DNA from: Escherichia coli
GTDB taxonomy: Bacteria > Pseudomonadota > Gammaproteobacteria > Enterobacterales > Enterobacteriaceae
Assembly: GCF_044324785.1 (NCBI RefSeq)
Contig: NZ_CP172127.1
Length of the DNA stretch: 64,000 nt
Strand: one strand, 5' to 3'
Shown: positions 1 to 64,000 of the stretch, one piece after another
Position numbering within the stretch: position 1 is the stretch's first letter
Layout of the letters: each line of letters starts with the position of its first letter
Position numbers and translations under genes: made by a program
Notes under the pieces: model-generated
Told to the model about the DNA's origin: nothing
The model's input: only the letters and a program-made list of their open reading frames with translations
Databases searched by the model: none

Positions 1-300
1 GGGATTTTGATAACTCACGAATGCCGTACCTGTTACGGCATTGTTCATAACGTGGATCCCATCGGTAATGACACCTTCATGACGGAGGCGCTCTATAATG
101 AGTCGGCCAAAATCATCATTACCAACACATCCGAAGAAGATGGCCCGATGGGACAGTTTTGCCACCTGAGCAGCAAAAATTGCTGGCGCACCGCTGGGAA
201 ATGGCCCGATAAACTCCCCAGGCTGAGTGAATTTTTGATGCGGGTTGCGGGACAAAAACTCGGCCAGCAATTCGCCCATAGCGCAGATAGTTATTGTCAC
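1..300 (-). CDS. PfkB-family carbohydrate kinase, N-terminal part only (gene runs off the left edge)
   Basis: Minus-strand frame open from GTG ~300 or ATG 279 down to position 1; translation MGELLAEFL...GPFPSGAPAIF...GCVGNDDFG...AVTGTAFVSY follows the same pattern as the N-terminus of the PfkB kinase at 5835-6797. Absent from the ORF track because no stop lies in the window. Confidence 0.55.
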   Translation of the reverse strand, partial: MTITICAMGELLAEFLSRNPHQKFTQPGEFIGPFPSGAPAIFAAQVAKLSHRAIFFGCVGNDDFGRLIIERLRHEGVITDGIHVMNNAVTGTAFVSYQNP

Positions 301-310
301 AAAACCCCTC

Positions 311-1141
311 TCATTCCTGAAGCCTTTCGCGATTGGACCAGGTAAAGCACTCATTACTGGTATAAAGGATAACGAAATCAGCCGACTGCAATTGTTGCTG
401 ATATTGTTCGTTAATGCTGCGGCTGACGATCACATTTTCTGCTTGATGCAAATGCCCGATAGCAGCCGTTGATGGCGCAGGATCGGCGGCAACGATAACC
501 GTCTTATTCTGGGCATTATCGAAACAGAGCTGCCAGGCAGCGGCAAGTCTGGGAACGTTGATATTTAAAGTACCATCAGCATCCAGATGGCTGATTTCCA
601 GAATGCTATGTGTAATGGTGAAATGCTGAAGTGCCTGTTCGAGAGGTTTTCCGGCCAGTGCGGTGTCGGGGCGCAGCATTTCACTGCCAGCCAGTATTAT
701 TTCGCCATCAATAAACTGATTTGCCAGCAGCGCATGTTCGGGATCGTTGGTGATCAGACGCAGTTTTTTCACTTCGCTGAGCAAAGGAATGATCTTACGG
801 CAGATTGTCCCATGTCCAAGAAATAGCGTGTCACGATCGCGAATTAATCGTGCGCAATGTCGTGCTATTTCCATTTGTTGTGCCAGAGACAACGGCGCGA
901 TCGGTTGTATCGCTTCTGGTTCAGAGGAGAGTGGTGTCGCAATAGCACCGCCAAATGATCGCTTTAAATATCCCTGTTGCTCCAGATAACTGAGATCGCC
1001 GCGGATCGTCACGCCAGAGACACCAAGTTGCGCAGATAAGTCATCAACTTTGATTTCACCCTGGGCGGCAACAATTTCTGCAATTTTTAATCTGCGTTTC
1101 AGTAAGTTAGACGATTTTCTCGGCACGTTAACACTCTTCAT
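311..1141 (-). CDS. DeoR-family transcriptional regulator (sugar operon repressor type)
   Basis: 276-aa ORF with N-terminal helix-turn-helix (LKIAEIVAAQGEIKVDDLSAQLGVSGVTIRGDLSYLEQQG) and a DeoR-like C-terminal domain; divergent from the aldolase/ABC operon; AAAGG 5 nt upstream of the ATG. Confidence 0.7.
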   Translation of the reverse strand: MKSVNVPRKSSNLLKRRLKIAEIVAAQGEIKVDDLSAQLGVSGVTIRGDLSYLEQQGYLKRSFGGAIATPLSSEPEAIQPIAPLSLAQQMEIARHCARLIRDRDTLFLGHGTICRKIIPLLSEVKKLRLITNDPEHALLANQFIDGEIILAGSEMLRPDTALAGKPLEQALQHFTITHSILEISHLDADGTLNINVPRLAAAWQLCFDNAQNKTVIVAADPAPSTAAIGHLHQAENVIVSRSINEQYQQQLQSADFVILYTSNECFTWSNRERLQE

Positions 1142-1310
1142 TGGCCTTTAATGCGTAACACTATAGCCCCTTGTATTTTTCTTTGAAAGTTATCCTTCAA
1201 TAATATCGACAATTCGAAAAGAAAAGCATGGGCTAAAAATCGCAACGAAAATATCTTAATACATTGAAAAATAAATGAATAACTTAATATTTATGCAGAT
1301 GTACTATTGG

Positions 1311-1329
1311 TTTCACTTGCAAAGTGAAA
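1311..1329. promoter_or_regulatory. Candidate operator: palindrome TTTCACTT-gca-AAGTGAAA in the divergent promoter region
   Basis: Perfect 8-bp inverted repeat with 3-bp spacer read directly in the AT-rich regulator/aldolase intergenic region; function inferred. Confidence 0.3.
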
Positions 1330-1413
1330 AACAAATTAAGTTATTTTTTGTAAGTTATTTTGATGATATTCGACATGCATCACGCTTTTTGCCGCTTTTG
1401 CTGTGTTAGTTTG

Positions 1414-1428
1414 CTTTCAAAATGAAAG
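1414..1428. promoter_or_regulatory. Candidate operator: palindrome CTTTCA-aaa-TGAAAG sharing the TTTCA/TGAAA half-sites
   Basis: Second inverted repeat with the same half-site, ~55 bp upstream of the aldolase start; function inferred. Confidence 0.3.
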
Positions 1429-1455
1429 TGAAGATTCTGTTTCTTCATTTTGTAA

Positions 1456-2337
<882 letters not shown>

Positions 2338-2372
2338 TACGTTGTACCCTACAAAAACAATGAGGATTGTTT

Positions 2373-3263
2373 ATGAAAAATATTAAATTACTTGGTTCAG
2401 CTATGTTGGTGAGCCTGGCATTATTCTCGCAAAGTTCATTGGCAAAAGAGTATAAAATCGGTGCGTCATTATTAACACAGCAACATCCTTTCTATATTGA
2501 TCTTGCGAATGCCATGAAAGAAGAGGCAAAAAAAGACAATGTCAATTTAAGTGTCTCTATTGCCAATCAGGATTTAAACAAACAACTTTCTGATGTTGAG
2601 GATTTTATTACTAAAAAAGTGGATGCCATTATTATCTCTCCGGTTGATTCGAAAGGCGTCCAGGCGGCGATAATTAAAGCCGATAAGGCCGGTATTCCCG
2701 TTATCACCGTCGACGTCGCTGCGGAAGGCGTTCCGGTCGTATCGCATGTTGCGACCGATAACTACGCGGGAGGCGTTGAAGCAGGCAAGTTAATGGGCAA
2801 ACTTTTGAATGGCAAAGGTACTGTAGCCATTATTTCTTATCCGGCACTACAATCGGTGGTTGCGCGCGTTGATGGTTTTAAGAAAGGGTTAAGCGAGACA
2901 CCGGATATTAAAATTGTTGCTGAACAACCAGGTATAACGCGGGCTGAAGCGTTAACGACTGCGCAAAACATTATGCAGGCCAACGCCAACCTGAATGGTC
3001 TGTTTGGCTTTGGTGATGATGCGGCGTTGGCAGCGGTTATCGCAGCGAAATCTGCGCATAACGACAACATCAAAATCATTGGTTTTGACGGCATGAAAGA
3101 AGCGCGTGATGCCGTTGACAGTGAAAAAACGTTTGCGGCCGTGATTCGGCAATATCCCGATCAAATGGGGGCTAAAGCCATTGATGCTGCTGTTGATCAC
3201 CTCAATGGTAAACCGGTAGAAAAAATGATCCCGGTACAACCCGGCGTTTATACAGGTAAATAA
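2373..3263 (+). CDS. Periplasmic sugar-binding protein of an ABC transporter (RbsB-like)
   Basis: ORF track starts at TTG 2367; ATG at 2373 with GAGGA 7 nt upstream is the likelier start. Signal peptide MKNIKLLGSAMLVSLALFSQSSLA; type I periplasmic binding protein pattern; visibly AT-rich. Confidence 0.8.
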   Translation: MKNIKLLGSAMLVSLALFSQSSLAKEYKIGASLLTQQHPFYIDLANAMKEEAKKDNVNLSVSIANQDLNKQLSDVEDFITKKVDAIIISPVDSKGVQAAIIKADKAGIPVITVDVAAEGVPVVSHVATDNYAGGVEAGKLMGKLLNGKGTVAIISYPALQSVVARVDGFKKGLSETPDIKIVAEQPGITRAEALTTAQNIMQANANLNGLFGFGDDAALAAVIAAKSAHNDNIKIIGFDGMKEARDAVDSEKTFAAVIRQYPDQMGAKAIDAAVDHLNGKPVEKMIPVQPGVYTGK

Positions 3264-3280
3264 TAAACATCTTCATTTCA

Positions 3281-3307
3281 CAACAAAACGTTATCGACGT
3301 TTTGTTG
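3281..3307 (+). other. Intercistronic stem-loop between the binding-protein and ATPase genes
   Basis: Perfect 10-bp inverted repeat CAACAAAACG-ttatcga-CGTTTTGTTG, 17 bp upstream of the ATPase start. Confidence 0.45.
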
Positions 3308-3323
3308 TGACACCGAGGTCATT

Positions 3324-4823
3324 ATGACGGATGTTATTCTTGATGTTTCGCATATTGCGAAGACATTTGGTCATGTTCAGGCATTAAAAAATATTACACT
3401 CTCTTTACGTAAAGGGCGGGTGCATACTTTATTAGGCGAGAATGGTGCCGGTAAATCGACATTAATGAAAATACTCGCCGGTGTTTATCCGCCAACCCAG
3501 GGAACGATAACACTACGTGGTGAAACCATCACCATTAATAATCCGCAGCATTCTCGCCAGTTAGGGATTGCGATTATTTTTCAGGAACTGAGCCTGAGTA
3601 ATAATATGACCGTGGCGGAAAATATCTATGCCAATAATGAACCGCGACGTTTTGGCATTATTAATGATAAAAAAATGCTCGCAGATTGCCAGAATCTCCT
3701 CGCGGAACTGGGCATCCCTCTGGATCCGCTGGAAATGGTCGGCAATATGTCGATGGCACATAGGCAACTGGTAGAAATTGCCAAAGCCTTAAGCTATGCA
3801 GCGGATGTCGTGATTATGGATGAACCGACATCTTCGCTAAGTGATAATGAAGCAGAGATTCTGTTTAACATTATTGAGAAATTAAAGCAGCGAGGTTGTG
3901 CGGTTATTTATATCTCTCATCGCATGGATGAAATTATGCGGATTTCAGATGATATTTCGGTGATCCGCGACGGTGAGTATATCGCTACGCATGAAAAGAA
4001 AAACAGTGATATCCAGCATTTGATTGCCCAAATGGTTGGTCGGGAAATGAAAAATATTTGGCCAGCACGTCTTGGGGAAAAGCCGGATGAAAATGTTCCT
4101 GCAAAACTGGAAGTAAAAAACCTTTCCCATCCCTCGCTTTTTAAAGAGGTCAGTTTCGCTGTGCGTCCGGGGGAAGTCCTTGGATTTTTTGGCCTGGTGG
4201 GAGCCGGGCGTTCCGATGTGATGAAGGCGCTATTTGGCCTCGTTTCGTATCACGGAACTGTGTTGATTGATGGTAAGGAAGTCAGGATCGCTAATCCCAA
4301 ACAGGCTATTGATCATGGCATTGCTTTTGTGACCGAAAACCGCAAGGAAGAAGGGTTAGTGCTGATGCACGACGTCAATATGAACACGCACCATGTGGCG
4401 TTTCAATATAACGCTTCGCGGATGGGACTCATCAATCACCGACAAGAAGAGGCGAAGACGCTGCAATCTATTGCCAGAATGAACACTAAAGTGAGTTCTG
4501 TACATCAGGCAGTGGGAGCGCTGAGCGGCGGTAATCAACAGAAAATCGTGTTATCGAAGTGGCTGGAGAAAACTCCGCGTATTTTATTGCTCGATGAGCC
4601 AACGCGCGGAGTGGATGTCGGCGCAAAATTTGAAATCTATAACGTGATACGTCAACTGGCTGCGGCAGGGACAGCAATTATTCTGGTGTCCTCTGAACTG
4701 CCAGAAGTCATGGCACTTAGCGATCGTCTGGTGGTAATGCGTAATAAAACGATTGCCGATATTTATTCATGTGAAAATTTAACGCAGACACAGGTAATGA
4801 CCGCTGCAACAGGAGTACGTTAA
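3324..4823 (+). CDS. Sugar ABC transporter ATP-binding protein with two nucleotide-binding domains (RbsA/MglA-like)
   Basis: 499-aa ORF with two Walker A motifs (GENGAGKST and GLVGAGRS) and two LSGGxQQ-type signatures; AT-rich. Confidence 0.85.
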   Translation: MTDVILDVSHIAKTFGHVQALKNITLSLRKGRVHTLLGENGAGKSTLMKILAGVYPPTQGTITLRGETITINNPQHSRQLGIAIIFQELSLSNNMTVAENIYANNEPRRFGIINDKKMLADCQNLLAELGIPLDPLEMVGNMSMAHRQLVEIAKALSYAADVVIMDEPTSSLSDNEAEILFNIIEKLKQRGCAVIYISHRMDEIMRISDDISVIRDGEYIATHEKKNSDIQHLIAQMVGREMKNIWPARLGEKPDENVPAKLEVKNLSHPSLFKEVSFAVRPGEVLGFFGLVGAGRSDVMKALFGLVSYHGTVLIDGKEVRIANPKQAIDHGIAFVTENRKEEGLVLMHDVNMNTHHVAFQYNASRMGLINHRQEEAKTLQSIARMNTKVSSVHQAVGALSGGNQQKIVLSKWLEKTPRILLLDEPTRGVDVGAKFEIYNVIRQLAAAGTAIILVSSELPEVMALSDRLVVMRNKTIADIYSCENLTQTQVMTAATGVR

Positions 4824-5813
4824 ATGACAGAGAAAACTCTTGCCAGTCCGAAACCTTCGGAAATACCCATTGCAAATAATTTTAAAAAAGTCTTCAGGCA
4901 ATATGGCGGTATCCTCAGTGGAATGGTGGTGTTAATCATTCTGTTCAGTTTTATTAATGACAGTTTTTTTACTGCCAATAACATTACTAATATTATTCTT
5001 CAGGTTTCGATAATTGCAATTACCGCCTATGGAATGACTTATGTACTTTTGCTTGGCGATATTGATTTATCGGTCGGTTCAACCATTGCATTGATTGGCA
5101 CATTTGCTGCGCTTGGGGCTTCATGGGGAATTCCATTTATTTTATTGGTCCCATTATCCATTATTGCAGCCCTGGCTCTGGGGATGATAAATGGTGGCTT
5201 GACGGCTATAGCGGGTATCCCTTCGTTTATTGTCACCGTTGCTACTATGGGGATCTTCCGTGGTATCGCTTATATAGTGACCGATGGTATGCCCATCATG
5301 ATTAAAGATGATGCCTTTCTGGCGCTGGGGAATGGAGAATTTCTCTATATACCTATTCCAATCTGGATATTAATTATCTTATTGCTGATTAACCATTTCA
5401 TTCTTACTAAAACAACCTTTGGACGAAAAATTTATATCACTGGTGGTAATAAAGAAGCGGCAGTTTATTCAGGGATAAATGTCACCCGCTTGAAAATAAA
5501 AGTCTTTATGATTACAGCTGTGCTGGCAGGTATCAGCGGGATGATCCTCGCGTCACGCCTTTATTCCGGGCAACCGAATTCCGCGTTGAGCTACGAACTG
5601 GATGCTATTGCCGCGGCTGTACTGGGAGGCACCAGCCTGAACGGCGGCTATGGAACCGTGGTGGGGACGGTGATCGGCGCATTAACCATCGGCGTTATTA
5701 ATAATGGCATGAACTTAATGAATGTTCCCTATTTTTACCAGATGGTGGTTAAAGGATTAGTCATTCTTGTAGCCGTTTATTTTGACGTAAGAAATAAAAG
5801 AAAACGCAGCTAA
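4824..5813 (+). CDS. Sugar ABC transporter permease (RbsC/AraH-like)
   Basis: 329-aa hydrophobic ORF; ATG directly follows the ATPase TAA, implying translational coupling. Confidence 0.85.
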   Translation: MTEKTLASPKPSEIPIANNFKKVFRQYGGILSGMVVLIILFSFINDSFFTANNITNIILQVSIIAITAYGMTYVLLLGDIDLSVGSTIALIGTFAALGASWGIPFILLVPLSIIAALALGMINGGLTAIAGIPSFIVTVATMGIFRGIAYIVTDGMPIMIKDDAFLALGNGEFLYIPIPIWILIILLLINHFILTKTTFGRKIYITGGNKEAAVYSGINVTRLKIKVFMITAVLAGISGMILASRLYSGQPNSALSYELDAIAAAVLGGTSLNGGYGTVVGTVIGALTIGVINNGMNLMNVPYFYQMVVKGLVILVAVYFDVRNKRKRS

Positions 5814-5834
5814 TCATTTCAAGGAATTAATCAT

Positions 5835-6797
5835 ATGAGTAAGGTCTTCACAATTGGAGAAATTCTGGTTGAAATTATGGCGAGTAAAATCGGCCAGCCA
5901 TTTGATCAACCAGGTATCTGGAACGGCCCTTATCCCAGTGGTGCGCCCGCTATTTTTATCGACCAGGTGACACGTCTTGGCGTTCCGTGCGGCATCATTA
6001 GTTGTGTGGGGAATGATGGCTTTGGTGATATTAATATACATCGTCTGGCTGCTGACGGTGTGGATATCAGGGGGATTTCAGTCTTACCTCTGGAAGCTAC
6101 CGGGAGTGCCTTTGTTACTTATCATAACTCTGGCGATCGCGATTTTATTTTTAATATCAAGAATGCCGCTTGCGGTAAATTATCGGCGCAGCATGTTGAT
6201 GAAAATATTCTGAAGGACTGTACCCATTTTCATATTATGGGTTCATCCCTGTTTTCATTCCATATGGTAGACGCAGTAAAGAAAGCGGTAACCATTGTAA
6301 AGGAGAATGGTGGCGTTATTTCTTTCGACCCTAATATTCGGAAAGAGATGCTCGATATTCCAGAAATGCGTGACGCCCTCCACTTTGTTCTTGAGTTAAC
6401 AGATATCTATATGCCCAGCGAGGGAGAAGTGTTGCTCTTGTCGCCACACTCGACACCGGAGCGTGCAATCGCTGGTTTTCTTGAAGAAGGTGTTAAAGAG
6501 GTGATTGTGAAGCGCGGCAATCAAGGTGCCAGTTACTACTCCGCGAATGAGCAGTTTCATGTTGAGAGCTATCCGGTGGAAGAAGTTGACCCGACCGGTG
6601 CGGGAGACTGCTTTGGTGGCGCGTGGATTGCCTGCCGCCAGCTAGGGTTTGACGCCCATCGGGCATTACAATATGCCAACGCCTGCGGTGCACTGGCGGT
6701 AACCCGACGTGGTCCAATGGAGGGAACGTCTCGCCTTGCGGAAATCGAAGCGTTCATCCAGCGCCATGACATGTCCATTCGGGAAGCAGCACAATGA
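5835..6797 (+). CDS. PfkB-family sugar kinase (ribokinase/fructokinase-like)
   Basis: 320-aa ORF; AAGGA upstream; N-terminal glycine-rich motif and C-terminal DPTGAGDCFGGAW anion-hole/catalytic motif typical of the PfkB family. Confidence 0.8.
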   Translation: MSKVFTIGEILVEIMASKIGQPFDQPGIWNGPYPSGAPAIFIDQVTRLGVPCGIISCVGNDGFGDINIHRLAADGVDIRGISVLPLEATGSAFVTYHNSGDRDFIFNIKNAACGKLSAQHVDENILKDCTHFHIMGSSLFSFHMVDAVKKAVTIVKENGGVISFDPNIRKEMLDIPEMRDALHFVLELTDIYMPSEGEVLLLSPHSTPERAIAGFLEEGVKEVIVKRGNQGASYYSANEQFHVESYPVEEVDPTGAGDCFGGAWIACRQLGFDAHRALQYANACGALAVTRRGPMEGTSRLAEIEAFIQRHDMSIREAAQ

Positions 6798-7840
6798 AAA
6801 ACGAAATTTGGTCGTGGATTGGCGATCTCTCGCAGGTTGCCGGAATTAAACACTATGAGTTACGTAGTGGCAGAGCAAAGGGGACAGAAGCGTTTGATGT
6901 CCGTACCGGTGCGGGACTGGCATTTACGGTGGTAAAAGATCGCGCGCTGGATATTGCATGGGCCAGCTACAAGGACACTGCGCTCTCTTTTATCACCCCC
7001 AACGGCATTGTCGCCCCCGCTTTTTTTGAGTCTCAGGGCAACGGGTTTTTACGTAGCTTCTACGCGGGGTTACTGACTACCTGCGGACTTAGCTACATTG
7101 GCACGCCCTGTGAGGATGACGGAGAAACGCTGGGGTTACACGGGCGTTTGGCTGCGACTCCAGCAGAAGAGGTGGGGTATCGCACAGAACGGACCGACGA
7201 CGGCATTGAATTTGTCATCAATGGCAAAGTACGGGAAACACGATTGTTCGGTGAAAATCTGACGCTGGAAAGGACCATTCGCTGCCGCTATGGCGAAAAT
7301 GTGCTGCGCATTGAAGACAAGGTGACTAATCATGGTTTCACCCGCCAGCCGCTGCAAATTCTTTATCACTTTAATTACGGCTGGCCTTTATTATCGCCAC
7401 AGGCAGAAATTTTGCTGTCGGCTAAAAGCGTAACGCCACGAACTCCGCATGCGGCGGAAGGGATAGCCAGTCATCTGGAGATTTGTACCCCACAGCCCGG
7501 TTTTGACGAGCAGGTTTACTATCTCACGTTGAATAGTGACAGTCAGGGGATGAGTAAAGTTGCGCTGGTGAACGCTGAACTGGGGTGGGGAATTTACGAG
7601 AAATTCGACACCATGCAGCTACCCAACTTTATCCAGTGGAAAAATTTAGGCGCGGGTGAATATGTTATGGGGCTGGAGGTCAGCAATAGTTTTCCTGACG
7701 GTCGTGATAAAGAACGAGCGCAGGGGCGTCTGCCCTTTATAGAGCCAGGGGAAACAAAGACATACTGCTTTGAGCTGGGAATTGTTGATGGCGATGCTGA
7801 AATTAGCGCGTTGAAAGCGGAAATTGCAAGCTACCGTTAG
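6794..7840 (+). CDS. Aldose 1-epimerase (mutarotase)-like protein, uncharacterised
   Basis: 348-aa ORF overlapping the kinase stop by ATGA; contains LYHFNYGWP and GLEVSNSFPD...PGE motifs reminiscent of galactose mutarotase-fold proteins; assignment from motif recall only. Confidence 0.5.
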   Translation: MKNEIWSWIGDLSQVAGIKHYELRSGRAKGTEAFDVRTGAGLAFTVVKDRALDIAWASYKDTALSFITPNGIVAPAFFESQGNGFLRSFYAGLLTTCGLSYIGTPCEDDGETLGLHGRLAATPAEEVGYRTERTDDGIEFVINGKVRETRLFGENLTLERTIRCRYGENVLRIEDKVTNHGFTRQPLQILYHFNYGWPLLSPQAEILLSAKSVTPRTPHAAEGIASHLEICTPQPGFDEQVYYLTLNSDSQGMSKVALVNAELGWGIYEKFDTMQLPNFIQWKNLGAGEYVMGLEVSNSFPDGRDKERAQGRLPFIEPGETKTYCFELGIVDGDAEISALKAEIASYR

Positions 7841-7850
7841 CTAACGGCAA

Positions 7851-7886
7851 TAAAAACGCCGGGCAGCGTTAACAGGCCCGGCGTTG
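7851..7886 (-). terminator. Rho-independent terminator downstream of accC, shared with the convergent sugar operon
   Basis: 10-bp stem AACGCCGGGC/GCCCGGCGTT with 11-nt loop, followed on the minus strand by TTTTTATT. Confidence 0.5.
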
Positions 7887-7931
7887 ATTACGTTCTTTGC
7901 TAAGCGCGATGAAAACACCGCGCGTCACAAA

Positions 7932-9281
7932 TTATTTTTCCTGAAGACCGAGTTTTTTCTCCAGATAGTGGATGTTAGTGCCACCATGCTGGAAGTTCTC
8001 GTCATTCATGATGCGGATCTGCAGATCAACGTTGGTTTTGATACCGTCGATGATCAGCTCCTGCAGCGCATTCTTCATGCGGGCAATCGCCACGTCACGG
8101 TTTTCACCGTAGCAAATCAGCTTACCGATCATTGAGTCATAGTACGGCGGTACGGTGTAGCCCGCGTAGATATGAGACTCCCAACGCACGCCAAAACCGC
8201 CTGGTGCGTGGAAACGGGTGATTTTGCCCGGGCTTGGCAGGAAGGTGTTCGGATCTTCGGCGTTGATACGGCATTCCACCGCATGGCCGCGAACGTGAAC
8301 TTCTTCTTGCTTGATCGACAGCGGTTGACCGGCAGCGATACGCAGCTGTTCTTTGATCAGGTCAACGCCGGTGATCATTTCGGTAACCGGATGTTCTACC
8401 TGAATACGGGTGTTCATTTCGATGAAATAGAACTCGCCGTTTTCGAACAGGAACTCGAAAGTACCTGCGCCGCGATAGCCGATATCAACACACGCTTTAG
8501 CACAACGTTCGCCGATGTAGCGACGCAGTTCCGGAGTAATGCCCGGTGCTGGTGCTTCTTCGACCACTTTCTGGTGGCGGCGCTGCATGGAGCAGTCACG
8601 TTCCGCCAGATAGATAGCGTTGCCCTGACCGTCAGCCAGTACCTGAATCTCGACGTGGCGAGGATTTTCCAGGTATTTCTCCATGTAAACCATATCGTTG
8701 CTGAAAGCAGCTTTCGCTTCCGCACGGGTCATGGAGATGGATTGTGCCAGTTCAGCGTCGCCGCGCACTACGCGCATACCGCGACCGCCGCCGCCGCCGG
8801 AGGCTTTGATAATTACCGGATAACCAATGCGTTTAGCAATGGCGCGGTTTTTATCCATATCGTCGCCCAGCGGGCCGTCAGAACCCGGTACGCAAGGAAC
8901 GCCAGCTTTTTTCATCGCCGCGATTGCGGATACTTTGTCGCCCATCAGGCGAATGGTTTCTGCTTTCGGGCCAATGAAGATAAAGCCGGAGCGTTCAACC
9001 TGTTCAGCAAAGTTGGCGTTCTCGGAGAGGAAGCCGTAGCCCGGATGGATTGCTACTGCGCCGGTGATTTCAGCGGCGCTGATGATTGCCGGGATGTTCA
9101 GATAACTTTTTACTGACGGAGCAGGGCCGATACAGACCGTTTCATCTGCCAGTAATACGTGTTTTAAATCGCGATCCGCGCTGGAGTGCACAGCGACAGT
9201 CTTGATGCCCAATTCTTTACAGGCACGAAGAATACGCAATGCAATCTCGCCGCGGTTGGCAATAACAATTTTATCCAGCAT
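7932..9281 (-). CDS. accC: Biotin carboxylase subunit of acetyl-CoA carboxylase
   Basis: 449-aa protein from [16 protein letters not shown] (ORF track has a 13-codon N-terminal extension); GAGG RBS; sequence recognised as E. coli AccC. Confidence 0.95.
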
Positions 9282-9291
9282 GTTCGCCTCG

Positions 9292-9762
9292 TTACTCGAT
9301 GACGACCAGCGGCTCGTCAAATTCTACCGGTTGTCCACTTTCGACCAGAATTGCTTTCACGGTACCGGATTTGTCCGCTTCGATCTGGTTCATCATTTTC
9401 ATGGCTTCAACGATGCACAGGGTATCGCCCACGTTGACTTTCTGACCCACTTCGATGAACGCTTTTGCGTCCGGGCTTGGGGTGCGGTAGAAAGTACCAA
9501 CCATCGGGGAACGTACGATGTGACCACTGATTTCCGCTGCTGCTGGCGCTTCCATGGAAGGAACGGTCGCCGGAGCGGCTGCGTTAGATTGAGCTGGCTG
9601 CTGCATCATTGGTGCAGCGTAAGCTTGTTGCATCACAGGGAAACTTGCGGCAGGAGCTGCACGGCTAATGCGTACTGACTCTTCGCCTTCAGAAATTTCC
9701 AGTTCGGAGATGCCTGATTCTTCAACCAGCTCGATCAGTTTTTTAATCTTACGAATATCCAT
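9292..9762 (-). CDS. accB: Biotin carboxyl carrier protein
   Basis: 156-aa ORF with Ala/Pro-rich linker and biotinylation motif [10 protein letters not shown]; immediately upstream of accC. Confidence 0.95.
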
Positions 9763-10525
9763 GAGTGGGTTCCGTACTCTTTGTTTAGTGTGATTGTGAC
9801 AGGCGTTTCACCGCCGTCTGTAAAGCGTATGCCCCGACAGCTGTATGCATAGCGATAAATTCCAGCAGGCCGGGACGCCGGTCTATTTTGCCCCAGAGTG
9901 TCAATGTTAGACTTGACGGACATTGTGCAGCGATCTGCTGCTATCCTCCGGCAAAAAACAAAATATACCTTCGTTGCGCCAATGTCACCTTTTCCGCAGC
10001 GCAAAAACTGCGTCAGGGAGGACGAGGTCGCACATTATAACGATTTCGTAGCAATTGGCAGCTAAATACTGGTCTTATCAGGGAAGATAATCAACAGCTA
10101 ACATGTAAATAACCTTCAACACCGTGTAATTTGCAACAAGCCGCACAATTCACGAAATTAGCGCCATCATCGACGGAACTTCTTATAACGTAAGGCTAAA
10201 AGCTGTAAAGCCAGCCCTGCGAAGATGAGGGGCTGCAATGAGATAATCTTCACAGACCACAAATAATGTAGGGATGCCAGGATCGCGACAAGATCGACGA
10301 CATTACGCAGCGGTTGCTGGGGATTGCCCAATTTTCACTGCATCGTCTGGATAAATGTGAATGCTAAAGCACGCAAAATCAACCGCCTGACAATGCTCAG
10401 CATGAAATAGGTTTAACTGGTTAATTTGTAATCAAACAAAATCAGATTATTCCCCCCATTTTGCAGAAGGTAAACTGTTTTGTCAGGCGGCAGTACGGCT
10501 ATGTGATGCACTGCCGCGTGACAAT

Positions 10526-10554
10526 AAAAAAGCCGATTTGGTAGCAAAATCGGC
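10526..10554 (-). terminator. Rho-independent terminator after the 276-aa gene
   Basis: Stem GCCGAT(TTG)/(CAAA)ATCGGC followed on the minus strand by a T-run (plus-strand AAAAAA at 10526-10531); a second hairpin GCGGCAGT...ACTGCCGC lies at ~10487-10517. Confidence 0.5.
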
Positions 10555-10619
10555 TTCGGTGAGTTTGCAGCATTCATCACATACTCCGACAAGCTTTTTC
10601 AAGCATGACGGAGGTTGCG

Positions 10620-11450
10620 TTAATGCAAGGTTTCTACCCAGGGATAAAAGTGACCGTTACGGCGGATGAATATCTGTGTTGTCAGAGGATGGTCATCCTC
10701 ACGGAAGCATTGTTCTGTTAACTGTCGTAATGCGCTGAGATTTGCTGGCTGATCATTGTGGGTGAAAAACAGTTTTCCTCTGGAGGGAACTGTCACTAAC
10801 AGGTCGCCGCATTCAGGATCGGGTGATTGCACCCAAAGATCGTCAATGAGCATCAGACTGGGCTCATAAGTACCCCCTGCGGAGATAACGGCAACTTTTC
10901 CATCGTTTGCGCCGGTATCAACGATTTCAGCCGTAACTTCCGGCAATATTTGCTTCAAATTACTGATGGCTTGTTCGCGGTCAATGGTCACTTCGCAGCG
11001 CATCAGATAGCGCATGGTTTCGCTACCGTCTTCAGCAAACAGGATAATTAACTCATCGTTAAAGTCTTCCCAGGCAAAATCAAGCGAGGCGTTGAGGACC
11101 TCTGGATCAGACTCATACTGGCTAAGCTGTTGGCGAACGGTATCCAGCCAGGCTTTTTCTTTAATCACCGGGACAATACAGCGCCCGGTCGGCAGCATTT
11201 CTGCAAGCTGTTTCAGCATATCTGCAGCCACTTCTTCCAGCGGGTCTGGTGCGGCTTGATAACGTTTGTAAGCATCATCAAGGGTGATTTCCACCGTTTG
11301 GTGACCCGTATCAATGCGCATCAATTTATGGTCAGTCGAAATCATGACTTTCCAGTTTGGATGATGTTGTACAACTTCCTGACCAAGGTGTTCGACGAAA
11401 GCTGTCAGGCTAACCGCTTTTCCCGTTAACCGATTGAATAATGATTTCAA
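10620..11450 (-). CDS. Hypothetical protein, 276 aa, unknown function
   Basis: Long uninterrupted ORF; TTG start with GAGAGGG ~8 nt upstream, 37 bp downstream of acuI in the same orientation; own terminator; acidic, no predicted membrane segment; I cannot assign a family by recall. Confidence 0.6.
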   Translation of the reverse strand: MKSLFNRLTGKAVSLTAFVEHLGQEVVQHHPNWKVMISTDHKLMRIDTGHQTVEITLDDAYKRYQAAPDPLEEVAADMLKQLAEMLPTGRCIVPVIKEKAWLDTVRQQLSQYESDPEVLNASLDFAWEDFNDELIILFAEDGSETMRYLMRCEVTIDREQAISNLKQILPEVTAEIVDTGANDGKVAVISAGGTYEPSLMLIDDLWVQSPDPECGDLLVTVPSRGKLFFTHNDQPANLSALRQLTEQCFREDDHPLTTQIFIRRNGHFYPWVETLH

Positions 11451-11486
11451 AATGAGTTCCCTCTCTTATTAATCCTTGCTAAATGG

Positions 11487-12461
11487 TTAGTTAACCTTCA
11501 CCAGCGTGCGACCCTGGATCTGGTTATTAATGATGGCCTCGGCAAATTTCGGTGCCTCTGCCAGAGATATTTCTTTTGCCGCCTGGGTATAGAATGATTC
11601 CGGTAAATCGGCGACCAGTCGCTGCCAGGCTTGTGCGCGGCGTGCTGGTGGCGTCATCACTGAATCCACCCCCTGTAAACGGACATTACGCAGAATAAAT
11701 GGCATGACCGTGGTTGGCAGAGTAAAACCACCCGCCAGACCACAGGCCGCCACGCAGCCGCCGTAATTCATTTGCGCCAGCACTTTTGCCAGCACTTTGT
11801 CGCCAACGGTGTCAATTGCCCCAGCCCAGAGTTGTTTTTCCAGAGGACGGGATTCGGCAAACTCATCGCGAGGGAGAATACGGCTGGCACCTAAACTTTT
11901 CAGATATTCATGGGTACTTTCGCGACCGGAAACGGCAACGACCTGATAACCCAATTTATGCAGCAGCGCCACGGCGGTACTGCCGACGCCACCACTGGCA
12001 CCCGTTACGACAATCTCGCCGTCCTGCGGGCGAACACCGGCATCTTCCAGCGCCATCACACACAGCATGGCGGTAAAACCGGCAGTACCGATAATCATTG
12101 CTTTACGCGCGTCCAGCCCTTGCGGCATGGCAACCAGCCAGTCACCTTTCACTCGCGCCTGCTCCGCCAGCCCACCCCAGTGGTTTTCACCAACGCCCCA
12201 GCCAGTGAGTAATACCTCCTGACCGGCATGAAAACGCGGATCTTCGCTGGTGCGTACAGTTCCGGCAAAATCGATCCCAGGAATCATCGGAAAATTACGG
12301 ATGATTTTTCCCTTACCGGTAATTGCCAGCGCATCTTTGTAGTTCAGGCTCGACCAGTGAACATCAACCGTGACATCGCCCTCCGGCAGGCGACTTTCGT
12401 CCAGAGTCTGTACCGATGCGAGAGTTTTGCCGTCCTGCTGTTCTAAAAGTAACGCCTGCAT
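11487..12461 (-). CDS. acuI: Acrylyl-CoA reductase (zinc-type alcohol dehydrogenase family)
   Basis: 324-aa ORF recognised as E. coli YhdH/AcuI; divergent from csrD. Confidence 0.9.
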   Translation of the reverse strand: MQALLLEQQDGKTLASVQTLDESRLPEGDVTVDVHWSSLNYKDALAITGKGKIIRNFPMIPGIDFAGTVRTSEDPRFHAGQEVLLTGWGVGENHWGGLAEQARVKGDWLVAMPQGLDARKAMIIGTAGFTAMLCVMALEDAGVRPQDGEIVVTGASGGVGSTAVALLHKLGYQVVAVSGRESTHEYLKSLGASRILPRDEFAESRPLEKQLWAGAIDTVGDKVLAKVLAQMNYGGCVAACGLAGGFTLPTTVMPFILRNVRLQGVDSVMTPPARRAQAWQRLVADLPESFYTQAAKEISLAEAPKFAEAIINNQIQGRTLVKVN

Positions 12462-12612
12462 AAGTGGTCCTCATGTGCATGATGGATTGGAAAATAATTT
12501 CTGAAGACTATACTCGCTAATGGAAAAGCAAAGCCGATGAAGCGCAATAAATTGCGAGATAAATCTGATTTGCTAGTATGCCCGCTTCCTCACTATCGGA
12601 GTTAACACAAGG

Positions 12613-14553
12613 ATGAGATTAACGACGAAATTTTCGGCCTTTGTTACGCTGCTCACCGGGTTAACAATTTTTGTGACTTTGTTGGGCTGTTCGCTAAGTT
12701 TCTACAACGCCATTCAGTATAAGTTTAGTCATCGCGTTCAGGCGGTGGCGACGGCGATTGATACCCACCTTGTGTCGAATGACTTCAGCGCATTAAGGCC
12801 ACAAATTACCGAATTAATGATGTCAGCAGATATCGTTCGTGTAGACCTGCTGCATGGTGATAAACAGGTTTATACCCTCGCCAGAAATGGTAGTTATCGT
12901 CCGGTTGGCACCAGCGATCTGTTTCGCGAACTGAGCGTTCCGTTGATAAAGCATCCGGGGATGTCGCTGCGTCTGGTTTATCAGGATCCGATGGGCAACT
13001 ATTTCCATTCGTTGATGACCACCGCGCCGCTCACGGGGGCGATTGGCTTTATCATTCTTATGCTCTTCCTGGCGGTACGCTGGTTACAACGGCAACTTGC
13101 CGGGCAAGAATTGCTGGAAACCCGGGCTACTCGTATCTTAAACGGTGAGCGTGGCTCTAATGTGTTGGGAACCATCTATGAATGGCCGCCCAGAACCAGC
13201 AGTGCGCTGGATACGCTGCTTCGTGAAATTCAGAACGCACGCGAACAACACAGCCGTCTTGATACGCTGATCCGCTCTTATGCCGCCCAGGACATGAAAA
13301 CCGGCCTCAATAACCGACTCTTCTTCGATAATCAGTTAGCAACGTTACTGGAAGATCAGGAGAAAGTAGGTACCCACGGGATCGTGATGATGATTCGTCT
13401 ACCGGATTTCAATATGTTGAGCGATACCTGGGGGCACAGCCAGGTAGAAGAACAGTTCTTCACTCTGACGAATCTGCTGTCGACATTTATGATGCGCTAC
13501 CCTGGCGCACTGCTGGCGCGTTACCACCGCAGTGATTTTGCTGCGCTGTTGCCCCACCGGACGTTAAAAGAGGCTGAGAGCATAGCCAGTCAGTTAATCA
13601 AAGCCGTCGATACCTTGCCGAACAATAAAATGCTCGATCGCGACGATATGATCCACATTGGTATCTGTGCCTGGCGTAGTGGTCAGGATACCGAGCAGGT
13701 AATGGAACATGCAGAGTCTGCCACGCGTAATGCGGGATTGCAGGGCGGCAATAGCTGGGCTATTTACGATGACTCGTTGCCTGAAAAAGGACGCGGTAAT
13801 GTTCGCTGGCGTACGCTTATCGAGCAAATGCTGAGTCGCGGCGGCCCGCGCCTTTATCAAAAACCGGCGGTTACTCGCGAAGGTCAGGTTCATCATCGCG
13901 AACTCATGTGCCGCATCTTCGATGGTAACGAAGAGGTTAGCTCGGCGGAGTATATGCCGATGGTCTTGCAGTTTGGCTTATCGGAAGAGTATGACCGCCT
14001 GCAAATCAGCCGTCTGATTCCACTATTGCGTTACTGGCCGGAGGAAAATCTGGCGATTCAGGTTACCGTTGAGTCGCTGATTCGCCCGCGTTTTCAGCGT
14101 TGGCTGCGAGATACGTTAATGCAATGTGAAAGATCGCAACGAAAACGCATAATTATTGAACTTGCAGAGGCCGATGTAGGTCAACATATCAGTCGTTTAC
14201 AACCTGTTATTCGTTTAGTGAATGCTTTAGGGGTACGGGTAGCCGTCAACCAGGCTGGTTTGACGCTGGTAAGCACCAGTTGGATCAAAGAACTTAATGT
14301 TGAGTTACTCAAGCTCCATCCGGGGCTGGTCAGAAACATTGAGAAGCGAACGGAGAACCAGCTGCTGGTTCAAAGCCTGGTGGAAGCCTGCTCCGGGACC
14401 AGCACCCAGGTTTACGCCACCGGCGTGCGTTCGCGAAGCGAGTGGCAGACCCTGATTCAGCGCGGTGTTACAGGTGGGCAAGGGGATTTTTTCGCGTCCT
14501 CACAGCCACTTGATACTAACGTGAAAAAATATTCACAAAGATACTCGGTTTAA
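12613..14553 (+). CDS. csrD: RNase E specificity factor with degenerate GGDEF/EAL domains
   Basis: 646-aa ORF with N-terminal membrane segments; recognised as CsrD (YhdA). Confidence 0.9.
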   Translation: MRLTTKFSAFVTLLTGLTIFVTLLGCSLSFYNAIQYKFSHRVQAVATAIDTHLVSNDFSALRPQITELMMSADIVRVDLLHGDKQVYTLARNGSYRPVGTSDLFRELSVPLIKHPGMSLRLVYQDPMGNYFHSLMTTAPLTGAIGFIILMLFLAVRWLQRQLAGQELLETRATRILNGERGSNVLGTIYEWPPRTSSALDTLLREIQNAREQHSRLDTLIRSYAAQDMKTGLNNRLFFDNQLATLLEDQEKVGTHGIVMMIRLPDFNMLSDTWGHSQVEEQFFTLTNLLSTFMMRYPGALLARYHRSDFAALLPHRTLKEAESIASQLIKAVDTLPNNKMLDRDDMIHIGICAWRSGQDTEQVMEHAESATRNAGLQGGNSWAIYDDSLPEKGRGNVRWRTLIEQMLSRGGPRLYQKPAVTREGQVHHRELMCRIFDGNEEVSSAEYMPMVLQFGLSEEYDRLQISRLIPLLRYWPEENLAIQVTVESLIRPRFQRWLRDTLMQCERSQRKRIIIELAEADVGQHISRLQPVIRLVNALGVRVAVNQAGLTLVSTSWIKELNVELLKLHPGLVRNIEKRTENQLLVQSLVEACSGTSTQVYATGVRSRSEWQTLIQRGVTGGQGDFFASSQPLDTNVKKYSQRYSV

Positions 14554-14731
14554 CCTGCCGTTTAATCCGTTTTCACGTAGAATAACGCGCGCTGCGTCTC
14601 ATGGGAGTGTGCTTGTCTGCTCGCCAGATTGTTGCAGCACATATGCAGATGAATGACCTTACGCGGTTGCAAACAGGCGAGGAATGCTGCTGATGCATTA
14701 AGCCTTTCTGGACTCAGGCAGAGATTTGTAA

Positions 14732-15901
<1,170 letters not shown>

Positions 15902-15966
15902 TCGGATGCAGGCAGGGGAAGCGTCTGTTTACCCTGCCTGGTCTGATACGAGAATACGCATAACTT

Positions 15967-17558
<1,592 letters not shown>

Positions 17559-17566
17559 AGGTTTCT

Positions 17567-18160
17567 ATGACTTCTCTGTATTTAGCTTCCGGTTCTCCGC
17601 GTCGTCAGGAGTTACTTGCGCAACTTGGCGTGATCTTTGAACGTATTGTTACGGGCATTGAGGAGCAGCGTCAGCCGCAGGAGAGCGCGCAGCAATATGT
17701 TGTGCGTCTGGCGCGCGAGAAAGCACAGGCGGGTGTCACGCACACGGCGCAGGATCTCCCGGTGCTGGGTGCGGATACTATCGTTATCCTGAATGGAGAA
17801 GTGCTGGAGAAACCGCGCGACGCAGAGCATGCGGCGCAGATGTTGCGCAAATTATCGGGGCAGACCCATCAGGTGATGACGGCAGTGGCGTTGGCCGACA
17901 GCCAGCACATTCTCGATTGCCTGGTGGTCACCGATGTGACTTTCAGAACGTTAACAGACGAAGACATCGCGGGCTATGTCGCCAGCGGTGAACCGTTAGA
18001 TAAAGCAGGTGCATACGGTATTCAGGGGCTGGGTGGCTGTTTTGTCAGGAAGATAAATGGCAGCTATCACGCCGTAGTCGGCTTACCGCTGGTTGAAACG
18101 TATGAATTATTAAGTAATTTTAACGCACTGCGTGAGAAAAGGGATAAACATGACGGCTGA
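17567..18160 (+). CDS. yhdE: Maf-like nucleoside triphosphate pyrophosphatase
   Basis: 197-aa ORF with [13 protein letters not shown]-terminus; 3' end overlaps the rng start. Confidence 0.9.
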
Positions 18161-19619
18161 ATTGTTAGTAAACGTAACGCCTTCGGAAACGCGAGTGGCG
18201 TATATTGATGGCGGTATTCTGCAGGAAATTCATATTGAACGTGAGGCGCGACGCGGAATAGTAGGCAATATCTACAAGGGTCGTGTAAGTCGTGTACTTC
18301 CGGGTATGCAGGCGGCTTTTGTAGATATTGGGCTGGATAAAGCCGCGTTTCTTCATGCATCTGACATCATGCCGCACACCGAATGTGTGGCGGGTGAAGA
18401 ACAAAAGCAATTCACGGTGCGCGACATCTCGGAGCTGGTCCGTCAGGGGCAAGATCTGATGGTGCAGGTGGTGAAAGATCCGCTTGGCACTAAGGGTGCG
18501 CGCCTGACCACCGATATCACGCTGCCTTCTCGCTATCTGGTATTTATGCCAGGGGCTTCTCACGTTGGGGTTTCCCAACGAATTGAAAGCGAATCAGAAC
18601 GTGAACGCCTGAAAAAAGTGGTCGCAGAGTATTGCGACGAGCAGGGCGGGTTTATCATCCGTACCGCAGCGGAAGGGGTTGGCGAGGCTGAACTGGCCTC
18701 CGATGCCGCTTATCTGAAACGCGTCTGGACCAAAGTTATGGAGCGTAAAAAGCGCCCACAGACCCGTTATCAGCTGTACGGCGAACTGGCGCTGGCGCAG
18801 CGTGTTCTGCGTGATTTCGCCGACGCCGAACTCGACCGCATTCGCGTTGACTCACGCCTGACTTACGAAGCATTGCTGGAGTTTACCTCGGAGTACATTC
18901 CCGAGATGACCAGCAAGCTGGAGCATTACACCGGACGCCAGCCGATTTTCGATCTCTTTGATGTCGAAAACGAAATCCAGCGGGCGCTGGAACGCAAAGT
19001 AGAACTGAAATCCGGTGGCTATCTGATTATCGACCAGACCGAGGCGATGACCACCGTGGACATCAATACCGGGGCGTTTGTCGGTCATCGCAATCTGGAC
19101 GACACCATTTTCAATACCAATATTGAAGCGACGCAGGCTATCGCTCGCCAGTTACGGTTGCGTAATCTGGGCGGGATTATCATTATTGATTTCATCGATA
19201 TGAATAATGAAGATCACCGCCGCCGCGTGCTGCACTCGCTGGAGCAGGCGTTGAGCAAAGACCGGGTGAAAACCAGCGTTAATGGTTTTTCGGCGCTGGG
19301 GCTGGTGGAGATGACGCGTAAACGCACCCGCGAAAGCATTGAGCACGTACTGTGTAACGAATGCCCAACCTGCCACGGTCGCGGAACGGTGAAAACCGTG
19401 GAAACGGTATGCTATGAAATCATGCGCGAGATTGTTCGTGTCCACCATGCTTACGACTCCGACCGTTTCCTGGTCTATGCTTCTCCGGCAGTAGCCGAAG
19501 CCTTGAAAGGCGAAGAGTCACACTCGCTGGCGGAAGTGGAAATTTTCGTTGGCAAACAGGTTAAAGTACAAATTGAACCGCTCTATAACCAGGAGCAGTT
19601 TGACGTCGTAATGATGTAA
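18150..19619 (+). CDS. rng: Ribonuclease G
   Basis: 489-aa protein from MTAELLVNV; S1 domain and RNase E/G catalytic core. Confidence 0.95.
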
Positions 19620-19686
19620 ACAGATGCTGGGCCGCCATCCGGCAAAGGGTTTTTGAGTCACATTTTTAGCAGACAAGGAGTGACGG

Positions 19687-22600
19687 GTGAGGCGATTGCC
19701 GGGGATTTTACTGCTTACTGGAGCTGCGTTCGTTGTGATCGCTGCCCTGCTGGTTAGCGGCCTGCGTATTGCTTTACCGCATCTTGACGCCTGGCGTCCG
19801 GAAATCCTCAACAAAATAGAATCCGCGACTGGCATGCCAGTAGAAGCCAGTCAGCTCTCAGCCAGCTGGCAGAATTTTGGTCCGACGCTTGAAGCGCACG
19901 ACATCCGTGCAGAACTAAAAGATGGCGGCGAATTTTCGGTTAAACGCGTTACTCTGGCGCTGGATGTCTGGCAGAGCCTGTTACATATGCGCTGGCAGTT
20001 TCGCGACCTCACTTTCTGGCAGCTGCGCTTTCGCACCAACACTCCTATCACCAGCGGCGGTGGTAATGATAGCCTGGAAGCCAGTCACATCAGCGATCTG
20101 TTTCTTCGTCAATTTGACCATTTCGATCTCCGCGACAGTGAAGTCAGTTTCCTGACGCCATCCGGTCAGCGCGCCGAGCTGGCGATCCCACAGCTCACCT
20201 GGCTGAACGATCCACGTCGACACCGTGCGGAAGGCCTGGTAAGCCTCTCCAGCCTTACCGGACAGCACGGCGTGATGCAGGTGCGTATGGATTTGCGCGA
20301 TGATGAGGGGTTGTTAAGCAATGGTCGCGTCTGGCTCCAGGCGGATGACATCGACCTGAAGCCGTGGCTCGGTAAATGGATGCAGGACAATATTGCGCTG
20401 GAAACGGCACAGTTCTCCCTTGAAGGCTGGATGACGATCGACAAAGGCGATGTAACCGGCGGTGACGTCTGGCTGAAACAGGGCGGTGCCAGCTGGTTGG
20501 GCGAGAAGCAAACGCATACGCTGTCGGTGGATAATCTGACCGCGCATATTACGCGTGAAAATCCGGGCTGGCAGTTCTCTATTCCCGACACACGGATCAC
20601 GATGGACGGCAAACCCTGGCCGAGCGGAGCATTGACGCTGGCCTGGATACCGGAACAGGACGTTGGCGGCAAAGACAATAAACGCAGTGACGAACTCCGG
20701 ATTCGCGCCAGTAATCTGGAGCTGGCAGGCCTGGAGGGCATACGCCCGCTGGCCGCGAAACTTTCACCTGCACTGGGTGATGTTTGGCGCTCCACACAAC
20801 CGAGCGGCAAGATTAACACTCTGGCGCTGGATATCCCGCTTCAGGCGGCAGACAAGACCCGTTTTCAGGCATCGTGGAGCGATCTGGCCTGGAAGCAATG
20901 GAAATTATTACCGGGTGCGGAACACTTCTCCGGGACGCTTTCCGGCAGCGTAGAAAATGGTTTGCTTACCGCGTCGATGAAGCAGGCAAAGATGCCTTAC
21001 GAAACGGTATTCCGTGCGCCACTGGAAATCGCCGACGGCCAGGCAACGATAAGCTGGCTGAACAATGACAAAGGTTTCCAGCTGGATGGGCGTAATATTG
21101 ACGTTAAAGCCAAAGCCGTCCATGCGCGCGGCGGTTTTCGTTACCTGCAACCAGCTAACGATGAACCCTGGCTGGGGATTCTGGCTGGCATCAGTACCGA
21201 CGATGGTTCACAAGCCTGGCGCTATTTCCCGGAAAACTTGATGGGTAAAGACCTGGTTGATTACTTAAGCGGCGCGATTCAGGGCGGTGAAGCGGATAAT
21301 GCGACGCTGGTTTATGGTGGCAATCCGCAACTCTTCCCCTATAAACACAATGAAGGTCAGTTTGAAGTGCTGGTGCCGCTGCGCAACGCGAAGTTTGCCT
21401 TCCAGCCGGACTGGCCTGCATTAACTAACCTTGATATTGAACTGGACTTTATCAACGACGGTTTATGGATGAAAACCGATGGCGTTAATCTGGGCGGCGT
21501 GCGCGCGAGTAATCTCACCGCAGTGATCCCTGACTACTCAAAAGAAAAACTGCTGATTGACGCTGACATTAAAGGCCCGGGTAAAGCCGTTGGCCCTTAC
21601 TTTGATGAGACACCGCTGAAAGATTCTCTGGGTGCGACCCTGCAAGAACTCCAGCTCGACGGCGATGTGAATGCTCGCTTACATCTTGATATCCCGCTGA
21701 ACGGCGAACTGGTAACCGCGAAAGGTGAAGTGACGCTGCGTAATAACAGTCTGTTTATCAAACCACTCGACAGCACCCTGAAAAATTTGAGCGGTAAATT
21801 CAGCTTTATCAATGGCGATCTGCAAAGTGAACCACTGACAGCAAGCTGGTTTAATCAGCCGTTGAACGTGGATTTTTCCACCAAAGAAGGGGCAAAAGCC
21901 TACCAGGTTGCGGTGAATCTCAACGGTAACTGGCAACCAGCGAAAACCGGCGTTTTGCCTGAAGCGGTGAACGAAGCATTAAGTGGCAGCGTGGCGTGGG
22001 ATGGTAAAGTGGGCATTGAGTTGCCTTATCATGCTGGCGCGACCTATAACGTAGAGCTGAACGGCGATCTGAAGAATGTGAGCAGTCACTTACCTTCACC
22101 GTTAGCCAAACCTGCTGGTGAACCAATAGCGGTAAACGTTAAGGTTGATGGCAATCTCAACAGCTTTGAATTAACCGGACAGGCAGGTGCGGATAACCAT
22201 TTCAATAGCCGCTGGTTGCTCGGTCAAAAGCTGACGCTCGATCGTGCTATTTGGGCGGCAGACAGTAAAACGCTCCCGCCGTTGCCGGAACAAAGTGGCG
22301 TTGAACTCAATATGCCGCCGATGAATGGTGCCGAGTGGCTGGCCCTGTTCCAGAAAGGCGCTGCGGAGAGGGTCGGTGGTGCAGCGAGTTTCCCACAACA
22401 CATAACGTTACGTACGCCTGTGTTGTCGCTGGGAAATCAGCAATGGAATAACCTGAGTATTGTTTCGCAACCGATGGCAAATGGCACCCAGGTTGAGGCG
22501 CAAGGGCGTGAAATCAACGCCACGCTGGCGATGCGTAATAACGCGCCGTGGCTGGCGAATATCAAATATCTTTATTACAACCCGAGCGTGGCGAAAACTC

Positions 22601-23487
22601 GTGGTGATTCAACGCCGTCATCACCTTTCCCGACAACGGAGCGCATTAACTTCCGTGGCTGGCCGGACGCCCAAATACGATGCGCAGAGTGCTGGTTCTG
22701 GGGGCAAAAATTCGGTCGTATTGACAGTGATATCACCATTTCTGGCAATACATTAACGCTGACTAATGGACTGATTGATACTGGTTTTTCGCGGCTCACT
22801 GCCGATGGTGAATGGGTTAACAATCCGGGAAATGAACGCACCTCGCTGAAAGGAAAACTGCGTGGGCAGAAAATTGATGCCGCCGCAGAATTTTTTGGTG
22901 TCACGACGCCCATACGCCAGTCGTCATTTAATGTGGATTACGATTTACACTGGCGCAAAGCACCCTGGCAACCGGATGAGGCGACGTTGAATGGCATCAT
23001 TCATACTCAACTGGGCAAAGGCGAAATTACCGAAATCAATACCGGACATGCCGGGCAATTGCTGCGCTTATTGAGCGTTGATGCCCTGATGCGTAAGCTG
23101 CGTTTTGATTTCAGAGACACCTTTGGTGAAGGGTTCTATTTTGACTCCATTCGCAGCACCGCGTGGATTAAAGACGGCGTTATGCACACCGACGACACGC
23201 TGGTGGATGGCCTGGAAGCGGACATTGCCATGAAAGGGTCGGTAAATCTGGTGCGTCGCGACCTGAATATGGAAGCGGTTGTCGCACCAGAGATTTCTGC
23301 GACGGTGGGTGTGGCTGCGGCTTTTGCGGTTAACCCTATTGTTGGAGCGGCAGTATTTGCAGCCAGTAAAGTGCTGGGGCCGCTGTGGAGCAAAGTCTCC
23401 ATTTTGCGCTATCACATTTCGGGTCCGCTGGACGATCCGCAAATCAACGAAGTGTTGCGCCAACCGCGTAAAGAAAAAGCGCAATGA
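19687..23487 (+). CDS. yhdP: AsmA-family large envelope protein (phospholipid transport)
   Basis: 1266-aa ORF, GTG start, N-terminal membrane anchor. Confidence 0.9.
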   Translation: MRRLPGILLLTGAAFVVIAALLVSGLRIALPHLDAWRPEILNKIESATGMPVEASQLSASWQNFGPTLEAHDIRAELKDGGEFSVKRVTLALDVWQSLLHMRWQFRDLTFWQLRFRTNTPITSGGGNDSLEASHISDLFLRQFDHFDLRDSEVSFLTPSGQRAELAIPQLTWLNDPRRHRAEGLVSLSSLTGQHGVMQVRMDLRDDEGLLSNGRVWLQADDIDLKPWLGKWMQDNIALETAQFSLEGWMTIDKGDVTGGDVWLKQGGASWLGEKQTHTLSVDNLTAHITRENPGWQFSIPDTRITMDGKPWPSGALTLAWIPEQDVGGKDNKRSDELRIRASNLELAGLEGIRPLAAKLSPALGDVWRSTQPSGKINTLALDIPLQAADKTRFQASWSDLAWKQWKLLPGAEHFSGTLSGSVENGLLTASMKQAKMPYETVFRAPLEIADGQATISWLNNDKGFQLDGRNIDVKAKAVHARGGFRYLQPANDEPWLGILAGISTDDGSQAWRYFPENLMGKDLVDYLSGAIQGGEADNATLVYGGNPQLFPYKHNEGQFEVLVPLRNAKFAFQPDWPALTNLDIELDFINDGLWMKTDGVNLGGVRASNLTAVIPDYSKEKLLIDADIKGPGKAVGPYFDETPLKDSLGATLQELQLDGDVNARLHLDIPLNGELVTAKGEVTLRNNSLFIKPLDSTLKNLSGKFSFINGDLQSEPLTASWFNQPLNVDFSTKEGAKAYQVAVNLNGNWQPAKTGVLPEAVNEALSGSVAWDGKVGIELPYHAGATYNVELNGDLKNVSSHLPSPLAKPAGEPIAVNVKVDGNLNSFELTGQAGADNHFNSRWLLGQKLTLDRAIWAADSKTLPPLPEQSGVELNMPPMNGAEWLALFQKGAAERVGGAASFPQHITLRTPVLSLGNQQWNNLSIVSQPMANGTQVEAQGREINATLAMRNNAPWLANIKYLYYNPSVAKTRGDSTPSSPFPTTERINFRGWPDAQIRCAECWFWGQKFGRIDSDITISGNTLTLTNGLIDTGFSRLTADGEWVNNPGNERTSLKGKLRGQKIDAAAEFFGVTTPIRQSSFNVDYDLHWRKAPWQPDEATLNGIIHTQLGKGEITEINTGHAGQLLRLLSVDALMRKLRFDFRDTFGEGFYFDSIRSTAWIKDGVMHTDDTLVDGLEADIAMKGSVNLVRRDLNMEAVVAPEISATVGVAAAFAVNPIVGAAVFAASKVLGPLWSKVSILRYHISGPLDDPQINEVLRQPRKEKAQ

Positions 23488-23561
23488 TTTGACGAGGGCG
23501 CGTAATTGCCCCAATCTCATAGGATAATCGTTGCCAAAGGCCAACGAGCCGGAACATAACC

Positions 23562-23597
23562 GTAGGCCGGATAGGGCGTTCACGCCGCATCCGGCAG
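23562..23597. repeat. REP (repetitive extragenic palindromic) element
   Basis: GTAGGCCGGATAGGGCGTTCACGCCGCATCCGGCAG between yhdP and tldD matches the enterobacterial REP consensus. Confidence 0.65.
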
Positions 23598-23627
23598 CCG
23601 TATAAAATCCTCTACTGCAGTAACTAA

Positions 23628-25088
<1,461 letters not shown>

Positions 25089-25137
25089 TAATTTCAGTAT
25101 TTTCAGAAGGATAATTAATCTTTCTACGTGCACGAAC

Positions 25138-25176
25138 GGTCCCCTCGCTCCTCTGGGGTTAGGGTGAGGGGAACCC
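25138..25176. repeat. GC-rich imperfect palindrome (CCCCTCGCTC...GGGTGAGGGGA), copy 1
   Basis: Read directly in the tldD-aaeR convergent intergenic region; near-identical arms recur at 42991-43020. Confidence 0.35.
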
Positions 25177-25215
25177 GTTGGCACAGGTTTGTACAACGTA
25201 ACAGTACAATATGAA

Positions 25216-26145
25216 TTACTTCTCTTTCCCGCGCCCGTGCATCTCCTGAAACAATTTACCGACCTCAACAAAATAATCCGTCAGCGAGTTGATCACGACC
25301 TGTACCTTCAGCGGCAGCTTATCTTTTTCGGTATATAACGCATAAACCGGGCGTGGATCTGACTGATAACGCGGCAGCAGGATCTCCAGCTCCCCACGAT
25401 TGATCTCGTTGATCACCCACATCAGCGGCACGTAGGCGATCCCGGCACCCGCCGTCAGCCAGCGCACCAGCGTCATCGGATCATTAGTCACAAATCTTCC
25501 TTGTGGGATCAGGCGAGTCGAGATCCCTTCCGGTGCGATCAGTTCAAATTCATTGTCGGGCCGCACGCTGTATTCAAGCCATGAATGACTACTCAAATCG
25601 GCGGGTTTTTCCGGTATGCCGTATTGTGTGAGATAGCTTTTTGCGGCGCACACCACCATCGGCATCGCGCCCAGACGGCGGGAAAACAGGCTGGAATCCT
25701 GCAACGCGCCGACGCGGATCACCACATCCAGACCGTCGGCAATCAGGTCGGGGGCAGGAATTCCGGTAACCAGATTGACGCTCAAACCTGGGTATTCTTT
25801 CAGCATTTTTGCTGTCAGCCCGGCGAGAACATTTTGTGCCATAGTTGAAGAACAGCCAATGCGCAGCGTCCCGATGGGGGTGTTATTGAAGGCATACAGT
25901 TGCTCATGAACATCCTGCACTTCATGAAGCATCCGACGGCAGCCCTGGTAGTAAATTCTACCGGCTTCGGTCAGGCCAATGCTGCGTGTGCTACGGTTTA
26001 ACAGCTTTACCTGCAACTCATCTTCCAGTTTTGACACCGTCTGACTGATGGACGAAACGCTCATCTGTAGCTGTCTGGCGGCGGCGGTAAAAGAGCCAAA
26101 TTCAACTACTTTGGCAAACACCGACATGCGTTTTAGTCGTTCCAT
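25216..26145 (-). CDS. aaeR: LysR-family regulator of the aaeXAB efflux operon
   Basis: 309-aa ORF with LysR helix-turn-helix; divergent from aaeX. Confidence 0.9.
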   Translation of the reverse strand: MERLKRMSVFAKVVEFGSFTAAARQLQMSVSSISQTVSKLEDELQVKLLNRSTRSIGLTEAGRIYYQGCRRMLHEVQDVHEQLYAFNNTPIGTLRIGCSSTMAQNVLAGLTAKMLKEYPGLSVNLVTGIPAPDLIADGLDVVIRVGALQDSSLFSRRLGAMPMVVCAAKSYLTQYGIPEKPADLSSHSWLEYSVRPDNEFELIAPEGISTRLIPQGRFVTNDPMTLVRWLTAGAGIAYVPLMWVINEINRGELEILLPRYQSDPRPVYALYTEKDKLPLKVQVVINSLTDYFVEVGKLFQEMHGRGKEK

Positions 26146-26327
26146 TATTCACTCTGACTTAAAAGTGATTTAGATCACATAATATAGATAACAGCATAAC
26201 AGTTACGCTAATATATTAAATATCAATCTACAGCAATGTTGCTCTCGCCCGGCTTTCCATGCCCTTCTCTGCGGCGACAGATGCTGAAAATAATAACGCC
26301 TGCTCTCTCTATACAACCAAGGTCAAC

Positions 26328-26531
26328 ATGAGTCTGTTTCCCGTTATCGTGGTGTTTGGGCTGTCCTTCCCACCGATATTTTTTGAATTGCTTTTATCAC
26401 TGGCGATTTTCTGGCTGGTGCGCCGGGTACTTGTGCCAACAGGTATCTACGACTTTGTCTGGCATCCGGCGTTGTTCAACACCGCGCTCTATTGCTGCTT
26501 GTTTTATTTGATATCGCGACTGTTCGTTTGA
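26328..26531 (+). CDS. aaeX: Small membrane protein AaeX
   Basis: 67-aa hydrophobic protein from [14 protein letters not shown]; ORF track has a 23-codon extension. Confidence 0.8.
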
Positions 26532-26538
26532 GGTTGAA

Positions 26539-27471
26539 GTGAAAACACTAATAAGAAAATTCTCCCGTACGGCCATCACGGTCGTATTAGTCATTCTGGC
26601 CTTCATCGCAATTTTTAATGCCTGGGTCTATTACACCGAATCCCCGTGGACGCGTGACGCGCGCTTTAGCGCTGACGTCGTTGCGATCGCGCCGGACGTT
26701 TCTGGACTCATTACCCAAGTGAATGTTCATGATAACCAGCTGGTGAAAAAAGGACAGGTACTGTTCACCATCGACCAGCCGCGCTATCAAAAGGCGCTTG
26801 AGGAAGCGCAAGCCGATGTTGCTTATTATCAGGTACTGGCACAGGAGAAACGCCAGGAGGCCGGACGTCGTAACCGTCTCGGTGTGCAGGCGATGTCCCG
26901 CGAAGAGATCGATCAGGCCAACAACGTACTACAAACGGTTCTGCATCAGTTAGCGAAAGCGCAGGCGACCCGCGATCTGGCAAAACTGGATCTTGAACGC
27001 ACGGTGATCCGCGCGCCAGCAGATGGCTGGGTGACCAACCTCAACGTCTATACCGGTGAGTTTATTACCCGTGGATCAACGGCGGTTGCGCTGGTGAAAC
27101 AGAACTCCTTCTATGTACTGGCCTATATGGAAGAAACTAAGCTGGAAGGGGTGCGCCCTGGGTATCGTGCAGAGATCACGCCGCTTGGCAGTAACAAAGT
27201 GCTGAAAGGGACTGTTGATAGTGTTGCCGCTGGGGTCACCAACGCCAGCAGCACGCGTGACGACAAAGGGATGGCGACCATCGACTCTAACCTTGAATGG
27301 GTGCGTTTGGCGCAACGTGTTCCGGTTCGTATTCGTCTCGACAACCAGCAAGAGAACATCTGGCCTGCGGGCACCACTGCTACAGTGGTGGTCACTGGCA
27401 AACAAGATCGCGACGAAAGCCAGGATTCGTTCTTCCGTAAAATGGCCCATCGCCTGCGTGAGTTTGGTTAA
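26539..27471 (+). CDS. aaeA: Aromatic carboxylic acid efflux pump, membrane fusion subunit
   Basis: 310-aa ORF, GTG start, HlyD-like pattern. Confidence 0.9.
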
Positions 27472-27476
27472 TCACG

Positions 27477-29444
27477 ATGGGTATTTTCTCCATTGCTAAT
27501 CAACATATTCGCTTTGCGGTAAAACTGGCGACTGCCATTGTACTGGCGCTGTTTGTTGGCTTTCACTTCCAGCTGGAAACACCACGCTGGGCGGTACTGA
27601 CAGCGGCGATTGTTGCCGCCGGTCCGGCCTTTGCTGCGGGAGGTGAACCGTATTCTGGCGCTATTCGCTATCGTGGCTTTTTGCGCATCATCGGCACATT
27701 TATTGGCTGTATTGCCGGACTGGTGATCATCATTGCGATGATCCGCGCACCACTATTGATGATTCTGGTGTGCTGTATCTGGGCCGGTTTTTGTACCTGG
27801 ATATCCTCGCTGGTACGAATAGAAAACTCGTATGCGTGGGGGCTGGCCGGTTATACCGCGCTGATCATTGTGATCACTATTCAGCCGGAACCATTGCTTA
27901 CGCCGCAGTTTGCCGTCGAACGTTGTAGCGAGATCGTTATCGGTATTGTGTGTGCGATTATGGCGGATTTGCTCTTTTCTCCGCGATCGATCAAACAAGA
28001 AGTGGATCGAGAGCTGGAAAGTTTGCTCGTCGCGCAATATCAATTAATGCAACTCTGTATCAAGCATGGCGATGGTGAAGTTGTCGATAAAGCCTGGGGC
28101 GACCTGGTGCGGCGCACCACGGCGCTACAAGGCATGCGCAGCAACCTGAATATGGAATCTTCCCGCTGGGCGCGGGCCAATCGACGTTTAAAAGCGATCA
28201 ATACGCTATCGCTGACGCTGATTACCCAATCCTGCGAAACTTATCTTATTCAGAATACGCGCCCGGAATTGATCACTGATACTTTCCGCGAATTTTTTGA
28301 CACGCCGGTAGAAACCGCGCAGGACGTCCACAAGCAGCTCAAACGCCTGCGGAGAGTTATCGCCTGGACCGGGGAACGGGAAACGCCTGTCACCATTTAT
28401 AGCTGGGTCGCGGCGGCAACGCGTTATCAGCTTCTCAAGCGCGGCGTTATCAGTAACACAAAAATCAACGCCACCGAAGAAGAGATCCTGCAAGGCGAAC
28501 CGGAAGTAAAAGTAGAGTCAGCCGAACGTCATCATGCGATGGTTAACTTCTGGCGAACCACACTTTCCTGCATTCTGGGGACGCTTTTCTGGCTGTGGAC
28601 GGGCTGGACTTCCGGCAGTGGTGCAATGGTGATGATTGCGGTAGTGACGTCACTGGCAATGCGTTTGCCGAATCCACGCATGGTGGCGATCGACTTTATC
28701 TATGGGACGCTGGCGGCGCTGCCGTTAGGGCTGCTCTACTTTTTGGTGATTATCCCTAATACTCAACAGAGCATGTTGCTGTTGTGTATTAGCCTGGCAG
28801 TGCTGGGATTCTTCCTCGGTATAGAAGTACAGAAACGGCGACTGGGCTCGATGGGGGCGCTGGCCAGCACCATAAATATTATCGTGCTGGATAATCCGAT
28901 GACTTTCCATTTCAGTCAGTTTCTCGACAGCGCATTAGGGCAAATCGTCGGCTGTGTGCTCGCGTTCACCGTTATTTTGCTGGTGCGGGATAAATCGCGC
29001 GACAGGACCGGACGTGTACTGCTTAATCAGTTTGTTTCTGCCGCTGTTTCCGCGATGACTACCAATGTGGCACGTCGTAAAGAGAACCACCTCCCGGCAC
29101 TTTATCAGCAGCTGTTTTTGCTGATGAATAAGTTCCCAGGGGATTTGCCGAAATTTCGTCTGGCGCTGACGATGATTATTGCGCACCAGCGCCTGCGTGA
29201 TGCGCCGATCCCGGTTAACGAGGATTTATCGGCGTTTCACCGACAAATGCGCCGCACAGCAGATCATGTGATATCTGCCCGTAGCGATGATAAACGTCGT
29301 CGGTACTTTGGCCAGTTGCTGGAAGAACTTGAAATCTACCAGGAAAAGCTACGCATCTGGCAAGCGCCACCGCAGGTGACGGAACCGGTTCATCGGCTGG
29401 CGGGGATGCTCCATAAGTATCAACATGCGTTGACCGATAGTTAA
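27477..29444 (+). CDS. aaeB: Aromatic carboxylic acid efflux pump, inner membrane subunit
   Basis: 655-aa polytopic membrane ORF. Confidence 0.9.
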
Positions 29445-29446
29445 GT

Positions 29447-29477
29447 CAAAACCGACGCCAAAAGCGTCGGTTTTTTC
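29447..29477 (+). terminator. Rho-independent terminator of aaeXAB
   Basis: Stem CCGACGC/GCGTCGG with 5-nt loop followed by TTTTTT, 3 bp after the aaeB stop. Confidence 0.65.
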
Positions 29478-29535
29478 ATGGCTATACTTAGCGATGAACG
29501 GCAGAACTCGCCGCGAAACGTGACGGTGGCAACAG

Positions 29536-29808
29536 ATGAATATTTATACCTTTGATTTTGATGAGATTGAGAGTCAGGAGGATTTTTATCGCGACTTTAG
29601 CCAAACCTTTGGTCTGGCAAAAGATAAAGTACGCGATCTCGACTCTCTATGGGATGTGTTAATGAACGATGTCCTGCCGCTACCACTTGAGATTGAATTT
29701 GTTCATCTGGGAGAGAAAACGCGTCGCCGTTTTGGCGCGTTAATATTGCTGTTTGATGAGGCAGAGGAAGAGCTGGAAGGGCATTTGCGTTTTAATGTTC
29801 GTCATTAG
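29536..29808 (+). CDS. yhcO: Barstar-like protein YhcO
   Basis: 90-aa acidic ORF recognised as the E. coli barstar homologue. Confidence 0.8.
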
Positions 29809-29810
29809 CG

Positions 29811-29837
29811 CAAAAAAAAGCCCCCGAACCGGGGGCA
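29811..29837 (-). terminator. Terminator between convergent yhcO and yhcN
   Basis: Stem GCCCCCG/CGGGGGC with 3-nt loop, flanked by an A-run on the plus strand (T-run for the minus-strand transcript). Confidence 0.55.
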
Positions 29838-29863
29838 ATATCGTCGGACAAGACGATGAGGGT

Positions 29864-30127
29864 TTATTTGTACAGTTCAGCAGTAGCGTGCCAAGTGTCA
29901 CCACTACGAGCTTCAGTAATCTGGTAGGCCGTTGCGCCTTTCTCTTCCGCTTTTTTGTTCAGCATTTCACGCATATCCATTGGCGAAGACGCCACACCAC
30001 TTACGGATACGGTCCCGATTGCTTCACGATTTTGTGCTTGTGCAGCATCAATGGAGTCGGCAGCGAATGCACCGAAAGAGAGAACAGAAAGTACGCTTAA
30101 TGCAGCAACAGTGGTTTTGATTTTCAT
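29864..30127 (-). CDS. yhcN: DUF1471-family periplasmic stress protein YhcN
   Basis: 87-aa protein from MKIKTTVAALSVLSVLSFGAFA (signal peptide); ORF track has a 17-codon extension. Confidence 0.8.
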   Translation of the reverse strand: MKIKTTVAALSVLSVLSFGAFAADSIDAAQAQNREAIGTVSVSGVASSPMDMREMLNKKAEEKGATAYQITEARSGDTWHATAELYK

Positions 30128-30491
30128 GATTTTTACCTCGACATAATCTTTTAGCTGGGCCTTTGTTTCGTGACCCATATCACAAAATCAAGTATACACT
30201 AATTATTGAACTAATTAATACCACGCTAACTGTTTCAGTTGATACTAAGTGTTAAAAATGTGAGTTTTAATAACAAAAAAGAATTAAAAACACGGTTATT
30301 TATTATTAATTCTATTGTTTTCAATTAGATAATGAATTTTGCATAATGTGCTTTTTTTACCGTATGTATTCATTGTGTGAATGACATGTCGCAGTAAAAC
30401 GCACTATTCGTTAAATTAATCGCAGAGGAAAGCAGGGGGTTGAGAGGGATAAGCAACATTTTCCCCGCCGCCAGAAGCGACGGGGCAGAGA

Positions 30492-30965
<474 letters not shown>

Positions 30966-31005
30966 TCACCCGATATGGTGGTTGATACAACATTATTGTG
31001 CATAC

Positions 31006-31023
31006 AGATGAATTTTTATGCAA
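31006..31023. promoter_or_regulatory. Candidate ARG box (ArgR autoregulation) in the argR promoter
   Basis: agaTGAATttttATgCAa approximates the TGAATwwwwATTCA ARG-box core (one mismatch), ~45 bp upstream of argR. Confidence 0.4.
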
Positions 31024-31321
31024 ACAGTCAGCCCTGAAGAAGGCTGAAATAATGTTATGAAAGAGCGGGATTTTATCAAATTTCGTTACTGAGAAACATG
31101 CCTGCGTCACGGCATGCAAATTCTGCTTAAAAGTAAATTAATTGTTATCAAATTGATGTTGTTTTGGCTGAACGGTAGGGTATATTGTCACCACCTGTTG
31201 GAATGTTGCGCTAATGCATAAGCGACTGTTAATTACGTAAGTTAGGTTCCTGATTACGGCAATTAAATGCATAAACGCTAAACTTGCGTGACTACACATT
31301 CTTGAGATGTGGTCATTGTAA

Positions 31322-32335
<1,014 letters not shown>

Positions 32336-32351
32336 TTGATTAGCGGATAAT

Positions 32352-32386
32352 AAAAAACCGGAGCACAGACTCCGGTTTTTTGTTTT
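32352..32386. terminator. Bidirectional terminator between mdh and degS
   Basis: Stem CCGGAG/CTCCGG with A-run before and T-run after. Confidence 0.7.
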
Positions 32387-32397
32387 GAGCGCACGAC

Positions 32398-33465
32398 TTA
32401 ATTGGTTGCCGGATATTCCTGAATGGTGACCTGCAGCGTTAACTGCTTATCATCACGCATCACTACAACCGGGATCACCGAGCCAGGGCGAATTTCCGCC
32501 ACCTGATCCATCGTCTCCAGAGCAGAGATGGCCGGTTTGTTATCCACCGAAATAATCAAATCGTTGACCTGAATACCCGCATTCGCCGCCGGGCCGTCAG
32601 GTGACACTTCATTAACCACGATCCCTTGCAGTTGATCTATACCACCGCCCTGCGCGTGCAGTGGTGCGATCTCACGTCCGCCGATACCAATGTAGCCGCG
32701 GATCACGCGACCATCGCGGATCAGCTTATCCATAATTTTGGTTGCTAACTGGAAAGGAATCGCAAAGCCGATACCTTCCGGCGTTTCGCCATCGTTACTC
32801 TTATCAAACGACAGCGTGTTAATGCCCATCAGTTCGCCCAGCGAGTTCACCAGCGCGCCGCCAGAGTTACCGTGGTTAATGGAAGCATCGGTTTGCAGGA
32901 AATTTTGCCGCCCGGTCGGGTTCAGACCAATTCGACCCGTGGCACTAATAATCCCCTGGGTAATGGTCTGCCCGAGGTTGTACGGGTTACCGATCGCCAG
33001 TACCACGTCACCAATGTGCGGTACGCGACGTGCGTTGATTGGAATGGTAGGTAAACCGCCAGTGGCATTAATTTTAAGTACCGCCAGATCGGTTAGAGAG
33101 TCAGATCCCACCAGCAATGCTTCAAATACACGTCCATCTTGTAAGGCGACGATGATCTGATCGGCGTCGTTGATGACGTGTTTATTGGTGATGATATAAC
33201 CGCGTTGATCCATGATTACACCGGATCCCAGGGTGCGGATCTCAAGCTGGTTGTGAGAGTTTGTGTTCAAACCACGGTTGTAAACGTTAACCACCGCTGG
33301 CGCGGCGCGGCGAACCGCCAGATTATAGCTGGCAGGCGTCTCATCGGTACTGTCAAATTGCGGAGTGGAAAGCGGGTTAAGGCTGCGCAGCGAAGGCATG
33401 GCAACCAGCAGAATAGCGCCGACAATTAATCCAATCGCAACGGAACGTAAGAGCTTCACAAACAT
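32398..33465 (-). CDS. degS: Envelope-stress serine protease DegS
   Basis: 355-aa ORF with membrane anchor, trypsin-like domain and one PDZ domain. Confidence 0.95.
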   Translation of the reverse strand: MFVKLLRSVAIGLIVGAILLVAMPSLRSLNPLSTPQFDSTDETPASYNLAVRRAAPAVVNVYNRGLNTNSHNQLEIRTLGSGVIMDQRGYIITNKHVINDADQIIVALQDGRVFEALLVGSDSLTDLAVLKINATGGLPTIPINARRVPHIGDVVLAIGNPYNLGQTITQGIISATGRIGLNPTGRQNFLQTDASINHGNSGGALVNSLGELMGINTLSFDKSNDGETPEGIGFAIPFQLATKIMDKLIRDGRVIRGYIGIGGREIAPLHAQGGGIDQLQGIVVNEVSPDGPAANAGIQVNDLIISVDNKPAISALETMDQVAEIRPGSVIPVVVMRDDKQLTLQVTIQEYPATN

Positions 33466-33554
33466 GATGGAGGCGTCATTAAAAAAGGGAACGGCAGCAG
33501 CATACCACGAGTTAACCGGACATCACACGTCAGCCTGATGCCCGGTTTACGACA

Positions 33555-34922
33555 TTAACGCATCAGCAGATAGATGCTTTCATTGCCGCGTACAATTTGC
33601 AGGGCGATGATGGCCGGTTTTGCCGCCAGCACTTTACGCATTTCAGCAATCGAGTTCACCCGATCGCGGTTGACGCCAATGATCACATCGTCTTTTTGCA
33701 AGCCTGCCTGAGCAGCTGGGCTTCCTTTGACAACCTCATCGATCTTAATACCTTTGCCGCCATCTTTTAGCTGACCATCGCTCAACGTTGCACCTTCAAG
33801 CGCTGGCGTGATCATTTCAGCGCTGGCCGACGAAGAGGTGCTGGTATCGAGCGTCACTTCTACTTCCAGTGGTTTGCCGTTACGCAGCAGGCCAAGCTTC
33901 ACTTTCGTGCCCGGCTCGGTGGTTGCGATACGAGAGCGCAACTCAGCAAAGCTATTCAGCGGTTTGCCGTTGAGACTGGTAATAATATCGCCCGCTTTGA
34001 TGCCCGCTTTTGCCGAGCCAGAACCTGGCAACACTTCGCTGACAAACGCGCCACGCTGCACGTCAAGGTTGAAGGCTTTGGCGATATCGGCACTCATCTC
34101 TGTGCCTTTGATGCCTAACAGACCGCGTTTGATTTCACCAAAGTCGATAAGCTGCTGCGCCAGTGTTCGCGCCATATTACTGGGGATGGCAAATCCAATC
34201 CCGACGCTCCCGCCGCCAGGCGCAAGGATTGCCGTGTTGATGCCAATTAACTCACCGTTAAGGTTTAACAGTGCACCGCCGGAGTTACCGCGGTTAATGG
34301 AAGCATCTGTCTGGATAAAGTTTTCCAGACCTTCAAGATTCAACCCACTGCGGCCTAACGCGGAAACAATGCCAGAGGTGGCGGTTTGCCCAAGGCCAAA
34401 TGGGTTACCGACCGCCACGGCAAAATCACCGACGCGCAATTTATCGGAGTCGGCAATAGCGATTTGCGTTAATTTGCTCGGGTTTTGAATTTGCAACAGG
34501 GCGATATCGCTCTGGTCATCGCTACCAATCAGTTTTGCATCAAACTCGCGCCCATCATTGAGCTGAATACTGATTTTCTGTGCCTGATTAATCACATGGT
34601 TGTTAGTCAGCACATAGCCTTTACTGGCGTTGATGATGACACCGGAGCCTAAACCTTCGAAGGGTTGTGCAGGTTGATCCGGTAAATCATCACCAAAAAA
34701 CTTTTTGAATTCTTCCGGGATTTTCTGTCCCTGACTGGCCGTTCCTTCCACCCGTACGCTCACCACTGCCGGAAGCACTTTTTCCAGCATTGGGGCCAGA
34801 CTGGGGAGAGGGGCCTGATCGGCAACCTGGCCTGGAATCGACGCAACGGCCTGAAAAGACGCCGAGAGAGTTAACCCGACACTTAACGCTAATGCACTCA
34901 ACAGCTGGGTTTGTTTTTTCAT
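33555..34922 (-). CDS. degQ: Periplasmic serine endoprotease DegQ
   Basis: 455-aa protein from MKKQTQLLSALALSVGL; trypsin-like domain plus two PDZ domains; ORF track has a 14-codon extension. Confidence 0.95.
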   Translation of the reverse strand: MKKQTQLLSALALSVGLTLSASFQAVASIPGQVADQAPLPSLAPMLEKVLPAVVSVRVEGTASQGQKIPEEFKKFFGDDLPDQPAQPFEGLGSGVIINASKGYVLTNNHVINQAQKISIQLNDGREFDAKLIGSDDQSDIALLQIQNPSKLTQIAIADSDKLRVGDFAVAVGNPFGLGQTATSGIVSALGRSGLNLEGLENFIQTDASINRGNSGGALLNLNGELIGINTAILAPGGGSVGIGFAIPSNMARTLAQQLIDFGEIKRGLLGIKGTEMSADIAKAFNLDVQRGAFVSEVLPGSGSAKAGIKAGDIITSLNGKPLNSFAELRSRIATTEPGTKVKLGLLRNGKPLEVEVTLDTSTSSSASAEMITPALEGATLSDGQLKDGGKGIKIDEVVKGSPAAQAGLQKDDVIIGVNRDRVNSIAEMRKVLAAKPAIIALQIVRGNESIYLLMR

Positions 34923-35075
34923 TATTCCTGCTCTCGTACCTGAATGATAAGAAAAGAGATTCAAAACAGTTTGATGTTATTGAATTTTCAGACGGCTAAC
35001 AATGAGACACCAGATTAAATGATAGTCGGGGAGGGAAAGAAGAGGAGGGCGCAATGGCTGCGCCCGAAAAATAAA

Positions 35076-35474
35076 TTAGTCGCGCTTCGCGCCAGTACGC
35101 AGCAGGCCGGACGCGCCTTCAGAATAGTCGCGAGGCATCTGCACCGGTGCCTGATCGTTGCTGGCTTCAGACTCTGCCAGACGATTACGGAACGGGTTTG
35201 CTTCAGCAGACAGTTCCGGCAGCAGGCTGCTGGAGCTTTTCGCCATGTGTTGATACAGCTGGCGATAGTCGTGCGCCATGGTATCCAGTAATTCCGCGCT
35301 GCGGGCAAAGTGGCTAACCAGCTCTTCGCGATACTCGTCCAGTTCAGCTTTATTCTTTTCCAGTTCGTACTGCAACGCCTGTTGCTGGCGTAGTTTACGA
35401 TTACCAAAACGCATGGCCACAGCACCAATAATGATGCCGACGACTAACCCAATTAGCGCATATTCCCAGGTCAT
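35076..35474 (-). CDS. yhcB: Inner membrane protein YhcB (ZapG/LapD)
   Basis: 132-aa protein from MTWEYALIGLVVGIIIG with N-terminal membrane helix and coiled coil. Confidence 0.85.
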   Translation of the reverse strand: MTWEYALIGLVVGIIIGAVAMRFGNRKLRQQQALQYELEKNKAELDEYREELVSHFARSAELLDTMAHDYRQLYQHMAKSSSSLLPELSAEANPFRNRLAESEASNDQAPVQMPRDYSEGASGLLRTGAKRD

Positions 35475-35667
35475 GAACATCTCCCGTTGTCTTTTGTTTC
35501 CGTAGGGTGTTGGCTTCAGGCTCCATGCCTGCGGCTGATTATGCCACTATAACCGTTAATTCCACAGAAGTGGAATCCCGACTGCATATCGCGTAGTGTA
35601 GAACGGCCTTTTTTTCGTCAACCGTGAACAACGGCGCACCGATTATTCAAGGAATAACAATAAGATC

Positions 35668-36795
35668 ATGCAAAGCGTTACCCCAACATCGCAATACCTG
35701 AAGGCGCTCAATGAAGGCAGCCATCAACCCGACGACGTTCAAAAAGAGGCCGTCAGCCGCCTGGAAATTATTTATCAGGAACTCATCAATAGCACGCCTC
35801 CAGCCCCCAGGACGAGTGGGCTAATGGCGCGGGTCGGTAAGCTGTGGGGTAAACGCGAAGACACAAAGCATACGCCAGTGCGTGGCTTATATATGTGGGG
35901 CGGTGTAGGACGTGGGAAAACCTGGCTGATGGACCTTTTCTATCAAAGCCTGCCGGGAGAGCGGAAACAGCGTCTGCACTTTCACCGTTTTATGCTGCGG
36001 GTGCACGAAGAGCTGACCGAATTACAAGGCCAAAGCGATCCGCTGGAAATTATTGCCGATCGCTTTAAAGCCGAAACTGACGTGCTCTGTTTTGACGAAT
36101 TTTTTGTTTCTGATATTACCGACGCCATGCTACTTGGCGGTCTGATGAAAGCCCTGTTCGCCCGCGGTATTACCCTGGTAGCGACGTCAAATATTCCGCC
36201 GGACGAACTTTATCGAAATGGCCTACAACGTGCGCGTTTTTTGCCTGCAATCGATGCCATTAAACAGCATTGTGATGTAATGAACGTGGACGCTGGTGTT
36301 GATTATCGACTGCGTACACTCACTCAGGCGCATCTGTGGCTTTCGCCCCTCAACGATGAAACCCGGGCGCAAATGGATAAACTATGGTTGGCGCTGGCGG
36401 GGGCGAAACGAGAAAATTCACCGACATTAGAAATCAACCATCGGCCATTGGCGACAATGGGCGTCGAGAACCAGACGCTGGCGGTCTCTTTTACTACGCT
36501 GTGCGTCGACGCCCGCAGTCAGCATGACTATATTGCGCTCTCACGCCTCTTTCACACGGTCATGTTGTTTGATGTACCAGTTATGACGCGATTGATGGAG
36601 AGCGAAGCGCGGCGCTTTATTGCGCTGGTGGATGAGTTTTACGAGCGCCATGTCAAATTAGTGGTGAGTGCAGAAGTGCCGCTATATGACATTTATCAGG
36701 GCGAGCGGCTGAAATTTGAGTTCCAGCGTTGCCTGTCACGTCTGCAAGAGATGCAAAGCGAAGAGTATCTGAGGCGCGAGCATTTAGCGGGTTAA
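35668..36795 (+). CDS. zapE: Cell division ATPase ZapE
   Basis: 375-aa ORF with Walker A GGVGRGKTWLMD; recognised as YhcM/ZapE. Confidence 0.9.
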   Translation: MQSVTPTSQYLKALNEGSHQPDDVQKEAVSRLEIIYQELINSTPPAPRTSGLMARVGKLWGKREDTKHTPVRGLYMWGGVGRGKTWLMDLFYQSLPGERKQRLHFHRFMLRVHEELTELQGQSDPLEIIADRFKAETDVLCFDEFFVSDITDAMLLGGLMKALFARGITLVATSNIPPDELYRNGLQRARFLPAIDAIKQHCDVMNVDAGVDYRLRTLTQAHLWLSPLNDETRAQMDKLWLALAGAKRENSPTLEINHRPLATMGVENQTLAVSFTTLCVDARSQHDYIALSRLFHTVMLFDVPVMTRLMESEARRFIALVDEFYERHVKLVVSAEVPLYDIYQGERLKFEFQRCLSRLQEMQSEEYLRREHLAG

Positions 36796-36926
36796 AACCT
36801 GCCACAAATCACAAAAAGGGGTCGATCTTTGACCCCGACTTCTCTATAATCTTGCGACCCCACGTTACAAGAAAGTTTTTTTCCCAAAACTTTTTGTGTG
36901 CTGGCATAGGCTATTCGAAGGGGTAG

Positions 36927-37442
<516 letters not shown>

Positions 37443-37454
37443 TCGGGATTATAG

Positions 37455-37850
<396 letters not shown>

Positions 37851-37882
37851 TTGGCTTCTGCTCCGGCAGAAAACAATTTGCG

Positions 37883-37910
37883 AAAAAACCCGCTTCGGCG
37901 GGTTTTTTTA
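37883..37910 (+). terminator. Rho-independent terminator of rplM-rpsI
   Basis: Stem AACCCGC/GCGGGTT with TTCG loop followed by TTTTTTT. Confidence 0.75.
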
Positions 37911-38244
37911 TGGCTAAATTCTGAATCAGCGTAAAAAATGGAAAGTTGCTTTTTGCTGCCGTCTGACAGACAGGCAAAACAAAAAACACATCGCCAATAA
38001 GGGACTAAGTCAACTATTTCAGACTAAAGCGCATCTCTTTTTCCCCATTTCCGGCATCGACTCACCACAAAGGTCGCAAAATCTGGTAAACTATCATCCA
38101 ATTTTCTGCCCAAATGTCGGGTATTGCTCATTTTTTGTTTGATTTTCGAACAAAGAGAGTCGTTCCTTACTGGGTAACACAACTTCTGACTGGCCACCTG
38201 GTGGCTGGTAGCAGTAAAAATTCTGACTATACCTGGAGGTTTTC

Positions 38245-38883
38245 ATGGCTGTCGCTGCCAACAAACGTTCGGTAATGACGCTGTTTTCCGGTCCTACTGA
38301 CATCTATAGCCATCAGGTCCGCATTGTGCTGGCTGAGAAAGGTGTAAGTTTCGAGATCGAACACGTGGAAAAGGACAATCCGCCTCAGGATCTGATTGAC
38401 CTCAACCCGAATCAGAGCGTTCCGACCCTGGTGGATCGTGAGCTGACCCTGTGGGAATCTCGCATCATTATGGAATATCTGGATGAGCGTTTCCCGCATC
38501 CGCCACTGATGCCTGTTTACCCGGTAGCTCGCGGTGAAAGCCGTCTGTACATGCATCGCATCGAAAAAGACTGGTACACGCTGATGAACACCATCATCAA
38601 CGGTTCAGCTTCTGAAGCAGATGCCGCACGTAAGCAACTGCGCGAAGAACTGCTGGCGATTGCGCCGGTCTTCGGTCAGAAGCCGTATTTCCTGAGCGAT
38701 GAGTTCAGCCTGGTCGATTGCTACCTTGCTCCGCTGCTGTGGCGTCTGCCGCAACTGGGTATCGAGTTCAGCGGTCCGGGTGCGAAAGAGCTGAAAGGCT
38801 ATATGACCCGCGTCTTTGAGCGTGACTCTTTCCTTGCTTCTTTAACTGAAGCTGAACGTGAAATGCGTCTGGGCCGGAGTTAA
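38245..38883 (+). CDS. sspA: Stringent starvation protein A
   Basis: 212-aa GST-fold ORF recognised as SspA. Confidence 0.95.
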   Translation: MAVAANKRSVMTLFSGPTDIYSHQVRIVLAEKGVSFEIEHVEKDNPPQDLIDLNPNQSVPTLVDRELTLWESRIIMEYLDERFPHPPLMPVYPVARGESRLYMHRIEKDWYTLMNTIINGSASEADAARKQLREELLAIAPVFGQKPYFLSDEFSLVDCYLAPLLWRLPQLGIEFSGPGAKELKGYMTRVFERDSFLASLTEAEREMRLGRS

Positions 38884-38888
38884 TCTGT

Positions 38889-39386
38889 ATGGATTTGTCA
38901 CAGCTAACACCACGTCGTCCCTATCTGCTGCGTGCATTCTATGAGTGGTTGCTGGATAACCAGCTCACGCCGCACCTGGTGGTGGATGTGACGCTCCCTG
39001 GCGTGCAGGTTCCTATGGAATATGCGCGTGACGGGCAAATCGTACTCAACATTGCGCCGCGAGCTGTCGGCAATCTGGAACTGACGAATGATGAGGTGCG
39101 CTTTAACGCGCGCTTTGGTGGCATTCCGCGTCAGGTTTCTGTGCCGCTGGCTGCCGTGCTGGCTATCTACGCCCGTGAAAATGGCGCAGGCACGATGTTT
39201 GAACCTGAAGCTGCCTACGATGAAGATGCCAGCATCATGAATGATGAAGAGGCATCGGCAGACAACGAAACCGTTATGTCGGTTATTGATGGCGACAAGC
39301 CAGATCACGATGATGACACTCATCCTGACGATGAACCACCGCAGCCACCACGTGGTGGTCGACCAGCATTACGCGTTGTGAAGTAA
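38889..39386 (+). CDS. sspB: ClpXP adaptor, stringent starvation protein B
   Basis: 165-aa ORF with acidic tail ending RGGRPALRVVK. Confidence 0.95.
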   Translation: MDLSQLTPRRPYLLRAFYEWLLDNQLTPHLVVDVTLPGVQVPMEYARDGQIVLNIAPRAVGNLELTNDEVRFNARFGGIPRQVSVPLAAVLAIYARENGAGTMFEPEAAYDEDASIMNDEEASADNETVMSVIDGDKPDHDDDTHPDDEPPQPPRGGRPALRVVK

Positions 39387-39390
39387 TACT

Positions 39391-39423
39391 AAAACAGGCC
39401 CTGGCGGCCTGTTTTGTCTTTTT
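39391..39423. terminator. Bidirectional terminator between sspB and dcuD
   Basis: Perfect 10-bp stem AAAACAGGCC/GGCCTGTTTT with 5-nt loop followed by TTTTGTCTTTTT. Confidence 0.75.
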
Positions 39424-39429
39424 AATCGC

Positions 39430-40797
39430 TTAATAAAATAGCGTGATAGTGGCAATCATATTCACCACGAAACCGACTGCCATGGGGATCGCTGTCCGCT
39501 TCACCACCGCAAAAGGCGAAACGCCTGCAATTCCTGACGTAACGACCACCACCGCAGTAATCGGCGAAACAGCGCGTGCTAGCGTCGTGGCAAAATGCAT
39601 CGGCATAATCATTACAACCGCTGGTACATGTAGTCCGGCTGCGATATTCGGAATAAGACTGGCAAATGACATAAACGGCGCATTGCCTGAGCCCATCACA
39701 ATGGCACAAATGGCAATGACCAGCGCCATAATAATCATCACGCCAATACCGCCCAGACCAGAATGCTCCGCACCCCTGATAACCGCATCGACAGTGCCAA
39801 TCGTCGTTAAGCCTTTCGCAAATATTTCACCCGCGACCACCAGCGTTACCACGTTGGCAAACTGCGTACCCATGCCGTCAAAAAACGCCTGCACATCGTC
39901 CATTGTTTCGCGCAAGTTATGCTTGCGGAAGAACTCAACAAACATCGTCACCGTCAAACTCAGTAACATTACCACCACCAGATGCAGTTCTGACTGCATC
40001 AGCCCGACGTGGGCAAGGAACAGCGAGCCGAGCATCAGGATTAACGGCATCACAGGTAAAATGGCGTAATAGAGCGGCGGGACATTATCGAGAGCTTTTT
40101 GCTCTGCCTGTTCGTGATTGATATTTTTATCTTTTTTGTCAAAAGCGCGTTGCACGAAAAAGTGGGAGATCGCCACCGAGATAATGACGCAAGAGGCGAC
40201 CGGAAGCTGGTAGTGGAAGAAGTAAGTGGCAATTTTCATTCCCGCTACCTGGGCAGCAAAAATGGAGTTCGTTTCCAGAATCCCCCACTCAATGGACATC
40301 GTGGTTGCGATAACCGCCACCGCAGAGAGGCGACTTACTCCCAGACTCACCAGCGTCGGAAATAAGGTGACCATCAGCAACATACCCAGACCGGAGGCGC
40401 TGGTAATAAACTGCGCCATGATTTGGCCGATGACGTAAGTTGCCGACAGAATAATATACGGCGAGCGAATGAGTTTTAACGGGCGGCTTAACAAGCTCAC
40501 CATCGCGCGACTTGCCCCTATGCGCTCCATATAGCGGGCATAACCGCCCACTGCCATAATCGACAGCCCCAATCCGGCAATGCGGTTGGACAGCATGCGC
40601 AGGATTTCATTATAAATATCGACGATCAAGTAGCCGCTGCTTTTGGCGGGATCGAGCACACCACCGAACCCTAACCAGACACCGCACATCATCAGGAAGA
40701 TACCTGCGGCAGCCAGCACCACCTGAGGTTTGTAGTTTTTCAGGATCAAATAGCCCATCGTAATTAATACGATGACAGATATAATTATGCCGAACAT
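39430..40797 (-). CDS. dcuD: DcuC-family C4-dicarboxylate transporter
   Basis: 455-aa polytopic membrane protein from [23 protein letters not shown]; ORF track has a 6-codon extension. Confidence 0.9.
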
Positions 40798-41176
40798 TGT
40801 TGAACTCCGTGTCAAAAGAAAACGGTCAATCCCATAAACGGCAGATTGAAAACAATGATGTTATATTTTTTGCAAGGCTATTTATGGTGCGGATGTCGTG
40901 TTTTTAATTGTAGGCGAGGTGATTTTTCATTAAAAAATATGCGCTTATGATTATTTTGTAAGAACACATTCATAATATTCATAATGCTCGTGAATAGTCT
41001 TATAAATAATTCAATCGGGATGTTTTTATCTGCGTTACATTAATTTTTCGCAATAGTTAATTATTCCGTTAATTATGGTAATGATGAGGCACAAAGAGAA
41101 AACCCTGCCATTTTCCCCTACTTTCAATCCTGTGATAGGATGTCACTGATGATGTTAATCACACTGACCTTACAGA

Positions 41177-41968
41177 ATGGGCCTTATGAACGCATTTGAT
41201 TCGCAAACCGAAGATTCTTCACCTGCAATTGGTCGCAACTTGCGTAGCCGCCCGCTGGCGCGTAAAAAACTCTCCGAAATGGTGGAAGAAGAGCTGGAAC
41301 AGATGATCCGCCGTCGTGAATTTGGCGAAGGTGAACAATTACCGTCTGAACGCGAACTGATGGCGTTCTTTAACGTCGGGCGTCCTTCGGTGCGTGAAGC
41401 GCTGGCAGCGTTAAAACGTAAAGGTCTGGTGCAAATAAACAACGGCGAACGCGCTCGCGTCTCACGTCCTTCTGCGGACACCATCATCGGCGAGCTTTCC
41501 GGCATGGCGAAAGATTTCCTTTCTCATCCTGGCGGGATTGCCCATTTCGAACAATTACGTCTGTTCTTTGAATCCAGCCTGGTGCGCTATGCGGCTGAAC
41601 ACGCCACCGATGAGCAAATCGATTTGCTGGCAAAAGCACTGGAAATCAACAGTCAGTCGCTTGATAACAACGCGGCATTCATTCGTTCAGACGTTGATTT
41701 CCACCGCGTGCTGGCGGAGATCCCCGGTAACCCAATCTTCATGGCGATCCACGTTGCCCTGCTCGACTGGCTGATCGCCGCACGTCCAACCGTGGCTGAT
41801 CAGGCTCTGCACGAACATAACAACGTTAGCTATCAACAGCATATTGCGATCGTTGACGCGATCCGCCGCCACGATCCCGATGAAGCCGATCGCGCGTTGC
41901 AATCGCATCTCAACAGCGTCTCTGCTACCTGGCACGCCTTCGGTCAGACCACCAACAAAAAGAAATAA
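41177..41968 (+). CDS. nanR: GntR/FadR-family repressor of sialic acid catabolism
   Basis: 263-aa ORF recognised as NanR. Confidence 0.9.
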
Positions 41969-42031
41969 TGCCACTTTAGTGAAGCAGATCGCATTATAAG
42001 CTTTCTGTATGGGGTGTTGCTTAATTGATCT

Positions 42032-42054
42032 GGTATAACAGGTATAAAGGTATA
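42032..42054 (+). promoter_or_regulatory. NanR operator (three GGTATA repeats) in the nanA promoter
   Basis: GGTATAacaGGTATAaaGGTATA read directly, ~40 bp upstream of nanA; matches the described Nan box. Confidence 0.7.
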
Positions 42055-42089
42055 TCGTTTATCAGACAAGCATCACTTCAGAGGTATTT

Positions 42090-42983
42090 ATGGCAACGAA
42101 TTTACGTGGCGTAATGGCCGCACTCCTGACTCCTTTTGACCAACAACAAGCACTGGATAAAGCGAGTCTGCGCCGCCTGGTTCAGTTCAATATTCAGCAG
42201 GGCATCGACGGCTTATACGTGGGTGGTTCGACCGGCGAAGCCTTTGTACAAAGCCTTTCCGAGCGTGAACAGGTACTGGAAATCGTCGCCGAAGAGGCGA
42301 AAGGCAAGATTAAACTTATCGCTCACGTAGGTTGCGTCAGCACTGCTGAAAGCCAACAACTTGCGGCATCGGCTAAACGTTATGGCTTCGATGCCGTCTC
42401 CGCCGTCACGCCGTTCTACTATCCTTTCAGCTTTGAAGAACACTGCGATCACTATCGGGCAATTATTGATTCGGCGGATGGTTTGCCGATGGTGGTGTAC
42501 AACATTCCTGCCCTGAGCGGGGTAAAACTAACCCTGGATCAGATCAACACACTTGTTACGTTGCCTGGCGTCGGTGCGCTGAAACAGACTTCTGGCGATC
42601 TCTATCAGATGGAACAGATCCGTCGTGAACATCCTGATCTGGTGCTCTATAACGGTTACGACGAAATCTTCGCCTCTGGTCTTCTGGCGGGCGCTGATGG
42701 TGGTATCGGTAGCACCTACAACATCATGGGCTGGCGTTATCAGGGGATTGTGAAGGCGCTGAAAGAAGGCGATATCCAGACCGCGCAGAAGCTGCAAACC
42801 GAATGTAATAAAGTCATTGATTTACTGATCAAAACGGGCGTATTCCGCGGCCTGAAAACTGTTCTGCATTATATGGATGTCGTTTCTGTGCCGCTGTGCC
42901 GCAAACCGTTTGGTCCGGTAGATGAAAAATATCTGCCAGAACTGAAGGCGCTGGCCCAGCAGTTGATGCAAGAGCGCGGGTGA
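42090..42983 (+). CDS. nanA: N-acetylneuraminate lyase
   Basis: 297-aa ORF recognised as NanA. Confidence 0.95.
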
Positions 42984-42990
42984 GTTTTTT

Positions 42991-43020
42991 CCCCTCGCTC
43001 GCCCCTACCGGGTGAGGGGA
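42991..43020. repeat. GC-rich imperfect palindrome (CCCCTCGCTC...GGGTGAGGGGA), copy 2
   Basis: Directly after the nanA stop; same arms as the element at 25138-25176. Confidence 0.35.
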
Positions 43021-43091
43021 AATAAACGCATCTGTACCCTACAATTTTCATACCAAAGCGTGTGGGCATCGCCCACCGCGGGAGACTCACA

Positions 43092-44582
43092 ATGAGTACT
43101 ACAACCCAGAATATCCCGTGGTATCGCCATCTCAACCGCGCACAATGGCGGGCATTTTCCGCTGCCTGGTTGGGATATCTGCTTGACGGTTTTGATTTCG
43201 TTTTAATCGCCCTGGTACTTACCGAAGTACAAGGTGAATTCGGGCTGACGACGGTGCAGGCGGCAAGTCTGATCTCCGCAGCCTTTATCTCTCGCTGGTT
43301 CGGCGGCCTGATGCTCGGCGCTATGGGTGACCGCTACGGGCGTCGTCTGGCAATGGTCACCAGCATCGTTCTCTTCTCGGCCGGGACGCTGGCCTGCGGC
43401 TTTGCGCCAGGCTACATCACCATGTTTATCGCTCGTCTGGTCATCGGCATGGGGATGGCGGGTGAATACGGTTCCAGCGCCACCTATGTCATTGAAAGCT
43501 GGCCAAAACATCTGCGTAATAAAGCCAGTGGTTTTCTGATTTCCGGCTTCTCTGTGGGGGCCGTCGTTGCCGCTCAGGTCTATAGCCTGGTGGTTCCGGT
43601 CTGGGGCTGGCGTGCGCTGTTCTTTATCGGCATTTTGCCAATCATCTTTGCTCTCTGGCTGCGTAAAAACATCCCGGAAGCGGAAGACTGGAAAGAGAAA
43701 CACGCAGGTAAAGCACCAGTACGCACAATGGTGGATATTCTCTACCGTGGTGAACATCGCATTGCCAATATCGTAATGACACTGGCGGCGGCTACTGCGC
43801 TGTGGTTTTGCTTTGCCGGTAACCTGCAAAATGCCGCGATCGTCGCTGTTCTTGGGCTGTTATGCGCCGCAATCTTTATCAGCTTTATGGTGCAAAGTAC
43901 GGGCAAACGCTGGCCAACGGGCGTAATGCTGATGGTGGTCGTGTTGTTTGCTTTCCTCTACTCATGGCCGATTCAGGCGCTGCTGCCAACGTATCTGAAA
44001 ACCGATCTGGCTTATAACCCGCATACTGTCGCCAATGTGCTGTTCTTTAGTGGCTTTGGCGCGGCGGTGGGATGCTGCGTAGGTGGTTTCCTCGGTGACT
44101 GGCTGGGAACCCGCAAAGCGTACGTTTGTAGCCTGCTGGCCTCGCAGCTGCTGATTATTCCGGTATTTGCGATTGGCGGCGCAAACGTCTGGGTGCTCGG
44201 TCTGTTACTGTTCTTCCAGCAAATGCTTGGACAAGGGATCGCCGGGATCTTACCGAAACTGATTGGCGGTTATTTCGATACCGACCAGCGTGCAGCTGGC
44301 CTGGGCTTTACCTACAACGTCGGCGCATTGGGCGGTGCACTGGCCCCAATCATCGGCGCGTTGATCGCTCAACGTCTGGATCTGGGTACTGCGCTGGCAT
44401 CGCTCTCGTTCAGTCTGACATTTGTGGTGATCCTGCTGATTGGTCTGGATATGCCTTCCCGCGTTCAGCGTTGGCTGCGCCCGGAAGCATTGCGTACTCA
44501 TGACGCTATCGACGGCAAACCATTTAGCGGTGCCGTGCCATTTGGCCGCGCCAAAAACGATTTAGTCAAAACCAAAAGTTAA
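43092..44582 (+). CDS. nanT: Sialic acid MFS transporter
   Basis: 496-aa protein from [19 protein letters not shown]; GGAG RBS; ORF track has a 10-codon extension. Confidence 0.95.
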
Positions 44583-44629
44583 TCCTGTTGCCCGGTCTCT
44601 GTACCGGGCCTTTCGCTAAGGGAAGATGT

Positions 44630-45315
44630 ATGTCGTTACTTGCACAACTGGATCAAAAAATCGCTGCTAACGGTGGCCTGATTGTCTCCTGCCAGCCGGT
44701 TCCGGACAGCCCGCTCGATAAACCCGAAATCGTCGCCGCCATGGCATTAGCGGCAGAACAGGCGGGCGCGGTTGCCATTCGCATTGAAGGTGTGGCAAAT
44801 CTGCAAGCCACGCGTGCGGTGGTGAGCGTGCCAATTATCGGGATTGTGAAACGCGATCTGGAGGATTCTCCGGTACGTATCACGGCCTATATTGAAGATG
44901 TTGATGCGCTGGCGCAGGCGGGCGCGGACATTATCGCCATTGACGGCACCGACCGCCCGCGTCCGGTGCCTGTTGAAACGTTGCTGGCACGTATTCACCA
45001 TCACGGTTTACTGGCGATGACCGACTGCTCAACGCCGGAAGACGGCCTGGCATGCCAAAAGCTGGGAGCCGAAATTATTGGCACTACGCTTTCTGGCTAT
45101 ACCACGCCTGAAACGCCAGAAGAGCCGGATCTGGCGCTGGTGAAAACGTTGAGCGACGCCGGATGTCGGGTGATTGCCGAAGGGCGTTACAACACGCCTG
45201 CTCAGGCGGCAGATGCGATGCGCCACGGCGCGTGGGCGGTGACGGTCGGTTCTGCCATTACGCGTCTTGAACACATTTGTCAGTGGTACAACACAGCGAT
45301 GAAAAAGGCGGTGCT

Positions 45316-45319
<4 letters not shown>
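44630..45319 (+). CDS. nanE: N-acetylmannosamine-6-phosphate 2-epimerase
   Basis: 229-aa protein from [22 protein letters not shown]; ORF track has a 14-codon extension. Confidence 0.95.
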
Positions 45320-46652
<1,333 letters not shown>

Positions 46653-46727
46653 ATTTATTAGCTCAGGTGTGACCTGACCCATCTTTGGCACAGAGCCAAA
46701 CCTGAACTGACGGACCGCTCTGTGCCA

Positions 46728-47069
46728 TTACCTGACGTTGTATTCTTTTATGTTAACACCCTTGATGCTGTATATACCTGTCCGCTTAATTCGCTTACCC
46801 TTTTTATTCGTAATAGTTGCTGTAAGTGTACTGCAGCGAATGGAATGACGTTCATCAATCACCAGCCGAATTGCTTCTGAAGCATCTTCCACCTCTAGAA
46901 GGTCGTGAGTCTTATTTAAGCCGAATGGAACAAGGTGGAAGGCAGTTTTTCCAGATGATTTTCTGGTTATTTTTACTGGATACAACACATCACCACTTTT
47001 ATGGATTAATTCAAGCTGTTCAATGTAAATCATAGCAACTTTCCTTCGTTTATCTGCATGAATATACAA
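46728..47069 (-). CDS. Orphan hypothetical protein in AT-rich DNA (113 aa from TTG; more likely 101 aa from the ATG at 47033)
   Basis: ORF in ~40% GC sequence; internal ATG at 47033 has AGGAAA 6 nt upstream; lysine-rich C-terminus; no family recognised; coding status unproven. Confidence 0.4.
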   Translation of the reverse strand: MYIHADKRRKVAMIYIEQLELIHKSGDVLYPVKITRKSSGKTAFHLVPFGLNKTHDLLEVEDASEAIRLVIDERHSIRCSTLTATITNKKGKRIKRTGIYSIKGVNIKEYNVR

Positions 47070-47120
47070 ACCGAAAATAGGAGATGCAATACAAAAGCTG
47101 TGGAAATATCAAACAGCCTC

Positions 47121-47378
47121 TCAATTTGGCAGGCAGCGTCTGCCAAATCTTTGCCGATGGAAATTCTGCAGACGGTGTCTGCAGAACTTCAACGTGTTGA
47201 TAAAAAGGTAAAAAAGCCTAATTTGGCGTAAGTTTTTTGCAGAGAACCCACGCTTATATCTTAGACTTAAATCCTTTGATAGTCGCTTGATTAGCTGCGC
47301 ACCATACGCAGCCCTAGCCTCGCCACCTTGTTCAAATTCGACAATCCGTCGGCCAATTTCCCAGTACGTCGCGGTCAT
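47121..47378 (-). pseudogene. yhcG: Frameshifted, truncated remnant of yhcG (DUF1016 PD-(D/E)XK nuclease-like)
   Basis: First ~57 codons (MTATYWEIGRRIVEFEQGGEARAAYGAQLIKRLSKDLSLRYKRGFSAKNLRQ) read like the YhcG N-terminus; the frame then degenerates and stops at 85 aa while a plausible continuation (LQTPSAEFPSAKIWQTLPAKL) is in another frame; the ~290 C-terminal codons of the 375-aa K-12 protein are absent. Confidence 0.6.
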
Positions 47379-47487
47379 TAACGCGTTAACACTACGTACC
47401 GTTTCCGTCCGGGCACTATCGAACTGGTGAATAATGTCTCCATGTACCCGCTTGTAGCCTAAATATCGCTACTTTATTTTTAACCAA

Positions 47488-48153
47488 TTAATAATATTTC
47501 AGTGTGATTTCCGCTGTGCCACTGAATTCCATCTTGTCCGTAACATTCAACTCCGACATCGCATTAATCGCAGAGCTGATTTTAAGTGGCACAGTTAGTG
47601 TGGTCAGATTTTGCGGTGAAGATGTACCAAATGCGTAAACGGTTGTGTTATCTGGGCTGACGATCTGCCAATTCCCAGTAGACTTTATCCATGTTGGATT
47701 GCTGCTATCAGTTGCTGAAAGTACAGAAACCCCTGTTCCGTTATCGACGGTAATCCCCATATTATCAATCATAATGGCCCATGCTCCGACCGGCTTATTT
47801 TTGAATAACCCCAGCCCCAGCAGGTCGCTTTGTGTTAATGCGCTACCGAGCGGAATTTTTGCCGCCATTGCAGTACCAGAATTGAGATCTTTAATAAGAA
47901 TCCCTGGGGCAGCGCTGCCTGGACAGCTAATTGATAGTTGGGTATTTTGATCTGGTAAGCGTGTGGCATCCTGGGTATTCATATTTGCAACAATATAGGT
48001 TCCAAGATTAATGACGCTATTCGTCAGGTTAATTGAACAGGAAGGCGGTTCCACCAACGCGCTAACATGGATGGTGATGTCTGCGGCACTGACATTGGTG
48101 GAACAGAAAAGCGTTATCAGGCCAATCAGCGATATTTTATTCATGACTATCAC
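47488..48153 (-). CDS. yhcF: Fimbrial-like protein (DUF1120)
   Basis: 221-aa ORF, GTG start overlapping the yhcE stop, signal peptide, C-terminus FSGTAEITLKYY. Confidence 0.75.
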   Translation of the reverse strand: MIVMNKISLIGLITLFCSTNVSAADITIHVSALVEPPSCSINLTNSVINLGTYIVANMNTQDATRLPDQNTQLSISCPGSAAPGILIKDLNSGTAMAAKIPLGSALTQSDLLGLGLFKNKPVGAWAIMIDNMGITVDNGTGVSVLSATDSSNPTWIKSTGNWQIVSPDNTTVYAFGTSSPQNLTTLTVPLKISSAINAMSELNVTDKMEFSGTAEITLKYY

Positions 48154-48722
48154 TCCGGTCGGCTATTCAGAGAAATGTTCAGGTCGTTGGTGAGCGTAAG
48201 TAAGTCTTGAGGGTTAATATCCTTGCCTGTGATCAATGGCAGTATCGCCAGTTGTACACTGGCCTGTGTTAGCGCCTGTTCGCGATCATGCTGCATAAAA
48301 GATATACCTTCCGAAGGTAATAAAACAATATTAGATGTACCGCCGTCTTGAAGTTGGTTGCTCACGGAAACACGAGACACAGAGGCACTCTGACCGCCTA
48401 TTGTCGGATTAGAGGCTTTGACTCGTATCACGCTCTGCTCGCCAAACTTAAATAGTGATTTTCCTTTATATGTCAATTTATTACCGTCAATCATGACGTG
48501 TACATAATGTGGTGAATCGCATTGAATATTCAGCGTAATATAGCGTTCTGGCAACGCAATACCATCCACCACCGTGGTATTGATGGTGTGTAATGTGCGT
48601 GAAGAACGATCAACCTTTCCCCAGGCAATATCCTGTTGGTTGGCTGTCACCTTACAGTTCTCGGCCAACGTAAATTGACTAAAAAAACAGGTTATTAGCA
48701 GAAGAGCCAAAGATGTTTTCAT
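48150..48722 (-). CDS. yhcE: Fimbrial-like protein, intact
   Basis: 190-aa uninterrupted ORF with signal peptide MKTSLALLLITCFFSQFTLA; no IS sequence present. Confidence 0.75.
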   Translation of the reverse strand: MKTSLALLLITCFFSQFTLAENCKVTANQQDIAWGKVDRSSRTLHTINTTVVDGIALPERYITLNIQCDSPHYVHVMIDGNKLTYKGKSLFKFGEQSVIRVKASNPTIGGQSASVSRVSVSNQLQDGGTSNIVLLPSEGISFMQHDREQALTQASVQLAILPLITGKDINPQDLLTLTNDLNISLNSRPE

Positions 48723-48734
48723 CTTGTTATTTCC

Positions 48735-51176
48735 TTATAAACAATGAGCTTGAACCGTTTCGTATACCACACTATCAGGCGCATCTTTGGGTAACGTATA
48801 TTGTAGATGGCATATTTTGCCATCAGGAAGAATAACCTTAAGAGTGTCCGTATTATTTTCAATGTTATTAATAAAGAAGGTGCCTTCTTCAACAACGGAG
48901 GTCAGATAGTTTCCCTGTGCGGTATGAACAGAACTATTCAGAGGTAAAAGGGCATTATTGAATCGCACATCCTGGAACATCACCCGACGTGCTGATAGCA
49001 CGGTGAAGGAAATACTTCCGACTGAATAACGCCCTTGTTTAACTTCTTGAGTAGCGTTTGCAATATCGGTTTTTTTAGCCAATGATTTGGGGTCAATTTC
49101 AACAATTGCCGTCTGGTACGGAGGTAAAACGGGCACAACAGCTTGCCCCCACCAGTCAGTCCATGCGGCACCCTGTGGCGTTTGAATTTGGACGCCAGCC
49201 TGTTTTTGGCTCAATTGGGCAATGGCCCAGGTATCAGCGATCCTGTCCGGGGAAAAGGTTATTCCATCCTTGTGCAGAGCGATCCCGCCATCAAGCGTGG
49301 CAGAAGAATAATGGCTGTCCGAGCCGCTTTGTCCCGCAGATAGTCCGAGGCGAGTATAATGTAGGTTAGTATTAAGGCCACCGCTGGCATTATTGCCACT
49401 ATCTTGGCTACGTTCATAGCTGACATAATAACTACTGTCTTTCAGGAAGGCGCCAGAAAGCGTTGAGCCAATGCGAGTATCATTATTTTCATGTCGCACC
49501 CAACTACTGGAATAATGGTTACCTAAAGGCACGTAAACAGTAAGGTTAAGTGAGTCTTCACTGTCATTTCCTTTTTCATGCCGGTAATAAAAATTGGTGG
49601 AGAAATATTTAAACTGCCTACTCCAGTTTATTGTGGTGTTAGTTGAATCACCGTCACGATAATAGCTTTTATTATTGGTATAACTTAGGCTAATTCCACC
49701 TAATAAATCGTGATACCAGGTCAGCGATCCAGTAAGCTCATTTTTATTGTAGGCATAGAATTTATTGTCATCTCCATAATCCCATGGTTGGTCGCTGATA
49801 TCGTCATTTTGCGTGGAATCAAGCAAATCGCGATAACCTCGCTCACTCCAGGTGTCGGTAACGGAAAAGCTTAAATTATCCAGCAGGTCTGCACCTAACG
49901 TGATCGCTGCCTGATTCCCTCGCTTATTATGATTATCATCGACCGCACTTCGGAGCTGAATAGAAGTTGACCAGTGAGTGAAAGGCTGAAAATCAACCCC
50001 GCCAGCAAAAGCATAATAGTTATTTGCGACGATGCCGCCTGTCGATAAAGTATAAGTATTAAAAACCGGCTGACTCCAGGCACCGCTTAACACCATCGGT
50101 TCGTCATCTTCTGCACCAACCTCGCGAACCCGGCCTACGGCAAAATTGTAGTTTGGTGTTCCTGTCACCGTTCGACGGAAAGAATCGCTAAAAACAGTAA
50201 ACTGGTCGCTACTCCCATCGCTTTCGATAACTGTCACATCCAGGTTACTGCTTTGATTCAGGACTGGAACGTTGGTTAAAGTAAATGGTCCCATTGGAGC
50301 CAAAGTAGAATAAATAAGCTGTTTATTTTGTCGGATTTCAATGCGTGCTTGCGATGATTTGACATTACCAGAAACCATCACATCATTACGTCTGTTTGGG
50401 GTTAGCGAAATATCAGGTTGTATCTGTACACCGTAAAGTGAGGCGCCGGAAAGTAGGGGGTTGGCAAGGTTGATCCCGCCTGCCTGCATATTTATTTTGC
50501 TTGCGGTGAAAGTATGTTCGGCATAAGTATAGAGATTGTCGAGATTGTGATCGCCATTAGATAAGGCAACCGAGGTACTATTACGTATTATCCAGTCGCC
50601 CATATTGATGCCGCTTTGTAGCGCAGCACTGGTATAATTATCATTATCGCCGTTATATTTATTAATATTATGCAATAATGAATAGTTTATAGTCGCCCCC
50701 GTCCCTCCAGTGGTGTAACCGCTAACCTCATCTGGGGATTGTAAGGCAATCGCCTCTGTCGGTAATAACACAAAGACTTTGTATTGCGCCGAATCGAAAT
50801 GTACCACCGCTGATGGATAGAGCATCTGCAATGTTTGGCAACGGTCGTCAGTTTCCGTTAAATTTTGTGGGATGATGACACCAGCTCTTTGCATCCAGTT
50901 AGTGTCAGCGCAAAGTTCGCCTTGTGGGTCAATAGTGATGGTAACATTGACATTTCGGTGACCATTAATGTCCATATTGACCTGTTGCGTGCCGGGAGGA
51001 AGACGTGCTTCTTTTGAAAAATAAGCCGCAACATTTTTATCTATACCAAATGAGCGTAACGCATCGCTATTGAAGTTAAGAGCGGTCTCCATCTCTTCCT
51101 GCGACGAAGCTGCCATAGCTATAATAGGAATAAAATGCAGCACTAGAAAGATCTTGTTGAGGGGAAAATATTTCAA
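48735..51176 (-). CDS. yhcD: Fimbrial outer-membrane usher
   Basis: 813-aa ORF with usher-type beta-barrel pattern and conserved C-terminal Cys pair; start may be at an internal Met. Confidence 0.9.
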   Translation of the reverse strand: MKYFPLNKIFLVLHFIPIIAMAASSQEEMETALNFNSDALRSFGIDKNVAAYFSKEARLPPGTQQVNMDINGHRNVNVTITIDPQGELCADTNWMQRAGVIIPQNLTETDDRCQTLQMLYPSAVVHFDSAQYKVFVLLPTEAIALQSPDEVSGYTTGGTGATINYSLLHNINKYNGDNDNYTSAALQSGINMGDWIIRNSTSVALSNGDHNLDNLYTYAEHTFTASKINMQAGGINLANPLLSGASLYGVQIQPDISLTPNRRNDVMVSGNVKSSQARIEIRQNKQLIYSTLAPMGPFTLTNVPVLNQSSNLDVTVIESDGSSDQFTVFSDSFRRTVTGTPNYNFAVGRVREVGAEDDEPMVLSGAWSQPVFNTYTLSTGGIVANNYYAFAGGVDFQPFTHWSTSIQLRSAVDDNHNKRGNQAAITLGADLLDNLSFSVTDTWSERGYRDLLDSTQNDDISDQPWDYGDDNKFYAYNKNELTGSLTWYHDLLGGISLSYTNNKSYYRDGDSTNTTINWSRQFKYFSTNFYYRHEKGNDSEDSLNLTVYVPLGNHYSSSWVRHENNDTRIGSTLSGAFLKDSSYYVSYERSQDSGNNASGGLNTNLHYTRLGLSAGQSGSDSHYSSATLDGGIALHKDGITFSPDRIADTWAIAQLSQKQAGVQIQTPQGAAWTDWWGQAVVPVLPPYQTAIVEIDPKSLAKKTDIANATQEVKQGRYSVGSISFTVLSARRVMFQDVRFNNALLPLNSSVHTAQGNYLTSVVEEGTFFINNIENNTDTLKVILPDGKICHLQYTLPKDAPDSVVYETVQAHCL

Positions 51177-51187
51177 GATAGCATTCC

Positions 51188-51889
51188 TTAATGATCAACA
51201 GGTAGATTTACACTGTTCACTTTTATTCCATAACGAGATAAAGGCTGTAGGATGACTTGATTAATTGGCAGCGAACTGGATAAAGTAGCCGTTAACGTTT
51301 CACCAGGTAAAATAAAGGTACGCAGCAGGTCTACCATTTTATTATTTTCAGGTATGATGATTTCAGGAGATAGACGAATCACGTAAGCGCCGGTATTTAC
51401 AACCTGTAAATTCGTACCTTGTTGTTTAAATTTTAAATCGCCCCATGGTTCTTTGTTTTTTTTAATGTTTTTTGGCGTGATGATGACAGGGATATCCTGT
51501 GTGTAAATAACATTCAGCTTAATGTTATCAGTTTTTTTTTCATCAGCATTTTTTGATGGAATACCACTAAATTGGGCTCGCATCATATGTTCTACCATAA
51601 GTGGTTTAGTCGTTTGTAATATGAAACGAACTTGTTGCCTTTTTCCCGATTCGACGCGTACGACAGGTTGGGTTGGTATTAGTTTAATACCACTGTTTTT
51701 TTCTTCATCAATCAGGCTGGTTCTGACATATAGCAATGCCGCATCGCTGCCAGTATTAGTCACATTAATACTGGCTTCGCCATCTTCCTCGTAGACTTCC
51801 AGTACTGGCGTTTCGGGCTGCATACCAGCGGTCCAACCATGGGAGGAGAAAAGACAGTAGCCGAAGAATAAATAACGTAAATATTTCAT
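51188..51889 (-). CDS. yhcA: Periplasmic fimbrial chaperone (PapD-like)
   Basis: 233-aa ORF with signal peptide and chaperone pattern. Confidence 0.9.
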   Translation of the reverse strand: MKYLRYLFFGYCLFSSHGWTAGMQPETPVLEVYEEDGEASINVTNTGSDAALLYVRTSLIDEEKNSGIKLIPTQPVVRVESGKRQQVRFILQTTKPLMVEHMMRAQFSGIPSKNADEKKTDNIKLNVIYTQDIPVIITPKNIKKNKEPWGDLKFKQQGTNLQVVNTGAYVIRLSPEIIIPENNKMVDLLRTFILPGETLTATLSSSLPINQVILQPLSRYGIKVNSVNLPVDH

Positions 51890-52007
51890 AAATTATAAAC
51901 GCATAATATAAAAAGAACGATACGCCCACAGAATGTGTAGGCGTTGTTTTATTAAATTATTCATGTATGTTATTTTTCAGTTAAAACTAAAAAATAACAG
52001 CAATAAA

Positions 52008-52754
52008 TTATTTATATTCCAGGAAGACTTCAAAGCCACCTGTATACTCTTCACGCCCGGTCACATCAGCGAAAGAGGCTTTATCCAGCAGCGCGACCGT
52101 TGTTTGTAGCGGGAAAACAACTGTTTTAGCTGGCGTGATGGAAGTCTTTCCTGGTTCTGCAACAGAAATACGACGAGTATTGGTTAAAGATACTGCACCA
52201 GCTGAATCTTTAGGCACGATGGTCCATGGCTGGTCAAGGTCGGTGCTATAGCTATAGATCAGCACTTTTTCAACTGGGGTAGGGTTTGCAACAGTGGTGA
52301 TTGTCGGGGTTCTGAATACAGTCCAGAATGCTCCAGCACCTTTGCCGCCAGCACGCAGTAGTGGGTTGATCTGATTTTTTGAAGAGCCGAGAGTTAAATC
52401 AACTGTGCGACCATCTGCAGTGTTAATGATGGTAGGATTGCCGTTAGAAAGCGTTTTTACTTTGCTTTCATCAGCGGCATTGAGATGATTAGTTCTTAGT
52501 GCAACATACATATCGGTCGGACAATCAACTTTAAGCTGACTTTCTTTGATCATCGGTAGGTTATTCGATGCATCGGTAAGTTGATCAACAGCCTGAGTAC
52601 CAAAATCCAGAGTGTTACCCTCAATAATACCCAGTGAACATCCCGAAGGGACTAAAAGACCTTTCACGGTAATGGTTGCATCCGCAGCCAGAGCTGAACC
52701 GGTGGTAATAGCCAGAATCGCTACGCTGAGCGTAAGCTTTTTAACTAATGACAT
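52008..52754 (-). CDS. gltF: Periplasmic DUF1120 protein GltF
   Basis: ORF track 52008-52790; signal peptide MSLVKKLTLSVAILAITTGSALA favours the start at 52754; C-terminus GGFEVFLEYK resembles yhcF. Confidence 0.7.
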   Translation of the reverse strand: MSLVKKLTLSVAILAITTGSALAADATITVKGLLVPSGCSLGIIEGNTLDFGTQAVDQLTDASNNLPMIKESQLKVDCPTDMYVALRTNHLNAADESKVKTLSNGNPTIINTADGRTVDLTLGSSKNQINPLLRAGGKGAGAFWTVFRTPTITTVANPTPVEKVLIYSYSTDLDQPWTIVPKDSAGAVSLTNTRRISVAEPGKTSITPAKTVVFPLQTTVALLDKASFADVTGREEYTGGFEVFLEYK

Positions 52755-53200
52755 GTTGTTAAATTCCATGTTAAGTAAATGTTGTATCAAGACGTGAAAA
52801 CATTGTTTTTAATAAAGCTTTGAGAGTATACAAAATATTTCTTTAAATAAATTTTAAAATATATATGTTTTATTTTTTACATAATTTATGTGAATTGTTT
52901 TTTTGTTATTTTGGGATCGGGTGTCACTTTTTAGGTGTTATTTATTCGATTTATGAATATTTACTTTAAAAAATCAGAATATATAAAGACAGTTTTTTCG
53001 GGGATTGGCTCGTATTGTAAGAGCTGAAATTGTTTACTCTGTGGATTCGAGGAAGAAAGGTACTAAGACAATTATTTGTCTTGGTTTGCCCATCTATAAT
53101 TGAAAATGCGTTACGAGTTGTGGAAGATGAAGATAGATGAGGTGAGGATCCAGCTCCCTGTCATCTGTTATGCTGTCAGGGAACCGGAAAGTGCTAGGGC

Positions 53201-54631
<1,431 letters not shown>

Positions 54632-57600
54632 TTACTGCGCCTGCACGCGCAACTCTGCTGCGCTACGACTACGGTGACCCAGCAGTGCTTTTACATCACT
54701 GGACTTCGGTTTAACCAGCGCAAATTTAGTGGCGAAGGTTGACCAGTTCGCCAGAATCTCTTCACCGCGCTGAGAGCCAGTATGCTGAACATGCTCGGTG
54801 ATAAGACCACGCAGATGCTCTTCATGGATTGCCAGATCGTCAACGCTTAAGACCTCGACCAGTTCCGGGTTAACGCGTTTGCGGAAATCGCCGCTTTCAT
54901 CGAGAACGTAAGCGAAGCCACCGGTCATGCCCGCGCCGAAATTCACGCCGGTTTTACCCAGAATACAGACGATACCGCCCGTCATATATTCACAGCCGTT
55001 GTCGCCAATGCCTTCTACCACGGTGATAGCACCGGAGTTCCGCACGCCGAAACGTTCACCCGCGCGGCCTGCGGCATACAGACGACCACCGGTCGCGCCA
55101 TACAGGCAGGTGTTGCCGATAATGCTTGCTTCGTGGCTGCGGAAGGCTGAGCCAACCGGAGGACGAATGGCGATTAAGCCGCCCGCCATGCCTTTACCAA
55201 CATAGTCGTTGGCATCACCGGTCAGGTACAGTTCCACGCCGCCCGCGTTCCACACGCCGAAGCTCTGGCCTGCGGTGCCGTTGAAGTACGCTTTGATCGG
55301 ATCGGCTGCCAGCCCCTGATCGCCGTGCGTCTGGGCGATATAGCCTGAAAGCGATGCGCCGACAGAACGGTCGGTGTTGCGAATATCGAACCAGAAGGTT
55401 TTGCTCTGGCGTTCATCGACAAACGGTTTCGCCTGTTGCAGCAACTGCGCGTTCAGCAGACCGTTATCAAACGGCGGGTTGTTTTCGGTGCAGTAAAGTG
55501 CCTTACCAGCATGCGGCTCGGCAGTCTCCAGCAGCTTCGACAGTGCCAGTTTCTGCTGTTTGGCGGTGAAACCGTCCAGCTCTTTCAGCAGGTCGGTGCG
55601 ACCAATCAGATCCACCAGACGCGTTACCCCCAGCTGTGCCATCAGCTCGCGGGTTTCACGAGCGATAAACTCAAAGTAATTCGTCACCTTGAATGGCAGG
55701 CCGTGATAGTGATTCTTACGCAGTTTGTCATCCTGAGTTGCCACACCCGTTGCGCAGTTGTTCAGGTGGCAAATACGCAGATATTTACAGCCGAGCGCCA
55801 CCATTGGGCCAGTGCCGAAGCCGAAGCTTTCTGCGCCGAGAATCGCCGCTTTGATTATATCAACGCCGGTTTTCAGGCCGCCATCGACCTGCAAACGGAT
55901 TTTATGACGTAAACCGTTGGCAACCAGCGCCTGTTGGGTTTCCACCAGGCCGAGTTCCCACGGGCAGCCTGCATATTTCACTGACGACAGCGGGCTTGCG
56001 CCGGTGCCGCCGTCATAGCCCGCGATGGTGATCAAGTCCGCATAAGCTTTCGCCACGCCAGTCGCGATGGTGCCAACGCCTGGTTCGGACACCAGCTTCA
56101 CGGAGATCATCGCTTTCGGGTTAACCTGCTTGAGGTCGAAAATAAGCTGCGCTAAGTCTTCGATAGAGTAGATATCGTGGTGCGGCGGCGGGGAGATCAG
56201 CGTCACTCCGGGCACCGAATAGCGCAGTTTGGCGATGTAAGGAGTGACTTTGTCGCCCGGCAACTGACCGCCTTCGCCCGGCTTCGCGCCCTGGGCGACT
56301 TTAATCTGAATGACGTCAGCATTGACCAGGTACGCCGGAGTAACGCCGAAGCGACCAGAAGCCACCTGCTTGATGCGCGACACTTTGTTAGTGCCGTAGC
56401 GCGCCGGATCTTCACCACCTTCACCGGAGTTGGAGTTGCCGCCAATGCTGTTCATCGCTTCCGCCAGCGCCTCGTGGGCTTCCGGGCTTAACGCGCCGAT
56501 AGACATTGCGGCGGTATCGAAGCGTTTAAACAGTTCGCTTGCCGGTTCAACATCAGCAATGTTGACTGCGTTTTCACCCGGCGTAATTGCCAGCAGATCG
56601 CGCAGCGTGGTTGCCGGACGCTCATTAACCAGCTTCGCGTATTCCTGATAGTCGCTGTACTCGCCGCTTTGTACCGCCTGTTGCAGTGTGCGCACCACGT
56701 CTGGGTTGTAGGCGTGGTATTCGCCGCCGTGCACATATTTCAGCAGGCCGCCCTGGCTGATGGGCTTACGCGCCAGCCAGGCACGTTTCGACAGATTCAG
56801 CAGATCCTGCTGGAAGTCTTCAAAGCTTGCCCCGCCAATGCGGCTGACCGCGCCCTGGAAGCACAGGCCCACTACATCATCGTGTAGACCGACCGCTTCA
56901 AACAGTTTCGAGCAGCGGTAAGAGGCGATGGTGGAGATGCCCATTTTGGACATGATTTTGTACAAGCCTTTGTTGATGCCGTTACGGTAGTTGAGCATCA
57001 CGGTACGATAATCTTTGGCAATCGCGTGGGTGTCTACCAGGCGGCCCAGCGTTTCATAGGCAAGGTACGGATAAATAGCCGTCGCACCGAAGCCCAGCAA
57101 CACGGCGAAGTGGTGCGGATCGCGGGCGCTGGCGGTTTCGACGATGATGTTGGCATCGCAACGCAGGCTTTGATCGACCAGACGGGTCTGGATCGCGCCA
57201 ACCGCCATCGGGGCTGGAACCGGCAGGCGATCTTTAGCGATATTCCTGTCGGAGAGCACCAGCAGCACAGTGCCGCTACGTACCATTTTTTCAGCTTTGT
57301 CGCACAGCTCTTTGACCGTCGCTTCGAGCGTGGTTTTAGTGACGTCAAAGGTGATATCCAGTGTATCTGCGCGGTAGTGCTCCTCTTTCATCGTCGTGAG
57401 CTGTTTGAAATCGGAGTAGAGCAGAATCGGCGATTTAAAGCTTAAACGGTGCGCCTGGCCCTCTGCTTCGCAAAAGACGTTCATTTCACGACCGATACTG
57501 GTGGCGAGCGACATAACATGCGCTTCACGCAGCGGGTCGATTGGCGGGTTAGTCACCTGGGCAAACTGCTGGCGGAAGTAATCGTAAATAATGCGCGGCT

Positions 57601-59185
57601 GACTGGAGAGCACGGCGAATGGGGTGTCGTCGCCCATCGAACCGACCGCTTCCTGACCGTTTTCGCCCAGTACGCGAATTACGGAGTCCAGCTCTTCCGC
57701 GCTGTAGTTAAACTGTTTCTGGTAGCTGGCAAGTGTGTCGTCGTCCAGTTCGCGGCTACCCACTTCTTCATCGGGCAGATCTTCAAACGGTACCAGTCGG
57801 CGGACGTTTTTCTCCATCCACTCTTTATATGGATGGCGGCTTTTTAGATCGTCATCAGTTTCTGCCGAGTGCAGAATACGCCCACTGCGGGTGTCGATAA
57901 CCATCAGTTCGCCTGGCCCGACGCGGCCTTTTTCGACCACTTCGTCAGGCTGATAATCCCAGATACCGACTTCAGAGGCGCAGGTGATGAGCTTATCTTT
58001 GGTGATGACGTAGCGCGCCGGACGCAGACCGTTACGGTCGAGGTTACAGGCGGCAAAACGACCGTCAGACATCACGATGCCTGCCGGGCCATCCCACGGC
58101 TCCATATGCATGGAGTTAAAGTCAAAGAAGGCGCGCAGTTCCGGGTCCATATCCGGGTTGTTCTGCCAGGCTGGTGGCACTAATAGACGCATGGCACGGA
58201 TGATATCCATCCCGCCTGCCAGCAGGAGTTCCAGCATGTTATCCATCGAACTGGAGTCAGAGCCGGTTTCGTTGACGAACGGCGCGGCGTCGTGCAGGTC
58301 AGGGATAAGCGGCGTCTGGAATTTATAGGTACGCGCACGCGCCCATTGGCGGTTACCGGTGATGGTGTTGATTTCACCGTTATGCGCCAGGTAGCGGAAC
58401 GGCTGCGCCAGCGGCCAGCGCGGTACGGTGTTAGTGGAAAAGCGCTGGTGAAACAGGCAGATGGCCGATTCCAGACGCAGGTCCGCGAGGTCCAGGTAGA
58501 AGCGCGGCAGATCCGCAGGCATACACAGACCTTTATAAATATTGACCAGATTCGACAGGCTACAGACGTAGAAGTCTTTGTCGGCTTCGAGACGCTTTTC
58601 AATGCGGCGGCGGGCGATAAACAGACGGCGCTCCATATCGCGCGGACGCCAGCCTGCCGGGGCGTTCACAAAAATTTGCTCAATGCGTGGCAGAGAGGAG
58701 AGGGCGATTTCACCCAGCACGCCTTCGTTAGTGGGGACATCACGCCAGCCCACAATCGATAAGGTTTCGCGTTGCAGCTCTTCTTCAACGATGCGGCGTG
58801 CGGCAGCGGCGAGTTCAGGATCTTTATTCAGGAATAGCATCCCGACGGCGTAGTTTTTCGCTAAACGCCAGCCGCGCTCCTGCGCAACGATGCGAAAAAA
58901 GCGATCCGGTTTTTGTAACAGCAAGCCGCAACCGTCACCGGTTTTACCATCGGCGAGAATCGCGCCACGGTGCTGCATGCGGGCCAGTGCGTGTATTGCA
59001 GTACGCACTACCTTGTGGCTAGGTTCGCCTTCTATGTGGGCGATCAGGCCGAAACCACAGTTATCCCTCTCAAGGGATTTATCGTACAACATATCGTGAA
59101 CCTCCCCCAGGCTCTGCGGGAACCCCACTTCCGAACCGCTGCGCACGGGCACAGAAAGAGCGTGGCGACGGGGTTTGCGTGTCAT
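54632..59185 (-). CDS. gltB: Glutamate synthase large subunit
   Basis: 1517 aa from MTRKPRRHALS with the catalytic Cys in ...ERDNCGFGLIAH; ORF track has a 23-codon extension. Confidence 0.95.
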   Translation of the reverse strand: MTRKPRRHALSVPVRSGSEVGFPQSLGEVHDMLYDKSLERDNCGFGLIAHIEGEPSHKVVRTAIHALARMQHRGAILADGKTGDGCGLLLQKPDRFFRIVAQERGWRLAKNYAVGMLFLNKDPELAAAARRIVEEELQRETLSIVGWRDVPTNEGVLGEIALSSLPRIEQIFVNAPAGWRPRDMERRLFIARRRIEKRLEADKDFYVCSLSNLVNIYKGLCMPADLPRFYLDLADLRLESAICLFHQRFSTNTVPRWPLAQPFRYLAHNGEINTITGNRQWARARTYKFQTPLIPDLHDAAPFVNETGSDSSSMDNMLELLLAGGMDIIRAMRLLVPPAWQNNPDMDPELRAFFDFNSMHMEPWDGPAGIVMSDGRFAACNLDRNGLRPARYVITKDKLITCASEVGIWDYQPDEVVEKGRVGPGELMVIDTRSGRILHSAETDDDLKSRHPYKEWMEKNVRRLVPFEDLPDEEVGSRELDDDTLASYQKQFNYSAEELDSVIRVLGENGQEAVGSMGDDTPFAVLSSQPRIIYDYFRQQFAQVTNPPIDPLREAHVMSLATSIGREMNVFCEAEGQAHRLSFKSPILLYSDFKQLTTMKEEHYRADTLDITFDVTKTTLEATVKELCDKAEKMVRSGTVLLVLSDRNIAKDRLPVPAPMAVGAIQTRLVDQSLRCDANIIVETASARDPHHFAVLLGFGATAIYPYLAYETLGRLVDTHAIAKDYRTVMLNYRNGINKGLYKIMSKMGISTIASYRCSKLFEAVGLHDDVVGLCFQGAVSRIGGASFEDFQQDLLNLSKRAWLARKPISQGGLLKYVHGGEYHAYNPDVVRTLQQAVQSGEYSDYQEYAKLVNERPATTLRDLLAITPGENAVNIADVEPASELFKRFDTAAMSIGALSPEAHEALAEAMNSIGGNSNSGEGGEDPARYGTNKVSRIKQVASGRFGVTPAYLVNADVIQIKVAQGAKPGEGGQLPGDKVTPYIAKLRYSVPGVTLISPPPHHDIYSIEDLAQLIFDLKQVNPKAMISVKLVSEPGVGTIATGVAKAYADLITIAGYDGGTGASPLSSVKYAGCPWELGLVETQQALVANGLRHKIRLQVDGGLKTGVDIIKAAILGAESFGFGTGPMVALGCKYLRICHLNNCATGVATQDDKLRKNHYHGLPFKVTNYFEFIARETRELMAQLGVTRLVDLIGRTDLLKELDGFTAKQQKLALSKLLETAEPHAGKALYCTENNPPFDNGLLNAQLLQQAKPFVDERQSKTFWFDIRNTDRSVGASLSGYIAQTHGDQGLAADPIKAYFNGTAGQSFGVWNAGGVELYLTGDANDYVGKGMAGGLIAIRPPVGSAFRSHEASIIGNTCLYGATGGRLYAAGRAGERFGVRNSGAITVVEGIGDNGCEYMTGGIVCILGKTGVNFGAGMTGGFAYVLDESGDFRKRVNPELVEVLSVDDLAIHEEHLRGLITEHVQHTGSQRGEEILANWSTFATKFALVKPKSSDVKALLGHRSRSAAELRVQAQ

Positions 59186-59765
59186 ACGCGCGCCTCGCAT
59201 TCGCCCCCTTGTTGTCCTTTCGCATCGGTTAATACGGTGAAGAGGGGATCTCAATTACTGCATAAATATGATGAGCAGGCTGCTCATCCAGAAAGCTTCC
59301 AGCGGATTTCCAACTTATCGGGAAAGCTGATACAGGTCAAATGGCAAGCTTATTGGTACAGAAATGTGCTTTAGCGCAAAATTCTTTATTAATTAGCTGA
59401 AATTAAAATAGATTTTCTATTTAAGACTAAAAGGGGAGTCGTTAGAGAAACAGCCAATTCCTGACTGTCATAAAGGCGTGTTAACCCTTATCCTGCCTTG
59501 AACTGGCGAGAAAACCAGCATTTTATACTGCCTTAATTGGTAATGACGTTTCATGCTACTGTTTTTGCCTAAAATCCATAAGGCGATAAAAAAATCTGAC
59601 ACAAGATAAGCAAAAATGATTTATGTGATCATGCATGAAATTTCGGTAATTTTGATTGATTATGCAGTTGATAAAAGCGGTCCGGGACGATTGATCCAGG
59701 TCATCGCCGAATTGAGCTAAAAATGGCAGGCTTTGGCCTCTTTTCAAGGCGCGGTCTATCAGATT

Positions 59766-60695
59766 ATGCAGTTACAGAAATTAGTCAATATGTTTGGTGG
59801 TGATCTCACCCGTCGTTATGGGCAAAAGGTGCATAAGCTGACGCTGCACGGCGGTTTTAGCTGCCCTAACCGTGACGGTACCATCGGGCGTGGTGGCTGC
59901 ACATTCTGTAATGTTGCCTCGTTTGCCGATGAAGCGCAGCAGCATCGTTCCATTGCCGAACAACTGGCGCACCAGGCGAATTTAGTTAACCGCGCTAAAC
60001 GCTATCTGGCCTACTTTCAGGCGTATACCAGCACCTTTGCGGAAGTTCAGGTGTTGCGTTCTATGTATCAGCAGGCGGTGAGCCAGGCCAATATTGTCGG
60101 TTTGTGTGTTGGTACCCGCCCGGACTGCGTGCCGGATGCGGTGCTGGATCTGCTTTGTGAATATAAAGACCAGGGCTACGAAGTGTGGCTGGAGCTGGGG
60201 CTGCAAACCGCGCACGACAAAACGCTACATCGCATCAATCGCGGTCATGATTTCGCCTGTTATCAGCGCACGACGCAACTGGCACGCCAGCGCGGGCTGA
60301 AAGTGTGCTCGCATTTAATTGTTGGCCTGCCTGGCGAAGGGCAGACGGAATGTTTGCAAACGCTGGAGCGAGTGGTTGAAACCGGCGTGGACGGCATAAA
60401 GCTGCATCCGCTGCATATTGTGAAAGGCAGTATTATGGCGAAAGCCTGGGAAGCGGGGCGTTTCAACGGTATTGAACTGGAGGATTACACGTTCACTGCC
60501 GGAGAAATGATTCGCCATACGCCACCGGAAGTGATCTACCACCGCATTTCCGCCAGCGCCCGTCGCCCGACGTTGCTTGCTCCGCTGTGGTGCGAAAATC
60601 GATGGACGGGAATGGTCGAGCTGGATCGCTATCTGAATGAACATGGCGTACAGGGATCGGCGCTGGGACGCCCGTGGCTACCTCCAACGGAGTAG
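59766..60695 (+). CDS. yhcC: Radical SAM protein YhcC
   Basis: 309 aa from MQLQKLVNMFGGDL; Cys cluster CPNRDGTIGRGGCTFC; ORF track has an 11-codon extension. Confidence 0.9.
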   Translation: MQLQKLVNMFGGDLTRRYGQKVHKLTLHGGFSCPNRDGTIGRGGCTFCNVASFADEAQQHRSIAEQLAHQANLVNRAKRYLAYFQAYTSTFAEVQVLRSMYQQAVSQANIVGLCVGTRPDCVPDAVLDLLCEYKDQGYEVWLELGLQTAHDKTLHRINRGHDFACYQRTTQLARQRGLKVCSHLIVGLPGEGQTECLQTLERVVETGVDGIKLHPLHIVKGSIMAKAWEAGRFNGIELEDYTFTAGEMIRHTPPEVIYHRISASARRPTLLAPLWCENRWTGMVELDRYLNEHGVQGSALGRPWLPPTE

Positions 60696-60790
60696 ACCAT
60701 TGAGGGGAATTCCGCATTTCTCACACAATTTATAACGTAACTGTCAGAATTGGGTATTATTGGGGCAGGTTGTCGTGAAGGAATTCCCTA

Positions 60791-63127
60791 ATGAAGCAAA
60801 TTCGTCTGCTGGCGCAGTATTATGTTGACCTGATGATGAAGTTAGGTCTGGTGCGCTTCTCAATGTTGCTGGCGCTGGCCCTCGTCGTTCTTGCCATTGT
60901 GGTACAAATGGCAGTGACCATGGTGCTGCATGGTCAGGTCGAAAGCATTGATGTTATTCGTTCTATCTTCTTTGGTTTGCTGATTACGCCGTGGGCGGTC
61001 TACTTTCTATCGGTGGTTGTCGAGCAACTGGAGGAGTCACGGCAACGTCTGTCACGGCTGGTGCAAAAACTGGAGGAGATGCGCGAGCGCGATTTGAGCC
61101 TCAACGTTCAGTTAAAAGATAATATTGCCCAGCTAAATCAGGAAATCGCCGTTCGTGAAAAAGCGGAAGCAGAACTGCAGGAAACCTTCGGCCAACTGAA
61201 AATTGAAATTAAAGAGCGCGAAGAGACACAAATTCAGCTCGAACAGCAATCCTCATTCTTACGTTCCTTCCTTGATGCTTCACCCGACCTGGTTTTTTAT
61301 CGTAACGAAGATAAAGAGTTTTCCGGCTGTAACCGCGCGATGGAGCTGCTGACCGGAAAAAGCGAAAAACAACTGGTTCACCTGAAACCTGCTGATGTTT
61401 ACTCACCGGAAGCCGCTGCGAAAGTCATTGAAACCGATGAAAAAGTGTTCCGTCATAATGTGTCACTGACCTATGAGCAGTGGCTGGATTATCCCGACGG
61501 ACGCAAAGCCTGCTTTGAAATCCGTAAAGTGCCGTACTACGACCGCGTGGGTAAACGTCACGGTTTGATGGGCTTTGGTCGCGACATTACCGAGCGTAAG
61601 CGGTATCAGGATGCACTTGAACGCGCCAGCCGCGACAAAACGACGTTTATCTCCACCATCAGTCACGAATTGCGTACACCGCTGAACGGTATCGTCGGCC
61701 TGAGCCGCATTCTGCTGGATACCGAACTCACCGCCGAGCAGGAAAAATATCTCAAAACCATCCATGTTTCTGCCGTCACGCTGGGGAATATCTTTAACGA
61801 TATTATCGACATGGATAAGATGGAACGGCGCAAGGTCCAGCTTGATAATCAACCGGTTGATTTCACCAGCTTCCTTGCCGATCTGGAAAATCTCTCCGCA
61901 TTGCAGGCGCAACAAAAAGGATTGCGCTTTAATCTGGAGCCTACGCTGCCATTACCGCATCAGGTCATTACCGACGGGACGCGTTTACGGCAAATCCTGT
62001 GGAACCTCATCAGTAACGCCGTCAAATTCACCCAGCAAGGCCAGGTTACCGTGCGCGTGCGCTACGATGAAGGCGATATGCTGCATTTTGAAGTGGAAGA
62101 CTCTGGTATCGGCATTCCGCAGGATGAGCTGGATAAAATCTTCGCCATGTATTACCAGGTGAAAGACAGTCATGGCGGTAAACCTGCCACCGGCACCGGT
62201 ATTGGTCTGGCCGTTTCTCGTCGTCTGGCGAAAAATATGGGCGGCGATATTACGGTTACCAGCGAACAGGGCAAAGGTTCAACCTTTACGTTGACGATCC
62301 ACGCACCGTCGGTGGCAGAAGAGGTCGATGATGCGTTTGATGAAGACGATATGCCTTTACCGGCGCTGAATGTGCTGCTGGTGGAAGACATTGAACTGAA
62401 CGTGATTGTCGCGCGTTCTGTGCTGGAAAAATTAGGTAACAGCGTTGATGTCGCCATGACCGGCAAGGCGGCGCTGGAGATGTTTAAACCGGGCGAATAC
62501 GACCTGGTATTGCTGGATATTCAGTTGCCAGATATGACCGGGCTGGATATCTCTCGTGAACTGACGAAGCGTTATCCGCGCGAGGATTTACCGCCGCTGG
62601 TGGCCTTAACCGCTAACGTGCTGAAAGACAAACAAGAGTACCTCAATGCTGGAATGGATGATGTGCTGAGTAAGCCGCTTTCTGTTCCGGCGCTAACCGC
62701 GATGATCAAGAAATTCTGGGATACCCAGGATGATGAGGAGAGTACGGTGACGACAGAAGAGAACAGTAAATCAGAAGCATTGCTCGATATTCCCATGCTG
62801 GAACAGTATCTCGAACTTGTAGGACCGAAGCTGATCACCGACGGGTTAGCGGTGTTTGAGAAGATGATGCCGGGCTATGTCAGCGTGCTGGAGTCGAATC
62901 TGACGGCGCAGGATAAAAAAGGCATTGTTGAGGAAGGACATAAAATTAAAGGTGCGGCGGGGTCAGTGGGGTTACGCCATCTGCAACAGCTGGGTCAGCA
63001 AATTCAGTCTCCTGACCTTCCCGCCTGGGAAGATAACGTCGGTGAATGGATTGAAGAGATGAAAGAAGAGTGGCGTCACGACGTAGAAGTGCTGAAAGCG
63101 TGGGTGGCAAAAGCCACTAAAAAATGA
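60791..63127 (+). CDS. arcB: Aerobic respiration control sensor kinase
   Basis: 778-aa ORF with membrane helices, PAS, HisKA (SHELRTPLN), ATPase, receiver and Hpt domains. Confidence 0.95.
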   Translation: MKQIRLLAQYYVDLMMKLGLVRFSMLLALALVVLAIVVQMAVTMVLHGQVESIDVIRSIFFGLLITPWAVYFLSVVVEQLEESRQRLSRLVQKLEEMRERDLSLNVQLKDNIAQLNQEIAVREKAEAELQETFGQLKIEIKEREETQIQLEQQSSFLRSFLDASPDLVFYRNEDKEFSGCNRAMELLTGKSEKQLVHLKPADVYSPEAAAKVIETDEKVFRHNVSLTYEQWLDYPDGRKACFEIRKVPYYDRVGKRHGLMGFGRDITERKRYQDALERASRDKTTFISTISHELRTPLNGIVGLSRILLDTELTAEQEKYLKTIHVSAVTLGNIFNDIIDMDKMERRKVQLDNQPVDFTSFLADLENLSALQAQQKGLRFNLEPTLPLPHQVITDGTRLRQILWNLISNAVKFTQQGQVTVRVRYDEGDMLHFEVEDSGIGIPQDELDKIFAMYYQVKDSHGGKPATGTGIGLAVSRRLAKNMGGDITVTSEQGKGSTFTLTIHAPSVAEEVDDAFDEDDMPLPALNVLLVEDIELNVIVARSVLEKLGNSVDVAMTGKAALEMFKPGEYDLVLLDIQLPDMTGLDISRELTKRYPREDLPPLVALTANVLKDKQEYLNAGMDDVLSKPLSVPALTAMIKKFWDTQDDEESTVTTEENSKSEALLDIPMLEQYLELVGPKLITDGLAVFEKMMPGYVSVLESNLTAQDKKGIVEEGHKIKGAAGSVGLRHLQQLGQQIQSPDLPAWEDNVGEWIEEMKEEWRHDVEVLKAWVAKATKK

Positions 63128-63239
63128 CCCCGGCTAGACCGGGGTGCGCGAATACTGCGCCAACACCAGGGAAATCTTGGCTGCGCCGTAAATTATTATG
63201 ATGAGTTACAAGGGCACAGCACTGTTTTTCAGGCCGCAC
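63119..63239 (-). ncRNA. arcZ: ArcZ small regulatory RNA
   Basis: Minus-strand sequence GTGCGGCCTGAAAAACAGTGCTGTGCC...GGCGCAGTATTCGCGCACCCCGGTCTAGCCGGGGTCATTTTTT matches ArcZ as I recall it, including the terminator hairpin plus T-run; convergent with and overlapping the last codons of arcB. Confidence 0.85.
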
Positions 63240-63357
63240 GCAGTTAAGATAGCAAAACTTAAATGATTTGTTACATGAATCAGTTAAATGTGTGATGCGT
63301 AGCATTTTTATTAAAAAAATTAATGTGTTTCAGTCAATTGCGAAAGGATGATCACAA

Positions 63358-64000
63358 TGAAGAAAATTGGCGTAATTCTGAGCGGATGCGGCGTCTATGA
63401 CGGTTCTGAAATTCATGAAGCGGTGTTGACGTTGTTAGCTATTTCACGCAGCGGTGCACAGGCGGTCTGCTTTGCACCGGATAAACAGCAGGTTGATGTT
63501 ATCAACCATTTAACTGGCGAAGCGATGACGGAAACGCGCAATGTGCTGATTGAAGCGGCACGAATAACGCGCGGTGAAATCCGTCCTCTGGCCCAGGCTG
63601 ATGCTGCTGAACTGGATGCGTTGATTGTGCCGGGGGGTTTTGGCGCGGCAAAGAATTTAAGCAATTTTGCCAGTCTTGGTAGCGAATGCACCGTTGACCG
63701 TGAATTAAAGGCGCTGGCACAAGCGATGCATCAGGCCGGAAAACCGCTTGGTTTTATGTGTATTGCCCCGGCGATGCTGCCGAAAATTTTCGATTTCCCG
63801 CTGCGTTTGACCATCGGTACTGATATTGATACCGCAGAAGTGCTGGAAGAGATGGGCGCGGAGCATGTGCCGTGTCCTGTCGATGATATCGTGGTTGATG
63901 AAGACAATAAGATTGTCACCACCCCGGCATATATGCTGGCGCAGAACATTGCAGAAGCGGCGAGCGGCATTGATAAGCTGGTTTCCCGCGTGCTGGTCCT
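63358..64000 (+). CDS. elbB: DJ-1/PfpI-family protein ElbB, 5' portion (runs off the right edge)
   Basis: Open frame from ATG 63358 (AAAGGA RBS) to the window end, MKKIGVILSGCGVYDGSEIHEAVL...; absent from the ORF track because it has no stop. Confidence 0.85.

Follow-up and report, generated by a model that had tools for sequence, protein, structure and literature searches.

Growth of Escherichia coli on D-tagatose is conferred by the tag locus, as shown in strain Nissle 1917 (Ha et al., 2022; PMC9720028), and the locus has been defined genetically in that study and again in 2025 (Park et al., 2025; PMC12226905). The six genes tagYABCDE as a set are necessary and sufficient for tagatose growth in Nissle 1917, an in-frame deletion of tagD abolishes this growth, and the first genes of the operon are induced more than 1000-fold by tagatose (PMC9720028). 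The six genes can also confer tagatose growth on K-12, B and W strains, with pfkA being needed in the K-12 background and tagK being dispensable once the six genes are expressed (PMC9720028). Reporter assays in Nissle 1917 showed that TagR is a repressor responding to tagatose; the transcription start of the Preg promoter was mapped 11 nt upstream of tagR and that of Ptag 64 nt upstream of tagY (PMC12226905). The locus was described as lying between accC and yhdT, as absent from K-12 and as having a GC deficit of about 5 points (PMC9720028).

Here, we analyzed a 64,000-nucleotide stretch of E. coli DNA (NZ_CP172127.1), hereafter the window. With a probability of about 0.93, positions 1-7931 of the window are the source strain's copy of the tag locus, that is, of an ABC-transporter-dependent system for D-tagatose catabolism. 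More specifically, this block aligns without gaps to positions 498196-506126 of Nissle 1917 (NZ_CP058217) over all 7,931 bases, at 97.6% nucleotide identity. The encoded proteins are 97.4-99.4% identical in amino acids to the Nissle tag proteins and are arranged in identical order and orientation (tagK being compared over 93 codons only). Seven complete tag open reading frames are full length, intact and free of internal stops, and the family assignments were checked using NCBIfam, Pfam and one structure model. GC content is 46.0% in the block and 51.0% in the remaining window, in agreement with the published deficit. The window copy is an intact ortholog of the Nissle tag locus, with the same set of control elements. 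Its features are as follows:

1..279, minus strand: tagK, 5' part (first 93 codons, the remainder lying left of the window), second PfkB-family sugar kinase; 98.9% amino acid identity to Nissle HW372_RS02435 over 93 codons.
311..1141, minus strand: tagR, DeoR/GlpR-family repressor of the tag operon; 98.9% amino acid identity to Nissle TagR; best NCBIfam match AgaR, below cut-off.
1160..1187, minus strand: Preg promoter for tagR-tagK (TTCAAA, 16-nt spacer, TATAGT), from a consensus scan; hexamers and spacing as published for Nissle.
1369..1384, plus strand: predicted CRP site TTCGA-N6-TCACG, directly upstream of the Ptag -35 element; exact match to the published site.
1386..1412, plus strand: Ptag promoter (-35 TTTTTG, 15-nt spacer, -10 TAGTTT); both hexamers as published for Nissle.
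1414..1432, plus strand: tagO1, predicted TagR operator over the transcription start; 1 mismatch to the published 19-mer, 0 chance matches expected.
1438..1456, minus strand: tagO2, the other predicted TagR operator, inverted with respect to tagO1; 1 mismatch to the published 19-mer, 0 chance matches expected.
1483..2337, plus strand: tagY, class II D-tagatose-1,6-bisphosphate aldolase, GatY-like (TIGR01858, NF009374); 99.3% amino acid identity to Nissle TagY.
2373..3263, plus strand: tagA, periplasmic sugar-binding protein of the ABC importer, RbsB-like; 99.3% amino acid identity to Nissle TagA; best NCBIfam match RbsB, far below cut-off.
3279..3309, plus strand: 13-bp perfect stem-loop in the tagA-tagB spacer, within a longer fold predicted at -21.6 kcal/mol; stem kept in Nissle and IAI39.
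3324..4823, plus strand: tagB, two-domain ABC ATPase, XylG/AraG/RbsA-like, with two ABC domains (NCBIfam); 99.4% amino acid identity to Nissle TagB.
4824..5813, plus strand: tagC, ABC permease, AraH/RbsC-like; 99.4% amino acid identity to Nissle TagC.
5835..6797, plus strand: tagD, D-tagatose kinase (tagatose to tagatose-6-phosphate); 99.1% amino acid identity to Nissle TagD; NF049991 at 413.9 bits (cut-off 420).
6794..7840, plus strand: tagE, DUF4432 protein with a modeled galactose-mutarotase fold; Pfam DUF4432 E = 2e-104; 97.4% amino acid identity to Nissle TagE.
7855..7885, no strand assigned: GC-rich hairpin in the gap where tagE and accC converge; minus-strand hit of a terminator scan at 7870-7855; fold of 7841-7931, -31.9 kcal/mol.
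7932..9281, minus strand: accC, core gene that borders the tag locus on the right and lies outside it; 100% amino acid identity to Nissle AccC.

A preliminary description of this block had its gene content right, in agreement with the open reading frame positions and with the RefSeq annotation of near-identical genomes. The tight spacing and overlapping stop and start codons that it reported are also present (the tagB stop adjoins the tagC start, and tagD and tagE share 4 nt), and its view of a single regulated unit for sugar uptake and catabolism matches the published tag locus. It correctly set the block apart from gat, aga, lsr, rbs, als, ydj, yph and frl, but went on to consider it an uncharacterized system without a name, whereas it is a named E. 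coli operon: the tag locus of Nissle 1917 (tagK, tagR, tagYABCDE), published in 2022 and 2025 and found at the same position in the reference genomes Nissle 1917 and IAI39. The block is therefore genuine and accessory, but already published and experimentally characterized, and as a locus it is nothing new.

The block had also been thought to stand where K-12 has yhdT-panF; it lies instead between accC and yhdT and replaces neither. The left junction of the locus is outside the window, and adjacency to yhdT was read from the relatives N3 (99.6% identical to the window over 1-10459), IAI39 and Nissle 1917. All three of these tag carriers retain yhdT-panF-prmA directly beyond the left edge of the locus, with a gap of about 93 bp between tagK and yhdT, so that yhdT-panF, as had been considered, do lie immediately left of the block in these strains, yet the block is accessory and not conserved core. 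On the right, 91 bp separate the end of tagE from the accC stop, and the two genes converge. Comparison with K-12 confirmed that the block is missing there: the accC stop and the yhdT start are the exact limits of homology, the block takes the place of the entire 108-bp spacer between accC and yhdT in K-12, and a search of the junction for direct repeats, integrase, IS or tRNA found none. Among 5,426 complete E. coli genomes, 1,419 (26%) have the tag locus, and published frequencies are about 93% in B2 and 73% in F (PMC9720028); it is thus associated with lineages and not, as had been proposed, specific to a strain. RefSeq product names in the relatives are generic, for example 'sugar kinase' and 'ABC transporter permease'.

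The intergenic region between tagR and tagY is 341 bp, the same length as in Nissle; its Preg, Ptag and CRP elements show no difference from the published ones, and tagO1 and tagO2 each carry one substitution relative to the published Nissle operators. The published Ptag start corresponds to about position 1419. Without tagatose, TagR would sit on the two inverted 19-bp predicted operators overlapping the Ptag start and keep tagYABCDE off; with tagatose present and glucose absent, the latter condition being suggested by the predicted CRP site upstream of Ptag, the operon would be induced. Both direct binding of TagR to these operators and the identity of the inducer are what we infer. Judging from predicted folds, the tagA-tagB stem-loop may serve mRNA stabilization or attenuation, and the tagE-accC hairpin, terminator-like on the accC strand, may mark the end of the tag transcript as well.

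In the proposed pathway, free D-tagatose would be imported by the binding protein TagA, whose ligand is presumably tagatose, together with the ATPase TagB and the permease TagC. No PTS gene is found in 1-7931, the transporter being an ABC system; with uptake by this route, the first phosphorylation would therefore fall at C6 and not at C1. TagD would convert tagatose to tagatose-6-phosphate, the housekeeping PfkA would add the second phosphate, and TagY would cleave tagatose-1,6-bisphosphate to DHAP and glyceraldehyde-3-phosphate, which would enter glycolysis. TagY scores above the cut-offs of both TIGR01858 (477.6 bits, cut-off 443.55) and the GatY subfamily model NF009374 (529.7 bits, cut-off 383). 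The tagatose kinase model NF049991 is the best NCBIfam match of TagD, 6 bits short of its equivalog cut-off, and the function of TagD is assigned because of the Nissle deletion phenotype and not because of this score. Near-identical crystal structures, 3IQ0 and 3K9E, carry the PDB label 'putative ribokinase II'. Given orthology to the Nissle locus, growth of the source strain on D-tagatose can be predicted.

Two proteins of the locus are without an assigned role. TagK also has NF049991 as its best NCBIfam match, at 343.7 bits and under the 420-bit cut-off, and should not be named a tagatose kinase. At full length, as encoded in the near-identical strain N3, TagK shares 51% identity with TagD and retains the DPTGAGD motif; it may phosphorylate tagatose-6-phosphate as a dedicated kinase or act on a second substrate. 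TagE belongs to the Pfam family DUF4432, not Aldose_epim, and has no match in NCBIfam. Its AlphaFold2 model (pLDDT 97.3) matched 3TY1 in Foldseek at a TM of 0.90 and GalM structures at 0.55-0.66 with a probability of 1.00, pointing to a mutarotase beta-sandwich fold. An hhalign comparison of E. coli GalM with 55 aligned DUF4432 members reached a probability of 1.3%, which is not significant. In the DUF4432 alignment, H116 and H192 are invariant and E295 near-invariant, with a spacing that we take to resemble that of the catalytic His/His/Glu of GalM. At 50% identity the family falls into more than 3,000 clusters, and a literature search returned two incidental mentions and no characterized member. 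Among the gene neighborhoods of five distant homologues, one adjoins a sugar ABC transporter, a polyol dehydrogenase and an FGGY kinase, three contain no carbohydrate genes, and one lies on a contig too short to show context; these neighborhoods are uninformative on role. In solution, most tagatose adopts the pyranose form, whose ring ties up O6. By analogy with RbsD for ribose, TagE could speed the interconversion of tagatose pyranose and furanose and so free O6 for TagD. We tentatively suggest that this pair adds something undescribed, TagE being a ketohexose pyranose-to-furanose anomerase that feeds TagD, and TagK a tagatose-6-phosphate 1-kinase or second-substrate kinase, in which case the native eight-gene locus would be PfkA-independent. 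If true, DUF4432 would gain its first function.

The unassigned roles of TagK and TagE would also fit a tag locus for which D-tagatose is secondary and which arose to use a different ketohexose or a related sugar from the gut, served by these two proteins. D-tagatose is naturally rare and therefore possibly not the sole substrate, nor the one selected on. The best curated match of TagA is a ribose-binding protein and lies far below cut-off, so that TagA specificity is not predictable from sequence. Furthermore, tagRK accompany the cluster in Enterobacterales only, and the tagatose growth cultures ran for up to 120 h (PMC9720028). We nevertheless consider such an origin unlikely, given the strength of induction by tagatose (PMC9720028), the necessity and sufficiency of the cluster for tagatose growth, the ABC transporter and kinase common to the S. 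meliloti tagatose/galactitol cluster, and an aldolase of the tagatose-bisphosphate family.

Decay of the tag copy in the source strain to a non-functional state is very improbable: tagK or tagE is pseudogenized in a few strains (S88, H252, H305; PMC9720028) and tagK is visible only to codon 93 in the window, but the seven complete open reading frames are intact, the promoter and operator elements are conserved, and tagK is not needed for tagatose growth with the six genes expressed (PMC9720028). An unnamed, strain-specific carbohydrate system in place of yhdT-panF is scarcely credible; while absence from K-12 and the generic RefSeq names would fit, orthology to the named tag locus, its presence in about a quarter of complete genomes and the retention of yhdT-panF-prmA in every tag carrier examined (3/3) contradict it.

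For the D-tagatose system that we favor, pathway, regulator and phylogroup distribution are already published, and our analysis adds little as discovery. It is of use for annotation, RefSeq names for the tag genes still being generic and the 'putative ribokinase II' of the PDB being TagD. D-tagatose is a food sweetener, and its use may favor B2/F-type E. coli in the gut. Separately, no complete E. coli genome contains a DNA match to a fimbrial operon that lies elsewhere in the window (46654-53195).

Among known systems, the tag locus of Nissle 1917 (ECOLIN_RS18670-18705 = HW372_RS02435-02470) shares with the window the accC-adjacent site, gene order and control region, and the window differs from it by allelic variation only (2.4% nucleotide divergence); the window allele is closer to N3 (99.7%) and IAI39/CE10 (98.7%) than to Nissle. 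The ABC-type tagatose (galactitol) pathway of Sinorhizobium meliloti and Agrobacterium tumefaciens resembles tag in its gene arrangement and in using an ABC importer and a PfkB tagatose kinase to form tagatose-6-phosphate (PMC9720028). There, a 4-epimerase converts tagatose-6-phosphate to fructose-6-phosphate, whereas E. coli tag uses a tagatose-bisphosphate aldolase and a borrowed PfkA. No tagatose-6-phosphate 4-epimerase was found in the tag block, and its position is taken by the unrelated DUF4432 mutarotase-fold protein; the sequences of TagE and the rhizobial epimerase are highly divergent (PMC9720028). The PTS tagatose pathway of Klebsiella and Salmonella (tagKTH with gatYZ) and E. coli gat reach the same endpoint, cleavage of tagatose-1,6-bisphosphate by a GatY-type class II aldolase, TagY being 63.7% identical to GatY (PMC9720028); unlike them, the tag locus has no GatZ-like partner gene. 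The rbs operon is similar in its RbsB-like binding protein, two-domain ATPase, single permease and PfkB kinase, while tag differs in substrate, in regulator family (DeoR versus LacI) and in having an aldolase. The fold of TagE is that of GalM and not of RbsD, and the likeness to rbs would extend to an anomer-converting helper only if TagE acts like RbsD.

By every feature tested, window positions 1-7931 belong to the E. coli tag locus for D-tagatose utilisation. An ORF map was made over window 1-12000 and checked against the RefSeq annotation of the near-identical IAI39, Nissle 1917 and N3, and the two agree with each other.

Genes and spacers of the tag locus in the window
1-279, minus strand: tagK, PfkB-family kinase, first 93 codons (the window edge cuts the gene)
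311-1141, minus strand: tagR, DeoR/GlpR regulator, 276 aa
between 1141 and 1483: AT-rich tagR-tagY spacer, 341 bp, 31.7% GC
1483-2337, plus strand: tagY, class II aldolase, 284 aa
2373-3263, plus strand: tagA, periplasmic binding protein, 296 aa
3324-4823, plus strand: tagB, two-domain ABC ATPase, 499 aa
4824-5813, plus strand: tagC, permease, 329 aa
5835-6797, plus strand: tagD, PfkB kinase, 320 aa
6794-7840, plus strand: tagE, 'aldose 1-epimerase family' protein, 348 aa
7932-9281, minus strand: accC, convergent to the tag operon

The 91-bp spacer between tagE and accC contains a GC-rich hairpin. Among NCBIfam models, the tagY product scores above the cut-off of the curated tagatose-bisphosphate aldolase family (477.6 versus 443.55 bits), the transporter components encoded by tagA, tagB and tagC resemble Rbs, Ara and Xyl parts, and NF049991 ('tagatose kinase') is the top model for both TagD and TagK. 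Because ORF map, RefSeq annotation and NCBIfam families all match, the gene content given for 1-7931 in the preliminary description is confirmed.

An 8.5-kb region of eight genes between accC and yhdT, absent from K-12, has been described in Nissle 1917 as two divergent operons 341 bp apart (Ha et al. 2022, PMC9720028), and the names tagK, tagR, tagY, tagA, tagB, tagC, tagD and tagE were given by Park et al. 2025 (PMC12226905). Window 1-7931 aligns with the Nissle region over 7,931 of 7,931 bases at 97.6% identity with zero gaps, the encoded proteins are 97.4-99.4% identical, all complete tag ORFs are intact, and the intergenic length is exactly 341 bp in both. The gap-free alignment, the protein identities and the shared spacer, together with the published control elements, show that the window block is an allele of the tag locus. 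It is thus a real, intact, accessory catabolic locus that has already been named and characterised and hence is not new; its earlier presentation as an uncharacterised system does not hold, since the same region has been named and genetically studied in Nissle (PMC9720028, PMC12226905).

The intergenic region carries the following control elements.

Control elements between tagR and tagY
1187-1160, minus strand: tagR-tagK promoter (Preg), TTCAAA - 16 nt - TATAGT, identical to the published hexamers
1369-1384: predicted CRP site, identical to the published site
1386-1391 and 1407-1412: tagYABCDE promoter (Ptag) hexamers, identical to those published
1414-1432, plus strand: tagO1, predicted TagR operator, one substitution relative to the published operator
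1438-1456, minus strand: tagO2, predicted TagR operator, one substitution relative to the published operator

The chance expectation for the tagO1 and tagO2 matches is zero. In Nissle 1917, differential RNA-seq placed one transcription start 64 nt ahead of tagY and another 11 nt ahead of tagR, and no further one in the locus; a reporter of the intergenic region was tagatose-inducible, and extra TagR shut off both this reporter and growth on tagatose (PMC12226905). Direct binding of TagR to tagO1 and tagO2 is, by the authors' own statement, only an inference, and the inducer may be either tagatose or a phosphate ester. A perfect 13-bp stem-loop lies in the tagA-tagB spacer (3279-3309; wider fold -21.6 kcal/mol). 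This stem is kept in Nissle and IAI39 and may have a role in differential mRNA stability or attenuation; we found no mention of it in the available portions of either tag paper (PMC9720028, PMC12226905).

In a megablast of window 1-9500, a query that includes core accC/accB, the entire query matched 1,419 of 5,426 complete E. coli genomes (26%), and all but one genome had a partial or full match. By phylogroup, the locus is published as present in 93% of B2, 73% of F and 6.7% of B1, and as rare elsewhere (PMC9720028). The locus had been proposed to stand in place of yhdT-panF, but yhdT-panF-prmA directly follow tagK in N3, IAI39 and Nissle, just past the left end of the window. What is entirely replaced is the 108-bp accC-yhdT spacer of K-12 (segment L003, 4268-4375; compared with the IAI39 junction, segment L001, 5190-5343), which has its own terminator hairpin and nothing in common with the spacers bordering the tag locus. 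Homology to K-12 ends precisely with the accC stop codon on one side and the yhdT start codon on the other, the latter being GTG in IAI39 and ATG in K-12, and no direct repeats, integrase, IS element or tRNA were seen at the junctions. With 46.0% GC versus 51.0% in the remainder of the window, the tag block is in line with the roughly 5-point deficit that has been published (PMC9720028).

Even the close relatives of the strain differ in whether they carry the locus. The carrier N3 (segments L004, L005) is 99.6% identical to the window over 1-10459 and 96.6-99.0% further right, whereas the core further right (12000-36000) is matched best, at 99.1%, by the tag-free VCSW5 (segment L017), in which yhdT directly adjoins accC. 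No complete genome closely matches the entire window 1-64000, and its ancestry, judged from these alignments, is mosaic. In the accB-yhdH spacer, 848 bp (10460-11307) stand where N3, Nissle and K-12 have 101 bp; this long form occurs in 666 of the 5,426 genomes (best identity 98.5%), and an ORF in the segment (10620-11450, minus strand) encodes a 276-aa hypothetical protein with weak DUF1444/PRK13668 likeness only.

The block that looks truly strain-specific in the window is not the tag locus but a 6.5-kb chaperone-usher fimbrial operon (46654-53195, minus strand, 42.3% GC) at the K-12 gltF-yhcADEF site, flanked by nanQ (46188-46652) and gltD (53201-54619). It encodes a DUF1120/GltF-like protein (260 aa), a chaperone (233 aa), an usher (813 aa) and subunits of 190 and 221 aa, and its proteins are only 35-39% identical to K-12 YhcD and YhcA. 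Neither megablast nor sensitive blastn gave a DNA match in any of the 5,426 genomes; the usher belongs to a single small E. coli cluster at NCBI (20 sequences), with its nearest relative outside at 51% identity. An 85-aa ORF (47121-47378, minus strand) matches part of K-12 YhcG at 86% identity; this remnant shows that the fimbrial block took the place of most of yhcG in addition to gltF-yhcADEF.

The full-length TagK of N3 shares 51% identity with TagD and retains the DPTGAGD motif of PfkB catalysis; against the NF049991 cut-off of 420 bits, TagK scores 343.7 and TagD 413.9. TagD is essentially identical to PDB 3IQ0 and 3K9E (E = 1.7e-217), deposited as 'putative ribokinase II', and therefore a tagatose kinase crystal structure already exists under an outdated name. 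TagE has no NCBIfam match and belongs to Pfam DUF4432, a family of 3,214 clusters at 50% identity (E up to 0.001); in an alignment of 55 sequences H116, R160, N179, H192 and Y290 are invariant and E295 nearly so. Its AlphaFold2 model (pLDDT 97.3) matches the uncharacterised Klebsiella protein 3TY1 (TM 0.90, Foldseek) and bona fide galactose mutarotases (TM 0.55-0.66, Foldseek probability 1.00), while profile comparison of the family with E. coli GalM was not significant. The label 'mutarotase-like' thus suits the modelled fold, and mutarotase catalysis is putative. Because pyranose tagatose cannot serve as substrate for a kinase acting at C6, and with RbsD as a precedent for an anomer-converting helper, it would make sense, we infer, for TagE to serve TagD in this way; the gene neighbourhoods of five distant TagE homologues speak neither for nor against the idea.

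In Nissle 1917, the ability to grow on D-tagatose was lost when the six-gene operon, or tagD alone, was deleted; a plasmid with the six genes restored it and also conferred it on K-12, BL21(DE3) and W, with pfkA required and pfkB dispensable in K-12 (PMC9720028). On tagatose versus glucose, all six genes were induced more than 40-fold (tagY, tagA and tagB more than 1000-fold) and tagRK only about two-fold, and the system also functions anaerobically (PMC9720028). In the resulting route, free tagatose is imported by TagABC (the ligand specificity of TagA being presumed), phosphorylated by TagD to tagatose-6-phosphate and by PfkA to tagatose-1,6-bisphosphate, which TagY cleaves to DHAP and glyceraldehyde-3-phosphate; TagY may need a GatZ/KbaZ-type partner, and none is encoded in the locus. 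Lacking the 4-epimerase of the rhizobial ABC-type tagatose pathway, the tag locus works like that pathway up to tagatose-6-phosphate; containing none of the PTS components of PTS-tagatose pathways, it is like these and the gat pathway after tagatose-6-phosphate, by way of a GatY-type aldolase.

Follow-up and report, generated by a model that had tools for sequence, protein, structure and literature searches.

The D-Tagatose Utilization (tag) Locus of an Escherichia coli Genome and the Possible Regulatory Role of Its TagK Kinase

Organization and Identity of the Locus

The window analyzed in this study is a 64,000-nt stretch of Escherichia coli DNA (contig NZ_CP172127.1). Positions 1–7840 harbor eight genes, which are arranged in two divergent operons, tagR-tagK and tagY-A-B-C-D-E (Table 1), and their orientations, order, and lengths are those of the tag locus described in E. 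coli Nissle 1917 (Ha et al. 2022, PMC9720028; Park et al. 2025, PMC12226905). All four genes described in the first-pass annotation, namely two kinases, an aldolase, and a mutarotase-like gene, were found to be real and correctly positioned. The DeoR-type regulator gene (311–1141) and three ABC transporter genes (2373–5813), which were missing from the title of that annotation, lie in the same interval and form part of the same unit. Positions 1–7900 of the window are 100% identical to E. coli N3, and the sequence beyond the left edge was taken from that strain. The annotation of N3 places the cluster between yhdT and accC (yhdT, tagK ... tagE, accC), and the same arrangement is found in Nissle. 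This insertion site, which is empty in K-12, is occupied here.

Alignment with the Nissle locus is collinear over 8497 bp, at 97.6% identity (201 substitutions). None of the eight ORFs is disrupted; each encoded protein has 2–9 amino acid changes, and the dN/dS values range from 0.03 to 0.22 across all eight tag genes. The lengths of the two kinase genes (963 and 936 bp) and of the spacer (341 bp) are those published (PMC9720028). The G–C content of the locus is 45.9% vs. 51.0% for the remaining window, which is consistent with horizontal acquisition, and the locus is present in 1422 out of 5426 complete E. coli genomes (about 26%). Taken as a whole, the sequence evidence is best explained if positions 1–7840 represent a horizontally acquired E. 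coli D-tagatose utilization locus, tagKR-tagYABCDE, at the yhdT/accC site, and this reading is very probably correct. Because the interval is the published tag locus, its pathway is ordinary and already known, and finding the gene cluster again brings no new biology. The locus confers growth on the sweetener D-tagatose in E. coli phylogroups B2 and F, which include the Nissle probiotic and many extraintestinal pathogens, and has already been made into a tagatose-inducible expression system.

Table 1. Genes and regulatory features of the tag locus (positions in the window).
Feature	Position	Strand	Basis or remark
tagK, N-terminal 100 codons; regulator-linked PfkB kinase	1..300	-	remainder lies past the window edge
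tagR, DeoR/GlpR-family repressor of the tag operon	311..1141	-	Pfam HTH_DeoR and DeoRC
Divergent tagR/tagY control region, 341 bp	1142..1482	.	length as in Nissle and as published; 22 substitutions vs. Nissle
Preg promoter, TTCAAA-16-TATAGT	1160..1187	-	consensus scan and exact pattern match; hexamers as published
Predicted CRP site, TTCGA-N6-TCACG	1369..1384	+	exact match to the published site
Ptag promoter, -35 TTTTTG, 15-bp spacer, -10 TAGTTT	1386..1412	+	hexamers and spacing exactly as published
tagO1, predicted TagR operator overlapping the transcription start	1414..1432	+	18/19 bases identical to published tagO1
tagO2, second predicted TagR operator, inverted	1438..1456	-	18/19 bases identical to published tagO2; sole match in the window
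tagY, class II D-tagatose-1,6-bisphosphate aldolase, GatY-like	1483..2337	+	NCBIfam GatY subfamily, TIGR01858
tagA, periplasmic sugar-binding protein, RbsB-like	2373..3263	+	best NCBIfam match RbsB, 160.9 bits, below cut-off; RefSeq start
tagB, ABC ATPase with two ATP-binding domains	3324..4823	+	XylG, AraG, RbsA, 512–556 bits, all under equivalog cut-offs
tagC, ABC permease, AraH/RbsC-like	4824..5813	+	NCBIfam, about 280 bits, under cut-offs
tagD, D-tagatose kinase (forms tagatose-6-P)	5835..6797	+	320 aa; NF049991 match, Pfam PfkB, published Nissle deletion
tagE, DUF4432 protein with galactose-mutarotase fold	6794..7840	+	Pfam DUF4432, E = 2.3e-104

Repressor and Divergent Control Region

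TagR contains HTH_DeoR (PF08220; residues 16–67) and DeoRC (PF00455; residues 88–219) domains, and differs from Nissle TagR by three amino acids. It has been published as a tagatose-responsive repressor, overexpression of which represses Ptag, with free tagatose being the inducer by the authors' assumption (PMC12226905). The published transcription starts of tagR (11 nt upstream of the gene) and of Ptag (64 nt upstream of tagY) map to about 1152 and 1419, respectively. The tagO1 operator has no other match in the window, and shuffled sequences give 0 expected. According to the literature, tagRK are co-transcribed from a single start site and nearly constitutive (PMC9720028, PMC12226905), and tagatose induces tagYAB >1000-fold, but tagRK only about 2-fold (PMC9720028). 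In Nissle, published genetics show that the DeoR-type TagR, supplied by the divergent tagRK operon, silences Ptag until tagatose is present, and the predicted CRP site gives catabolite control in addition.

Two Kinases of the Tagatose-Kinase Family

The minus-strand frame that runs from the window edge starts at the ATG at 279 or, more likely, at the GTG at 300. The full tagK gene, recovered from the adjoining N3 sequence (locus L001, 5344–6300), codes for 318 aa from the GTG or for 311 aa from the ATG annotated in RefSeq. It has no internal stop codons, and so the left-edge kinase is an intact gene rather than a pseudogene. A GAGGGG Shine-Dalgarno sequence is located 4 nt upstream of the GTG, all of the eight TagK orthologues begin with MxxxIC(T/A)xGELL, and the representative of its protein cluster (P0001, 99% identical to TagK) is 318 aa long. 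Based on these sequence features, the RefSeq start is probably seven codons too short.

TagK carries a PfkB domain (PF00294) and evolves under purifying selection (dN/dS 0.12). TagK and TagD share 51% of 311 aligned residues (E = 5e-116), far beyond chance, which bears out the earlier claim that the two PfkB kinases are paralogues. As for the motifs on which that claim had been based, GPFPSGAPAIF/GPYPSGAPAIF and CVGNDDFG/CVGNDGFG are indeed shared, whereas the pattern AVTGxAFVxY is exact in the left-edge kinase only (AVTGTAFVSY vs. EATGSAFVTY).

Both proteins have their best-scoring model in NCBIfam NF049991 (tagatose kinase, PfkB superfamily), for which the curated equivalog cut-off is 420 bits. 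TagD, with 413.9 bits, is 6 short of the cut-off but matches this model best by a wide margin, while the TagK score of 343.7 bits rises to 346.9 when the start is corrected and is also below the cut-off. Neither kinase reaches the 216.4-bit cut-off of TIGR03168, which comprises the FruK/LacC/PfkB hexose-phosphate kinases, i.e., the kinase type expected for a tagatose-6-P 1-kinase (50.5 bits for TagK and 46.0 for TagD). Judging by these profile scores, both TagK and TagD fall in the tagatose-kinase family, outside the LacC/PfkB/FruK family. TagD is also almost identical to the "putative ribokinase II" of PDB entries 3IQ0/3K9E (E = 1.7e-217). The role of TagD rests on the published in-frame tagD deletion in Nissle, which abolished both growth on tagatose and its consumption (PMC9720028).

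The TagK-type and TagD-type sequences form separate clades, K and D, with identities of 57–87% inside the K clade, 73–86% inside the D clade, and 48–57% between them. The clades are set apart by 18 fixed differences; 104 alignment columns, with all of the motif blocks included, are invariant in both. The DPTGAGDCFG segment with its GAGD catalytic motif is retained in 12 out of 12 sequences, and the FruK-like kinases encoded in PTS-type operons share 15–20% identity with TagK and TagD.

Aldolase, Transporter, and Catabolic Pathway

TagY passes the curated cut-offs of both TIGR01858 (477.6 bits; cut-off, 443.55) and the GatY subfamily model NF009374 (529.7 bits; cut-off, 383), and matches AgaY (PDB 1GVF) with an E-value of 5.7e-104, so its initial description as a class II ketose-bisphosphate aldolase is well founded. 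For tagA, an alternative TTG start is present at 2367.

The first-pass annotation had proposed that an imported ketose is phosphorylated at C6 and then at C1 before cleavage by the aldolase, and this is the published route of the tag locus; the substrate, considered unknown at that time, is tagatose, the candidate it had named first (PMC9720028). The evidence for growth on D-tagatose comes from the Nissle allele only and is all genetic, and the functions given for the present locus are carried over from that allele. Deletion of the six-gene cluster abolishes growth on tagatose, tagYABCDE enables such growth in four laboratory strains of the K-12, B, and W lineages, and growth conferred by the six genes is blocked by deletion of pfkA, but not of pfkB (PMC9720028). 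These genetics show for the Nissle allele that TagABC imports free D-tagatose, TagD converts it to tagatose-6-phosphate, and the housekeeping phosphofructokinase PfkA, the gene for which lies elsewhere in the genome, adds the C1 phosphate. The next step, in which tagatose-1,6-bisphosphate is split into DHAP and glyceraldehyde-3-P, is assigned to TagY.

The last gene, tagE, overlaps the tagD stop codon (ATGA), as reported initially. DUF4432 is the sole Pfam match of its product, with no match to Aldose_epim (PF01263) and none in NCBIfam, and the DUF4432 family profile shows no significant similarity to E. coli GalM. However, in a Foldseek search the AlphaFold model of TagE (pLDDT 97.5) best matches 3TY1 (TM 0.91), followed by galactose mutarotases (TM about 0.6), including GalM of B. 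subtilis, L. lactis, and human (probability 1.00; TM 0.55–0.63). Thus, the "mutarotase-like" label holds at the level of the predicted fold, and the mutarotase beta-sandwich fold can be assigned to TagE with confidence from the model. Residues H116, H192, and E295, which are candidates for the catalytic His/His/Glu set of mutarotases, hardly vary among 76 family members. The function of tagE is dispensable or replaceable, because Yersinia has a version of the locus without this gene and a GatZ/KbaZ-like gene takes its place in Serratia. As tagatose is mostly a pyranose, in which O6 is tied up in the ring, a 6-kinase would need the furanose or open-chain form. TagE may be an accessory enzyme of the mutarotase type, which probably speeds the interconversion of tagatose ring forms or, alternatively, acts on tagatose-6-P.

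Possible Role of TagK

In all of the eight species compared (Enterobacterales and Orbales), a TagK-type gene comes immediately after a DeoR gene and is divergent from an aldolase-first tagatose operon. This arrangement is kept with both ABC-type and PTS-type uptake. Operator half-sites related to tagO are present in all of these species, and eight loci besides this one have similar inverted pairs upstream of their aldolase genes. The conservation of the DeoR-TagK pair is a new observation, and at the sequence level it hints at a regulatory role for TagK. TagK would then be an active kinase of the tagatose-kinase lineage that does not carry pathway flux but is functionally tied to the repressor, most likely making or removing a sugar or sugar-phosphate effector of TagR.

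It is possible, although short of probable, that TagK acts as a sentinel kinase, made constitutively along with TagR, which converts the first intracellular tagatose to a phosphorylated effector (e.g., tagatose-6-P) that releases the repressor, or else drains the effector and thereby sets the induction threshold. Such a role agrees with the shared, nearly constitutive transcription start of tagK and tagR, with the recurrence of the DeoR-TagK unit and related operators at operons of both uptake types, and with the separation of the K clade from the catabolic D clade. In addition, characterized regulators of the DeoR family (DeoR, GlpR, FruR, LacR, UlaR, IolR) generally sense phosphorylated pathway intermediates. 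TagK is also unable to stand in for TagD in growth (PMC9720028), but low expression alone could account for this. Moreover, free tagatose is taken as the inducer by the authors (PMC12226905), and tagatose-1-P, the PTS product, could induce the PTS-type operons without an extra kinase.

A multi-substrate locus is improbable; in such a locus, TagK would phosphorylate a relative of tagatose (psicose, sorbose, fructose, or a deoxy-ketose) that is also channeled to TagY. Fixed clade substitutions do occur in conserved blocks (A88 vs. E, P110 vs. K, R144 vs. H, and residues after GAGDCFG), and TagK scores about 67 bits under TagD on the tagatose kinase model, but the invariant columns cover every motif block in both clades, the locus has no linked second transporter, and tagK lies outside the inducible operon.

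It is even less likely that the two paralogues catalyze the two sequential phosphorylations of a self-contained tagatose-6-phosphate pathway, TagD making tagatose-6-P and TagK adding the C1 phosphate, as the first-pass annotation had suggested. The tag operon has no tagatose-6-P kinase of its own, and TagK is intact, retains the GAGD motif, is under purifying selection, and is encoded next to the aldolase operon in all species examined. Furthermore, since the pfkA test was run in K-12 carrying tagYABCDE without tagK, a contribution of TagK in native strains stays compatible with it. However, the six genes suffice for growth in all four laboratory strains with the host pfkA, deletion of tagD alone stops growth of Nissle despite an intact tagK, and tagK, in the repressor operon, is barely induced compared with tagYAB (PMC9720028). 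The profile scores likewise place TagK with kinases of the free sugar and far below the 1-kinase cut-off. TagK-type genes also accompany PTS-type tagatose operons that form no tagatose-6-P. Among them, the PTS-only operons of Cedecea and Gilliamella have tagatose-1-P as the intermediate and already carry a FruK-like kinase. In Salmonella, deletion of the FruK-like kinase gene STM3254 abolishes growth on tagatose despite the neighboring TagK-type gene, and the STM3254 kinase is reported to be essential for galactitol use.

Returning to the sensing role, TagK is tentatively proposed to be the non-catabolic, sensing arm of a portable DeoR-kinase module found on enterobacterial tagatose operons of either uptake type, which might make a phospho-sugar effector of TagR from free tagatose or remove that effector. 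A loose parallel may be drawn with kinase-derived sugar sensors, such as yeast Gal3. Given the conservation of the pair, the role of TagK and the nature of the TagR effector become a small, well-posed experimental question, which matters for tuning the tagatose-inducible expression system.

Comparison with Known Systems

The Nissle tag locus has the same site, gene content, order, lengths, 341-bp region, promoters, and CRP site; the differences are allelic only and, besides the substitutions and amino acid changes given above, include one mismatch in each operator. In Klebsiella and Salmonella, the PTS-type tagatose/galactitol regulon (STM3253-3262 region; PMC7972205) also has an aldolase-first operon divergent from a DeoR gene, behind which lies a TagK-type kinase gene, the product of which is 56–59% identical to TagK, and its operator half-sites are similar. 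In contrast to the tag locus, it employs a fructose-type PTS and a 304-aa FruK-like kinase (15–20% identical to TagD/TagK) instead of the ABC transporter and TagD, and has no DUF4432 gene.

The tagatose pathway of Sinorhizobium meliloti and Agrobacterium tumefaciens (PMC9720028) likewise combines a sugar ABC transporter with a PfkB-type tagatose kinase forming tagatose-6-P. There, an enzyme of the GatZ/KbaZ family epimerizes tagatose-6-P to fructose-6-P, whereas PfkA and a class II aldolase are used here, and the DUF4432 gene of the tag locus sits where these bacteria have the epimerase gene.

TagY is reported to be 63.7% identical to GatY (PMC9720028), and the gat operon of E. coli K-12 also borrows PfkA for C1 phosphorylation (GatYZ aldolase). 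Unlike the tag locus, gat takes up galactitol through a PTS, includes a dehydrogenase, GatD, and depends on GatZ as a partner; no GatZ homologue is encoded in the tag locus of E. coli, although the Serratia fonticola version has one. Finally, the Gram-positive lacABCD pathway proceeds through the same intermediates, from tagatose-6-P via tagatose-1,6-P2 to triose phosphates, but the kinase step has a dedicated enzyme, LacC, which belongs to the FruK/PfkB subfamily, cleavage is by LacD, an aldolase of class I, and the pathway is fed by galactose-6-P rather than by free tagatose.

Identity and Organization of the tag Locus

Bioinformatics analysis revealed that the left end of the window carries the D-tagatose utilization locus tagKR-tagYABCDE, an already known and experimentally characterized locus. 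Ha et al. (2022; PMC9720028) described in E. coli Nissle 1917 an 8.5-kb region between accC and yhdT that is missing from K-12. One strand of this region carries six genes, for a tagatose-bisphosphate aldolase, a substrate-binding protein, an ABC ATPase, a permease, a sugar kinase (963 bp) and an aldose-1-epimerase-family protein. The opposite strand carries two genes, for a DeoR/GlpR regulator and a 936-bp sugar kinase that is 51% identical to the 963-bp one, and a 341-bp spacer separates the gene sets. The first-pass annotation had reported two PfkB kinases, a class II aldolase and a mutarotase-like gene overlapping the kinase stop by ATGA, all of which were recovered here; it had called the substrate unknown, although D-tagatose is known from published work.

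Features of the tag locus and its control region
Feature	Description	Position	Strand	Basis
tagK	PfkB kinase, truncated by the window edge	1–279/300	minus	ORF listing and translation
tagR	DeoR regulator	311–1141	minus	ORF listing and translation
Preg	tagRK promoter, TTCAAA-16-TATAGT	1187–1160	minus	match to published promoter
tagR–tagY gap	341 bp			
CRP site (predicted)	TTCGA-N6-TCACG	1369–1384	plus	match to published site
Ptag	tag operon promoter, TTTTTG-15-TAGTTT	1386–1412	plus	match to published promoter
tagO1	predicted operator	1414–1432	plus	18/19 bases as published; sole match in window
tagO2	predicted operator	1438–1456	minus (opposite to tagO1)	18/19 bases as published; sole match in window
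tagY	class II aldolase	1483–2337	plus	ORF listing and translation
tagA	periplasmic sugar-binding protein	2373–3263	plus	ORF listing and translation
tagB	ABC ATPase, two domains	3324–4823	plus	ORF listing and translation
tagC	ABC permease	4824–5813	plus	ORF listing and translation
tagD	second PfkB kinase	5835–6797	plus	ORF listing and translation
tagE	DUF4432 protein, 348 aa	6794–7840	plus	ORF listing and translation

Over positions 1–7900, the window shows 100% identity with strain N3 of E. coli, whose annotation places the interval between yhdT and accC and supplies the missing part of the left-edge kinase. The Nissle and N3/window alleles, each of 8497 bp, are collinear and differ by 201 substitutions (97.6% identity). 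All of the eight ORFs are intact in this comparison, with 2–9 amino acid changes per ORF and dN/dS values (Nei–Gojobori estimate) of 0.03–0.22, the highest being those of tagE (0.22) and of tagK and tagR (0.12 each). The control region likewise agrees with the description by Park et al. (2025; PMC12226905). Thus, given the collinearity with Nissle and the fit of the control region, the identification of the interval as the published Nissle-type tag locus is as secure as sequence comparison allows.

The G–C content of the tag interval is 45.9%, compared with 51.0% in the remaining window. Matches to positions 1–7900 were found in 1422 of 5426 complete E. coli genomes (95–99% identity), and in 1419 of these the query coverage was at least 80%. 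On the minus strand between tagE and accC (7855–7870), a GC-rich hairpin precedes a T-run; this structure resembles a terminator of accC and marks the right-hand boundary of the inserted island. No T-run was found on the plus strand downstream of tagE.

The window does not represent strain N3 itself, as the identity ends at 8381, inside accC, where the two sequences diverge, and an 848-bp segment between accB and acuI (10460–11307) is absent from N3. This divergence and the extra segment suggest a recombination mosaic immediately beside the tag locus. Positions 9763–11490 were covered to at least 80% in only 666 of the 5426 complete genomes, with a best identity of 98.5%. Between accB and acuI, a 276-aa ORF (10620–11450, minus strand), labeled as a hypothetical protein in the genomes carrying it, adjoins a YedZ-like pseudogene; the sole NCBIfam match of this ORF was a weak one to an uncharacterized family (22.9 bits; cut-off, 221).

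Start Codon of tagK

With the adjoining N3 sequence, the full ORF of the left-edge kinase was recovered. The possibility that this frame is a pseudogene was ruled out, since the ORF is intact in both N3 and Nissle and matches the tagatose kinase model end to end. RefSeq places the start at the ATG at position 279 (311 aa, minus strand). The true start is probably the GTG at position 300, which would yield a protein of 318 aa and make the RefSeq form seven codons too short. This choice is based on a GAGGGG Shine–Dalgarno sequence 4 nt upstream of the GTG, on the N-terminus MxxxIC(T/A)xGELL, which is found in 8/8 orthologues of the TagK clade and is reproduced by the 318-aa form, and on the length (318 aa) of the 99%-identical representative of a cluster of 2662 sequences. 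With the 318-aa form, moreover, three further positions of the tagatose kinase model are matched, and the score rises from 343.7 to 346.9 bits.

Protein Assignments and the Tagatose Pathway

TagY scored above the curated NCBIfam cut-offs for tagatose-bisphosphate aldolases (TIGR01858, 477.6 vs. 443.55; GatY subfamily, 529.7 vs. 383) and matched the solved AgaY structure (1GVF; E-value, 5.7 × 10−104). TagR contains HTH_DeoR and DeoRC domains. TagA, TagB and TagC are similar to the ribose, arabinose and xylose ABC systems and missed every equivalog cut-off. A PfkB domain is present in both TagD and TagK, which are 51% identical and thus paralogous, as the first-pass annotation had proposed. The best match of both kinases is the NCBIfam tagatose kinase equivalog (TagD, 413.9 bits; TagK, 346.9 bits; cut-off, 420), and both reach just 46–50 bits against the FruK/LacC/PfkB hexose-phosphate kinase subfamily (cut-off, 216). 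TagD is also essentially the protein of PDB entries 3IQ0 and 3K9E (E-value, 1.7 × 10−217), so that a crystal structure of the genetically defined tagatose kinase is already available, deposited under the uninformative name "putative ribokinase II".

In Nissle, deletion of the six-gene operon, or of tagD alone, abolished growth on tagatose and its consumption, and a plasmid with the six genes allowed K-12, B and W strains to grow on this sugar; growth depended on pfkA, not pfkB, in a host without tagK (PMC9720028). Tagatose induced tagYAB more than 1000-fold and tagRK about 2-fold (PMC9720028). Each operon of the Nissle allele has a single transcription start site, and Ptag is repressed by excess TagR (PMC12226905). 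Based on the published genetics, tagatose would be imported by TagABC and phosphorylated by TagD to tagatose 6-phosphate, which host PfkA would convert to tagatose 1,6-bisphosphate; cleavage of the latter to dihydroxyacetone phosphate and glyceraldehyde 3-phosphate is assigned to TagY. The pathway that had been proposed from the sequence, namely two phosphorylations followed by aldol cleavage, is therefore correct, but the assignment of one step to each paralogue is unsupported. Although the pfkA requirement was established in a host without tagK, it is very improbable that TagD and TagK act in sequence with TagK as the C1-kinase, because six genes without tagK suffice, pfkA is needed, both kinases fall far below the hexose-phosphate kinase cut-off, and the comparative context, described below, also counts against TagK as the second-step kinase.

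The DeoR–TagK Pair across Species

A homology search with TagK returned proteins of 56–90% identity, which are nearer to it than the paralogue TagD (51%). The genomic context was looked up for seven of these relatives, giving eight species with the E. coli window. In all seven, the TagK-type gene immediately follows a DeoR regulator gene, and the pair is divergent from an operon that starts with a class II aldolase gene. This comparative observation is absent from the published tag papers.

The adjoining operon is of the ABC type with a D-type kinase in E. coli and Klebsiella huaxiensis, where the last gene encodes a DUF4432 protein, in Serratia fonticola, where it is GatZ/KbaZ-like, and in Yersinia pseudotuberculosis, which has no such last gene. 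It is of the PTS type in K. pneumoniae and Salmonella enterica (L003 and L005, both with gat genes downstream), Cedecea neteri (L011) and Gilliamella apicola (L009). PTS-type operons encode the aldolase, a FruK-like kinase of 304–306 aa, EIIBC and EIIA, and should have no need of a free-tagatose kinase for catabolism. Inverted pairs of TTTCAAAATGAAAG-like half-sites were found just 5' of the aldolase gene in 9/9 intergenic regions examined, including those of PTS-type loci.

The kinases form two clean clades, K (regulator-linked; 57–87% identity within the clade) and D (ABC-linked; 73–86%), which are 48–57% identical to each other, and each of which is 15–20% identical to the FruK-like kinases. 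Their joint alignment contains 104 invariant columns and 18 fixed clade-specific differences (K to D), such as A88E, P110K, R144H and H225E.

Since the DeoR–TagK pair is conserved beside both ABC-type and PTS-type operons, it behaves, as judged from gene neighborhoods, as a module that accompanies tagatose operons whatever the entry route of the sugar. Characterized DeoR-family regulators usually sense phosphorylated intermediates, and TagK might on this ground make, or drain, the effector of TagR, a role that we consider possible but rather unlikely. A literature search on STM3251/STM3252 and "tagatose kinase" yielded no functional data for TagK-type kinases, and in PMC12226905 tagK and tagE appear in the gene naming only.

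TagE

TagE belongs to the Pfam family DUF4432; no family was assigned to it in the NCBIfam search, and no functional data for it were found in the literature on DUF4432. H116, H192 and E295 are nearly invariant among 76 aligned family members, drawn from 3214 representatives at E ≤ 0.001. The AlphaFold model of TagE (mean pLDDT, 97.5) best matched, in Foldseek, the uncharacterized Klebsiella protein 3TY1 (TM, 0.91); the next matches were genuine galactose mutarotases and one hexose-6-phosphate mutarotase (TM, 0.55–0.66; probability, 1.00). Thus, as far as the fold is concerned, the earlier description of the last gene as mutarotase-like is correct. To place the catalytic residues, the profile of the DUF4432 family was compared with E. 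coli GalM, which gave no significant alignment (probability, 0.2).

At the same accC/yhdT site of Serratia fonticola, the position of tagE is occupied by a gene for a 436-aa GatZ/KbaZ-like protein (L010, 750–2060), and in the Yersinia pseudotuberculosis locus (L007) this position is without any gene; TagE is therefore accessory, being replaceable or dispensable. In pyranose tagatose, O6 belongs to the ring, so a 6-kinase requires the furanose or open-chain form. It is plausible that TagE speeds the interconversion of these ring forms; alternatively, it could interconvert the anomers of tagatose 6-phosphate, as hexose-6-phosphate mutarotases do with their substrates. The ring interconversion role would be analogous to that of RbsD with ribose.

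Follow-up and report, generated by a model that had tools for sequence, protein, structure and literature searches.

Positions 2373-5813 of the analysed window (the whole stretch of 64,000 nucleotides from Escherichia coli) encode tagABC, an ABC importer of the ribose type that belongs to the D-tagatose utilisation island already described in this species. Taking all the evidence together, it is very probable that this region represents tagABC of a tag island lying between yhdT and accC, that the GC mosaic perceived there is made of two added layers, and that the transporter and the enzyme genes have had one history. This reading differs from that of an initial annotation of the sequence, in which the AT-richness of the transporter genes was attributed either to their separate acquisition or to a recent arrival of the whole locus.

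The tag island and its site

The D-tagatose island has been described as a group of eight genes, tagK-tagR and tagYABCDE, located in the yhdT-accC interval (Ha et al. 2022, PMC9720028; Park et al. 2025, PMC12226905). Seven of these genes are complete in the window, which also includes the 5' 279 nt of tagK, and tagK-tagR is divergent from tagYABCDE (Table 1); tagK, whose name is taken from PMC12226905, is present at full length in IAI39 and Nissle. The Pfam domains match the expectation for every gene of the island. In the window tagE is followed by accC, and in N3, IAI39 and Nissle the gene immediately to the left of tagK is yhdT. Sequence homologous to K-12 ends at the ATG of yhdT and resumes exactly at the stop of accC, so that the island replaces a short K-12 intergenic spacer. 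Positions 280-7900 are 100% identical to strain N3; beyond accB, comparison of the window with N3 showed 747 bp extra and, further on, a fimbrial operon.

Table 1. Features of the tag island in the window, with coordinates counted from its first nucleotide.
Feature	Position	Strand	Remarks
tagK, second PfkB sugar kinase (first 93 codons; runs off the window's left end)	1..279	-	Offset from N3 annotation (window -656..279)
tagR, DeoR-family repressor of the tag operon	311..1141	-	Pfam HTH_DeoR + DeoRC; GC 0.479, GC3 0.455
Divergent control region	1142..1482	.	341 bp, equal to the published 341 bp; GC 0.317
CRP-like site (predicted)	~1369-1384		Read from sequence
Ptag -35 (predicted)	1386-1391		Read from sequence
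Ptag -10 (predicted)	1407-1412		Read from sequence
Operator tagO1	1414-1432	+	Single match, 1 mismatch vs Nissle sequence
Operator tagO2	1438-1456	-	Single match, 1 mismatch vs Nissle sequence
tagY, class II tagatose-1,6-bisphosphate aldolase	1483..2337	+	Pfam F_bP_aldolase, E=3e-100; GC 0.483, GC3 0.446
tagA, periplasmic sugar-binding protein	2373..3263	+	Start of the AT-rich region; Pfam Peripla_BP_4; GC 0.444, GC3 0.411
Stable hairpin, tagA-tagB spacer	3278..3310	+	15-bp perfect stem; MFE -22.6 kcal/mol, z=-5.3
tagB, ABC ATPase with two fused ABC domains	3324..4823	+	Pfam ABC_tran, two stretches; GC 0.451, GC3 0.440
tagC, ABC permease	4824..5813	+	End of the AT-rich region; Pfam BPD_transp_2; GC 0.417, GC1 only 0.442, GC3 0.424
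tagD, D-tagatose kinase, PfkB family	5835..6797	+	Pfam PfkB; GC 0.488
tagE, DUF4432 / aldose-1-epimerase-like protein (predicted)	6794..7840	+	Pfam DUF4432, E=2e-104; GC 0.509, GC3 0.527
Right junction: 91-bp spacer with GC-rich hairpin at ~7855-7870, then accC stop	7841..7931	.	Terminator-like site, minus strand

The Nissle cluster is identical to the island of the window in site, in its eight genes and in their order and orientation. The two copies share 97.6% DNA identity over 7623 bp (179 mismatches in 7.6 kb for the window allele) and have in common the 341-bp control region, in which tagO1 and tagO2 differ by one mismatch each. According to the work carried out in Nissle (PMC9720028, PMC12226905), D-tagatose is bound by TagA in the periplasm, imported by TagBC and phosphorylated by TagD to tagatose-6-phosphate, which the host PfkA converts into tagatose-1,6-bisphosphate, and the latter is cleaved by TagY into DHAP and glyceraldehyde-3-phosphate; the operon is repressed by TagR at tagO1/tagO2 until tagatose is present. 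The repressor function of TagR has been demonstrated for Nissle (PMC12226905), and tagatose-inducible growth on D-tagatose has been reported only for this strain and for K-12 with the cloned cluster (PMC9720028, PMC12226905). By analogy with Nissle, the copy in the window would perform the same functions.

The last step of this pathway, catalysed by a class II tagatose-1,6-bisphosphate aldolase, is shared with the galactitol and N-acetylgalactosamine pathways (GatY/GatZ, KbaY/KbaZ), TagY being 63.7% identical to GatY (PMC9720028). However, those pathways rely on PTS uptake, whereas the tag island combines an ABC importer with a kinase and, unlike the GatY/GatZ and KbaY/KbaZ systems, encodes no GatZ-like partner. 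The architecture of tagABC is that of RbsABC (a Peripla_BP_4 binding protein, an ATPase of ~500 aa with two ABC domains and a BPD_transp_2 permease), but the substrate of tagABC is D-tagatose as judged from the genetics of Nissle, and its genes lie within a tagatose catabolic operon. Importers of the RbsABC type belong to the CUT2 family of sugar ABC transporters. Homologues of tagABC are labelled 'ribose transport' in many databases. As for RNA elements, the hairpin of the tagA-tagB spacer is found at the same position in related clusters, with compensatory changes, and would probably form an intercistronic stem-loop in the mRNA; the sole match of an Rfam scan of the whole window was ArcZ, far from the island.

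Base composition of the transporter genes

The initial annotation ascribed ~35-42% GC to the transporter genes. A dip does exist there, but it is smaller than that, since the GC content is 0.438 for 2373-5813 overall and 0.417-0.451 for the individual genes, as compared to 47.9-50.9% for the other island genes (tagR, tagY, tagD and tagE) and to a mean of 0.524 (sd 0.030) for 35 core genes of the window, which were re-anchored gene by gene by ORF search, with hpf left out. Values of 35-42% are reached only locally, over the 50 initial codons of tagA, tagB and tagC (0.35-0.37; tagA 0.35), the remainder of each gene being at 0.43-0.46, and 27% of the 400-bp windows of the region are at or below 42%. 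The AT run originally quoted, aaaaatattaaattacttgg, begins at position 2376, within the codons of the TagA signal peptide. The aldolase and kinase genes had been considered close to the core, but both are at ~48% GC and their GC3 (0.45-0.46) is below the core mean of 0.55; core-like values are confined to tagE and to the 130 C-terminal codons of tagD, the latter with GC 0.56 and GC3 0.55. The edges of the dip differ from those placed before. Nor is the dip unique in the window, since a fimbrial operon at ~47-53 kb contains a 3441-bp stretch with GC as low as 0.407.

Although total GC sets tagABC apart, synonymous composition does not. When tagABC was compared with tagR, tagY and tagD, GC3 did not differ significantly (0.427 vs 0.455, p=0.22) and synonymous codon usage was homogeneous (chi2=35.3, df 41, p=0.72), whereas GC1 was clearly lower (0.527 vs 0.602, p=8e-4); with tagE included among the neighbours, the difference in GC3 had p=0.021. 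The 4.4-point GC gap is contributed by codon positions 1, 2 and 3 in proportions of 56%, 23% and 21%, respectively, so that it lies mainly in position 1, as a result of amino-acid composition. If the proteins are recoded with core codon usage, tagABC is already expected to be 2.5-4.5 points below the enzyme genes. After amino-acid correction, tagABC is 4.3-6.1 points below expectation, as compared to 3.0-4.2 points for tagR, tagY and tagD, and therefore a small residual difference persists. The CAI was 0.19-0.30 in all the island genes, without a transporter/enzyme split except for the permease; these values, calculated with Sharp-Li weights, are indicative only. The island as a whole, on the other hand, departs markedly from the core (GC3 ~0.44 vs 0.56; codon usage, p=1.6e-35).

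The perceived mosaic is built in two layers. In the first, the DNA from tagR to about two thirds through tagD is AT-rich at synonymous sites (GC3 ~0.43-0.46; core ~0.55-0.56), with non-core codon usage. In the second, the amino-acid make-up of the three transporter proteins brings GC1 and GC2 down, and the genes also have especially AT-rich 5' ends, namely the signal-peptide codons in tagA and the beginnings of tagB and tagC. The modest GC dip in tagABC derives mostly from the amino-acid make-up of the transporter. Since the binding protein, the permease and the 5' ends of genes are intrinsically AT-rich, total GC estimated by eye exaggerates mosaicism, and GC3 and codon usage are the right measures.

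These data bear directly on the proposal that tagABC entered on its own from a donor of lower GC and was placed next to catabolic genes that were either present already or came from elsewhere. The total GC of the transporter genes, 3-9 points under that of adjoining island genes, a corrected deficit 1-2 points beyond that of the neighbours, and the variable gene content of tag clusters among taxa would all be in line with such an event. Yet neither GC3 nor codon usage separates tagABC from tagR, tagY and tagD, and a search for GC3 change-points along the island found none at either edge of the cassette. The dip is also repeated in every orthologous cluster, whatever the GC of the host: in Trabulsiella, Serratia, Sodalis, Brevibacillus and Cardiobacterium (locus GC ~0.47-0.61) total GC decreases over the transporter and GC3 is not lower. 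Nucleotide identity to relatives gives a flat profile along the island, and neighbour-joining trees of the transporter and of the enzyme/regulator genes from nine Enterobacterales clusters are congruent, with five of six splits shared and the sole difference weakly supported, although a fine-scale conflict could escape simple distance trees of this kind. Finally, the tagD kinase accompanies the transporter in 80 of 80 related loci with a complete region, which makes the module boundary drawn around the transporter wrong. Separate arrival of the transporter is thus very improbable, and we infer that transporter and enzyme genes have had one history within Enterobacterales, having reached E. coli, or persisted in it, as a unit.

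In deep time the assembly of the locus is modular, and the unit that is conserved comprises the transporter together with the kinase (tagABCD) rather than the transporter alone (see also PMC9720028). In alpha- and beta-proteobacteria tagABCD occurs without tagY, tagK or tagE, and tagY is absent from Klebsiella spallanzanii; this variable gene content indicates that parts of the locus were joined at different times. In clusters of the Sinorhizobium meliloti type, found in those proteobacteria, the genes for the binding protein, ATPase, permease and PfkB kinase are syntenic with those of the island (45-67% protein identity), but the class II aldolase and tagK are lacking, as is DUF4432 in most cases, and a tagatose-6-phosphate epimerase takes the place of tagE (PMC9720028). 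The GC3 of these clusters, 0.74-0.88, is in line with that of their hosts.

A composition step at the 3' end of tagD

The sole significant composition step in the island is a GC3 change-point at 6407-6500, in the 3' end of tagD (permutation p=0.006), with a GC3 of 0.43 to its left and of 0.55 to its right; within tagD, GC3 is 0.41 in the 190 N-terminal codons and 0.55 in the 130 C-terminal ones. It might be the case, with a probability somewhat short of even, that the true joint of the mosaic is found here, a GC-richer PfkB-DUF4432 unit, or DUF4432 alone, having joined an older tagR-tagYABCD in the ancestor of the Enterobacteriaceae version. In addition to the change-point itself, the GC3 of tagE differs from that of the remaining island (0.524 vs 0.439, p=0.003), and tagE is restricted to an Enterobacteriaceae subclade (E. 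coli, Escherichia E69, Superficieibacter, Enterobacter sp. ENT03 and K. spallanzanii), related clusters without it being found in Trabulsiella, Serratia, Erwinia, Sodalis, Budvicia and Gilliamella. Identity among tagE homologues falls abruptly from 81-86% to at most 57%, and at that level the few matches with a name are from Clostridiales, Oscillospiraceae, Bacteroidota and Spirochaetales, unlike the binding protein, whose homologues form a continuous identity series; the next-closest DUF4432 genes are likewise located directly 3' of a PfkB kinase. [quoted passage not shown] On the island tree, moreover, the distribution of tagE requires one gain and one loss, the latter in Trabulsiella. No special similarity was found between the C-terminal third of TagD and the PfkB partners of distant DUF4432 genes. 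A joint at this point could hold alongside the two-layer explanation of the dip.

Age and distribution of the island

A recent horizontal acquisition of the whole locus by E. coli was the other origin put forward in the initial annotation, and it is also the published inference. That the island is accessory and atypical was borne out. Of 5426 complete genomes, 1419 (26%) carry it at full length; according to the literature, 93% of B2 genomes and 73% of F genomes have it and it is rare elsewhere. Its GC3 is ~12 points under that of the core. Both a low G+C content (deviation of -4.9%) and the inference of horizontal transfer appear already in the 2022 paper (PMC9720028), the deviation being given in the Nissle papers for the whole cluster only, without a split by gene or codon position. 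Of the features of classical mobile islands, atypical composition and patchy distribution are thus found here, whereas an integrase, a tRNA and direct repeats are not: no integrase or mobility gene was detected among the eight genes or in the immediate flanks, no tRNA in a 14-kb scan of the island and its surroundings, and no repeat family spanning both island boundaries.

It is the recent date that did not hold. Pooled synonymous divergence of the island is close to that of its flanks in each pair of strains compared, being 0.070 vs 0.064 for Nissle-IAI39, 0.077 vs 0.054 for Nissle and the window, and 0.044 vs 0.030 for the window and IAI39. As this match covers B2, F and the strain of the window, the island appears to be about as old as the lineage split. 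In addition, Escherichia E69, Superficieibacter, Trabulsiella, K. spallanzanii and Serratia have the cluster at the same site, flanked by yhdT/panF and accC, and it adjoins accC/accB in Enterobacter ENT03, where the locus is cut on the left. The island tree largely tracks that of the flanks, with K. spallanzanii as the one conflict, and outside Escherichia the DNA identity of the closest copy is only ~77-79%. Dating the transfer through dS against other genera was precluded by saturation (>1.4 or undefined). All in all, a recent acquisition of the whole locus appears improbable, even if less so than separate arrival of the transporter. A different scenario, which we put forward tentatively and regard as rather doubtful in all its parts together, is that the tag island may have been settled in the yhdT-accC spacer of Enterobacterales for a long time, without a change of site, having been kept in E. 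coli B2 and F and repeatedly lost elsewhere, with the step at tagD-3'/tagE as the trace of an older PfkB-DUF4432 fusion.

The locus, its function and regulation, its low G+C content and its skew to phylogroup B2 are all published, so that the island is ordinary and already known, and the importance of the present results is small beyond a tidy annotation. They do bring a modest correction to the literature on the Nissle cluster, in which recent transfer is inferred, since divergence in step with the flanks and a site common to six genera point to an old island and fit old residence with loss, or exchange through recombination within the conserved flanks, better than a recent transfer. If old residence is true, the copy of the Escherichia branch would have stayed AT-rich at synonymous sites through a long residence, contrary to the expectation from simple amelioration.

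Identity and organization of the locus

The locus is the D-tagatose utilisation cluster published for Escherichia coli Nissle 1917, where the accC-yhdT interval was reported to carry it as two divergent operons 341 bp apart (PMC9720028), whose genes were later named tagK, tagR, tagY, tagA, tagB, tagC, tagD and tagE (PMC12226905). The likeness comprises the site, the spacer length and the presence of operators tagO1 and tagO2, and a direct comparison with the Nissle chromosome rendered 97.6% identity over 7623 bp of the island. In complete genomes this eight-gene accessory block is placed between yhdT and accC, and in the window tagE is followed by accC and then accB. The window is E. coli chromosome, its best match being strain N3 (99.7% identity over the first 9.5 kb, 100% across the island). 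According to the published pathway, tagatose is imported by TagABC, tagatose-6-phosphate is made by TagD, and the 1,6-bisphosphate, produced by the host PfkA, is cleaved by TagY, TagR being a repressor that responds to tagatose.

Features of the window and their GC content
Feature	Coordinates	Strand	GC	Remarks
PfkB kinase (tagK)	1-279	minus		cut by window start
DeoR regulator (tagR)	311-1141	minus	0.479
Spacer between divergent operons	1142-1482			exactly 341 bp
Operator tagO1	1414-1432			one mismatch to published Nissle operator
Operator tagO2	1438-1456			one mismatch to published Nissle operator
Class II aldolase (tagY)	1483-2337	plus	0.483
tagABC region overall	2373-5813	plus	0.438
Peripla_BP_4 sugar-binding protein (tagA)	2373-3263	plus	0.444
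ABC ATPase (tagB)	3324-4823	plus	0.451	two ABC domains
BPD_transp_2 permease (tagC)	4824-5813	plus	0.417
Second PfkB kinase (tagD)	5835-6797	plus	0.488
DUF4432 / aldose-1-epimerase-like gene (tagE)	6794-7840	plus	0.509
ORF in accB-yhdH/acuI spacer	10620-11450	minus		276 aa, no Pfam match
Usher of fimbrial operon	48735-51176	minus
PapD-like chaperone of fimbrial operon	51188-51889	minus
ArcZ sRNA, next to arcB	63132-63239	minus		Rfam RF00081, 120.8 bits
35 core genes of window			0.524 ± 0.030

The tagA-tagB spacer holds a very stable hairpin (3278-3310; 15-bp perfect stem, -22.6 kcal/mol, z=-5.3). Related clusters from other genera also have a hairpin in this position, with compensatory changes at the stem top in Escherichia E69, Superficieibacter and Enterobacter ENT03; the element is probably a stem-loop in the mRNA between the two cistrons that sets how much binding protein is made relative to the membrane components. 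Besides ArcZ, the Rfam search of the window rendered nothing. The spacer from accB to yhdH/acuI (9763-11486) is 747 bp longer than in N3 and IAI39; in its full-length form it occurs in 666 of 5426 complete genomes, whose annotation gives a hypothetical protein and a YedZ-like heme-binding subunit; K-12 carries the pseudogenes yrdF/yrdE there. On an E. coli plasmid contig (NZ_JBTZOT010000002.1, 10050-10904), the gene of a tagatose-bisphosphate aldolase, with 88% DNA identity to tagY, adjoins gatZ and a zinc dehydrogenase gene among IS1 fragments, so that a tagY-like aldolase is also found in an IS-rich, potentially mobile setting.

Composition of the transporter genes

The initial annotation had proposed that an AT-rich transporter cassette was acquired separately from the catabolic genes, or else that the locus as a whole was acquired horizontally and recently. 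The GC dip of tagABC is real but modest: the 35-42% GC estimated by eye was overstated (measured, ca. 44%), the edges were misplaced, and the aldolase and kinase, taken to be close to 50% GC, measured ca. 48%. The impression of very low GC came from the 5' ends of tagA, tagB and tagC, whose first 50 codons have 0.35-0.37 GC, with 0.43-0.46 in the remainder of each gene; the AT-rich run then quoted begins at 2376, within the tagA signal-peptide codons.

A codon-position comparison of tagABC with tagR, tagY and tagD rendered 0.527 vs 0.602 for GC1 (p=8e-4), 0.368 vs 0.398 for GC2 (p=0.18) and 0.427 vs 0.455 for GC3 (p=0.22), so that positions fixed by the amino acids supply roughly four fifths of the 4.4-point gap. 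When the proteins were recoded with the codon usage of the window core, predicted GC was 0.478-0.497 for tagABC vs 0.518-0.523 for the other island genes. Synonymous codon usage was homogeneous between the two groups (chi2=35.3, df 41, p=0.72), each being strongly unlike the core, from which the entire island differs with p=1.6e-35; CAI, an indicative measure here, was uniformly low in the island (0.19-0.30 vs a core mean of 0.39). A GC3 change-point scan detected no break at the cassette edges.

Related loci numbered 80 in a scan that took one genome per species. Among them, alpha-, beta- and gamma-proteobacteria as well as Brevibacillus keep a gene order of binding protein, ATPase, permease and kinase, which is joined by tagK, tagR and tagY only in Enterobacterales. 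In those of the examined clusters that had an aldolase or kinase for comparison, the transporter genes were generally a few GC points lower, with GC3 not lower, and in high-GC hosts the highest GC3 was often that of the permease. The dip is therefore a property of these protein families rather than the mark of a donor. Against Superficieibacter, Enterobacter ENT03, K. spallanzanii, Trabulsiella, Serratia and Budvicia, the E. coli island has a flat profile of DNA identity. Separate phylogenies, the check suggested in the initial annotation, also speak against separate acquisition: five of six splits are common to the neighbour-joining trees of tagA+tagB and of tagK+tagR+tagD, and the sole difference is weakly supported. 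There is, thus, no evidence for a separate arrival of the transporter.

A second block of low GC (38-45%, lower than tagABC) lies at ca. 46700-53000 and is a minus-strand chaperone-usher fimbrial operon, also including DUF1120 subunits, that is absent at the corresponding position in N3.

The step within tagD and the origin of tagE

The sole significant GC3 change-point of the island falls at ca. 6407-6500, inside tagD (permutation p=0.006), with GC3 of 0.43 to its left and 0.55 to its right; within tagD itself it is 0.41 over codons 1-190 and 0.55 over codons 191-320, and tagE has 0.52 vs 0.44 elsewhere in the island (p=0.003). It is conceivable, although we lean against it, that this step is an old joint and tagE a later addition. 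tagE has the narrowest distribution of all island genes, being confined among the 80 loci to one subclade of Enterobacteriaceae, and the identity of its homologues falls from 81-86% straight to 57% or less, where the few named ones belong to Clostridiales, Oscillospiraceae, Bacteroidota and Spirochaetales; the next-nearest copies, placed in other sugar clusters, likewise sit directly after a PfkB kinase. However, the step in tagD is also present in Trabulsiella and Erwinia clusters without tagE, and tagE codon usage remains unlike the core, both of which argue against a simple fusion.

DUF4432 genes directly follow PfkB-family kinases in unrelated sugar clusters (loci L086, 5410-7975, and L088, 990-3275), partnered by a mannitol dehydrogenase, or by a lyxose-isomerase-like gene and an ABC importer, and tagatose-type clusters of Pleomorphomonas (L044, L046, L051, L054, L057) carry a 28-30% identical DUF4432 ca. 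6 kb from the binding-protein gene. Such recurrence may point to a functional connection of DUF4432 with ketose kinases.

Insertion site and age of the island

The island takes the place of the entire 108-bp K-12 spacer, K-12 homology stopping precisely at the start codon of yhdT and the stop codon of accC, and no boundary repeat, tRNA or integrase was found for it. Pooled synonymous divergence of island vs flanks was 0.070 vs 0.064 for Nissle-IAI39, 0.077 vs 0.054 for Nissle-window and 0.044 vs 0.030 for window-IAI39; this match makes the island older than the split of the three lineages. Escherichia E69, Superficieibacter electus, three Trabulsiella genomes, Klebsiella spallanzanii and Serratia sp. 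H1w (among loci L005-L011 and L014) carry the cluster between yhdT/panF and accC, and in Enterobacter sp. ENT03, whose locus is cut on the left, it adjoins accC/accB; in Budvicia, Sodalis and Erwinia it is elsewhere or on short contigs. The island tree agrees with the flank tree, K. spallanzanii excepted, and against other genera synonymous sites are saturated and dN is within the range of the flanks. In E69 (CP089930.1, 'E. coli') the island is ca. 90% DNA-identical to that of the window (dS 0.39-0.68), some nearby core genes (dusB, fis, accB and accC) are 96-99% identical, and yhdH is 89% identical (dS 0.51), so that divergence is uneven along this neighbourhood.

The view of the whole locus as a recent horizontal acquisition holds as regards an accessory island of atypical codon usage, but not as regards its being recent, since divergence matches the flanks and several genera share the site. 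The atypical composition is an ordinary and known finding: Enterobacteriaceae clusters were reported to average 4.9% lower G+C than their genomes, with horizontal transfer inferred (PMC9720028, 2022). The data, which do not account for the low GC3 seen in the Escherichia-branch copy, are better matched by long residence and repeated losses, or by recombinational exchange within the conserved flanks, than by a recent import.

Follow-up and report, generated by a model that had tools for sequence, protein, structure and literature searches.

A conserved hairpin in the tagA-tagB spacer of the Escherichia coli D-tagatose operon as a candidate stabilizer of the binding-protein message

A perfect RNA stem of 13 bp lies between the gene for the periplasmic binding protein and the gene for the ABC ATPase in the D-tagatose operon of Escherichia coli strain N3, and comparison across four genera shows that its arms are under purifying selection to stay paired in the sense-strand RNA. 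Most likely, with a probability that we place at roughly 55%, the hairpin stabilizes the tagY-tagA part of the transcript, in a differential operon decay of the malE-malF type. The hairpin adds one conserved and previously unremarked cis-element to the D-tagatose operon that was recently described in the E. coli B2 group and Nissle 1917. The stretch analyzed here, called the window, comprises 64,000 nucleotides of contig NZ_CP172127.1, and all coordinates refer to it.

The window is 100% identical to the chromosome of strain N3, and its tag genes lie in an accessory island flanked by yhdT and accC. The features that matter for the argument are given below; the gene-product assignments are from NCBIfam scans and the RefSeq annotation.

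311-1141, minus strand: DeoR regulator
1414-1426, plus strand: tagO1, a predicted TagR operator (PMC12226905) matched exactly over its first 13 nt
1444-1456, minus strand: tagO2, the second predicted TagR operator (PMC12226905), likewise matched exactly over its first 13 nt
1483-2337: class II tagatose-bisphosphate aldolase
2373-3263, plus strand: tagA, periplasmic sugar-binding protein (SBP) of the D-tagatose ABC importer (PGAP annotation of strain N3; name from PMC12226905)
3324-4823, plus strand: tagB, ABC ATPase with two nucleotide-binding domains (Shine-Dalgarno sequence GAGG at 3315-3318, ATG at 3324)
4824-5813: permease
5835-6797: tagatose kinase
6794-7840: aldose-1-epimerase-family protein

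This gene set is the published D-tagatose cluster (tagK-tagR plus tagYABCDE) of E. coli Nissle 1917 and the B2 phylogroup (PMC9720028; PMC12226905), and the hairpin therefore sits in the 60-nt spacer between tagA and tagB. Neither of the two tag-operon papers mentions it (PMC9720028; PMC12226905). As dRNA-seq of the 8.5-kb tag locus gave only two transcription start sites (TSSs), both in the tagR-tagY region (PMC12226905), the hairpin is located inside a polycistronic mRNA. An internal promoter or operator for tagB, which was considered as a candidate, is ruled out by these published data together with a promoter scan of 3200-3330, which returned nothing.

Several observations concern the surroundings of this transcript. 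The sites tagO1 and tagO2 form an inverted repeat at Ptag, the promoter that drives the hairpin-containing transcript. A further sequence at 1311-1329 resembles the TagR motif with two to three mismatches on both strands without being either of the operators that PMC12226905 names; this sequence may represent a third TagR site, nearer the tagR promoter. At its 3' end, tagA closes with tandem in-frame TAA TAA codons (3261-3263 and 3264-3266), in place of which TAG TAA is found in the majority E. coli allele.

The hairpin itself is made up of the following parts in strain N3.

3278-3290, plus strand: 5' arm, TCACAACAAAACG, made of A and C only save for the last G
3291-3297, plus strand: loop, TTATCGA
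3298-3310, plus strand: 3' arm, CGTTTTGTTGTGA, made of G and U only save for the first C and the last A

The first-pass annotation had described a perfect 10-bp inverted repeat at 3281-3307, placed between the stop codon of the binding-protein gene and the ribosome-binding site of the ATPase gene. The repeat is real, but 10 bp is too low a count, since the perfect Watson-Crick stem extends over 13 bp; the placement is correct, with the stop codon at 3261-3263 and the Shine-Dalgarno sequence at 3315-3318, such that the hairpin begins 14 nt 3' of the tagA stop and ends 4 nt 5' of the tagB Shine-Dalgarno sequence. Two extra pairs beyond the 13-bp stem are formed in RNAfold, U3291-A3297 as the 14th and U3292.G3296 above it, and the stem thus measures 13 to 15 bp. 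The RNA folding-energy calculation that had been proposed as a check agrees with a stable structure, giving -18.4 kcal/mol for the lone hairpin and -25.6 kcal/mol for its 81-nt context (z = -4.1), a value that none of 200 shuffles reached. No other perfect inverted repeat with a loop of 3 to 10 nt reaches 13 bp in the 64-kb window, and 30 dinucleotide shuffles of the window yielded no repeat of at least 13 bp and a mean of 0.13 at 11 bp or more. The hairpin is a real structure and not a product of chance.

Within E. coli, variation is confined to the sequence around the arms. A 38-nt query finds the hairpin, as a single copy, in 1,420 of 5,426 complete genomes, exclusively in those with the tag cluster. 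Five allele classes differ at five spacer positions, none of them in the arms: two are immediately 5' to the stem, two belong to the loop, and the fifth is farther upstream. The 5' arm is unchanged in all of the alleles compared. The identity classes of all 1,420 tag-positive genomes fit differences limited to two loop sites and the 5' flank, as in the sampled alleles. Strain N3 carries a minority spacer allele, with TT at 3276-3277 and the loop TTATCGA, which it shares with about 160 tag-positive genomes; about 1,259 of the 1,420 have the majority allele, with CC at 3276-3277 and the loop TTATTGG. Through A3297, the N3 allele converts the U.G loop-closing pair to U-A.

Superficieibacter electus, Enterobacter sp. 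ENT03, and Citrobacter farmeri share this stem, with both flanks and the loop (AGAAT, AGAGT, CCGT, and CTGC in these three relatives) replaced. All 14 pairs are formed in every one of eight distinct spacers from the four genera, with 100% of cells paired: 11 pairs are invariant, one changes from AU to GU in ENT03, and two are changed on both sides, from UA to AU at the base of the stem and among CG, UG, and UA at the loop-closing pair. The 5' arm shows two changes only across the four genera, both of which preserve pairing. Over these eight spacers, 5 of 28 columns are variable in the arms versus 22 of 32 in the other spacer positions (Fisher p = 9e-5), and the 12-bp core has a single variable column out of 24 (p = 1e-6). 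Both wobbles pair only in the sense RNA, their antisense equivalents being C.A mismatches, and the wobble alleles accordingly fold more stably as sense than as antisense RNA. The covariation rests on three events, as only about four genus-level lineages carry the stem, and in a modest shuffle control 41 of 500 shuffles attained the covariation score of the real alignment.

Conservation of this kind bears on whether the hairpin could be a functionless relic, be it a neutral palindrome or a decayed mobile repeat. Some lineages have no hairpin at all in the SBP-ATPase spacer, and a REP-like repeat fills the equivalent position in Serratia-like loci, so that these spacers do accumulate palindromes. 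The arms are, however, far more conserved than the remaining spacer, most strongly so in the core, every change keeps the pairing, and the tagA-tagB hairpin is single copy and belongs to no repeat family; we regard a relic as scarcely credible. Membership in a REP or MITE family was also considered and rejected, as the arm sequence recurs in the window solely as a chance-level match with one mismatch at 60213 and occupies one place per genome. The hairpin is like REP and BIME elements in being an intergenic palindrome able to act as an mRNA stabilizer, and unlike them in that E. coli has one copy per genome, in tag-positive genomes only, with no resemblance to the REP consensus. An Rfam search of positions 1-10000 at E <= 1 returned nothing but an unrelated chance match at 8276-8373.

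Over four genera, the 12-bp core (CACAACAAAACG/CGTTTTGTTGTG) is nearly invariant amid changed surroundings, which raises the question of whether the sequence itself could be read. One form of this idea is that the palindrome acts as duplex DNA, to which a dimeric protein would bind, and serves as a secondary operator or as a roadblock to transcription within the operon. The regulator of the operon offers no match: the TagR operator motif CTTWCAAAATGAA is exact only at 1414-1426 and 1444-1456, and the hairpin is unmatched even with three mismatches allowed. The motif is single copy in the genome, the half-site occurs elsewhere in the window as one chance-level match only, and no TSS is found nearby (PMC12226905). 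The core half-sites are spaced by 7 nt in three genera and by 6 nt in C. farmeri, a shift that is tolerated by a loop but usually not by the duplex-DNA operator of a dimer, and two asymmetric changes, G.U and U.G, retain RNA pairing yet break DNA symmetry. Together with the nonhomologous hairpins at the same site in other genera, which argue for a structural role, these observations make a DNA site very improbable.

A second form is that a trans-acting factor, which could be ProQ, Hfq, another RNA chaperone or RNase, or a DNA-binding protein, recognizes the near-invariant core. If true, the hairpin would serve the tagatose operon as a dedicated point of post-transcriptional control and not as a generic exonuclease barrier. 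We consider such a factor improbable, and the observations do not call for it. Only wobble-forming transitions in the 5' arm would be structure-neutral, and one of these in about four lineages is not clearly below expectation.

When the comparison is extended to more distant orthologous operons, the structure recurs without the sequence. The sample comprised 80 loci from species-representative genomes and further contigs, from each of which the sequence separating the SBP stop from the ATPase start was extracted. In most of the distant spacers, a hairpin lies just 3' of the SBP stop, with sequences that are unrelated between genera.

Trabulsiella: post-SBP hairpin TCAGGTTGCGAAG...CTTCGCAACCTGA
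Many Rhizobiales: post-SBP hairpin GCCGCCGCC...GGCGGCGGC
Klebsiella spallanzanii, Yersinia pseudotuberculosis, Sodalis, Gilliamella, and Budvicia: post-SBP hairpin
Burkholderiales, Halomonadaceae, and Brevibacillus: post-SBP hairpin
Serratia-like loci L012, L106, L109, and L110: REP-like CCCTCTCCC-NNN-GGGAGAGGG just after the SBP stop

The REP-like element of the Serratia-like loci is flanked by CCCTCAC.../...GTGAGGG and followed by a second hairpin, an order that parallels the REP arrangement of malE-malF.

These spacers are enriched for structure. Over the first 70 nt or less of 51 orthologous spacers, the mean folding z score was -2.41 and 57% of spacers fell below -2, versus means of -0.32 and -0.24 for SBP and ATPase coding windows of equal length from the same loci, with 2% below -2; the difference is significant in a paired Wilcoxon test (p about 2e-8), in which the loci are not phylogenetically independent, though many distinct hairpin sequences are represented. 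Among spacers of about 90 nt or longer, the most stable 44-nt fold was in the SBP-proximal half in 20 of 28 (binomial p = 0.036), and a T-rich tail (at least four T in the next 8 nt) followed in only 3 of these 28. A hairpin is not obligatory at this position: one Serratia-like contig (L088) has a spacer of 14 nt without a hairpin, and the spacers of Caballeronia and Cardiobacterium measure 13 to 20 nt. A metagenome scan with an anchor independent of the hairpin (the codons of PGVYTGK and the stop) recovered only five true orthologues, none of which brought a new variant of the E. coli-type stem.

The anatomy of the tagA-tagB element fits that of 3' protective structures, as it is stable, lacks a U-tract, follows the SBP gene, lies inside an operon, and is conserved as a structure in related species, and on this basis stabilization of tagY-tagA is judged the likeliest role. 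In such a mechanism, an endonuclease would cut the tagYABCDE message downstream of the hairpin, 3'-to-5' exonucleases (PNPase and RNase II) would stall at the stable stem without a U-tract, and the tagY-tagA segment would outlast the tagBCDE segment, with the outcome that the periplasmic binding protein exceeds the membrane transporter. Exonuclease blocking would then be the activity under selection, and excess SBP its result. An intercistronic protective structure of this type was reportedly described for malE-malF by Newbury et al. in 1987. Protective 3' hairpins in E. coli were characterized by Dar and Sorek in 2018 as stable structures without a U-tract that stop 3'-to-5' exonucleases after a downstream endonucleolytic cut, and the stabilized gene was the SBP gene in every ABC operon that they examined (PMC5927463).

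The tag hairpin shares with the malE-malF element and with the hairpins of Dar and Sorek its stability, its position directly after the SBP gene and within a polycistron, the lack of a U-tract, and conservation in related enterobacteria. There are also differences. The malE-malF element consists of multicopy REP sequences, whereas the tag hairpin is unique, single copy, and AT-rich, with G-C pairs at 5 of 13 positions, and its stem is for that reason less robust than those of classic REP stabilizers. Most of the structures of Dar and Sorek are inside the downstream open reading frame, whereas the tag hairpin is intergenic.

The first-pass annotation had proposed that such intercistronic hairpins either stabilize the upstream binding-protein transcript or terminate transcription in part. 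The former proposal is largely on target, in view of the selection on the arms in sense RNA, the recurrence of post-SBP hairpins, the position within the operon, and an anatomy of a published class. The latter fits poorly. A leaky factor-independent terminator would stop some of the RNA polymerases and so lower tagBCDE relative to tagYA, and there is precedent in Clostridia, where post-SBP stem-loops, some of them nearly or wholly lacking a U-tract, end transcription prematurely (PMC9045158). The 3' arm of the hairpin is, moreover, itself U-rich (CGUUUUGUUGUG). Yet the 8 nt that follow the stem (CACCGAGG) contain no T, and the stem is not G+C rich. Efficient intrinsic termination by E. coli RNA polymerase needs a U-tract, and a canonical intrinsic terminator is rejected here because no T-run follows the stem. 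The terminator scan, too, did not list the hairpin, and Dar and Sorek distinguish hairpins of this kind from terminators (PMC5927463).

Published expression data also fit poorly with termination at this point, as qRT-PCR shows both tagA and tagB to be induced more than 1000-fold, with the lower class (more than 40-fold) starting at tagC (PMC9720028). The visible step in induction falls after tagB and not after tagA (PMC9720028); these values are fold changes versus glucose and not relative abundances, and therefore constitute no direct test of the stabilizer model. Overall, we consider partial termination unlikely. In cellulolytic Clostridia, the internal terminators likewise are stem-loops in the spacer between SBP and translocator genes, are proposed to set SBP excess, and occur in 87% of the long spacers in clusters with a 5' SBP gene (PMC9045158), a figure that parallels the enrichment of structure in the spacers of tagA orthologues. 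In those elements, however, termination has been demonstrated, the stems are long and GC-rich, and the U-tracts are often reduced (PMC9045158), whereas the tag stem is rich in A-T pairs and lacks a U-tract, and tagB downstream of it is strongly induced.

Another conceivable role is in translation, in which the hairpin would mainly tune tagB by limiting 30S loading or by uncoupling tagB from tagA, thereby lowering ATPase and permease; such a role could coexist with that of a stabilizer. The end of the stem at 3310 is close to the Shine-Dalgarno sequence at 3315-3318, and one further element could be involved.

3269-3273, plus strand: AUCUU, able to pair with GAGGU (3315-3319, the tagB Shine-Dalgarno sequence) at the base of the hairpin, forming a weak and uncertain Shine-Dalgarno-sequestering helix

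This helix grows to 7 bp in Superficieibacter and ENT03, and the predicted unpaired probability of the Shine-Dalgarno sequence is about 0.1 or lower at three or all four of its positions in four of five orthologues. On the other hand, the pairing partner differs between species, and the AUCUU/GAGGU helix is broken in C. farmeri (90% of cells paired, with no covariation). For strain N3, folding predicts a half-open Shine-Dalgarno sequence whose accessibility hardly shifts when the stem is disrupted in silico, and in long orthologous spacers the hairpin is near the SBP stop and not near the ATPase start. We therefore view control of tagB translation as rather unlikely to be the main function. 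A long-range helix between 3266-3272 and 3329-3335 (AACAUCU/GGAUGUU) was examined as well and rejected, with 79% of cells paired, a break in C. farmeri, and no double changes.

More broadly, the hairpin is a further example, backed by comparison of many genera, of a familiar rule: in ABC importer operons, a stabilizing or attenuating stem-loop comes after the SBP gene. A protective hairpin after an SBP gene is a well-known and ordinary arrangement and opens no new question. In practical terms, deletion or relocation of the spacer might shift the TagA:TagBC ratio, and use of the tag locus as an inducible expression system or re-engineering of the transporter could be affected for this reason.

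The window holds other inverted repeats as well. A terminator-like hairpin with a T-run at 4165-4185 (plus strand) in tagB was considered as a candidate cause of the drop in expression after tagB and was rejected as a coding artifact: the second ATPase domain has its Walker-A region (GEVLGFFGLVGAG) at this place, the T-run corresponds to Phe-Phe codons, and neither E. coli E69 nor other genera preserve the fold. Positions 7855-7885, in the gap where tagE and accC converge, hold a perfect 10-bp inverted repeat, AACGCCGGGC...GCCCGGCGTT, which looks like the accC terminator because a T-run follows on the minus strand only; the tag operon transcript, too, may be capped at its 3' end by this repeat. 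Long imperfect inverted repeats are found elsewhere in the window at 29437-29485, 32330-32403, and 51953-52014. The repeats at 32330-32403 and 29437-29485 resemble ordinary terminators (AAAAACCGGAG/CTCCGGTTTTT and CCGACGC/GCGTCGGTTTTTT, respectively), and that at 51953-52014 is a 30-nt AT-rich palindrome.

Follow-up and report, generated by a model that had tools for sequence, protein, structure and literature searches.

Does the short gap between a sugar-utilization locus and accC, the gene for biotin carboxylase, hold a terminator that both neighbours share, and does it mark the place where the sugar locus joined the Escherichia coli chromosome? The question arose from an initial annotation of 64,000 nucleotides of the E. 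coli contig NZ_CP172127.1 (assembly GCF_044324785.1), hereafter called the window, in which a 91-bp gap with a 10-bp stem and a second hairpin had been described. Both structures were located in the sequence. The gap covers window positions 7841–7931 and is exactly 91 bp long. It is bounded by the TAG stop codon (7838–7840) of a DUF4432/aldose-1-epimerase-family gene on the + strand (6794–7840, 348 amino acids; Pfam and RefSeq name), the last gene of the sugar operon, and by the stop codon (7932–7934, TAA on the − strand) of accC, which runs convergently on the − strand (7932–9281). As RNA of the accC strand, the gap folds with −41.8 kcal/mol (z = −4.0), and none of 200 shuffled sequences was equally stable. 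Perfect 10-bp inverted repeats with loops of 3–12 nt were counted at about 10 sites of the 64-kb window compared with 0.4 expected from shuffles, so that such hairpins are roughly 25 times commoner in the window than by chance. The more specific pattern GCCGG-N(3–25)-CCGGCNTTTT was found once in the window, at the gap, against an expectation of 0.05. Searches of Rfam at a permissive threshold returned chance-level matches only, and the gap matches no RNA family. An open reading frame at 7884–8135 (+), antisense to accC, was regarded as spurious.

The window contains, at positions 1–7840, the right-hand 7.8 kb of an 8.7-kb island for D-tagatose utilization, whose left end lies outside the window. 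Its genes encode part of a PfkB kinase, a DeoR regulator, a GatY-like class II aldolase, a sugar-binding protein, an ABC ATPase, a permease, a second PfkB kinase and the DUF4432/aldose-1-epimerase-family protein; the names are those given by RefSeq for strain N3, whose sequence here matches the window at 100% identity, and by Pfam (DUF4432, PfkB). In N3, the island adds eight genes, 8.7 kb in all, to the interval between yhdT and accC. Its G+C content is 42–46%, compared with approximately 54% in accBC. By gene content, order and site, as annotated in strains N3, 81009, NC101 and ST95-32, it corresponds to the tag cluster of E. coli Nissle 1917 (EcN), which has the same eight genes in the same order at the same accC/yhdT site and a similarly low G+C content (Ha et al., 2022; PMC9720028). 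Over the island, B2 strains are 97.6–97.8% identical to the window. In Nissle 1917 the cluster allows growth on D-tagatose, for which it supplies an ABC transporter, a tagatose kinase and a class II tagatose-bisphosphate aldolase. D-tagatose induces the cluster, and carriers make up 93% of the B2 genomes, 73% of F and 7% of B1 (Ha et al., 2022; PMC9720028). The same region corresponds to c4013–c4018 of CFT073 (PMC2831201) and to GR 23 (accC..yhdT) of BEN2908 (PMC12928451). By analogy with Nissle 1917, for which this capacity was shown experimentally (PMC9720028), the strain of the window may grow on D-tagatose. Junctions or terminators are not described in PMC9720028, PMC2831201 or PMC12928451, and the word 'terminator' is absent from the first of these. 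Inside the tag operon, a perfect hairpin with a 13-bp stem and a 5-nt loop (window 3279–3309) occupies the 60-bp gap between the genes for the sugar-binding protein and the ABC ATPase. It may be an intra-operon stabilizer or attenuator of a kind frequent after binding-protein genes.

In E. coli K-12 MG1655, yhdT-panF-prmA directly follow accC after a spacer of 108 bp and the sugar locus is absent, as expected for an insertion relative to K-12. The suggestion that the right boundary of the island lies within the gap was also borne out: megablast similarity to K-12 starts at position 7932, with the first base of the stop codon of accC, and a side-by-side reading of the sequences placed the limit there too. 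At the opposite end of the island, similarity to K-12 ends inside the start codon of yhdT, which is ATG in K-12 and GTG in the island strains. The 108-bp spacer of K-12 carries a terminator of its own, AAAAGGCCGG-ATTTT-CCGGCCTTTTTT, i.e. GGCCGG...CCGGCC followed by a T-run, so in the window accC is indeed followed by a non-K-12 terminator and its 3′ flank is not identical to that of K-12 through the hairpin. When the K-12 spacer was compared with either island junction in both orientations, no significant similarity beyond that of shuffled sequences was detected. No direct repeat connects the left and right junctions of the island, and a target-site duplication, for which a check had been suggested, was found at neither junction, because the entire 108-bp spacer is replaced and not split. 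The spacer comes in two non-alignable forms, a 108-bp 'empty' form with its own terminator and an 8.7-kb 'island' form. A simple scan for sigma-70-like promoters found none in the gap and none upstream of yhdT in either allele.

To follow the two forms beyond E. coli, one genome per species was scanned with the DUF4432 protein, and further homologue look-ups were added. The full island was present at the same yhdT/accC site in the divergent Escherichia E69, in Superficieibacter electus, in Klebsiella spallanzanii and in Enterobacter sp. ENT03, and the look-ups added Citrobacter farmeri and two assembled read sets. Island proteins are 72–94% identical between genera, similar to the less conserved of the neighbouring core genes. 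An empty spacer of 108–110 bp with conserved sequence was found in Salmonella, in Klebsiella variicola and in two Enterobacter; invariant in these spacers are the GGCCGG terminator and the yhdT leader GTACAATCCCCGCTTTCTTCA...AGGGACAAAAAATG. In Serratia, outside the family, accC and yhdT are likewise adjacent, with a AAAGGCCGG...CCGGCCTTTTT terminator between them. Conservation of the empty form between genera and as far as Serratia makes it the ancestral one and the island form the derived one. Escherichia, Klebsiella and Enterobacter each include both forms, and the comparison indicates that the island form is derived yet old. Consequently, the 'novel context' ascribed to accC by the initial annotation holds in so far as the context differs from that of K-12, but the arrangement is old and common to several genera, and the location of the island has been published. 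At the left junction (locus positions 1550–1644, outside the window), yhdT of island-bearing E. coli begins with GTG, not ATG. The 92 bp upstream of yhdT are conserved among the island-bearing genera (GCCGTAGAATTGCCCGTTTCTCG); they resemble the conserved leader of the empty allele only loosely and are in places closer to Serratia.

What, then, ends transcription of accBC in the island form? The larger of the two structures in the gap, hairpin A (7855–7885, − strand), consists of the arms AACGCCGGGC (7855–7864) and GCCCGGCGTT (7876–7885), which are 100% complementary, with G-C at eight of the 10 pairs. Its loop of 11 nt is longer than in typical terminators, and a predicted inner helix of 2 bp may shorten it. 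On the accC strand the stem runs into the U-tract UUUUUAUU (7849–7856), the first two U of which close the stem, and hairpin and tail together fold with approximately −19.7 kcal/mol. A terminator scan of the gap returned a site on the − strand only, in line with the initial reading of a T-run terminator for accC, and hairpin A sits 48 nt past the accC stop codon. Several features by which intrinsic terminators are recognized are present on this strand, namely a G+C-rich stem, a U-tract, a stop codon upstream on the same strand and a conserved structure. A counterpart of hairpin A lies at the same place in all seven lineages, always with the T-run on the accC side. The consensus structure obtained with RNAalifold from 11 sequences is exactly the 10-bp stem of hairpin A, with compensatory changes at four of the 10 pairs; 78% of the cells of the alignment pair in register, compared with 34–53% when the partner column is slid by one to three positions. 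As the independent lineages are few and most of the stem is simply conserved rather than covarying, the covariation is moderate, not overwhelming. Across the lineages, position, polarity and stem of hairpin A are nevertheless clearly conserved.

Hairpin A with its U-tract would form a canonical Rho-independent terminator that ends accBC transcripts approximately 85 nt past the accC stop codon, just before they could enter the convergent D-tagatose operon in antisense direction. We infer from sequence and comparative data that hairpin A terminates accBC transcription. It is highly probable that the gap forms the 3′ untranslated flank of accBC where the island allele is present, that hairpin A is its Rho-independent terminator and that this allele stands in place of the K-12 spacer.

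The second structure, hairpin B (7904–7923, − strand), begins 8 nt past the accC stop codon. The GCGCG...CGCGC arms that had been noted at first lie at 7904–7908 and 7919–7923; on the accC strand the stem extends to eight pairs, GCGCGGUG-UUUU-CAUCGCGC, including one G-U pair and closing on a UUUU loop. No U-tract follows hairpin B on either strand. Every island lineage has a stable hairpin in this place, past the accC stop codon and ahead of hairpin A, with a genus-specific sequence. The segments concerned, 40–49 nt long, gave z-scores of −1.5 to −4.5 against dinucleotide shuffles, with p ≤ 0.016 in six of the seven lineages. Hairpin B would therefore represent a second structured element of the accC 3′ untranslated region that lacks a terminator tail, and it probably stabilizes the 3′ end or assists termination. 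That the two-hairpin, U-tailed 3′ untranslated region of the island allele gives rise to a stable 3′-UTR-derived small RNA appears very improbable. Such an RNA would find a suitable source in the approximately 85 nt with two structure-conserved hairpins and a U-tail, where the K-12 allele offers only 16 nt before its terminator, but there is no Rfam match, and as the sequence of hairpin B varies between genera, no conserved seed region is evident.

Hairpin A and the accBC terminator of K-12 are alike in presumed task and in class of position. Both are G+C-rich hairpins followed by a U-run on the accC strand soon after the accC stop codon, and their tails are similar (TTTTTATT). They differ in sequence, with no significant alignment between them, and in distance from the stop codon (48 nt for hairpin A, 16 nt for the K-12 terminator). 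Furthermore, hairpin A is preceded by hairpin B, which has no counterpart in K-12, and is followed by a convergent gene, whereas the K-12 terminator is followed by the yhdT-panF leader. A search of the literature on the K-12 accBC terminator or a panF promoter retrieved nothing relevant.

These likenesses leave room for a different history, in which hairpin A is the ancestral accC terminator in diverged form, the island came in directly behind this terminator, and hairpin B was inserted later between the stop codon and hairpin A. The stem cores differ by a single swapped pair (GGCCGG/CCGGCC in K-12, CGCCGG/CCGGCG in hairpin A) and the tails are nearly identical (TTTTTTATT against TTTTTATT); in addition, GCCGGATTTTC is common to K-12, Citrobacter and one of the assembled read sets. 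When an nhmmer profile of four empty-allele spacers was run against 160 kb of island-bearing loci on both strands, its top match fell on the C. farmeri hairpin A, correctly oriented, but with E = 0.25 this match is not significant. Pairwise scores under permissive alignment reached only z = 0.9–3.1 against dinucleotide shuffles, the likeness of the yhdT leaders (GTAGAAT...CCCGTTTCT and GTACAAT...CCCGCTTTCT) is not significant either, and G+C-rich stems with T-runs come to look alike by convergence. The resemblance to the K-12 terminator is thus suggestive only, and we regard descent from it as a possibility to be taken seriously, though not the favoured one. Wholesale replacement of the spacer remains the preferred account.

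Is the terminator shared with the sugar operon? Between convergent genes, bidirectional intrinsic terminators have an A-tract, a hairpin and a U-tract, an architecture that has reportedly been described by full-length RNA profiling. The gap resembles these terminators in having one palindromic hairpin between convergent genes with an A-tract on one side, and differs from them in lacking the second U-tract: in every lineage examined, the accC side alone has one. In E. coli the + strand tail past the stem core, UUGAUUAC, contains only four U in eight positions, and in the six other lineages two or three T in eight were counted, while the U-run on the accC side was always strong. A U-tract on both strands, by which a bidirectional terminator is recognized, was accordingly not found, and the T-run of the supposed shared terminator belongs to the accC strand only, in E. 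coli as in the six other lineages. By the usual criteria, hairpin A is best classified as a one-way terminator for accBC; on the transcript of the tag operon it could possibly act as a weak or assisted stop.

We also weighed the stronger proposal, that hairpin A is bidirectional and ends the + strand D-tagatose transcript as well. The palindrome folds on both strands and starts 14 nt past the stop codon of the epimerase-family gene, an A-tract precedes it on the + strand, and no other terminator-like site for the + strand is present in the gap. On the other hand, the consensus scan returned no + strand terminator, the + strand tails are poor in U, as described above, and the + strand fold of the gap is less exceptional (z = −2.4 against shuffles, compared with −4.0 on the accC strand). 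Natural variation speaks on both sides. Certain variants, C7864T of the ST131 type and that of Enterobacter ENT03, maintain or improve pairing on the + strand, so selection on the sugar-operon transcript is possible. However, the asymmetry between G-U and A-C pairs favours the accC strand for hairpin B of E. coli and hairpin A of C. farmeri, and the + strand for ST131-type E. coli and Enterobacter ENT03; as it is contradictory between lineages, it was not used to assign a selected strand. A further argument in favour comes from the strong induction of the operon by D-tagatose (PMC9720028), since insulation of the essential accC from antisense transcription would then be useful. Taken together, we consider termination in both directions rather unlikely.

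Within E. coli the two forms of the spacer divide the species. Of 5426 complete genomes, 1414 have the full-length 91-bp island junction and seven more a partial or disrupted one, together about a quarter. All 1421 carry the island, with a median of one place per genome, and the junction never occurs in an island-free genome. The K-12 spacer was found in 4004 of the 5426. Both forms together account for 5425 of the 5426 genomes, so that the polymorphism is a clean one of two forms. Variation of the junction within E. coli amounts to 0–3%. In the ST131-type junction, the loop-closing pair and one loop base of hairpin A are changed, and in ST95 and NC101 one loop base of hairpin B; the window has the less common haplotype, whose junction is identical in O111:H8 and in further strains outside the ST131 and ST95 types. 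In strain N64, an isolate from cerebrospinal fluid and one of the seven partial cases, an IS200C element (positions 5276–5990 of the N64 locus, equivalent to approximately 7890 of the window) lies directly beside hairpin A between the tag operon and accC.

How does the island move between lineages? The window is identical to strain N3 over positions 1–8381, a stretch that spans island and junction and reaches 450 bp into accC, and the following 862 bp (8382–9243) differ from N3 at 24 positions (approximately 2.8%). This sharp change from identity to divergence places a crossover roughly 450 bp inside accC, with an approximate breakpoint at 8382. The coding flanks of island strains differ from K-12 by 1–2%, without an excess near the junction. 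Empty and island forms are exchanged through homologous recombination in the conserved flanking genes, and in this way the island travels between E. coli lineages. For a given strain, the functional 'boundary' then lies in accC and not in the gap.

Neither an integrase nor a transposase, a tRNA gene or a terminal repeat was found at the island, whose eight genes all belong to sugar metabolism, transport or their regulation. This bears on the idea that the hairpins are an insertion scar, i.e. a repeated extragenic palindrome or the end of a mobile element. In E. coli, the 8-mer ATTGCCGT does flank the island as an inverted pair, immediately beyond its terminal genes, both of which face outward, and one strain carries an IS200C beside hairpin A. 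However, 58 of 500 shuffles gave a match as good as the 8-mer or better, other genera do not keep it, the two ends of the island have no direct repeat, the island has no integrase, transposase or tRNA gene, and the 91 bp form a single-copy sequence confined to this locus. An origin of the hairpins as an insertion scar is thus extremely improbable. REP/BIME elements in particular were ruled out, as the junction occupies a median of one place per genome and is found in island-bearing genomes only. A boundary of a mobile element is effectively refuted, the K-12 spacer being replaced without duplication and without an integrase.

A second difference from N3 and K-12 was seen on the other side of accBC. 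At 10460–11307 of the window, 848 bp lie between accB and acuI in place of the 101 bp found in N3 and K-12. The segment occurs in 675 of 5426 E. coli genomes, with a best match of only 98.4% identity, so that the exact version is present in none of the complete genomes searched. An open reading frame at 10620–11450 (−) has no Pfam match; in other strains the surroundings of the segment are annotated as 'hypothetical protein', 'DUF1444' or a yedZ-like pseudogene. Upstream of accB, msrQ/yedZ-like genes and/or a type II dehydroquinase gene are present in Salmonella, Citrobacter, Klebsiella, Enterobacter and Serratia, msrP-like genes are visible in Salmonella and Citrobacter, and E. coli B2 strains have only a yedZ-like pseudogene there. 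The differing gene content among genera marks this place as another variable spot in the neighbourhood.

Overall, at the border of a published accessory island, the gap holds what seems to be an ordinary intrinsic terminator, an element of a largely known kind that is itself uncharacterized. The least ordinary remainder consists of the two-form spacer found across genera, the structure-conserved but sequence-free hairpin B, and the altered leader and start codon of yhdT. One might go further and regard the accC-yhdT spacer as an old cross-genus polymorphism of two forms, in which the island form brings regulatory ends of its own that alter expression of fatty-acid and pantothenate-uptake genes; we consider this improbable. 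If it were true, one such end would be the two-hairpin 3′ untranslated region of accC, which might be the source of a stable RNA or shield the essential accBC operon from the convergent, strongly inducible one; the other would be the altered yhdT-panF leader, in E. coli with GTG as start codon.

The significance of the results is modest. They provide base-level limits for a published and clinically discussed D-tagatose island that is typical of B2 and F E. coli, and they come down to three points: the whole spacer is replaced, accBC appears to have a different, conserved terminator in the island form, and crossovers in the flanking core genes carry the island between E. coli lineages. These limits should be useful for annotation, for the design of clean deletions and for PCR typing of the locus. 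Without invoking a new mechanism, the accC-yhdT spacer provides a small example of a presence/absence form that is common to genera of the Enterobacteriaceae.

What the first reader, a model, noticed from the sequence alone, without database searches (positions are those of the whole stretch)
10487..11486. Unassigned 276-aa gene co-oriented with acuI, upstream of accB
A clean 831-bp ORF starts (TTG, GAGAGGG RBS) 37 bp after the acuI stop, suggesting co-transcription, and is followed by a hairpin plus T-run and a second hairpin before the accB control region. From memory, K-12 has only intergenic DNA and the accB promoter between acuI and accB. The protein is acidic and soluble-looking, and I cannot place it in a family. 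Its position could also affect the long accBC leader region.
Basis: partly seen in the sequence, partly recalled or inferred. Interest (0 to 1): 0.5.

Follow-up and report, generated by a model that had tools for sequence, protein, structure and literature searches.

The report
Intact yrdF: a DUF1444-family gene
This is a real protein-coding gene of the widespread, poorly understood DUF1444/YtpQ family; about one complete E. coli genome in eight carries it between acuI and accB, K-12 keeps only its first 48 codons (annotated pseudogene yrdF), and so it is an ordinary gene-decay polymorphism, not a new kind of gene.

Summary
Window 10620-11450 (minus strand) is a clean 276-codon ORF with a TTG start and a GAGAGGG ribosome-binding site. 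It begins 36 nt after the acuI stop and is followed by an intrinsic terminator and a second strong hairpin.

The protein can be placed in a family. It is a divergent member of Pfam DUF1444 (UPF0354, YtpQ/CgoN), shown by profile search, profile-profile alignment (99.1%), a confident AlphaFold model that matches more than 1,200 DUF1444 models, and retention of nearly all family-conserved residues. dN/dS of 0.11-0.22 shows purifying selection.

It is not unknown. RefSeq calls it "hypothetical" or "DUF1444 domain-containing protein". K-12 MG1655 annotates its first 143 nt as pseudogene yrdF, followed by pseudogene yrdE, an msrQ relic.

Salmonella and Klebsiella aerogenes have acuI-msrP-msrQ-accB here. 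An unidentified enteric contig has acuI-DUF1444-msrP. The window allele (666 of 5,426 genomes, and E. albertii) and the K-12 allele are two independent deletions of that arrangement.

The accB promoter and leader are identical in both alleles. Biochemical function is inferred only: the one characterised relative is a slow FAD-dependent coproporphyrinogen III oxidase, and E. coli lacks that pathway. Interest is low.

The parts
10620..11450 (-). 276-codon gene for a DUF1444/UPF0354-family protein; the intact form of K-12 pseudogene yrdF
   Evidence: ORF. The profile finds 1,279 relatives, and 55 of 60 aligned relatives hit PF07285. hhalign against Firmicutes YtpQ gives 99.1%. AF2 pLDDT 90.2, and Foldseek hits are DUF1444 models. 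dN/dS 0.11-0.22. K-12 yrdF aligns to the first 143 nt.
11459..11465 (-). Ribosome-binding site GAGAGGG, 8 nt upstream of the TTG start
   Evidence: Read directly from the sequence. Conserved in K-12, 118UI and E. albertii.
11487..12461 (-). acuI (yhdH), the upstream co-oriented gene; its stop lies 36 nt before the TTG
   Evidence: ORF; RefSeq annotation of the matching region.
11308..11450 (-). The part of the gene (codons 1-48) that K-12-type genomes retain as pseudogene yrdF
   Evidence: Alignments. The K-12 remnant translates to 48 native codons plus 6 new codons and a stop.
10529..10557 (-). Intrinsic-terminator-like hairpin (11 pairs) followed by a T-run; present only in the gene-bearing allele
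   Evidence: No terminator-like site in the K-12 interval.
10480..10524 (-). Second strong hairpin (15-nt arms, 93% complementary) at or near the msrP/msrQ deletion junction
   Evidence: Its loop carries an 8-bp indel relative to strain 118UI.
10516..10563 (-). Relic of the 5' end of msrP (LTEADFATKSAFLLSR against Salmonella MsrP 7-22); the terminator hairpin is built from it
   Evidence: tblastn gives 9/16 identities, which is weak on its own. It is supported by DNA homology to L003, which continues into a genuine msrP N-terminus with a Tat signal.
10161..10469 (-). Pseudogene relic of msrQ (yedZ paralogue; K-12 yrdE), roughly codons 97-199, with two in-frame stops
   Evidence: RefSeq pseudo-CDS; translation; NCBIfam MsrQ E = 1e-13; tblastn with Salmonella MsrQ 57% identity, E = 2e-33.
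10034..10061 (-). Promoter-like site (CTGCCA-16-TATAAT) about 270 nt upstream of accB, unchanged between alleles
   Evidence: That this is the accBC promoter rests on my memory of the long accBC leader, not on a test here.
9292..9762 (-). accB, the downstream gene

Best explanation
The ORF is the intact allele of the gene that K-12 annotates as pseudogene yrdF. It encodes a 31-kDa, acidic, cytoplasmic protein of the three-domain DUF1444/UPF0354 (YtpQ/CgoN) family.

Shown: it is a real gene under purifying selection. It belongs to a divergent, mostly Gram-negative branch of DUF1444 and keeps nearly all family-wide conserved residues. It sits 36 nt behind acuI with its own ribosome-binding site, no promoter-like site in between, and a terminator after it.

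Also shown: it is an accessory gene, intact in about 12% of complete E. coli genomes and in E. albertii. The other 88% carry a different deletion allele that keeps only codons 1-48.

Inferred: it is transcribed with acuI and terminated at the hairpin, which is made from an msrP relic. It entered an ancestral acuI-msrP-msrQ-accB locus between acuI and msrP. Two independent deletions followed. One removed msrP to mid-msrQ and spared the gene (the window type). The other ran from codon 49 of the gene to msrQ codon ~66-69 (the K-12 type).

Biochemistry is inferred only. By homology with P. megaterium YtpQ/CgoN, it most likely binds a flavin and passes electrons from a reduced small molecule (a porphyrinogen-like substrate) to quinone or oxygen, or otherwise supports haem/iron/oxidative-stress homeostasis. 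I put about 0.25 on a porphyrinogen-oxidising activity specifically. The 0.8 confidence refers to the identity, family and locus history, not to the biochemistry.
For: Gene reality: (dN/dS 0.11-0.22, including 0.13 at dS about 1.0).

Family:
- Pfam DUF1444 spans residues 29-270 at i-E 0.0094 for the single sequence.
- The profile of close homologues finds 1,279 representatives at E<=1e-3 and 510 at E<=1e-10.
- 55 of 60 aligned relatives hit PF07285.
- hhalign against Firmicutes YtpQ gives probability 99.1%, E = 9.6e-19, over 255 columns.
- The AF2 model has pLDDT 90.2, and Foldseek hits are almost all 'DUF1444 family protein'.
- 12 of the 13 positions where both branches conserve the same residue are kept, including P94, A139, D141, A161, N164, Y195, S198, G215, P222 and F261.

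Transcription signals.

Distribution: 666-669 of 5,426 genomes. E. albertii has the same synteny at 93% aa identity.

K-12 pseudogenes yrdF and yrdE.

Locus history:
- Salmonella and K. aerogenes have acuI-msrP-msrQ-accB.
- L003 has acuI-ORF-msrP.
- The K-12 allele holds about 30 msrQ codons (69-98, 70% aa identity to Salmonella) that the window allele lacks.

Biochemical precedent: PMC10965808 and PMC3176815.
Against: - Nothing here shows expression, a cofactor or an activity.
- The only enzymology in the family is a very slow reaction (kcat 0.63 per min). It comes from a Firmicutes orthologue sharing about 16-22% identity with this branch.
- S. aureus genetics found only a minimal contribution of its DUF1444 protein to haem synthesis.
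- From established knowledge, not tested here: E. coli makes haem by the protoporphyrin route, so coproporphyrin III would be a dead end.
- The gene has been lost from 88% of E. coli genomes, and the E. albertii type-strain copy has a C-terminal frameshift. It is therefore dispensable.
- The direction of the first event (insertion between acuI and msrP, or loss from Salmonella and Klebsiella) is not resolved.
Confidence: 0.8

Rival explanations
1. It is a true functional orthologue of CgoN. It would be an oxygen-independent, FAD-dependent coproporphyrinogen III oxidase producing coproporphyrin III in E. coli.
For: It is homologous to YtpQ/CgoN over the whole length and has the same three-domain fold family. 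The family-conserved residues are retained. CgoN activity has been shown in vitro for the P. megaterium protein.
Against: - It scores 22.9 bits against the NCBIfam YtpQ equivalog PRK13668, whose cut-off is 221.
- It shares 16-22% identity with Firmicutes YtpQ.
- Branch-specific substitutions occur at positions invariant in YtpQ: K97/R, N131/T, G192-G193/N-D, L199/R, R224/Q.
- No haem genes lie nearby.
- The branch is spread through Proteobacteria and Bacteroidota. From general knowledge, these do not use the coproporphyrin-dependent pathway.
- The S. aureus family member contributes little to haem synthesis.
Confidence: 0.1
2. It is a relic on its way out: an ORF that is still open but no longer does anything useful. 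It would be kept in a minority of lineages only because the inactivating deletion has not reached them.
For: It is absent from 88% of complete E. coli genomes. The neighbouring msrP and msrQ are already decayed. The E. albertii type strain has a frameshifted C-terminus. One very close pair of alleles gives dN/dS 0.86, but on only 4 substitutions.
Against: dN/dS is 0.11-0.22 over all informative comparisons, including about 180 substitutions against the 77% homologue. Those comparisons contain no indels or stops. Nearly all family-conserved residues are retained. The ribosome-binding site and start codon are conserved.
Confidence: 0.1
3. It is, or was, a cytoplasmic partner of the MsrPQ methionine-sulfoxide-repair system next to which it sat. 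For example, it could be a flavoprotein feeding electrons to, or helping haem-load, the haem-b membrane subunit MsrQ.
For: In L003 the gene lies directly upstream of msrP and is co-oriented with it. Relics of msrP and msrQ follow it in the window. The family has links to flavin, haem/iron and oxidative stress in Firmicutes.
Against: None of the other family contexts examined has msrPQ nearby. Salmonella and K. aerogenes have msrPQ at this locus without the gene. The gene stayed under purifying selection after the adjacent msrPQ copy was destroyed.
Confidence: 0.05
4. It is cargo of a mobile element or an anti-phage defence gene inserted next to acuI.
For: The 62%-identical homologues lie in a different context, with KfrA_N-, Aca2/YdiL- and ResIII-like genes. 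The gene's GC content is 47.8%, against 55.3% for acuI. Its presence in E. coli is patchy.
Against: There are no PADLOC or PHROG matches. There are no phage hits, and the only 'plasmid' hits are on records of 0.35-4.9 Mb that carry this same chromosomal locus. The site is the same, single-copy chromosomal site in every carrier and in E. albertii. No integrase, repeats or other cargo accompany it. Its absence in K-12 is a deletion that leaves 48 codons behind, not an empty site.
Confidence: 0.02

Closest known systems
E. coli K-12 pseudogene yrdF (b4697), with its neighbour yrdE (b4646)
   Same: Same locus, same ribosome-binding site and TTG start. The first 143 nt are about 98% identical. yrdE corresponds to the msrQ relic downstream of the ORF.
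   Different: K-12 keeps only codons 1-48, fused to msrQ codon ~66-69. The window has the full 276 codons, an msrP 5' relic, and a shorter msrQ relic that starts near codon 97.
YtpQ/CgoN of Priestia megaterium and Bacillus subtilis (Pfam DUF1444, UPF0354; NCBIfam PRK13668)
   Same: Homologous over essentially the full length (hhalign 99.1%, 255 columns). Similar size (about 270 aa), cytoplasmic, three alpha/beta domains with no solved structural relative. Shared motifs are around P94, D141, A161/N164, Y195/S198 and P222.
   Different: Only 16-22% identity and far below the equivalog cut-off. The host lacks the coproporphyrin-dependent haem pathway (general knowledge). It is not in a ytpPQR-like, Spx-controlled operon and instead lies behind acuI.
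Gram-negative 'DUF1444 family proteins' (e.g. Leminorella richardii A0A2X4XCG3, Sideroxydans lithotrophicus D5CQW2, a Xanthobacteraceae MAG protein)
   Same: These are the nearest relatives outside Escherichia, at 27-36% identity. They have the same length and predicted fold, and the same branch-specific residues: K97, N131, G192-G193, W206, R224.
   Different: All are uncharacterised. Their genomic contexts differ and show no shared neighbour. The Escherichia clade replaces the common 'RD' after P222 with 'RG'.
Staphylococcus aureus NWMN_1636 (DUF1444)
   Same: Same Pfam family. It is dispensable, and its mutant has a growth defect of unknown cause.
   Different: It belongs to the Firmicutes branch. 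Genetics there argue against a major role in haem synthesis. Nothing comparable has been tested for the E. coli protein.

Membership tests
Pfam DUF1444 (PF07285) / UPF0354 | Significant match to the family profile over most of its length | tested here: met
   The single sequence is marginal: i-E 0.0094, residues 29-270 against model positions 15-254 of 264. Transitive evidence is strong. A profile of the close homologues retrieves 1,279 representatives. Of 60 aligned, 55 hit PF07285 at E<=1e-3, the best at 1.3e-19. hhalign against a Firmicutes YtpQ alignment gives probability 99.1%, E = 9.6e-19.
Pfam DUF1444 (PF07285) / UPF0354 | Family fold: three alpha/beta domains with no solved homologue | tested here: met
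Pfam DUF1444 (PF07285) / UPF0354 | Retention of residues conserved across both the Gram-negative and the Firmicutes branches | tested here: met
   12 of the 13 positions where both branches conserve the same residue are identical in the window protein: L57, I92, P94, A139, D141, A161, N164, Y195, S198, L201, G215, P222... The one difference is conservative, Y138F.
YtpQ equivalog (NCBIfam NF010189 / PRK13668) | Score at or above the curated cut-off of 221 bits | tested here: not met
   22.9 bits, E = 5.5e-5. The protein is related to YtpQ but is not an equivalog.
CgoN (oxygen-independent coproporphyrinogen III oxidase) | FAD cofactor and oxidation of coproporphyrinogen III with a quinone acceptor | not testable with these tools
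   These are defined biochemically in PMC10965808. No cofactor-binding motif is known for the family.
CgoN (oxygen-independent coproporphyrinogen III oxidase) | Association with coproporphyrin-dependent haem genes (cgoX, cpfC, chdC), the basis on which ytpQ was picked out | tested here: not met
   The neighbours are csrD, acuI, msrP/msrQ relics and accBC. No haem genes appear in any related context inspected. That E. coli as a whole lacks this pathway is established knowledge and was not tested here.
Known anti-phage defence or phage protein families | Match to a PADLOC or PHROG model | tested here: not met
   PADLOC returns no families. PHROG matches are only at E>=0.14. No tblastn hit in 50,697 phage records.

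The most novel reading that the evidence does not exclude
The large Gram-negative branch of DUF1444, to which this protein belongs, has a function different from coproporphyrinogen oxidation, because its hosts do not use that pathway. One candidate is a cytoplasmic flavoprotein that originally served the adjacent haem-b/molybdoenzyme repair system MsrPQ, or an alternative porphyrinogen/quinone oxidoreductase. If so, E. coli's natural carriers and natural deletion strains would be a ready genetic system for finding that function.
Probability: 0.07. Interest if true: 0.45.

Novelty: already known. Interest (0 to 1): 0.17.

Why it matters
It matters mainly as a clean-up. The 'unassigned gene' is the intact form of a catalogued K-12 pseudogene (yrdF) and belongs to a catalogued family (DUF1444).

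The acuI-accB 'intergenic' region of E. coli consists of the remains of three genes: yrdF, msrP and msrQ. These were removed by two different deletions.

There is modest practical value. DUF1444 is a large family (more than 1,200 clusters at 50% identity) with one contested biochemical assignment (CgoN). E. coli offers isogenic-like natural carriers and non-carriers in which the Gram-negative branch could be tested.

The gene-bearing allele also places a terminator between acuI and accBC that K-12 lacks. This could slightly alter read-through into the accBC operon.

Tried and rejected
- Sequence search of PDB chains with the family profile found nothing below E = 0.76.
- PADLOC and PHROGs gave no meaningful hits.
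- tblastn against phages found nothing. The four plasmid-collection hits lie on records of 0.35-4.9 Mb that carry this same chromosomal locus.
- Rfam at E<=1 over 9200-12700 gave only two sub-threshold chance-level hits.
- The search for related loci with the 60-sequence alignment failed because no block was conserved enough. With the close-homologue alignment it found only E. albertii among 100,044 species representatives.
- Gene-neighbourhood inference for function failed. Contexts of distant relatives share nothing: a two-component system with rsmI/trmD, luciferase-like and cytochrome c genes, metF/ydjM, and KfrA/Aca2.
- I first read the 100 nt specific to the K-12 allele as unrelated filler or REP-like sequence. 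That was wrong. It is msrQ codons 69-98.
- The literature search for the accBC leader returned nothing directly usable.

Full report
**Observation.** The window holds a 276-codon ORF on the minus strand at 10620..11450 with a TTG start. Read from the sequence, the minus strand upstream is AATAAGAGAGGGAACTCATT followed by TTG. The GAGAGGG ribosome-binding site therefore sits 8 nt from the start, and the spacer to the stop of acuI (11487..12461) is 36 nt.

Downstream lie an intrinsic-terminator-like hairpin (10557..10529, 11 pairs, T-run) and a second hairpin with 15-nt arms (10480-10524). The 161-nt tail folds far better than shuffles (z = -7.0). The product is acidic (pI 4.73) and has no hydrophobic segment.

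**Is it a gene?** Yes.
- Homologues of 98%, 77% and 62% identity align without internal indels.
- Nei-Gojobori dN/dS is 0.11-0.22 between the window allele, four other E. coli alleles, E. albertii and the 77% homologue. The last comparison has dS about 1.0 and dN/dS 0.13. The neighbouring acuI gives 0.03-0.09.
- The N-terminal 35 residues, which some annotations drop by starting at an internal ATG (241-aa P0002), are conserved and modelled as a confident helix. The TTG start is therefore right.

**What family?** A single-sequence Pfam scan gives only a marginal full-length match to DUF1444 (i-E 0.0094). NCBIfam gives 22.9 bits to the YtpQ equivalog, against a cut-off of 221. Word-indexed search finds just 11 close relatives. 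The stronger evidence is as follows.
- An exhaustive HMM search with a profile of the close homologues finds 1,279 cluster representatives at E<=1e-3 and 510 at E<=1e-10. Most are 270-300 aa and about 30% identical.
- Of 60 aligned, 55 hit PF07285 on their own.
- Sources name them 'YtpQ (UPF0354 family)' or 'DUF1444 family protein'.
- An AlphaFold2 model built on this alignment is confident (pLDDT 90.2).
- Foldseek against AFDB50 returns 1,223 hits at E<=1e-3, essentially all DUF1444 proteins. The nearest outside E. coli is Leminorella richardii at 36%.
- I recovered genuine Firmicutes YtpQ sequences and aligned them. Profile-profile comparison with the Gram-negative set gives 99.1% probability, E = 9.6e-19, over 255 columns at 16% identity.
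- In a merged alignment the window protein keeps 12 of the 13 positions where both branches conserve the same residue, including P94, A139, D141, A161, N164, Y195, S198, G215, P222 and F261. It carries the Gram-negative-branch residues elsewhere.

It is therefore a bona fide but divergent DUF1444 protein, and not a YtpQ equivalog.

**What is known of the family?**
- B. subtilis ytpQ lies in the Spx-activated ytpPQR operon. Its loss derepresses the Fur and PerR regulons and raises oxidative protein damage (PMC3176815).
- P. megaterium YtpQ was named CgoN. It is monomeric, contains FAD, and oxidises coproporphyrinogen III to coproporphyrin III without oxygen, using menadione as acceptor. The reaction is very slow, with kcat 0.63 per min (PMC10965808).
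- In S. aureus the DUF1444 protein contributes at most minimally to haem synthesis, and the authors consider its function still unknown (PMC6620371).
- From established knowledge, E. coli makes haem by the protoporphyrin-dependent route. The branch to which this protein belongs is spread across Proteobacteria and Bacteroidota. A coproporphyrin-specific role is thus unlikely to be the general function.

My committed guess is a flavin-dependent electron-transfer enzyme acting on a porphyrinogen-like or other reduced small molecule, or a factor in haem/iron/oxidative-stress homeostasis. This is inference, at roughly 0.25 for porphyrinogen oxidation.

**Distribution and prior annotation.**
- Megablast against 5,426 complete E. 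coli genomes finds the acuI-accB interval in all but one. Only 666 hold the full-length version. The gene-specific part is found in 669, always once and always chromosomal.
- Carriers include SMS-3-5, O26, O103, O111:H8 and O145:H28 strains. K-12, BL21, C and O157:H7 lack it.
- RefSeq calls it 'hypothetical protein' (WP_000838295.1 and others). Newer annotations call it 'DUF1444 domain-containing protein'.
- In MG1655 the interval carries two annotated pseudogenes, yrdF (b4697, 143 nt) and yrdE (b4646, 394 nt).
- yrdF begins at the same TTG and is the first 48 codons of this ORF. The literature treats both as pseudogenes (PMC7648144).
- Among 100,044 GTDB species representatives, only E. albertii has a close homologue. 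It is 93% identical in the same synteny, with a frameshifted C-terminus in the type strain.

**Locus history.** Salmonella Senftenberg has csrD / acuI-msrP-msrQ-accB-accC. Klebsiella aerogenes has the same order plus aroQ. Neither has a DUF1444 gene. A metagenome-derived enteric contig (L003; 81% nt identity to the window over acuI and the ORF) has acuI, the ORF (77% aa) and then the Tat-signal N-terminus of MsrP.

In the window the ORF is followed by two relics.
- A short relic of the msrP 5' end: LTEADFATKSAFLLSR against Salmonella MsrP 7-22. The terminator hairpin is made of it.
- An msrQ relic covering about codons 97-199, with two in-frame stops (57% identity, E = 2e-33; NCBIfam MsrQ E = 1e-13).

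In the K-12 allele, the 100 nt that replace the gene's 3' part are not filler. They are msrQ codons 69-98, 70% identical to Salmonella MsrQ. DNA homology to Salmonella runs from msrQ codon ~67 to accB.

The K-12 allele thus holds msrQ sequence that the window allele lacks, and the window allele holds gene and msrP sequence that K-12 lacks. Neither derives from the other. Both are independent deletions of an acuI-DUF1444-msrP-msrQ-accB ancestor. Whether the gene was inserted between acuI and msrP, or lost from Salmonella and Klebsiella, is unresolved. Its lower GC (47.8% against 55.3% for acuI) and the different, plasmid-like context of the 62% homologues (KfrA_N, Aca2) suggest acquisition.

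**Effect on accBC.** From accB to window 10459 the two alleles are collinear and about 98% identical. The same promoter-like site (CTGCCA-16-TATAAT, about 270 nt upstream of accB) is present in both. The accBC control region is therefore not altered. The one difference is that the simple scan finds a terminator only in the gene-bearing allele and none in the K-12 interval. Read-through from acuI could therefore differ. This is an inference, not a result.

**Verdict.** It is neither unplaceable nor unknown. It is intact yrdF, a DUF1444-family accessory gene at a locus undergoing decay. Novelty is low. The residual interest is that DUF1444 function in Gram-negative bacteria remains open, and E. 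coli provides natural carriers and natural knock-outs.

Noticed in passing
window 10161-10469 (-) and 10516-10563 (-): The DNA between the ORF and the accB promoter consists of relics of msrQ (about codons 97-199, two in-frame stops) and of the first ~20 codons of msrP. Salmonella and K. aerogenes have intact msrPQ at this position. The 'intrinsic terminator' hairpin is formed from the msrP relic.
   Followed up: yes
L020 (MG1655) 1996-2532; L002 3735-3870: The K-12 allele retains about 30 msrQ codons (69-98) that the window allele lacks. The two alleles are therefore independent deletions of a common ancestor, and neither derives from the other. A 9-mer, ATTGATACG, occurs both at codons 46-48 of the gene and in msrQ just past the K-12 junction. 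Its relevance to the deletion is unclear.
   Followed up: partly
L020 (MG1655) 1996-2160: In K-12 the yrdF remnant keeps its ribosome-binding site and TTG start and remains open for 54 codons (48 native plus PLNSYY and a stop). It could be translated as a small protein. I did not look for ribosome-profiling evidence.
   Followed up: no
L004 1-5501 and L005: The 62%-identical homologues (P0005, P0007) are not next to acuI. They lie among KfrA_N-, Aca2/YdiL-, DUF7352- and ResIII-like genes, a plasmid- or mobile-element-like context. This suggests the gene family moves horizontally among enteric bacteria.
   Followed up: partly
window 9000-13000: The window's best match among 5,426 complete E. 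coli genomes is only 98.7% identical over this 4-kb core-genome stretch. Its source lineage is therefore not closely represented in that collection.
   Followed up: no
window 10495-10509 (hairpin loop): Strain 118UI has an extra 8 bp (TCAGAATT on the plus strand) in the loop of the second hairpin relative to the window. The stem is largely preserved.
   Followed up: no
database records for the same protein (P0006; UniProt A0A376NW46): Some public records name this protein 'Initiation of DNA replication'. Nothing in sequence, fold or context supports this, so it looks like an annotation artefact. Other records start it at an internal ATG, giving 241 aa (P0002).
   Followed up: partly
L006 8001-8831 (E. 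albertii NBRC 107761): The E. albertii type-strain copy has a frameshift five codons before the normal end (…RRNGHFFPG*), giving a 271-aa product. Otherwise it is 93% identical in identical synteny.
   Followed up: partly
L012 2268-3112: A more distant enteric-type homologue (P0014) lies between metF and ydjM. It is split into 236-aa and 44-aa ORFs, suggesting another decaying copy in a different locus.
   Followed up: no
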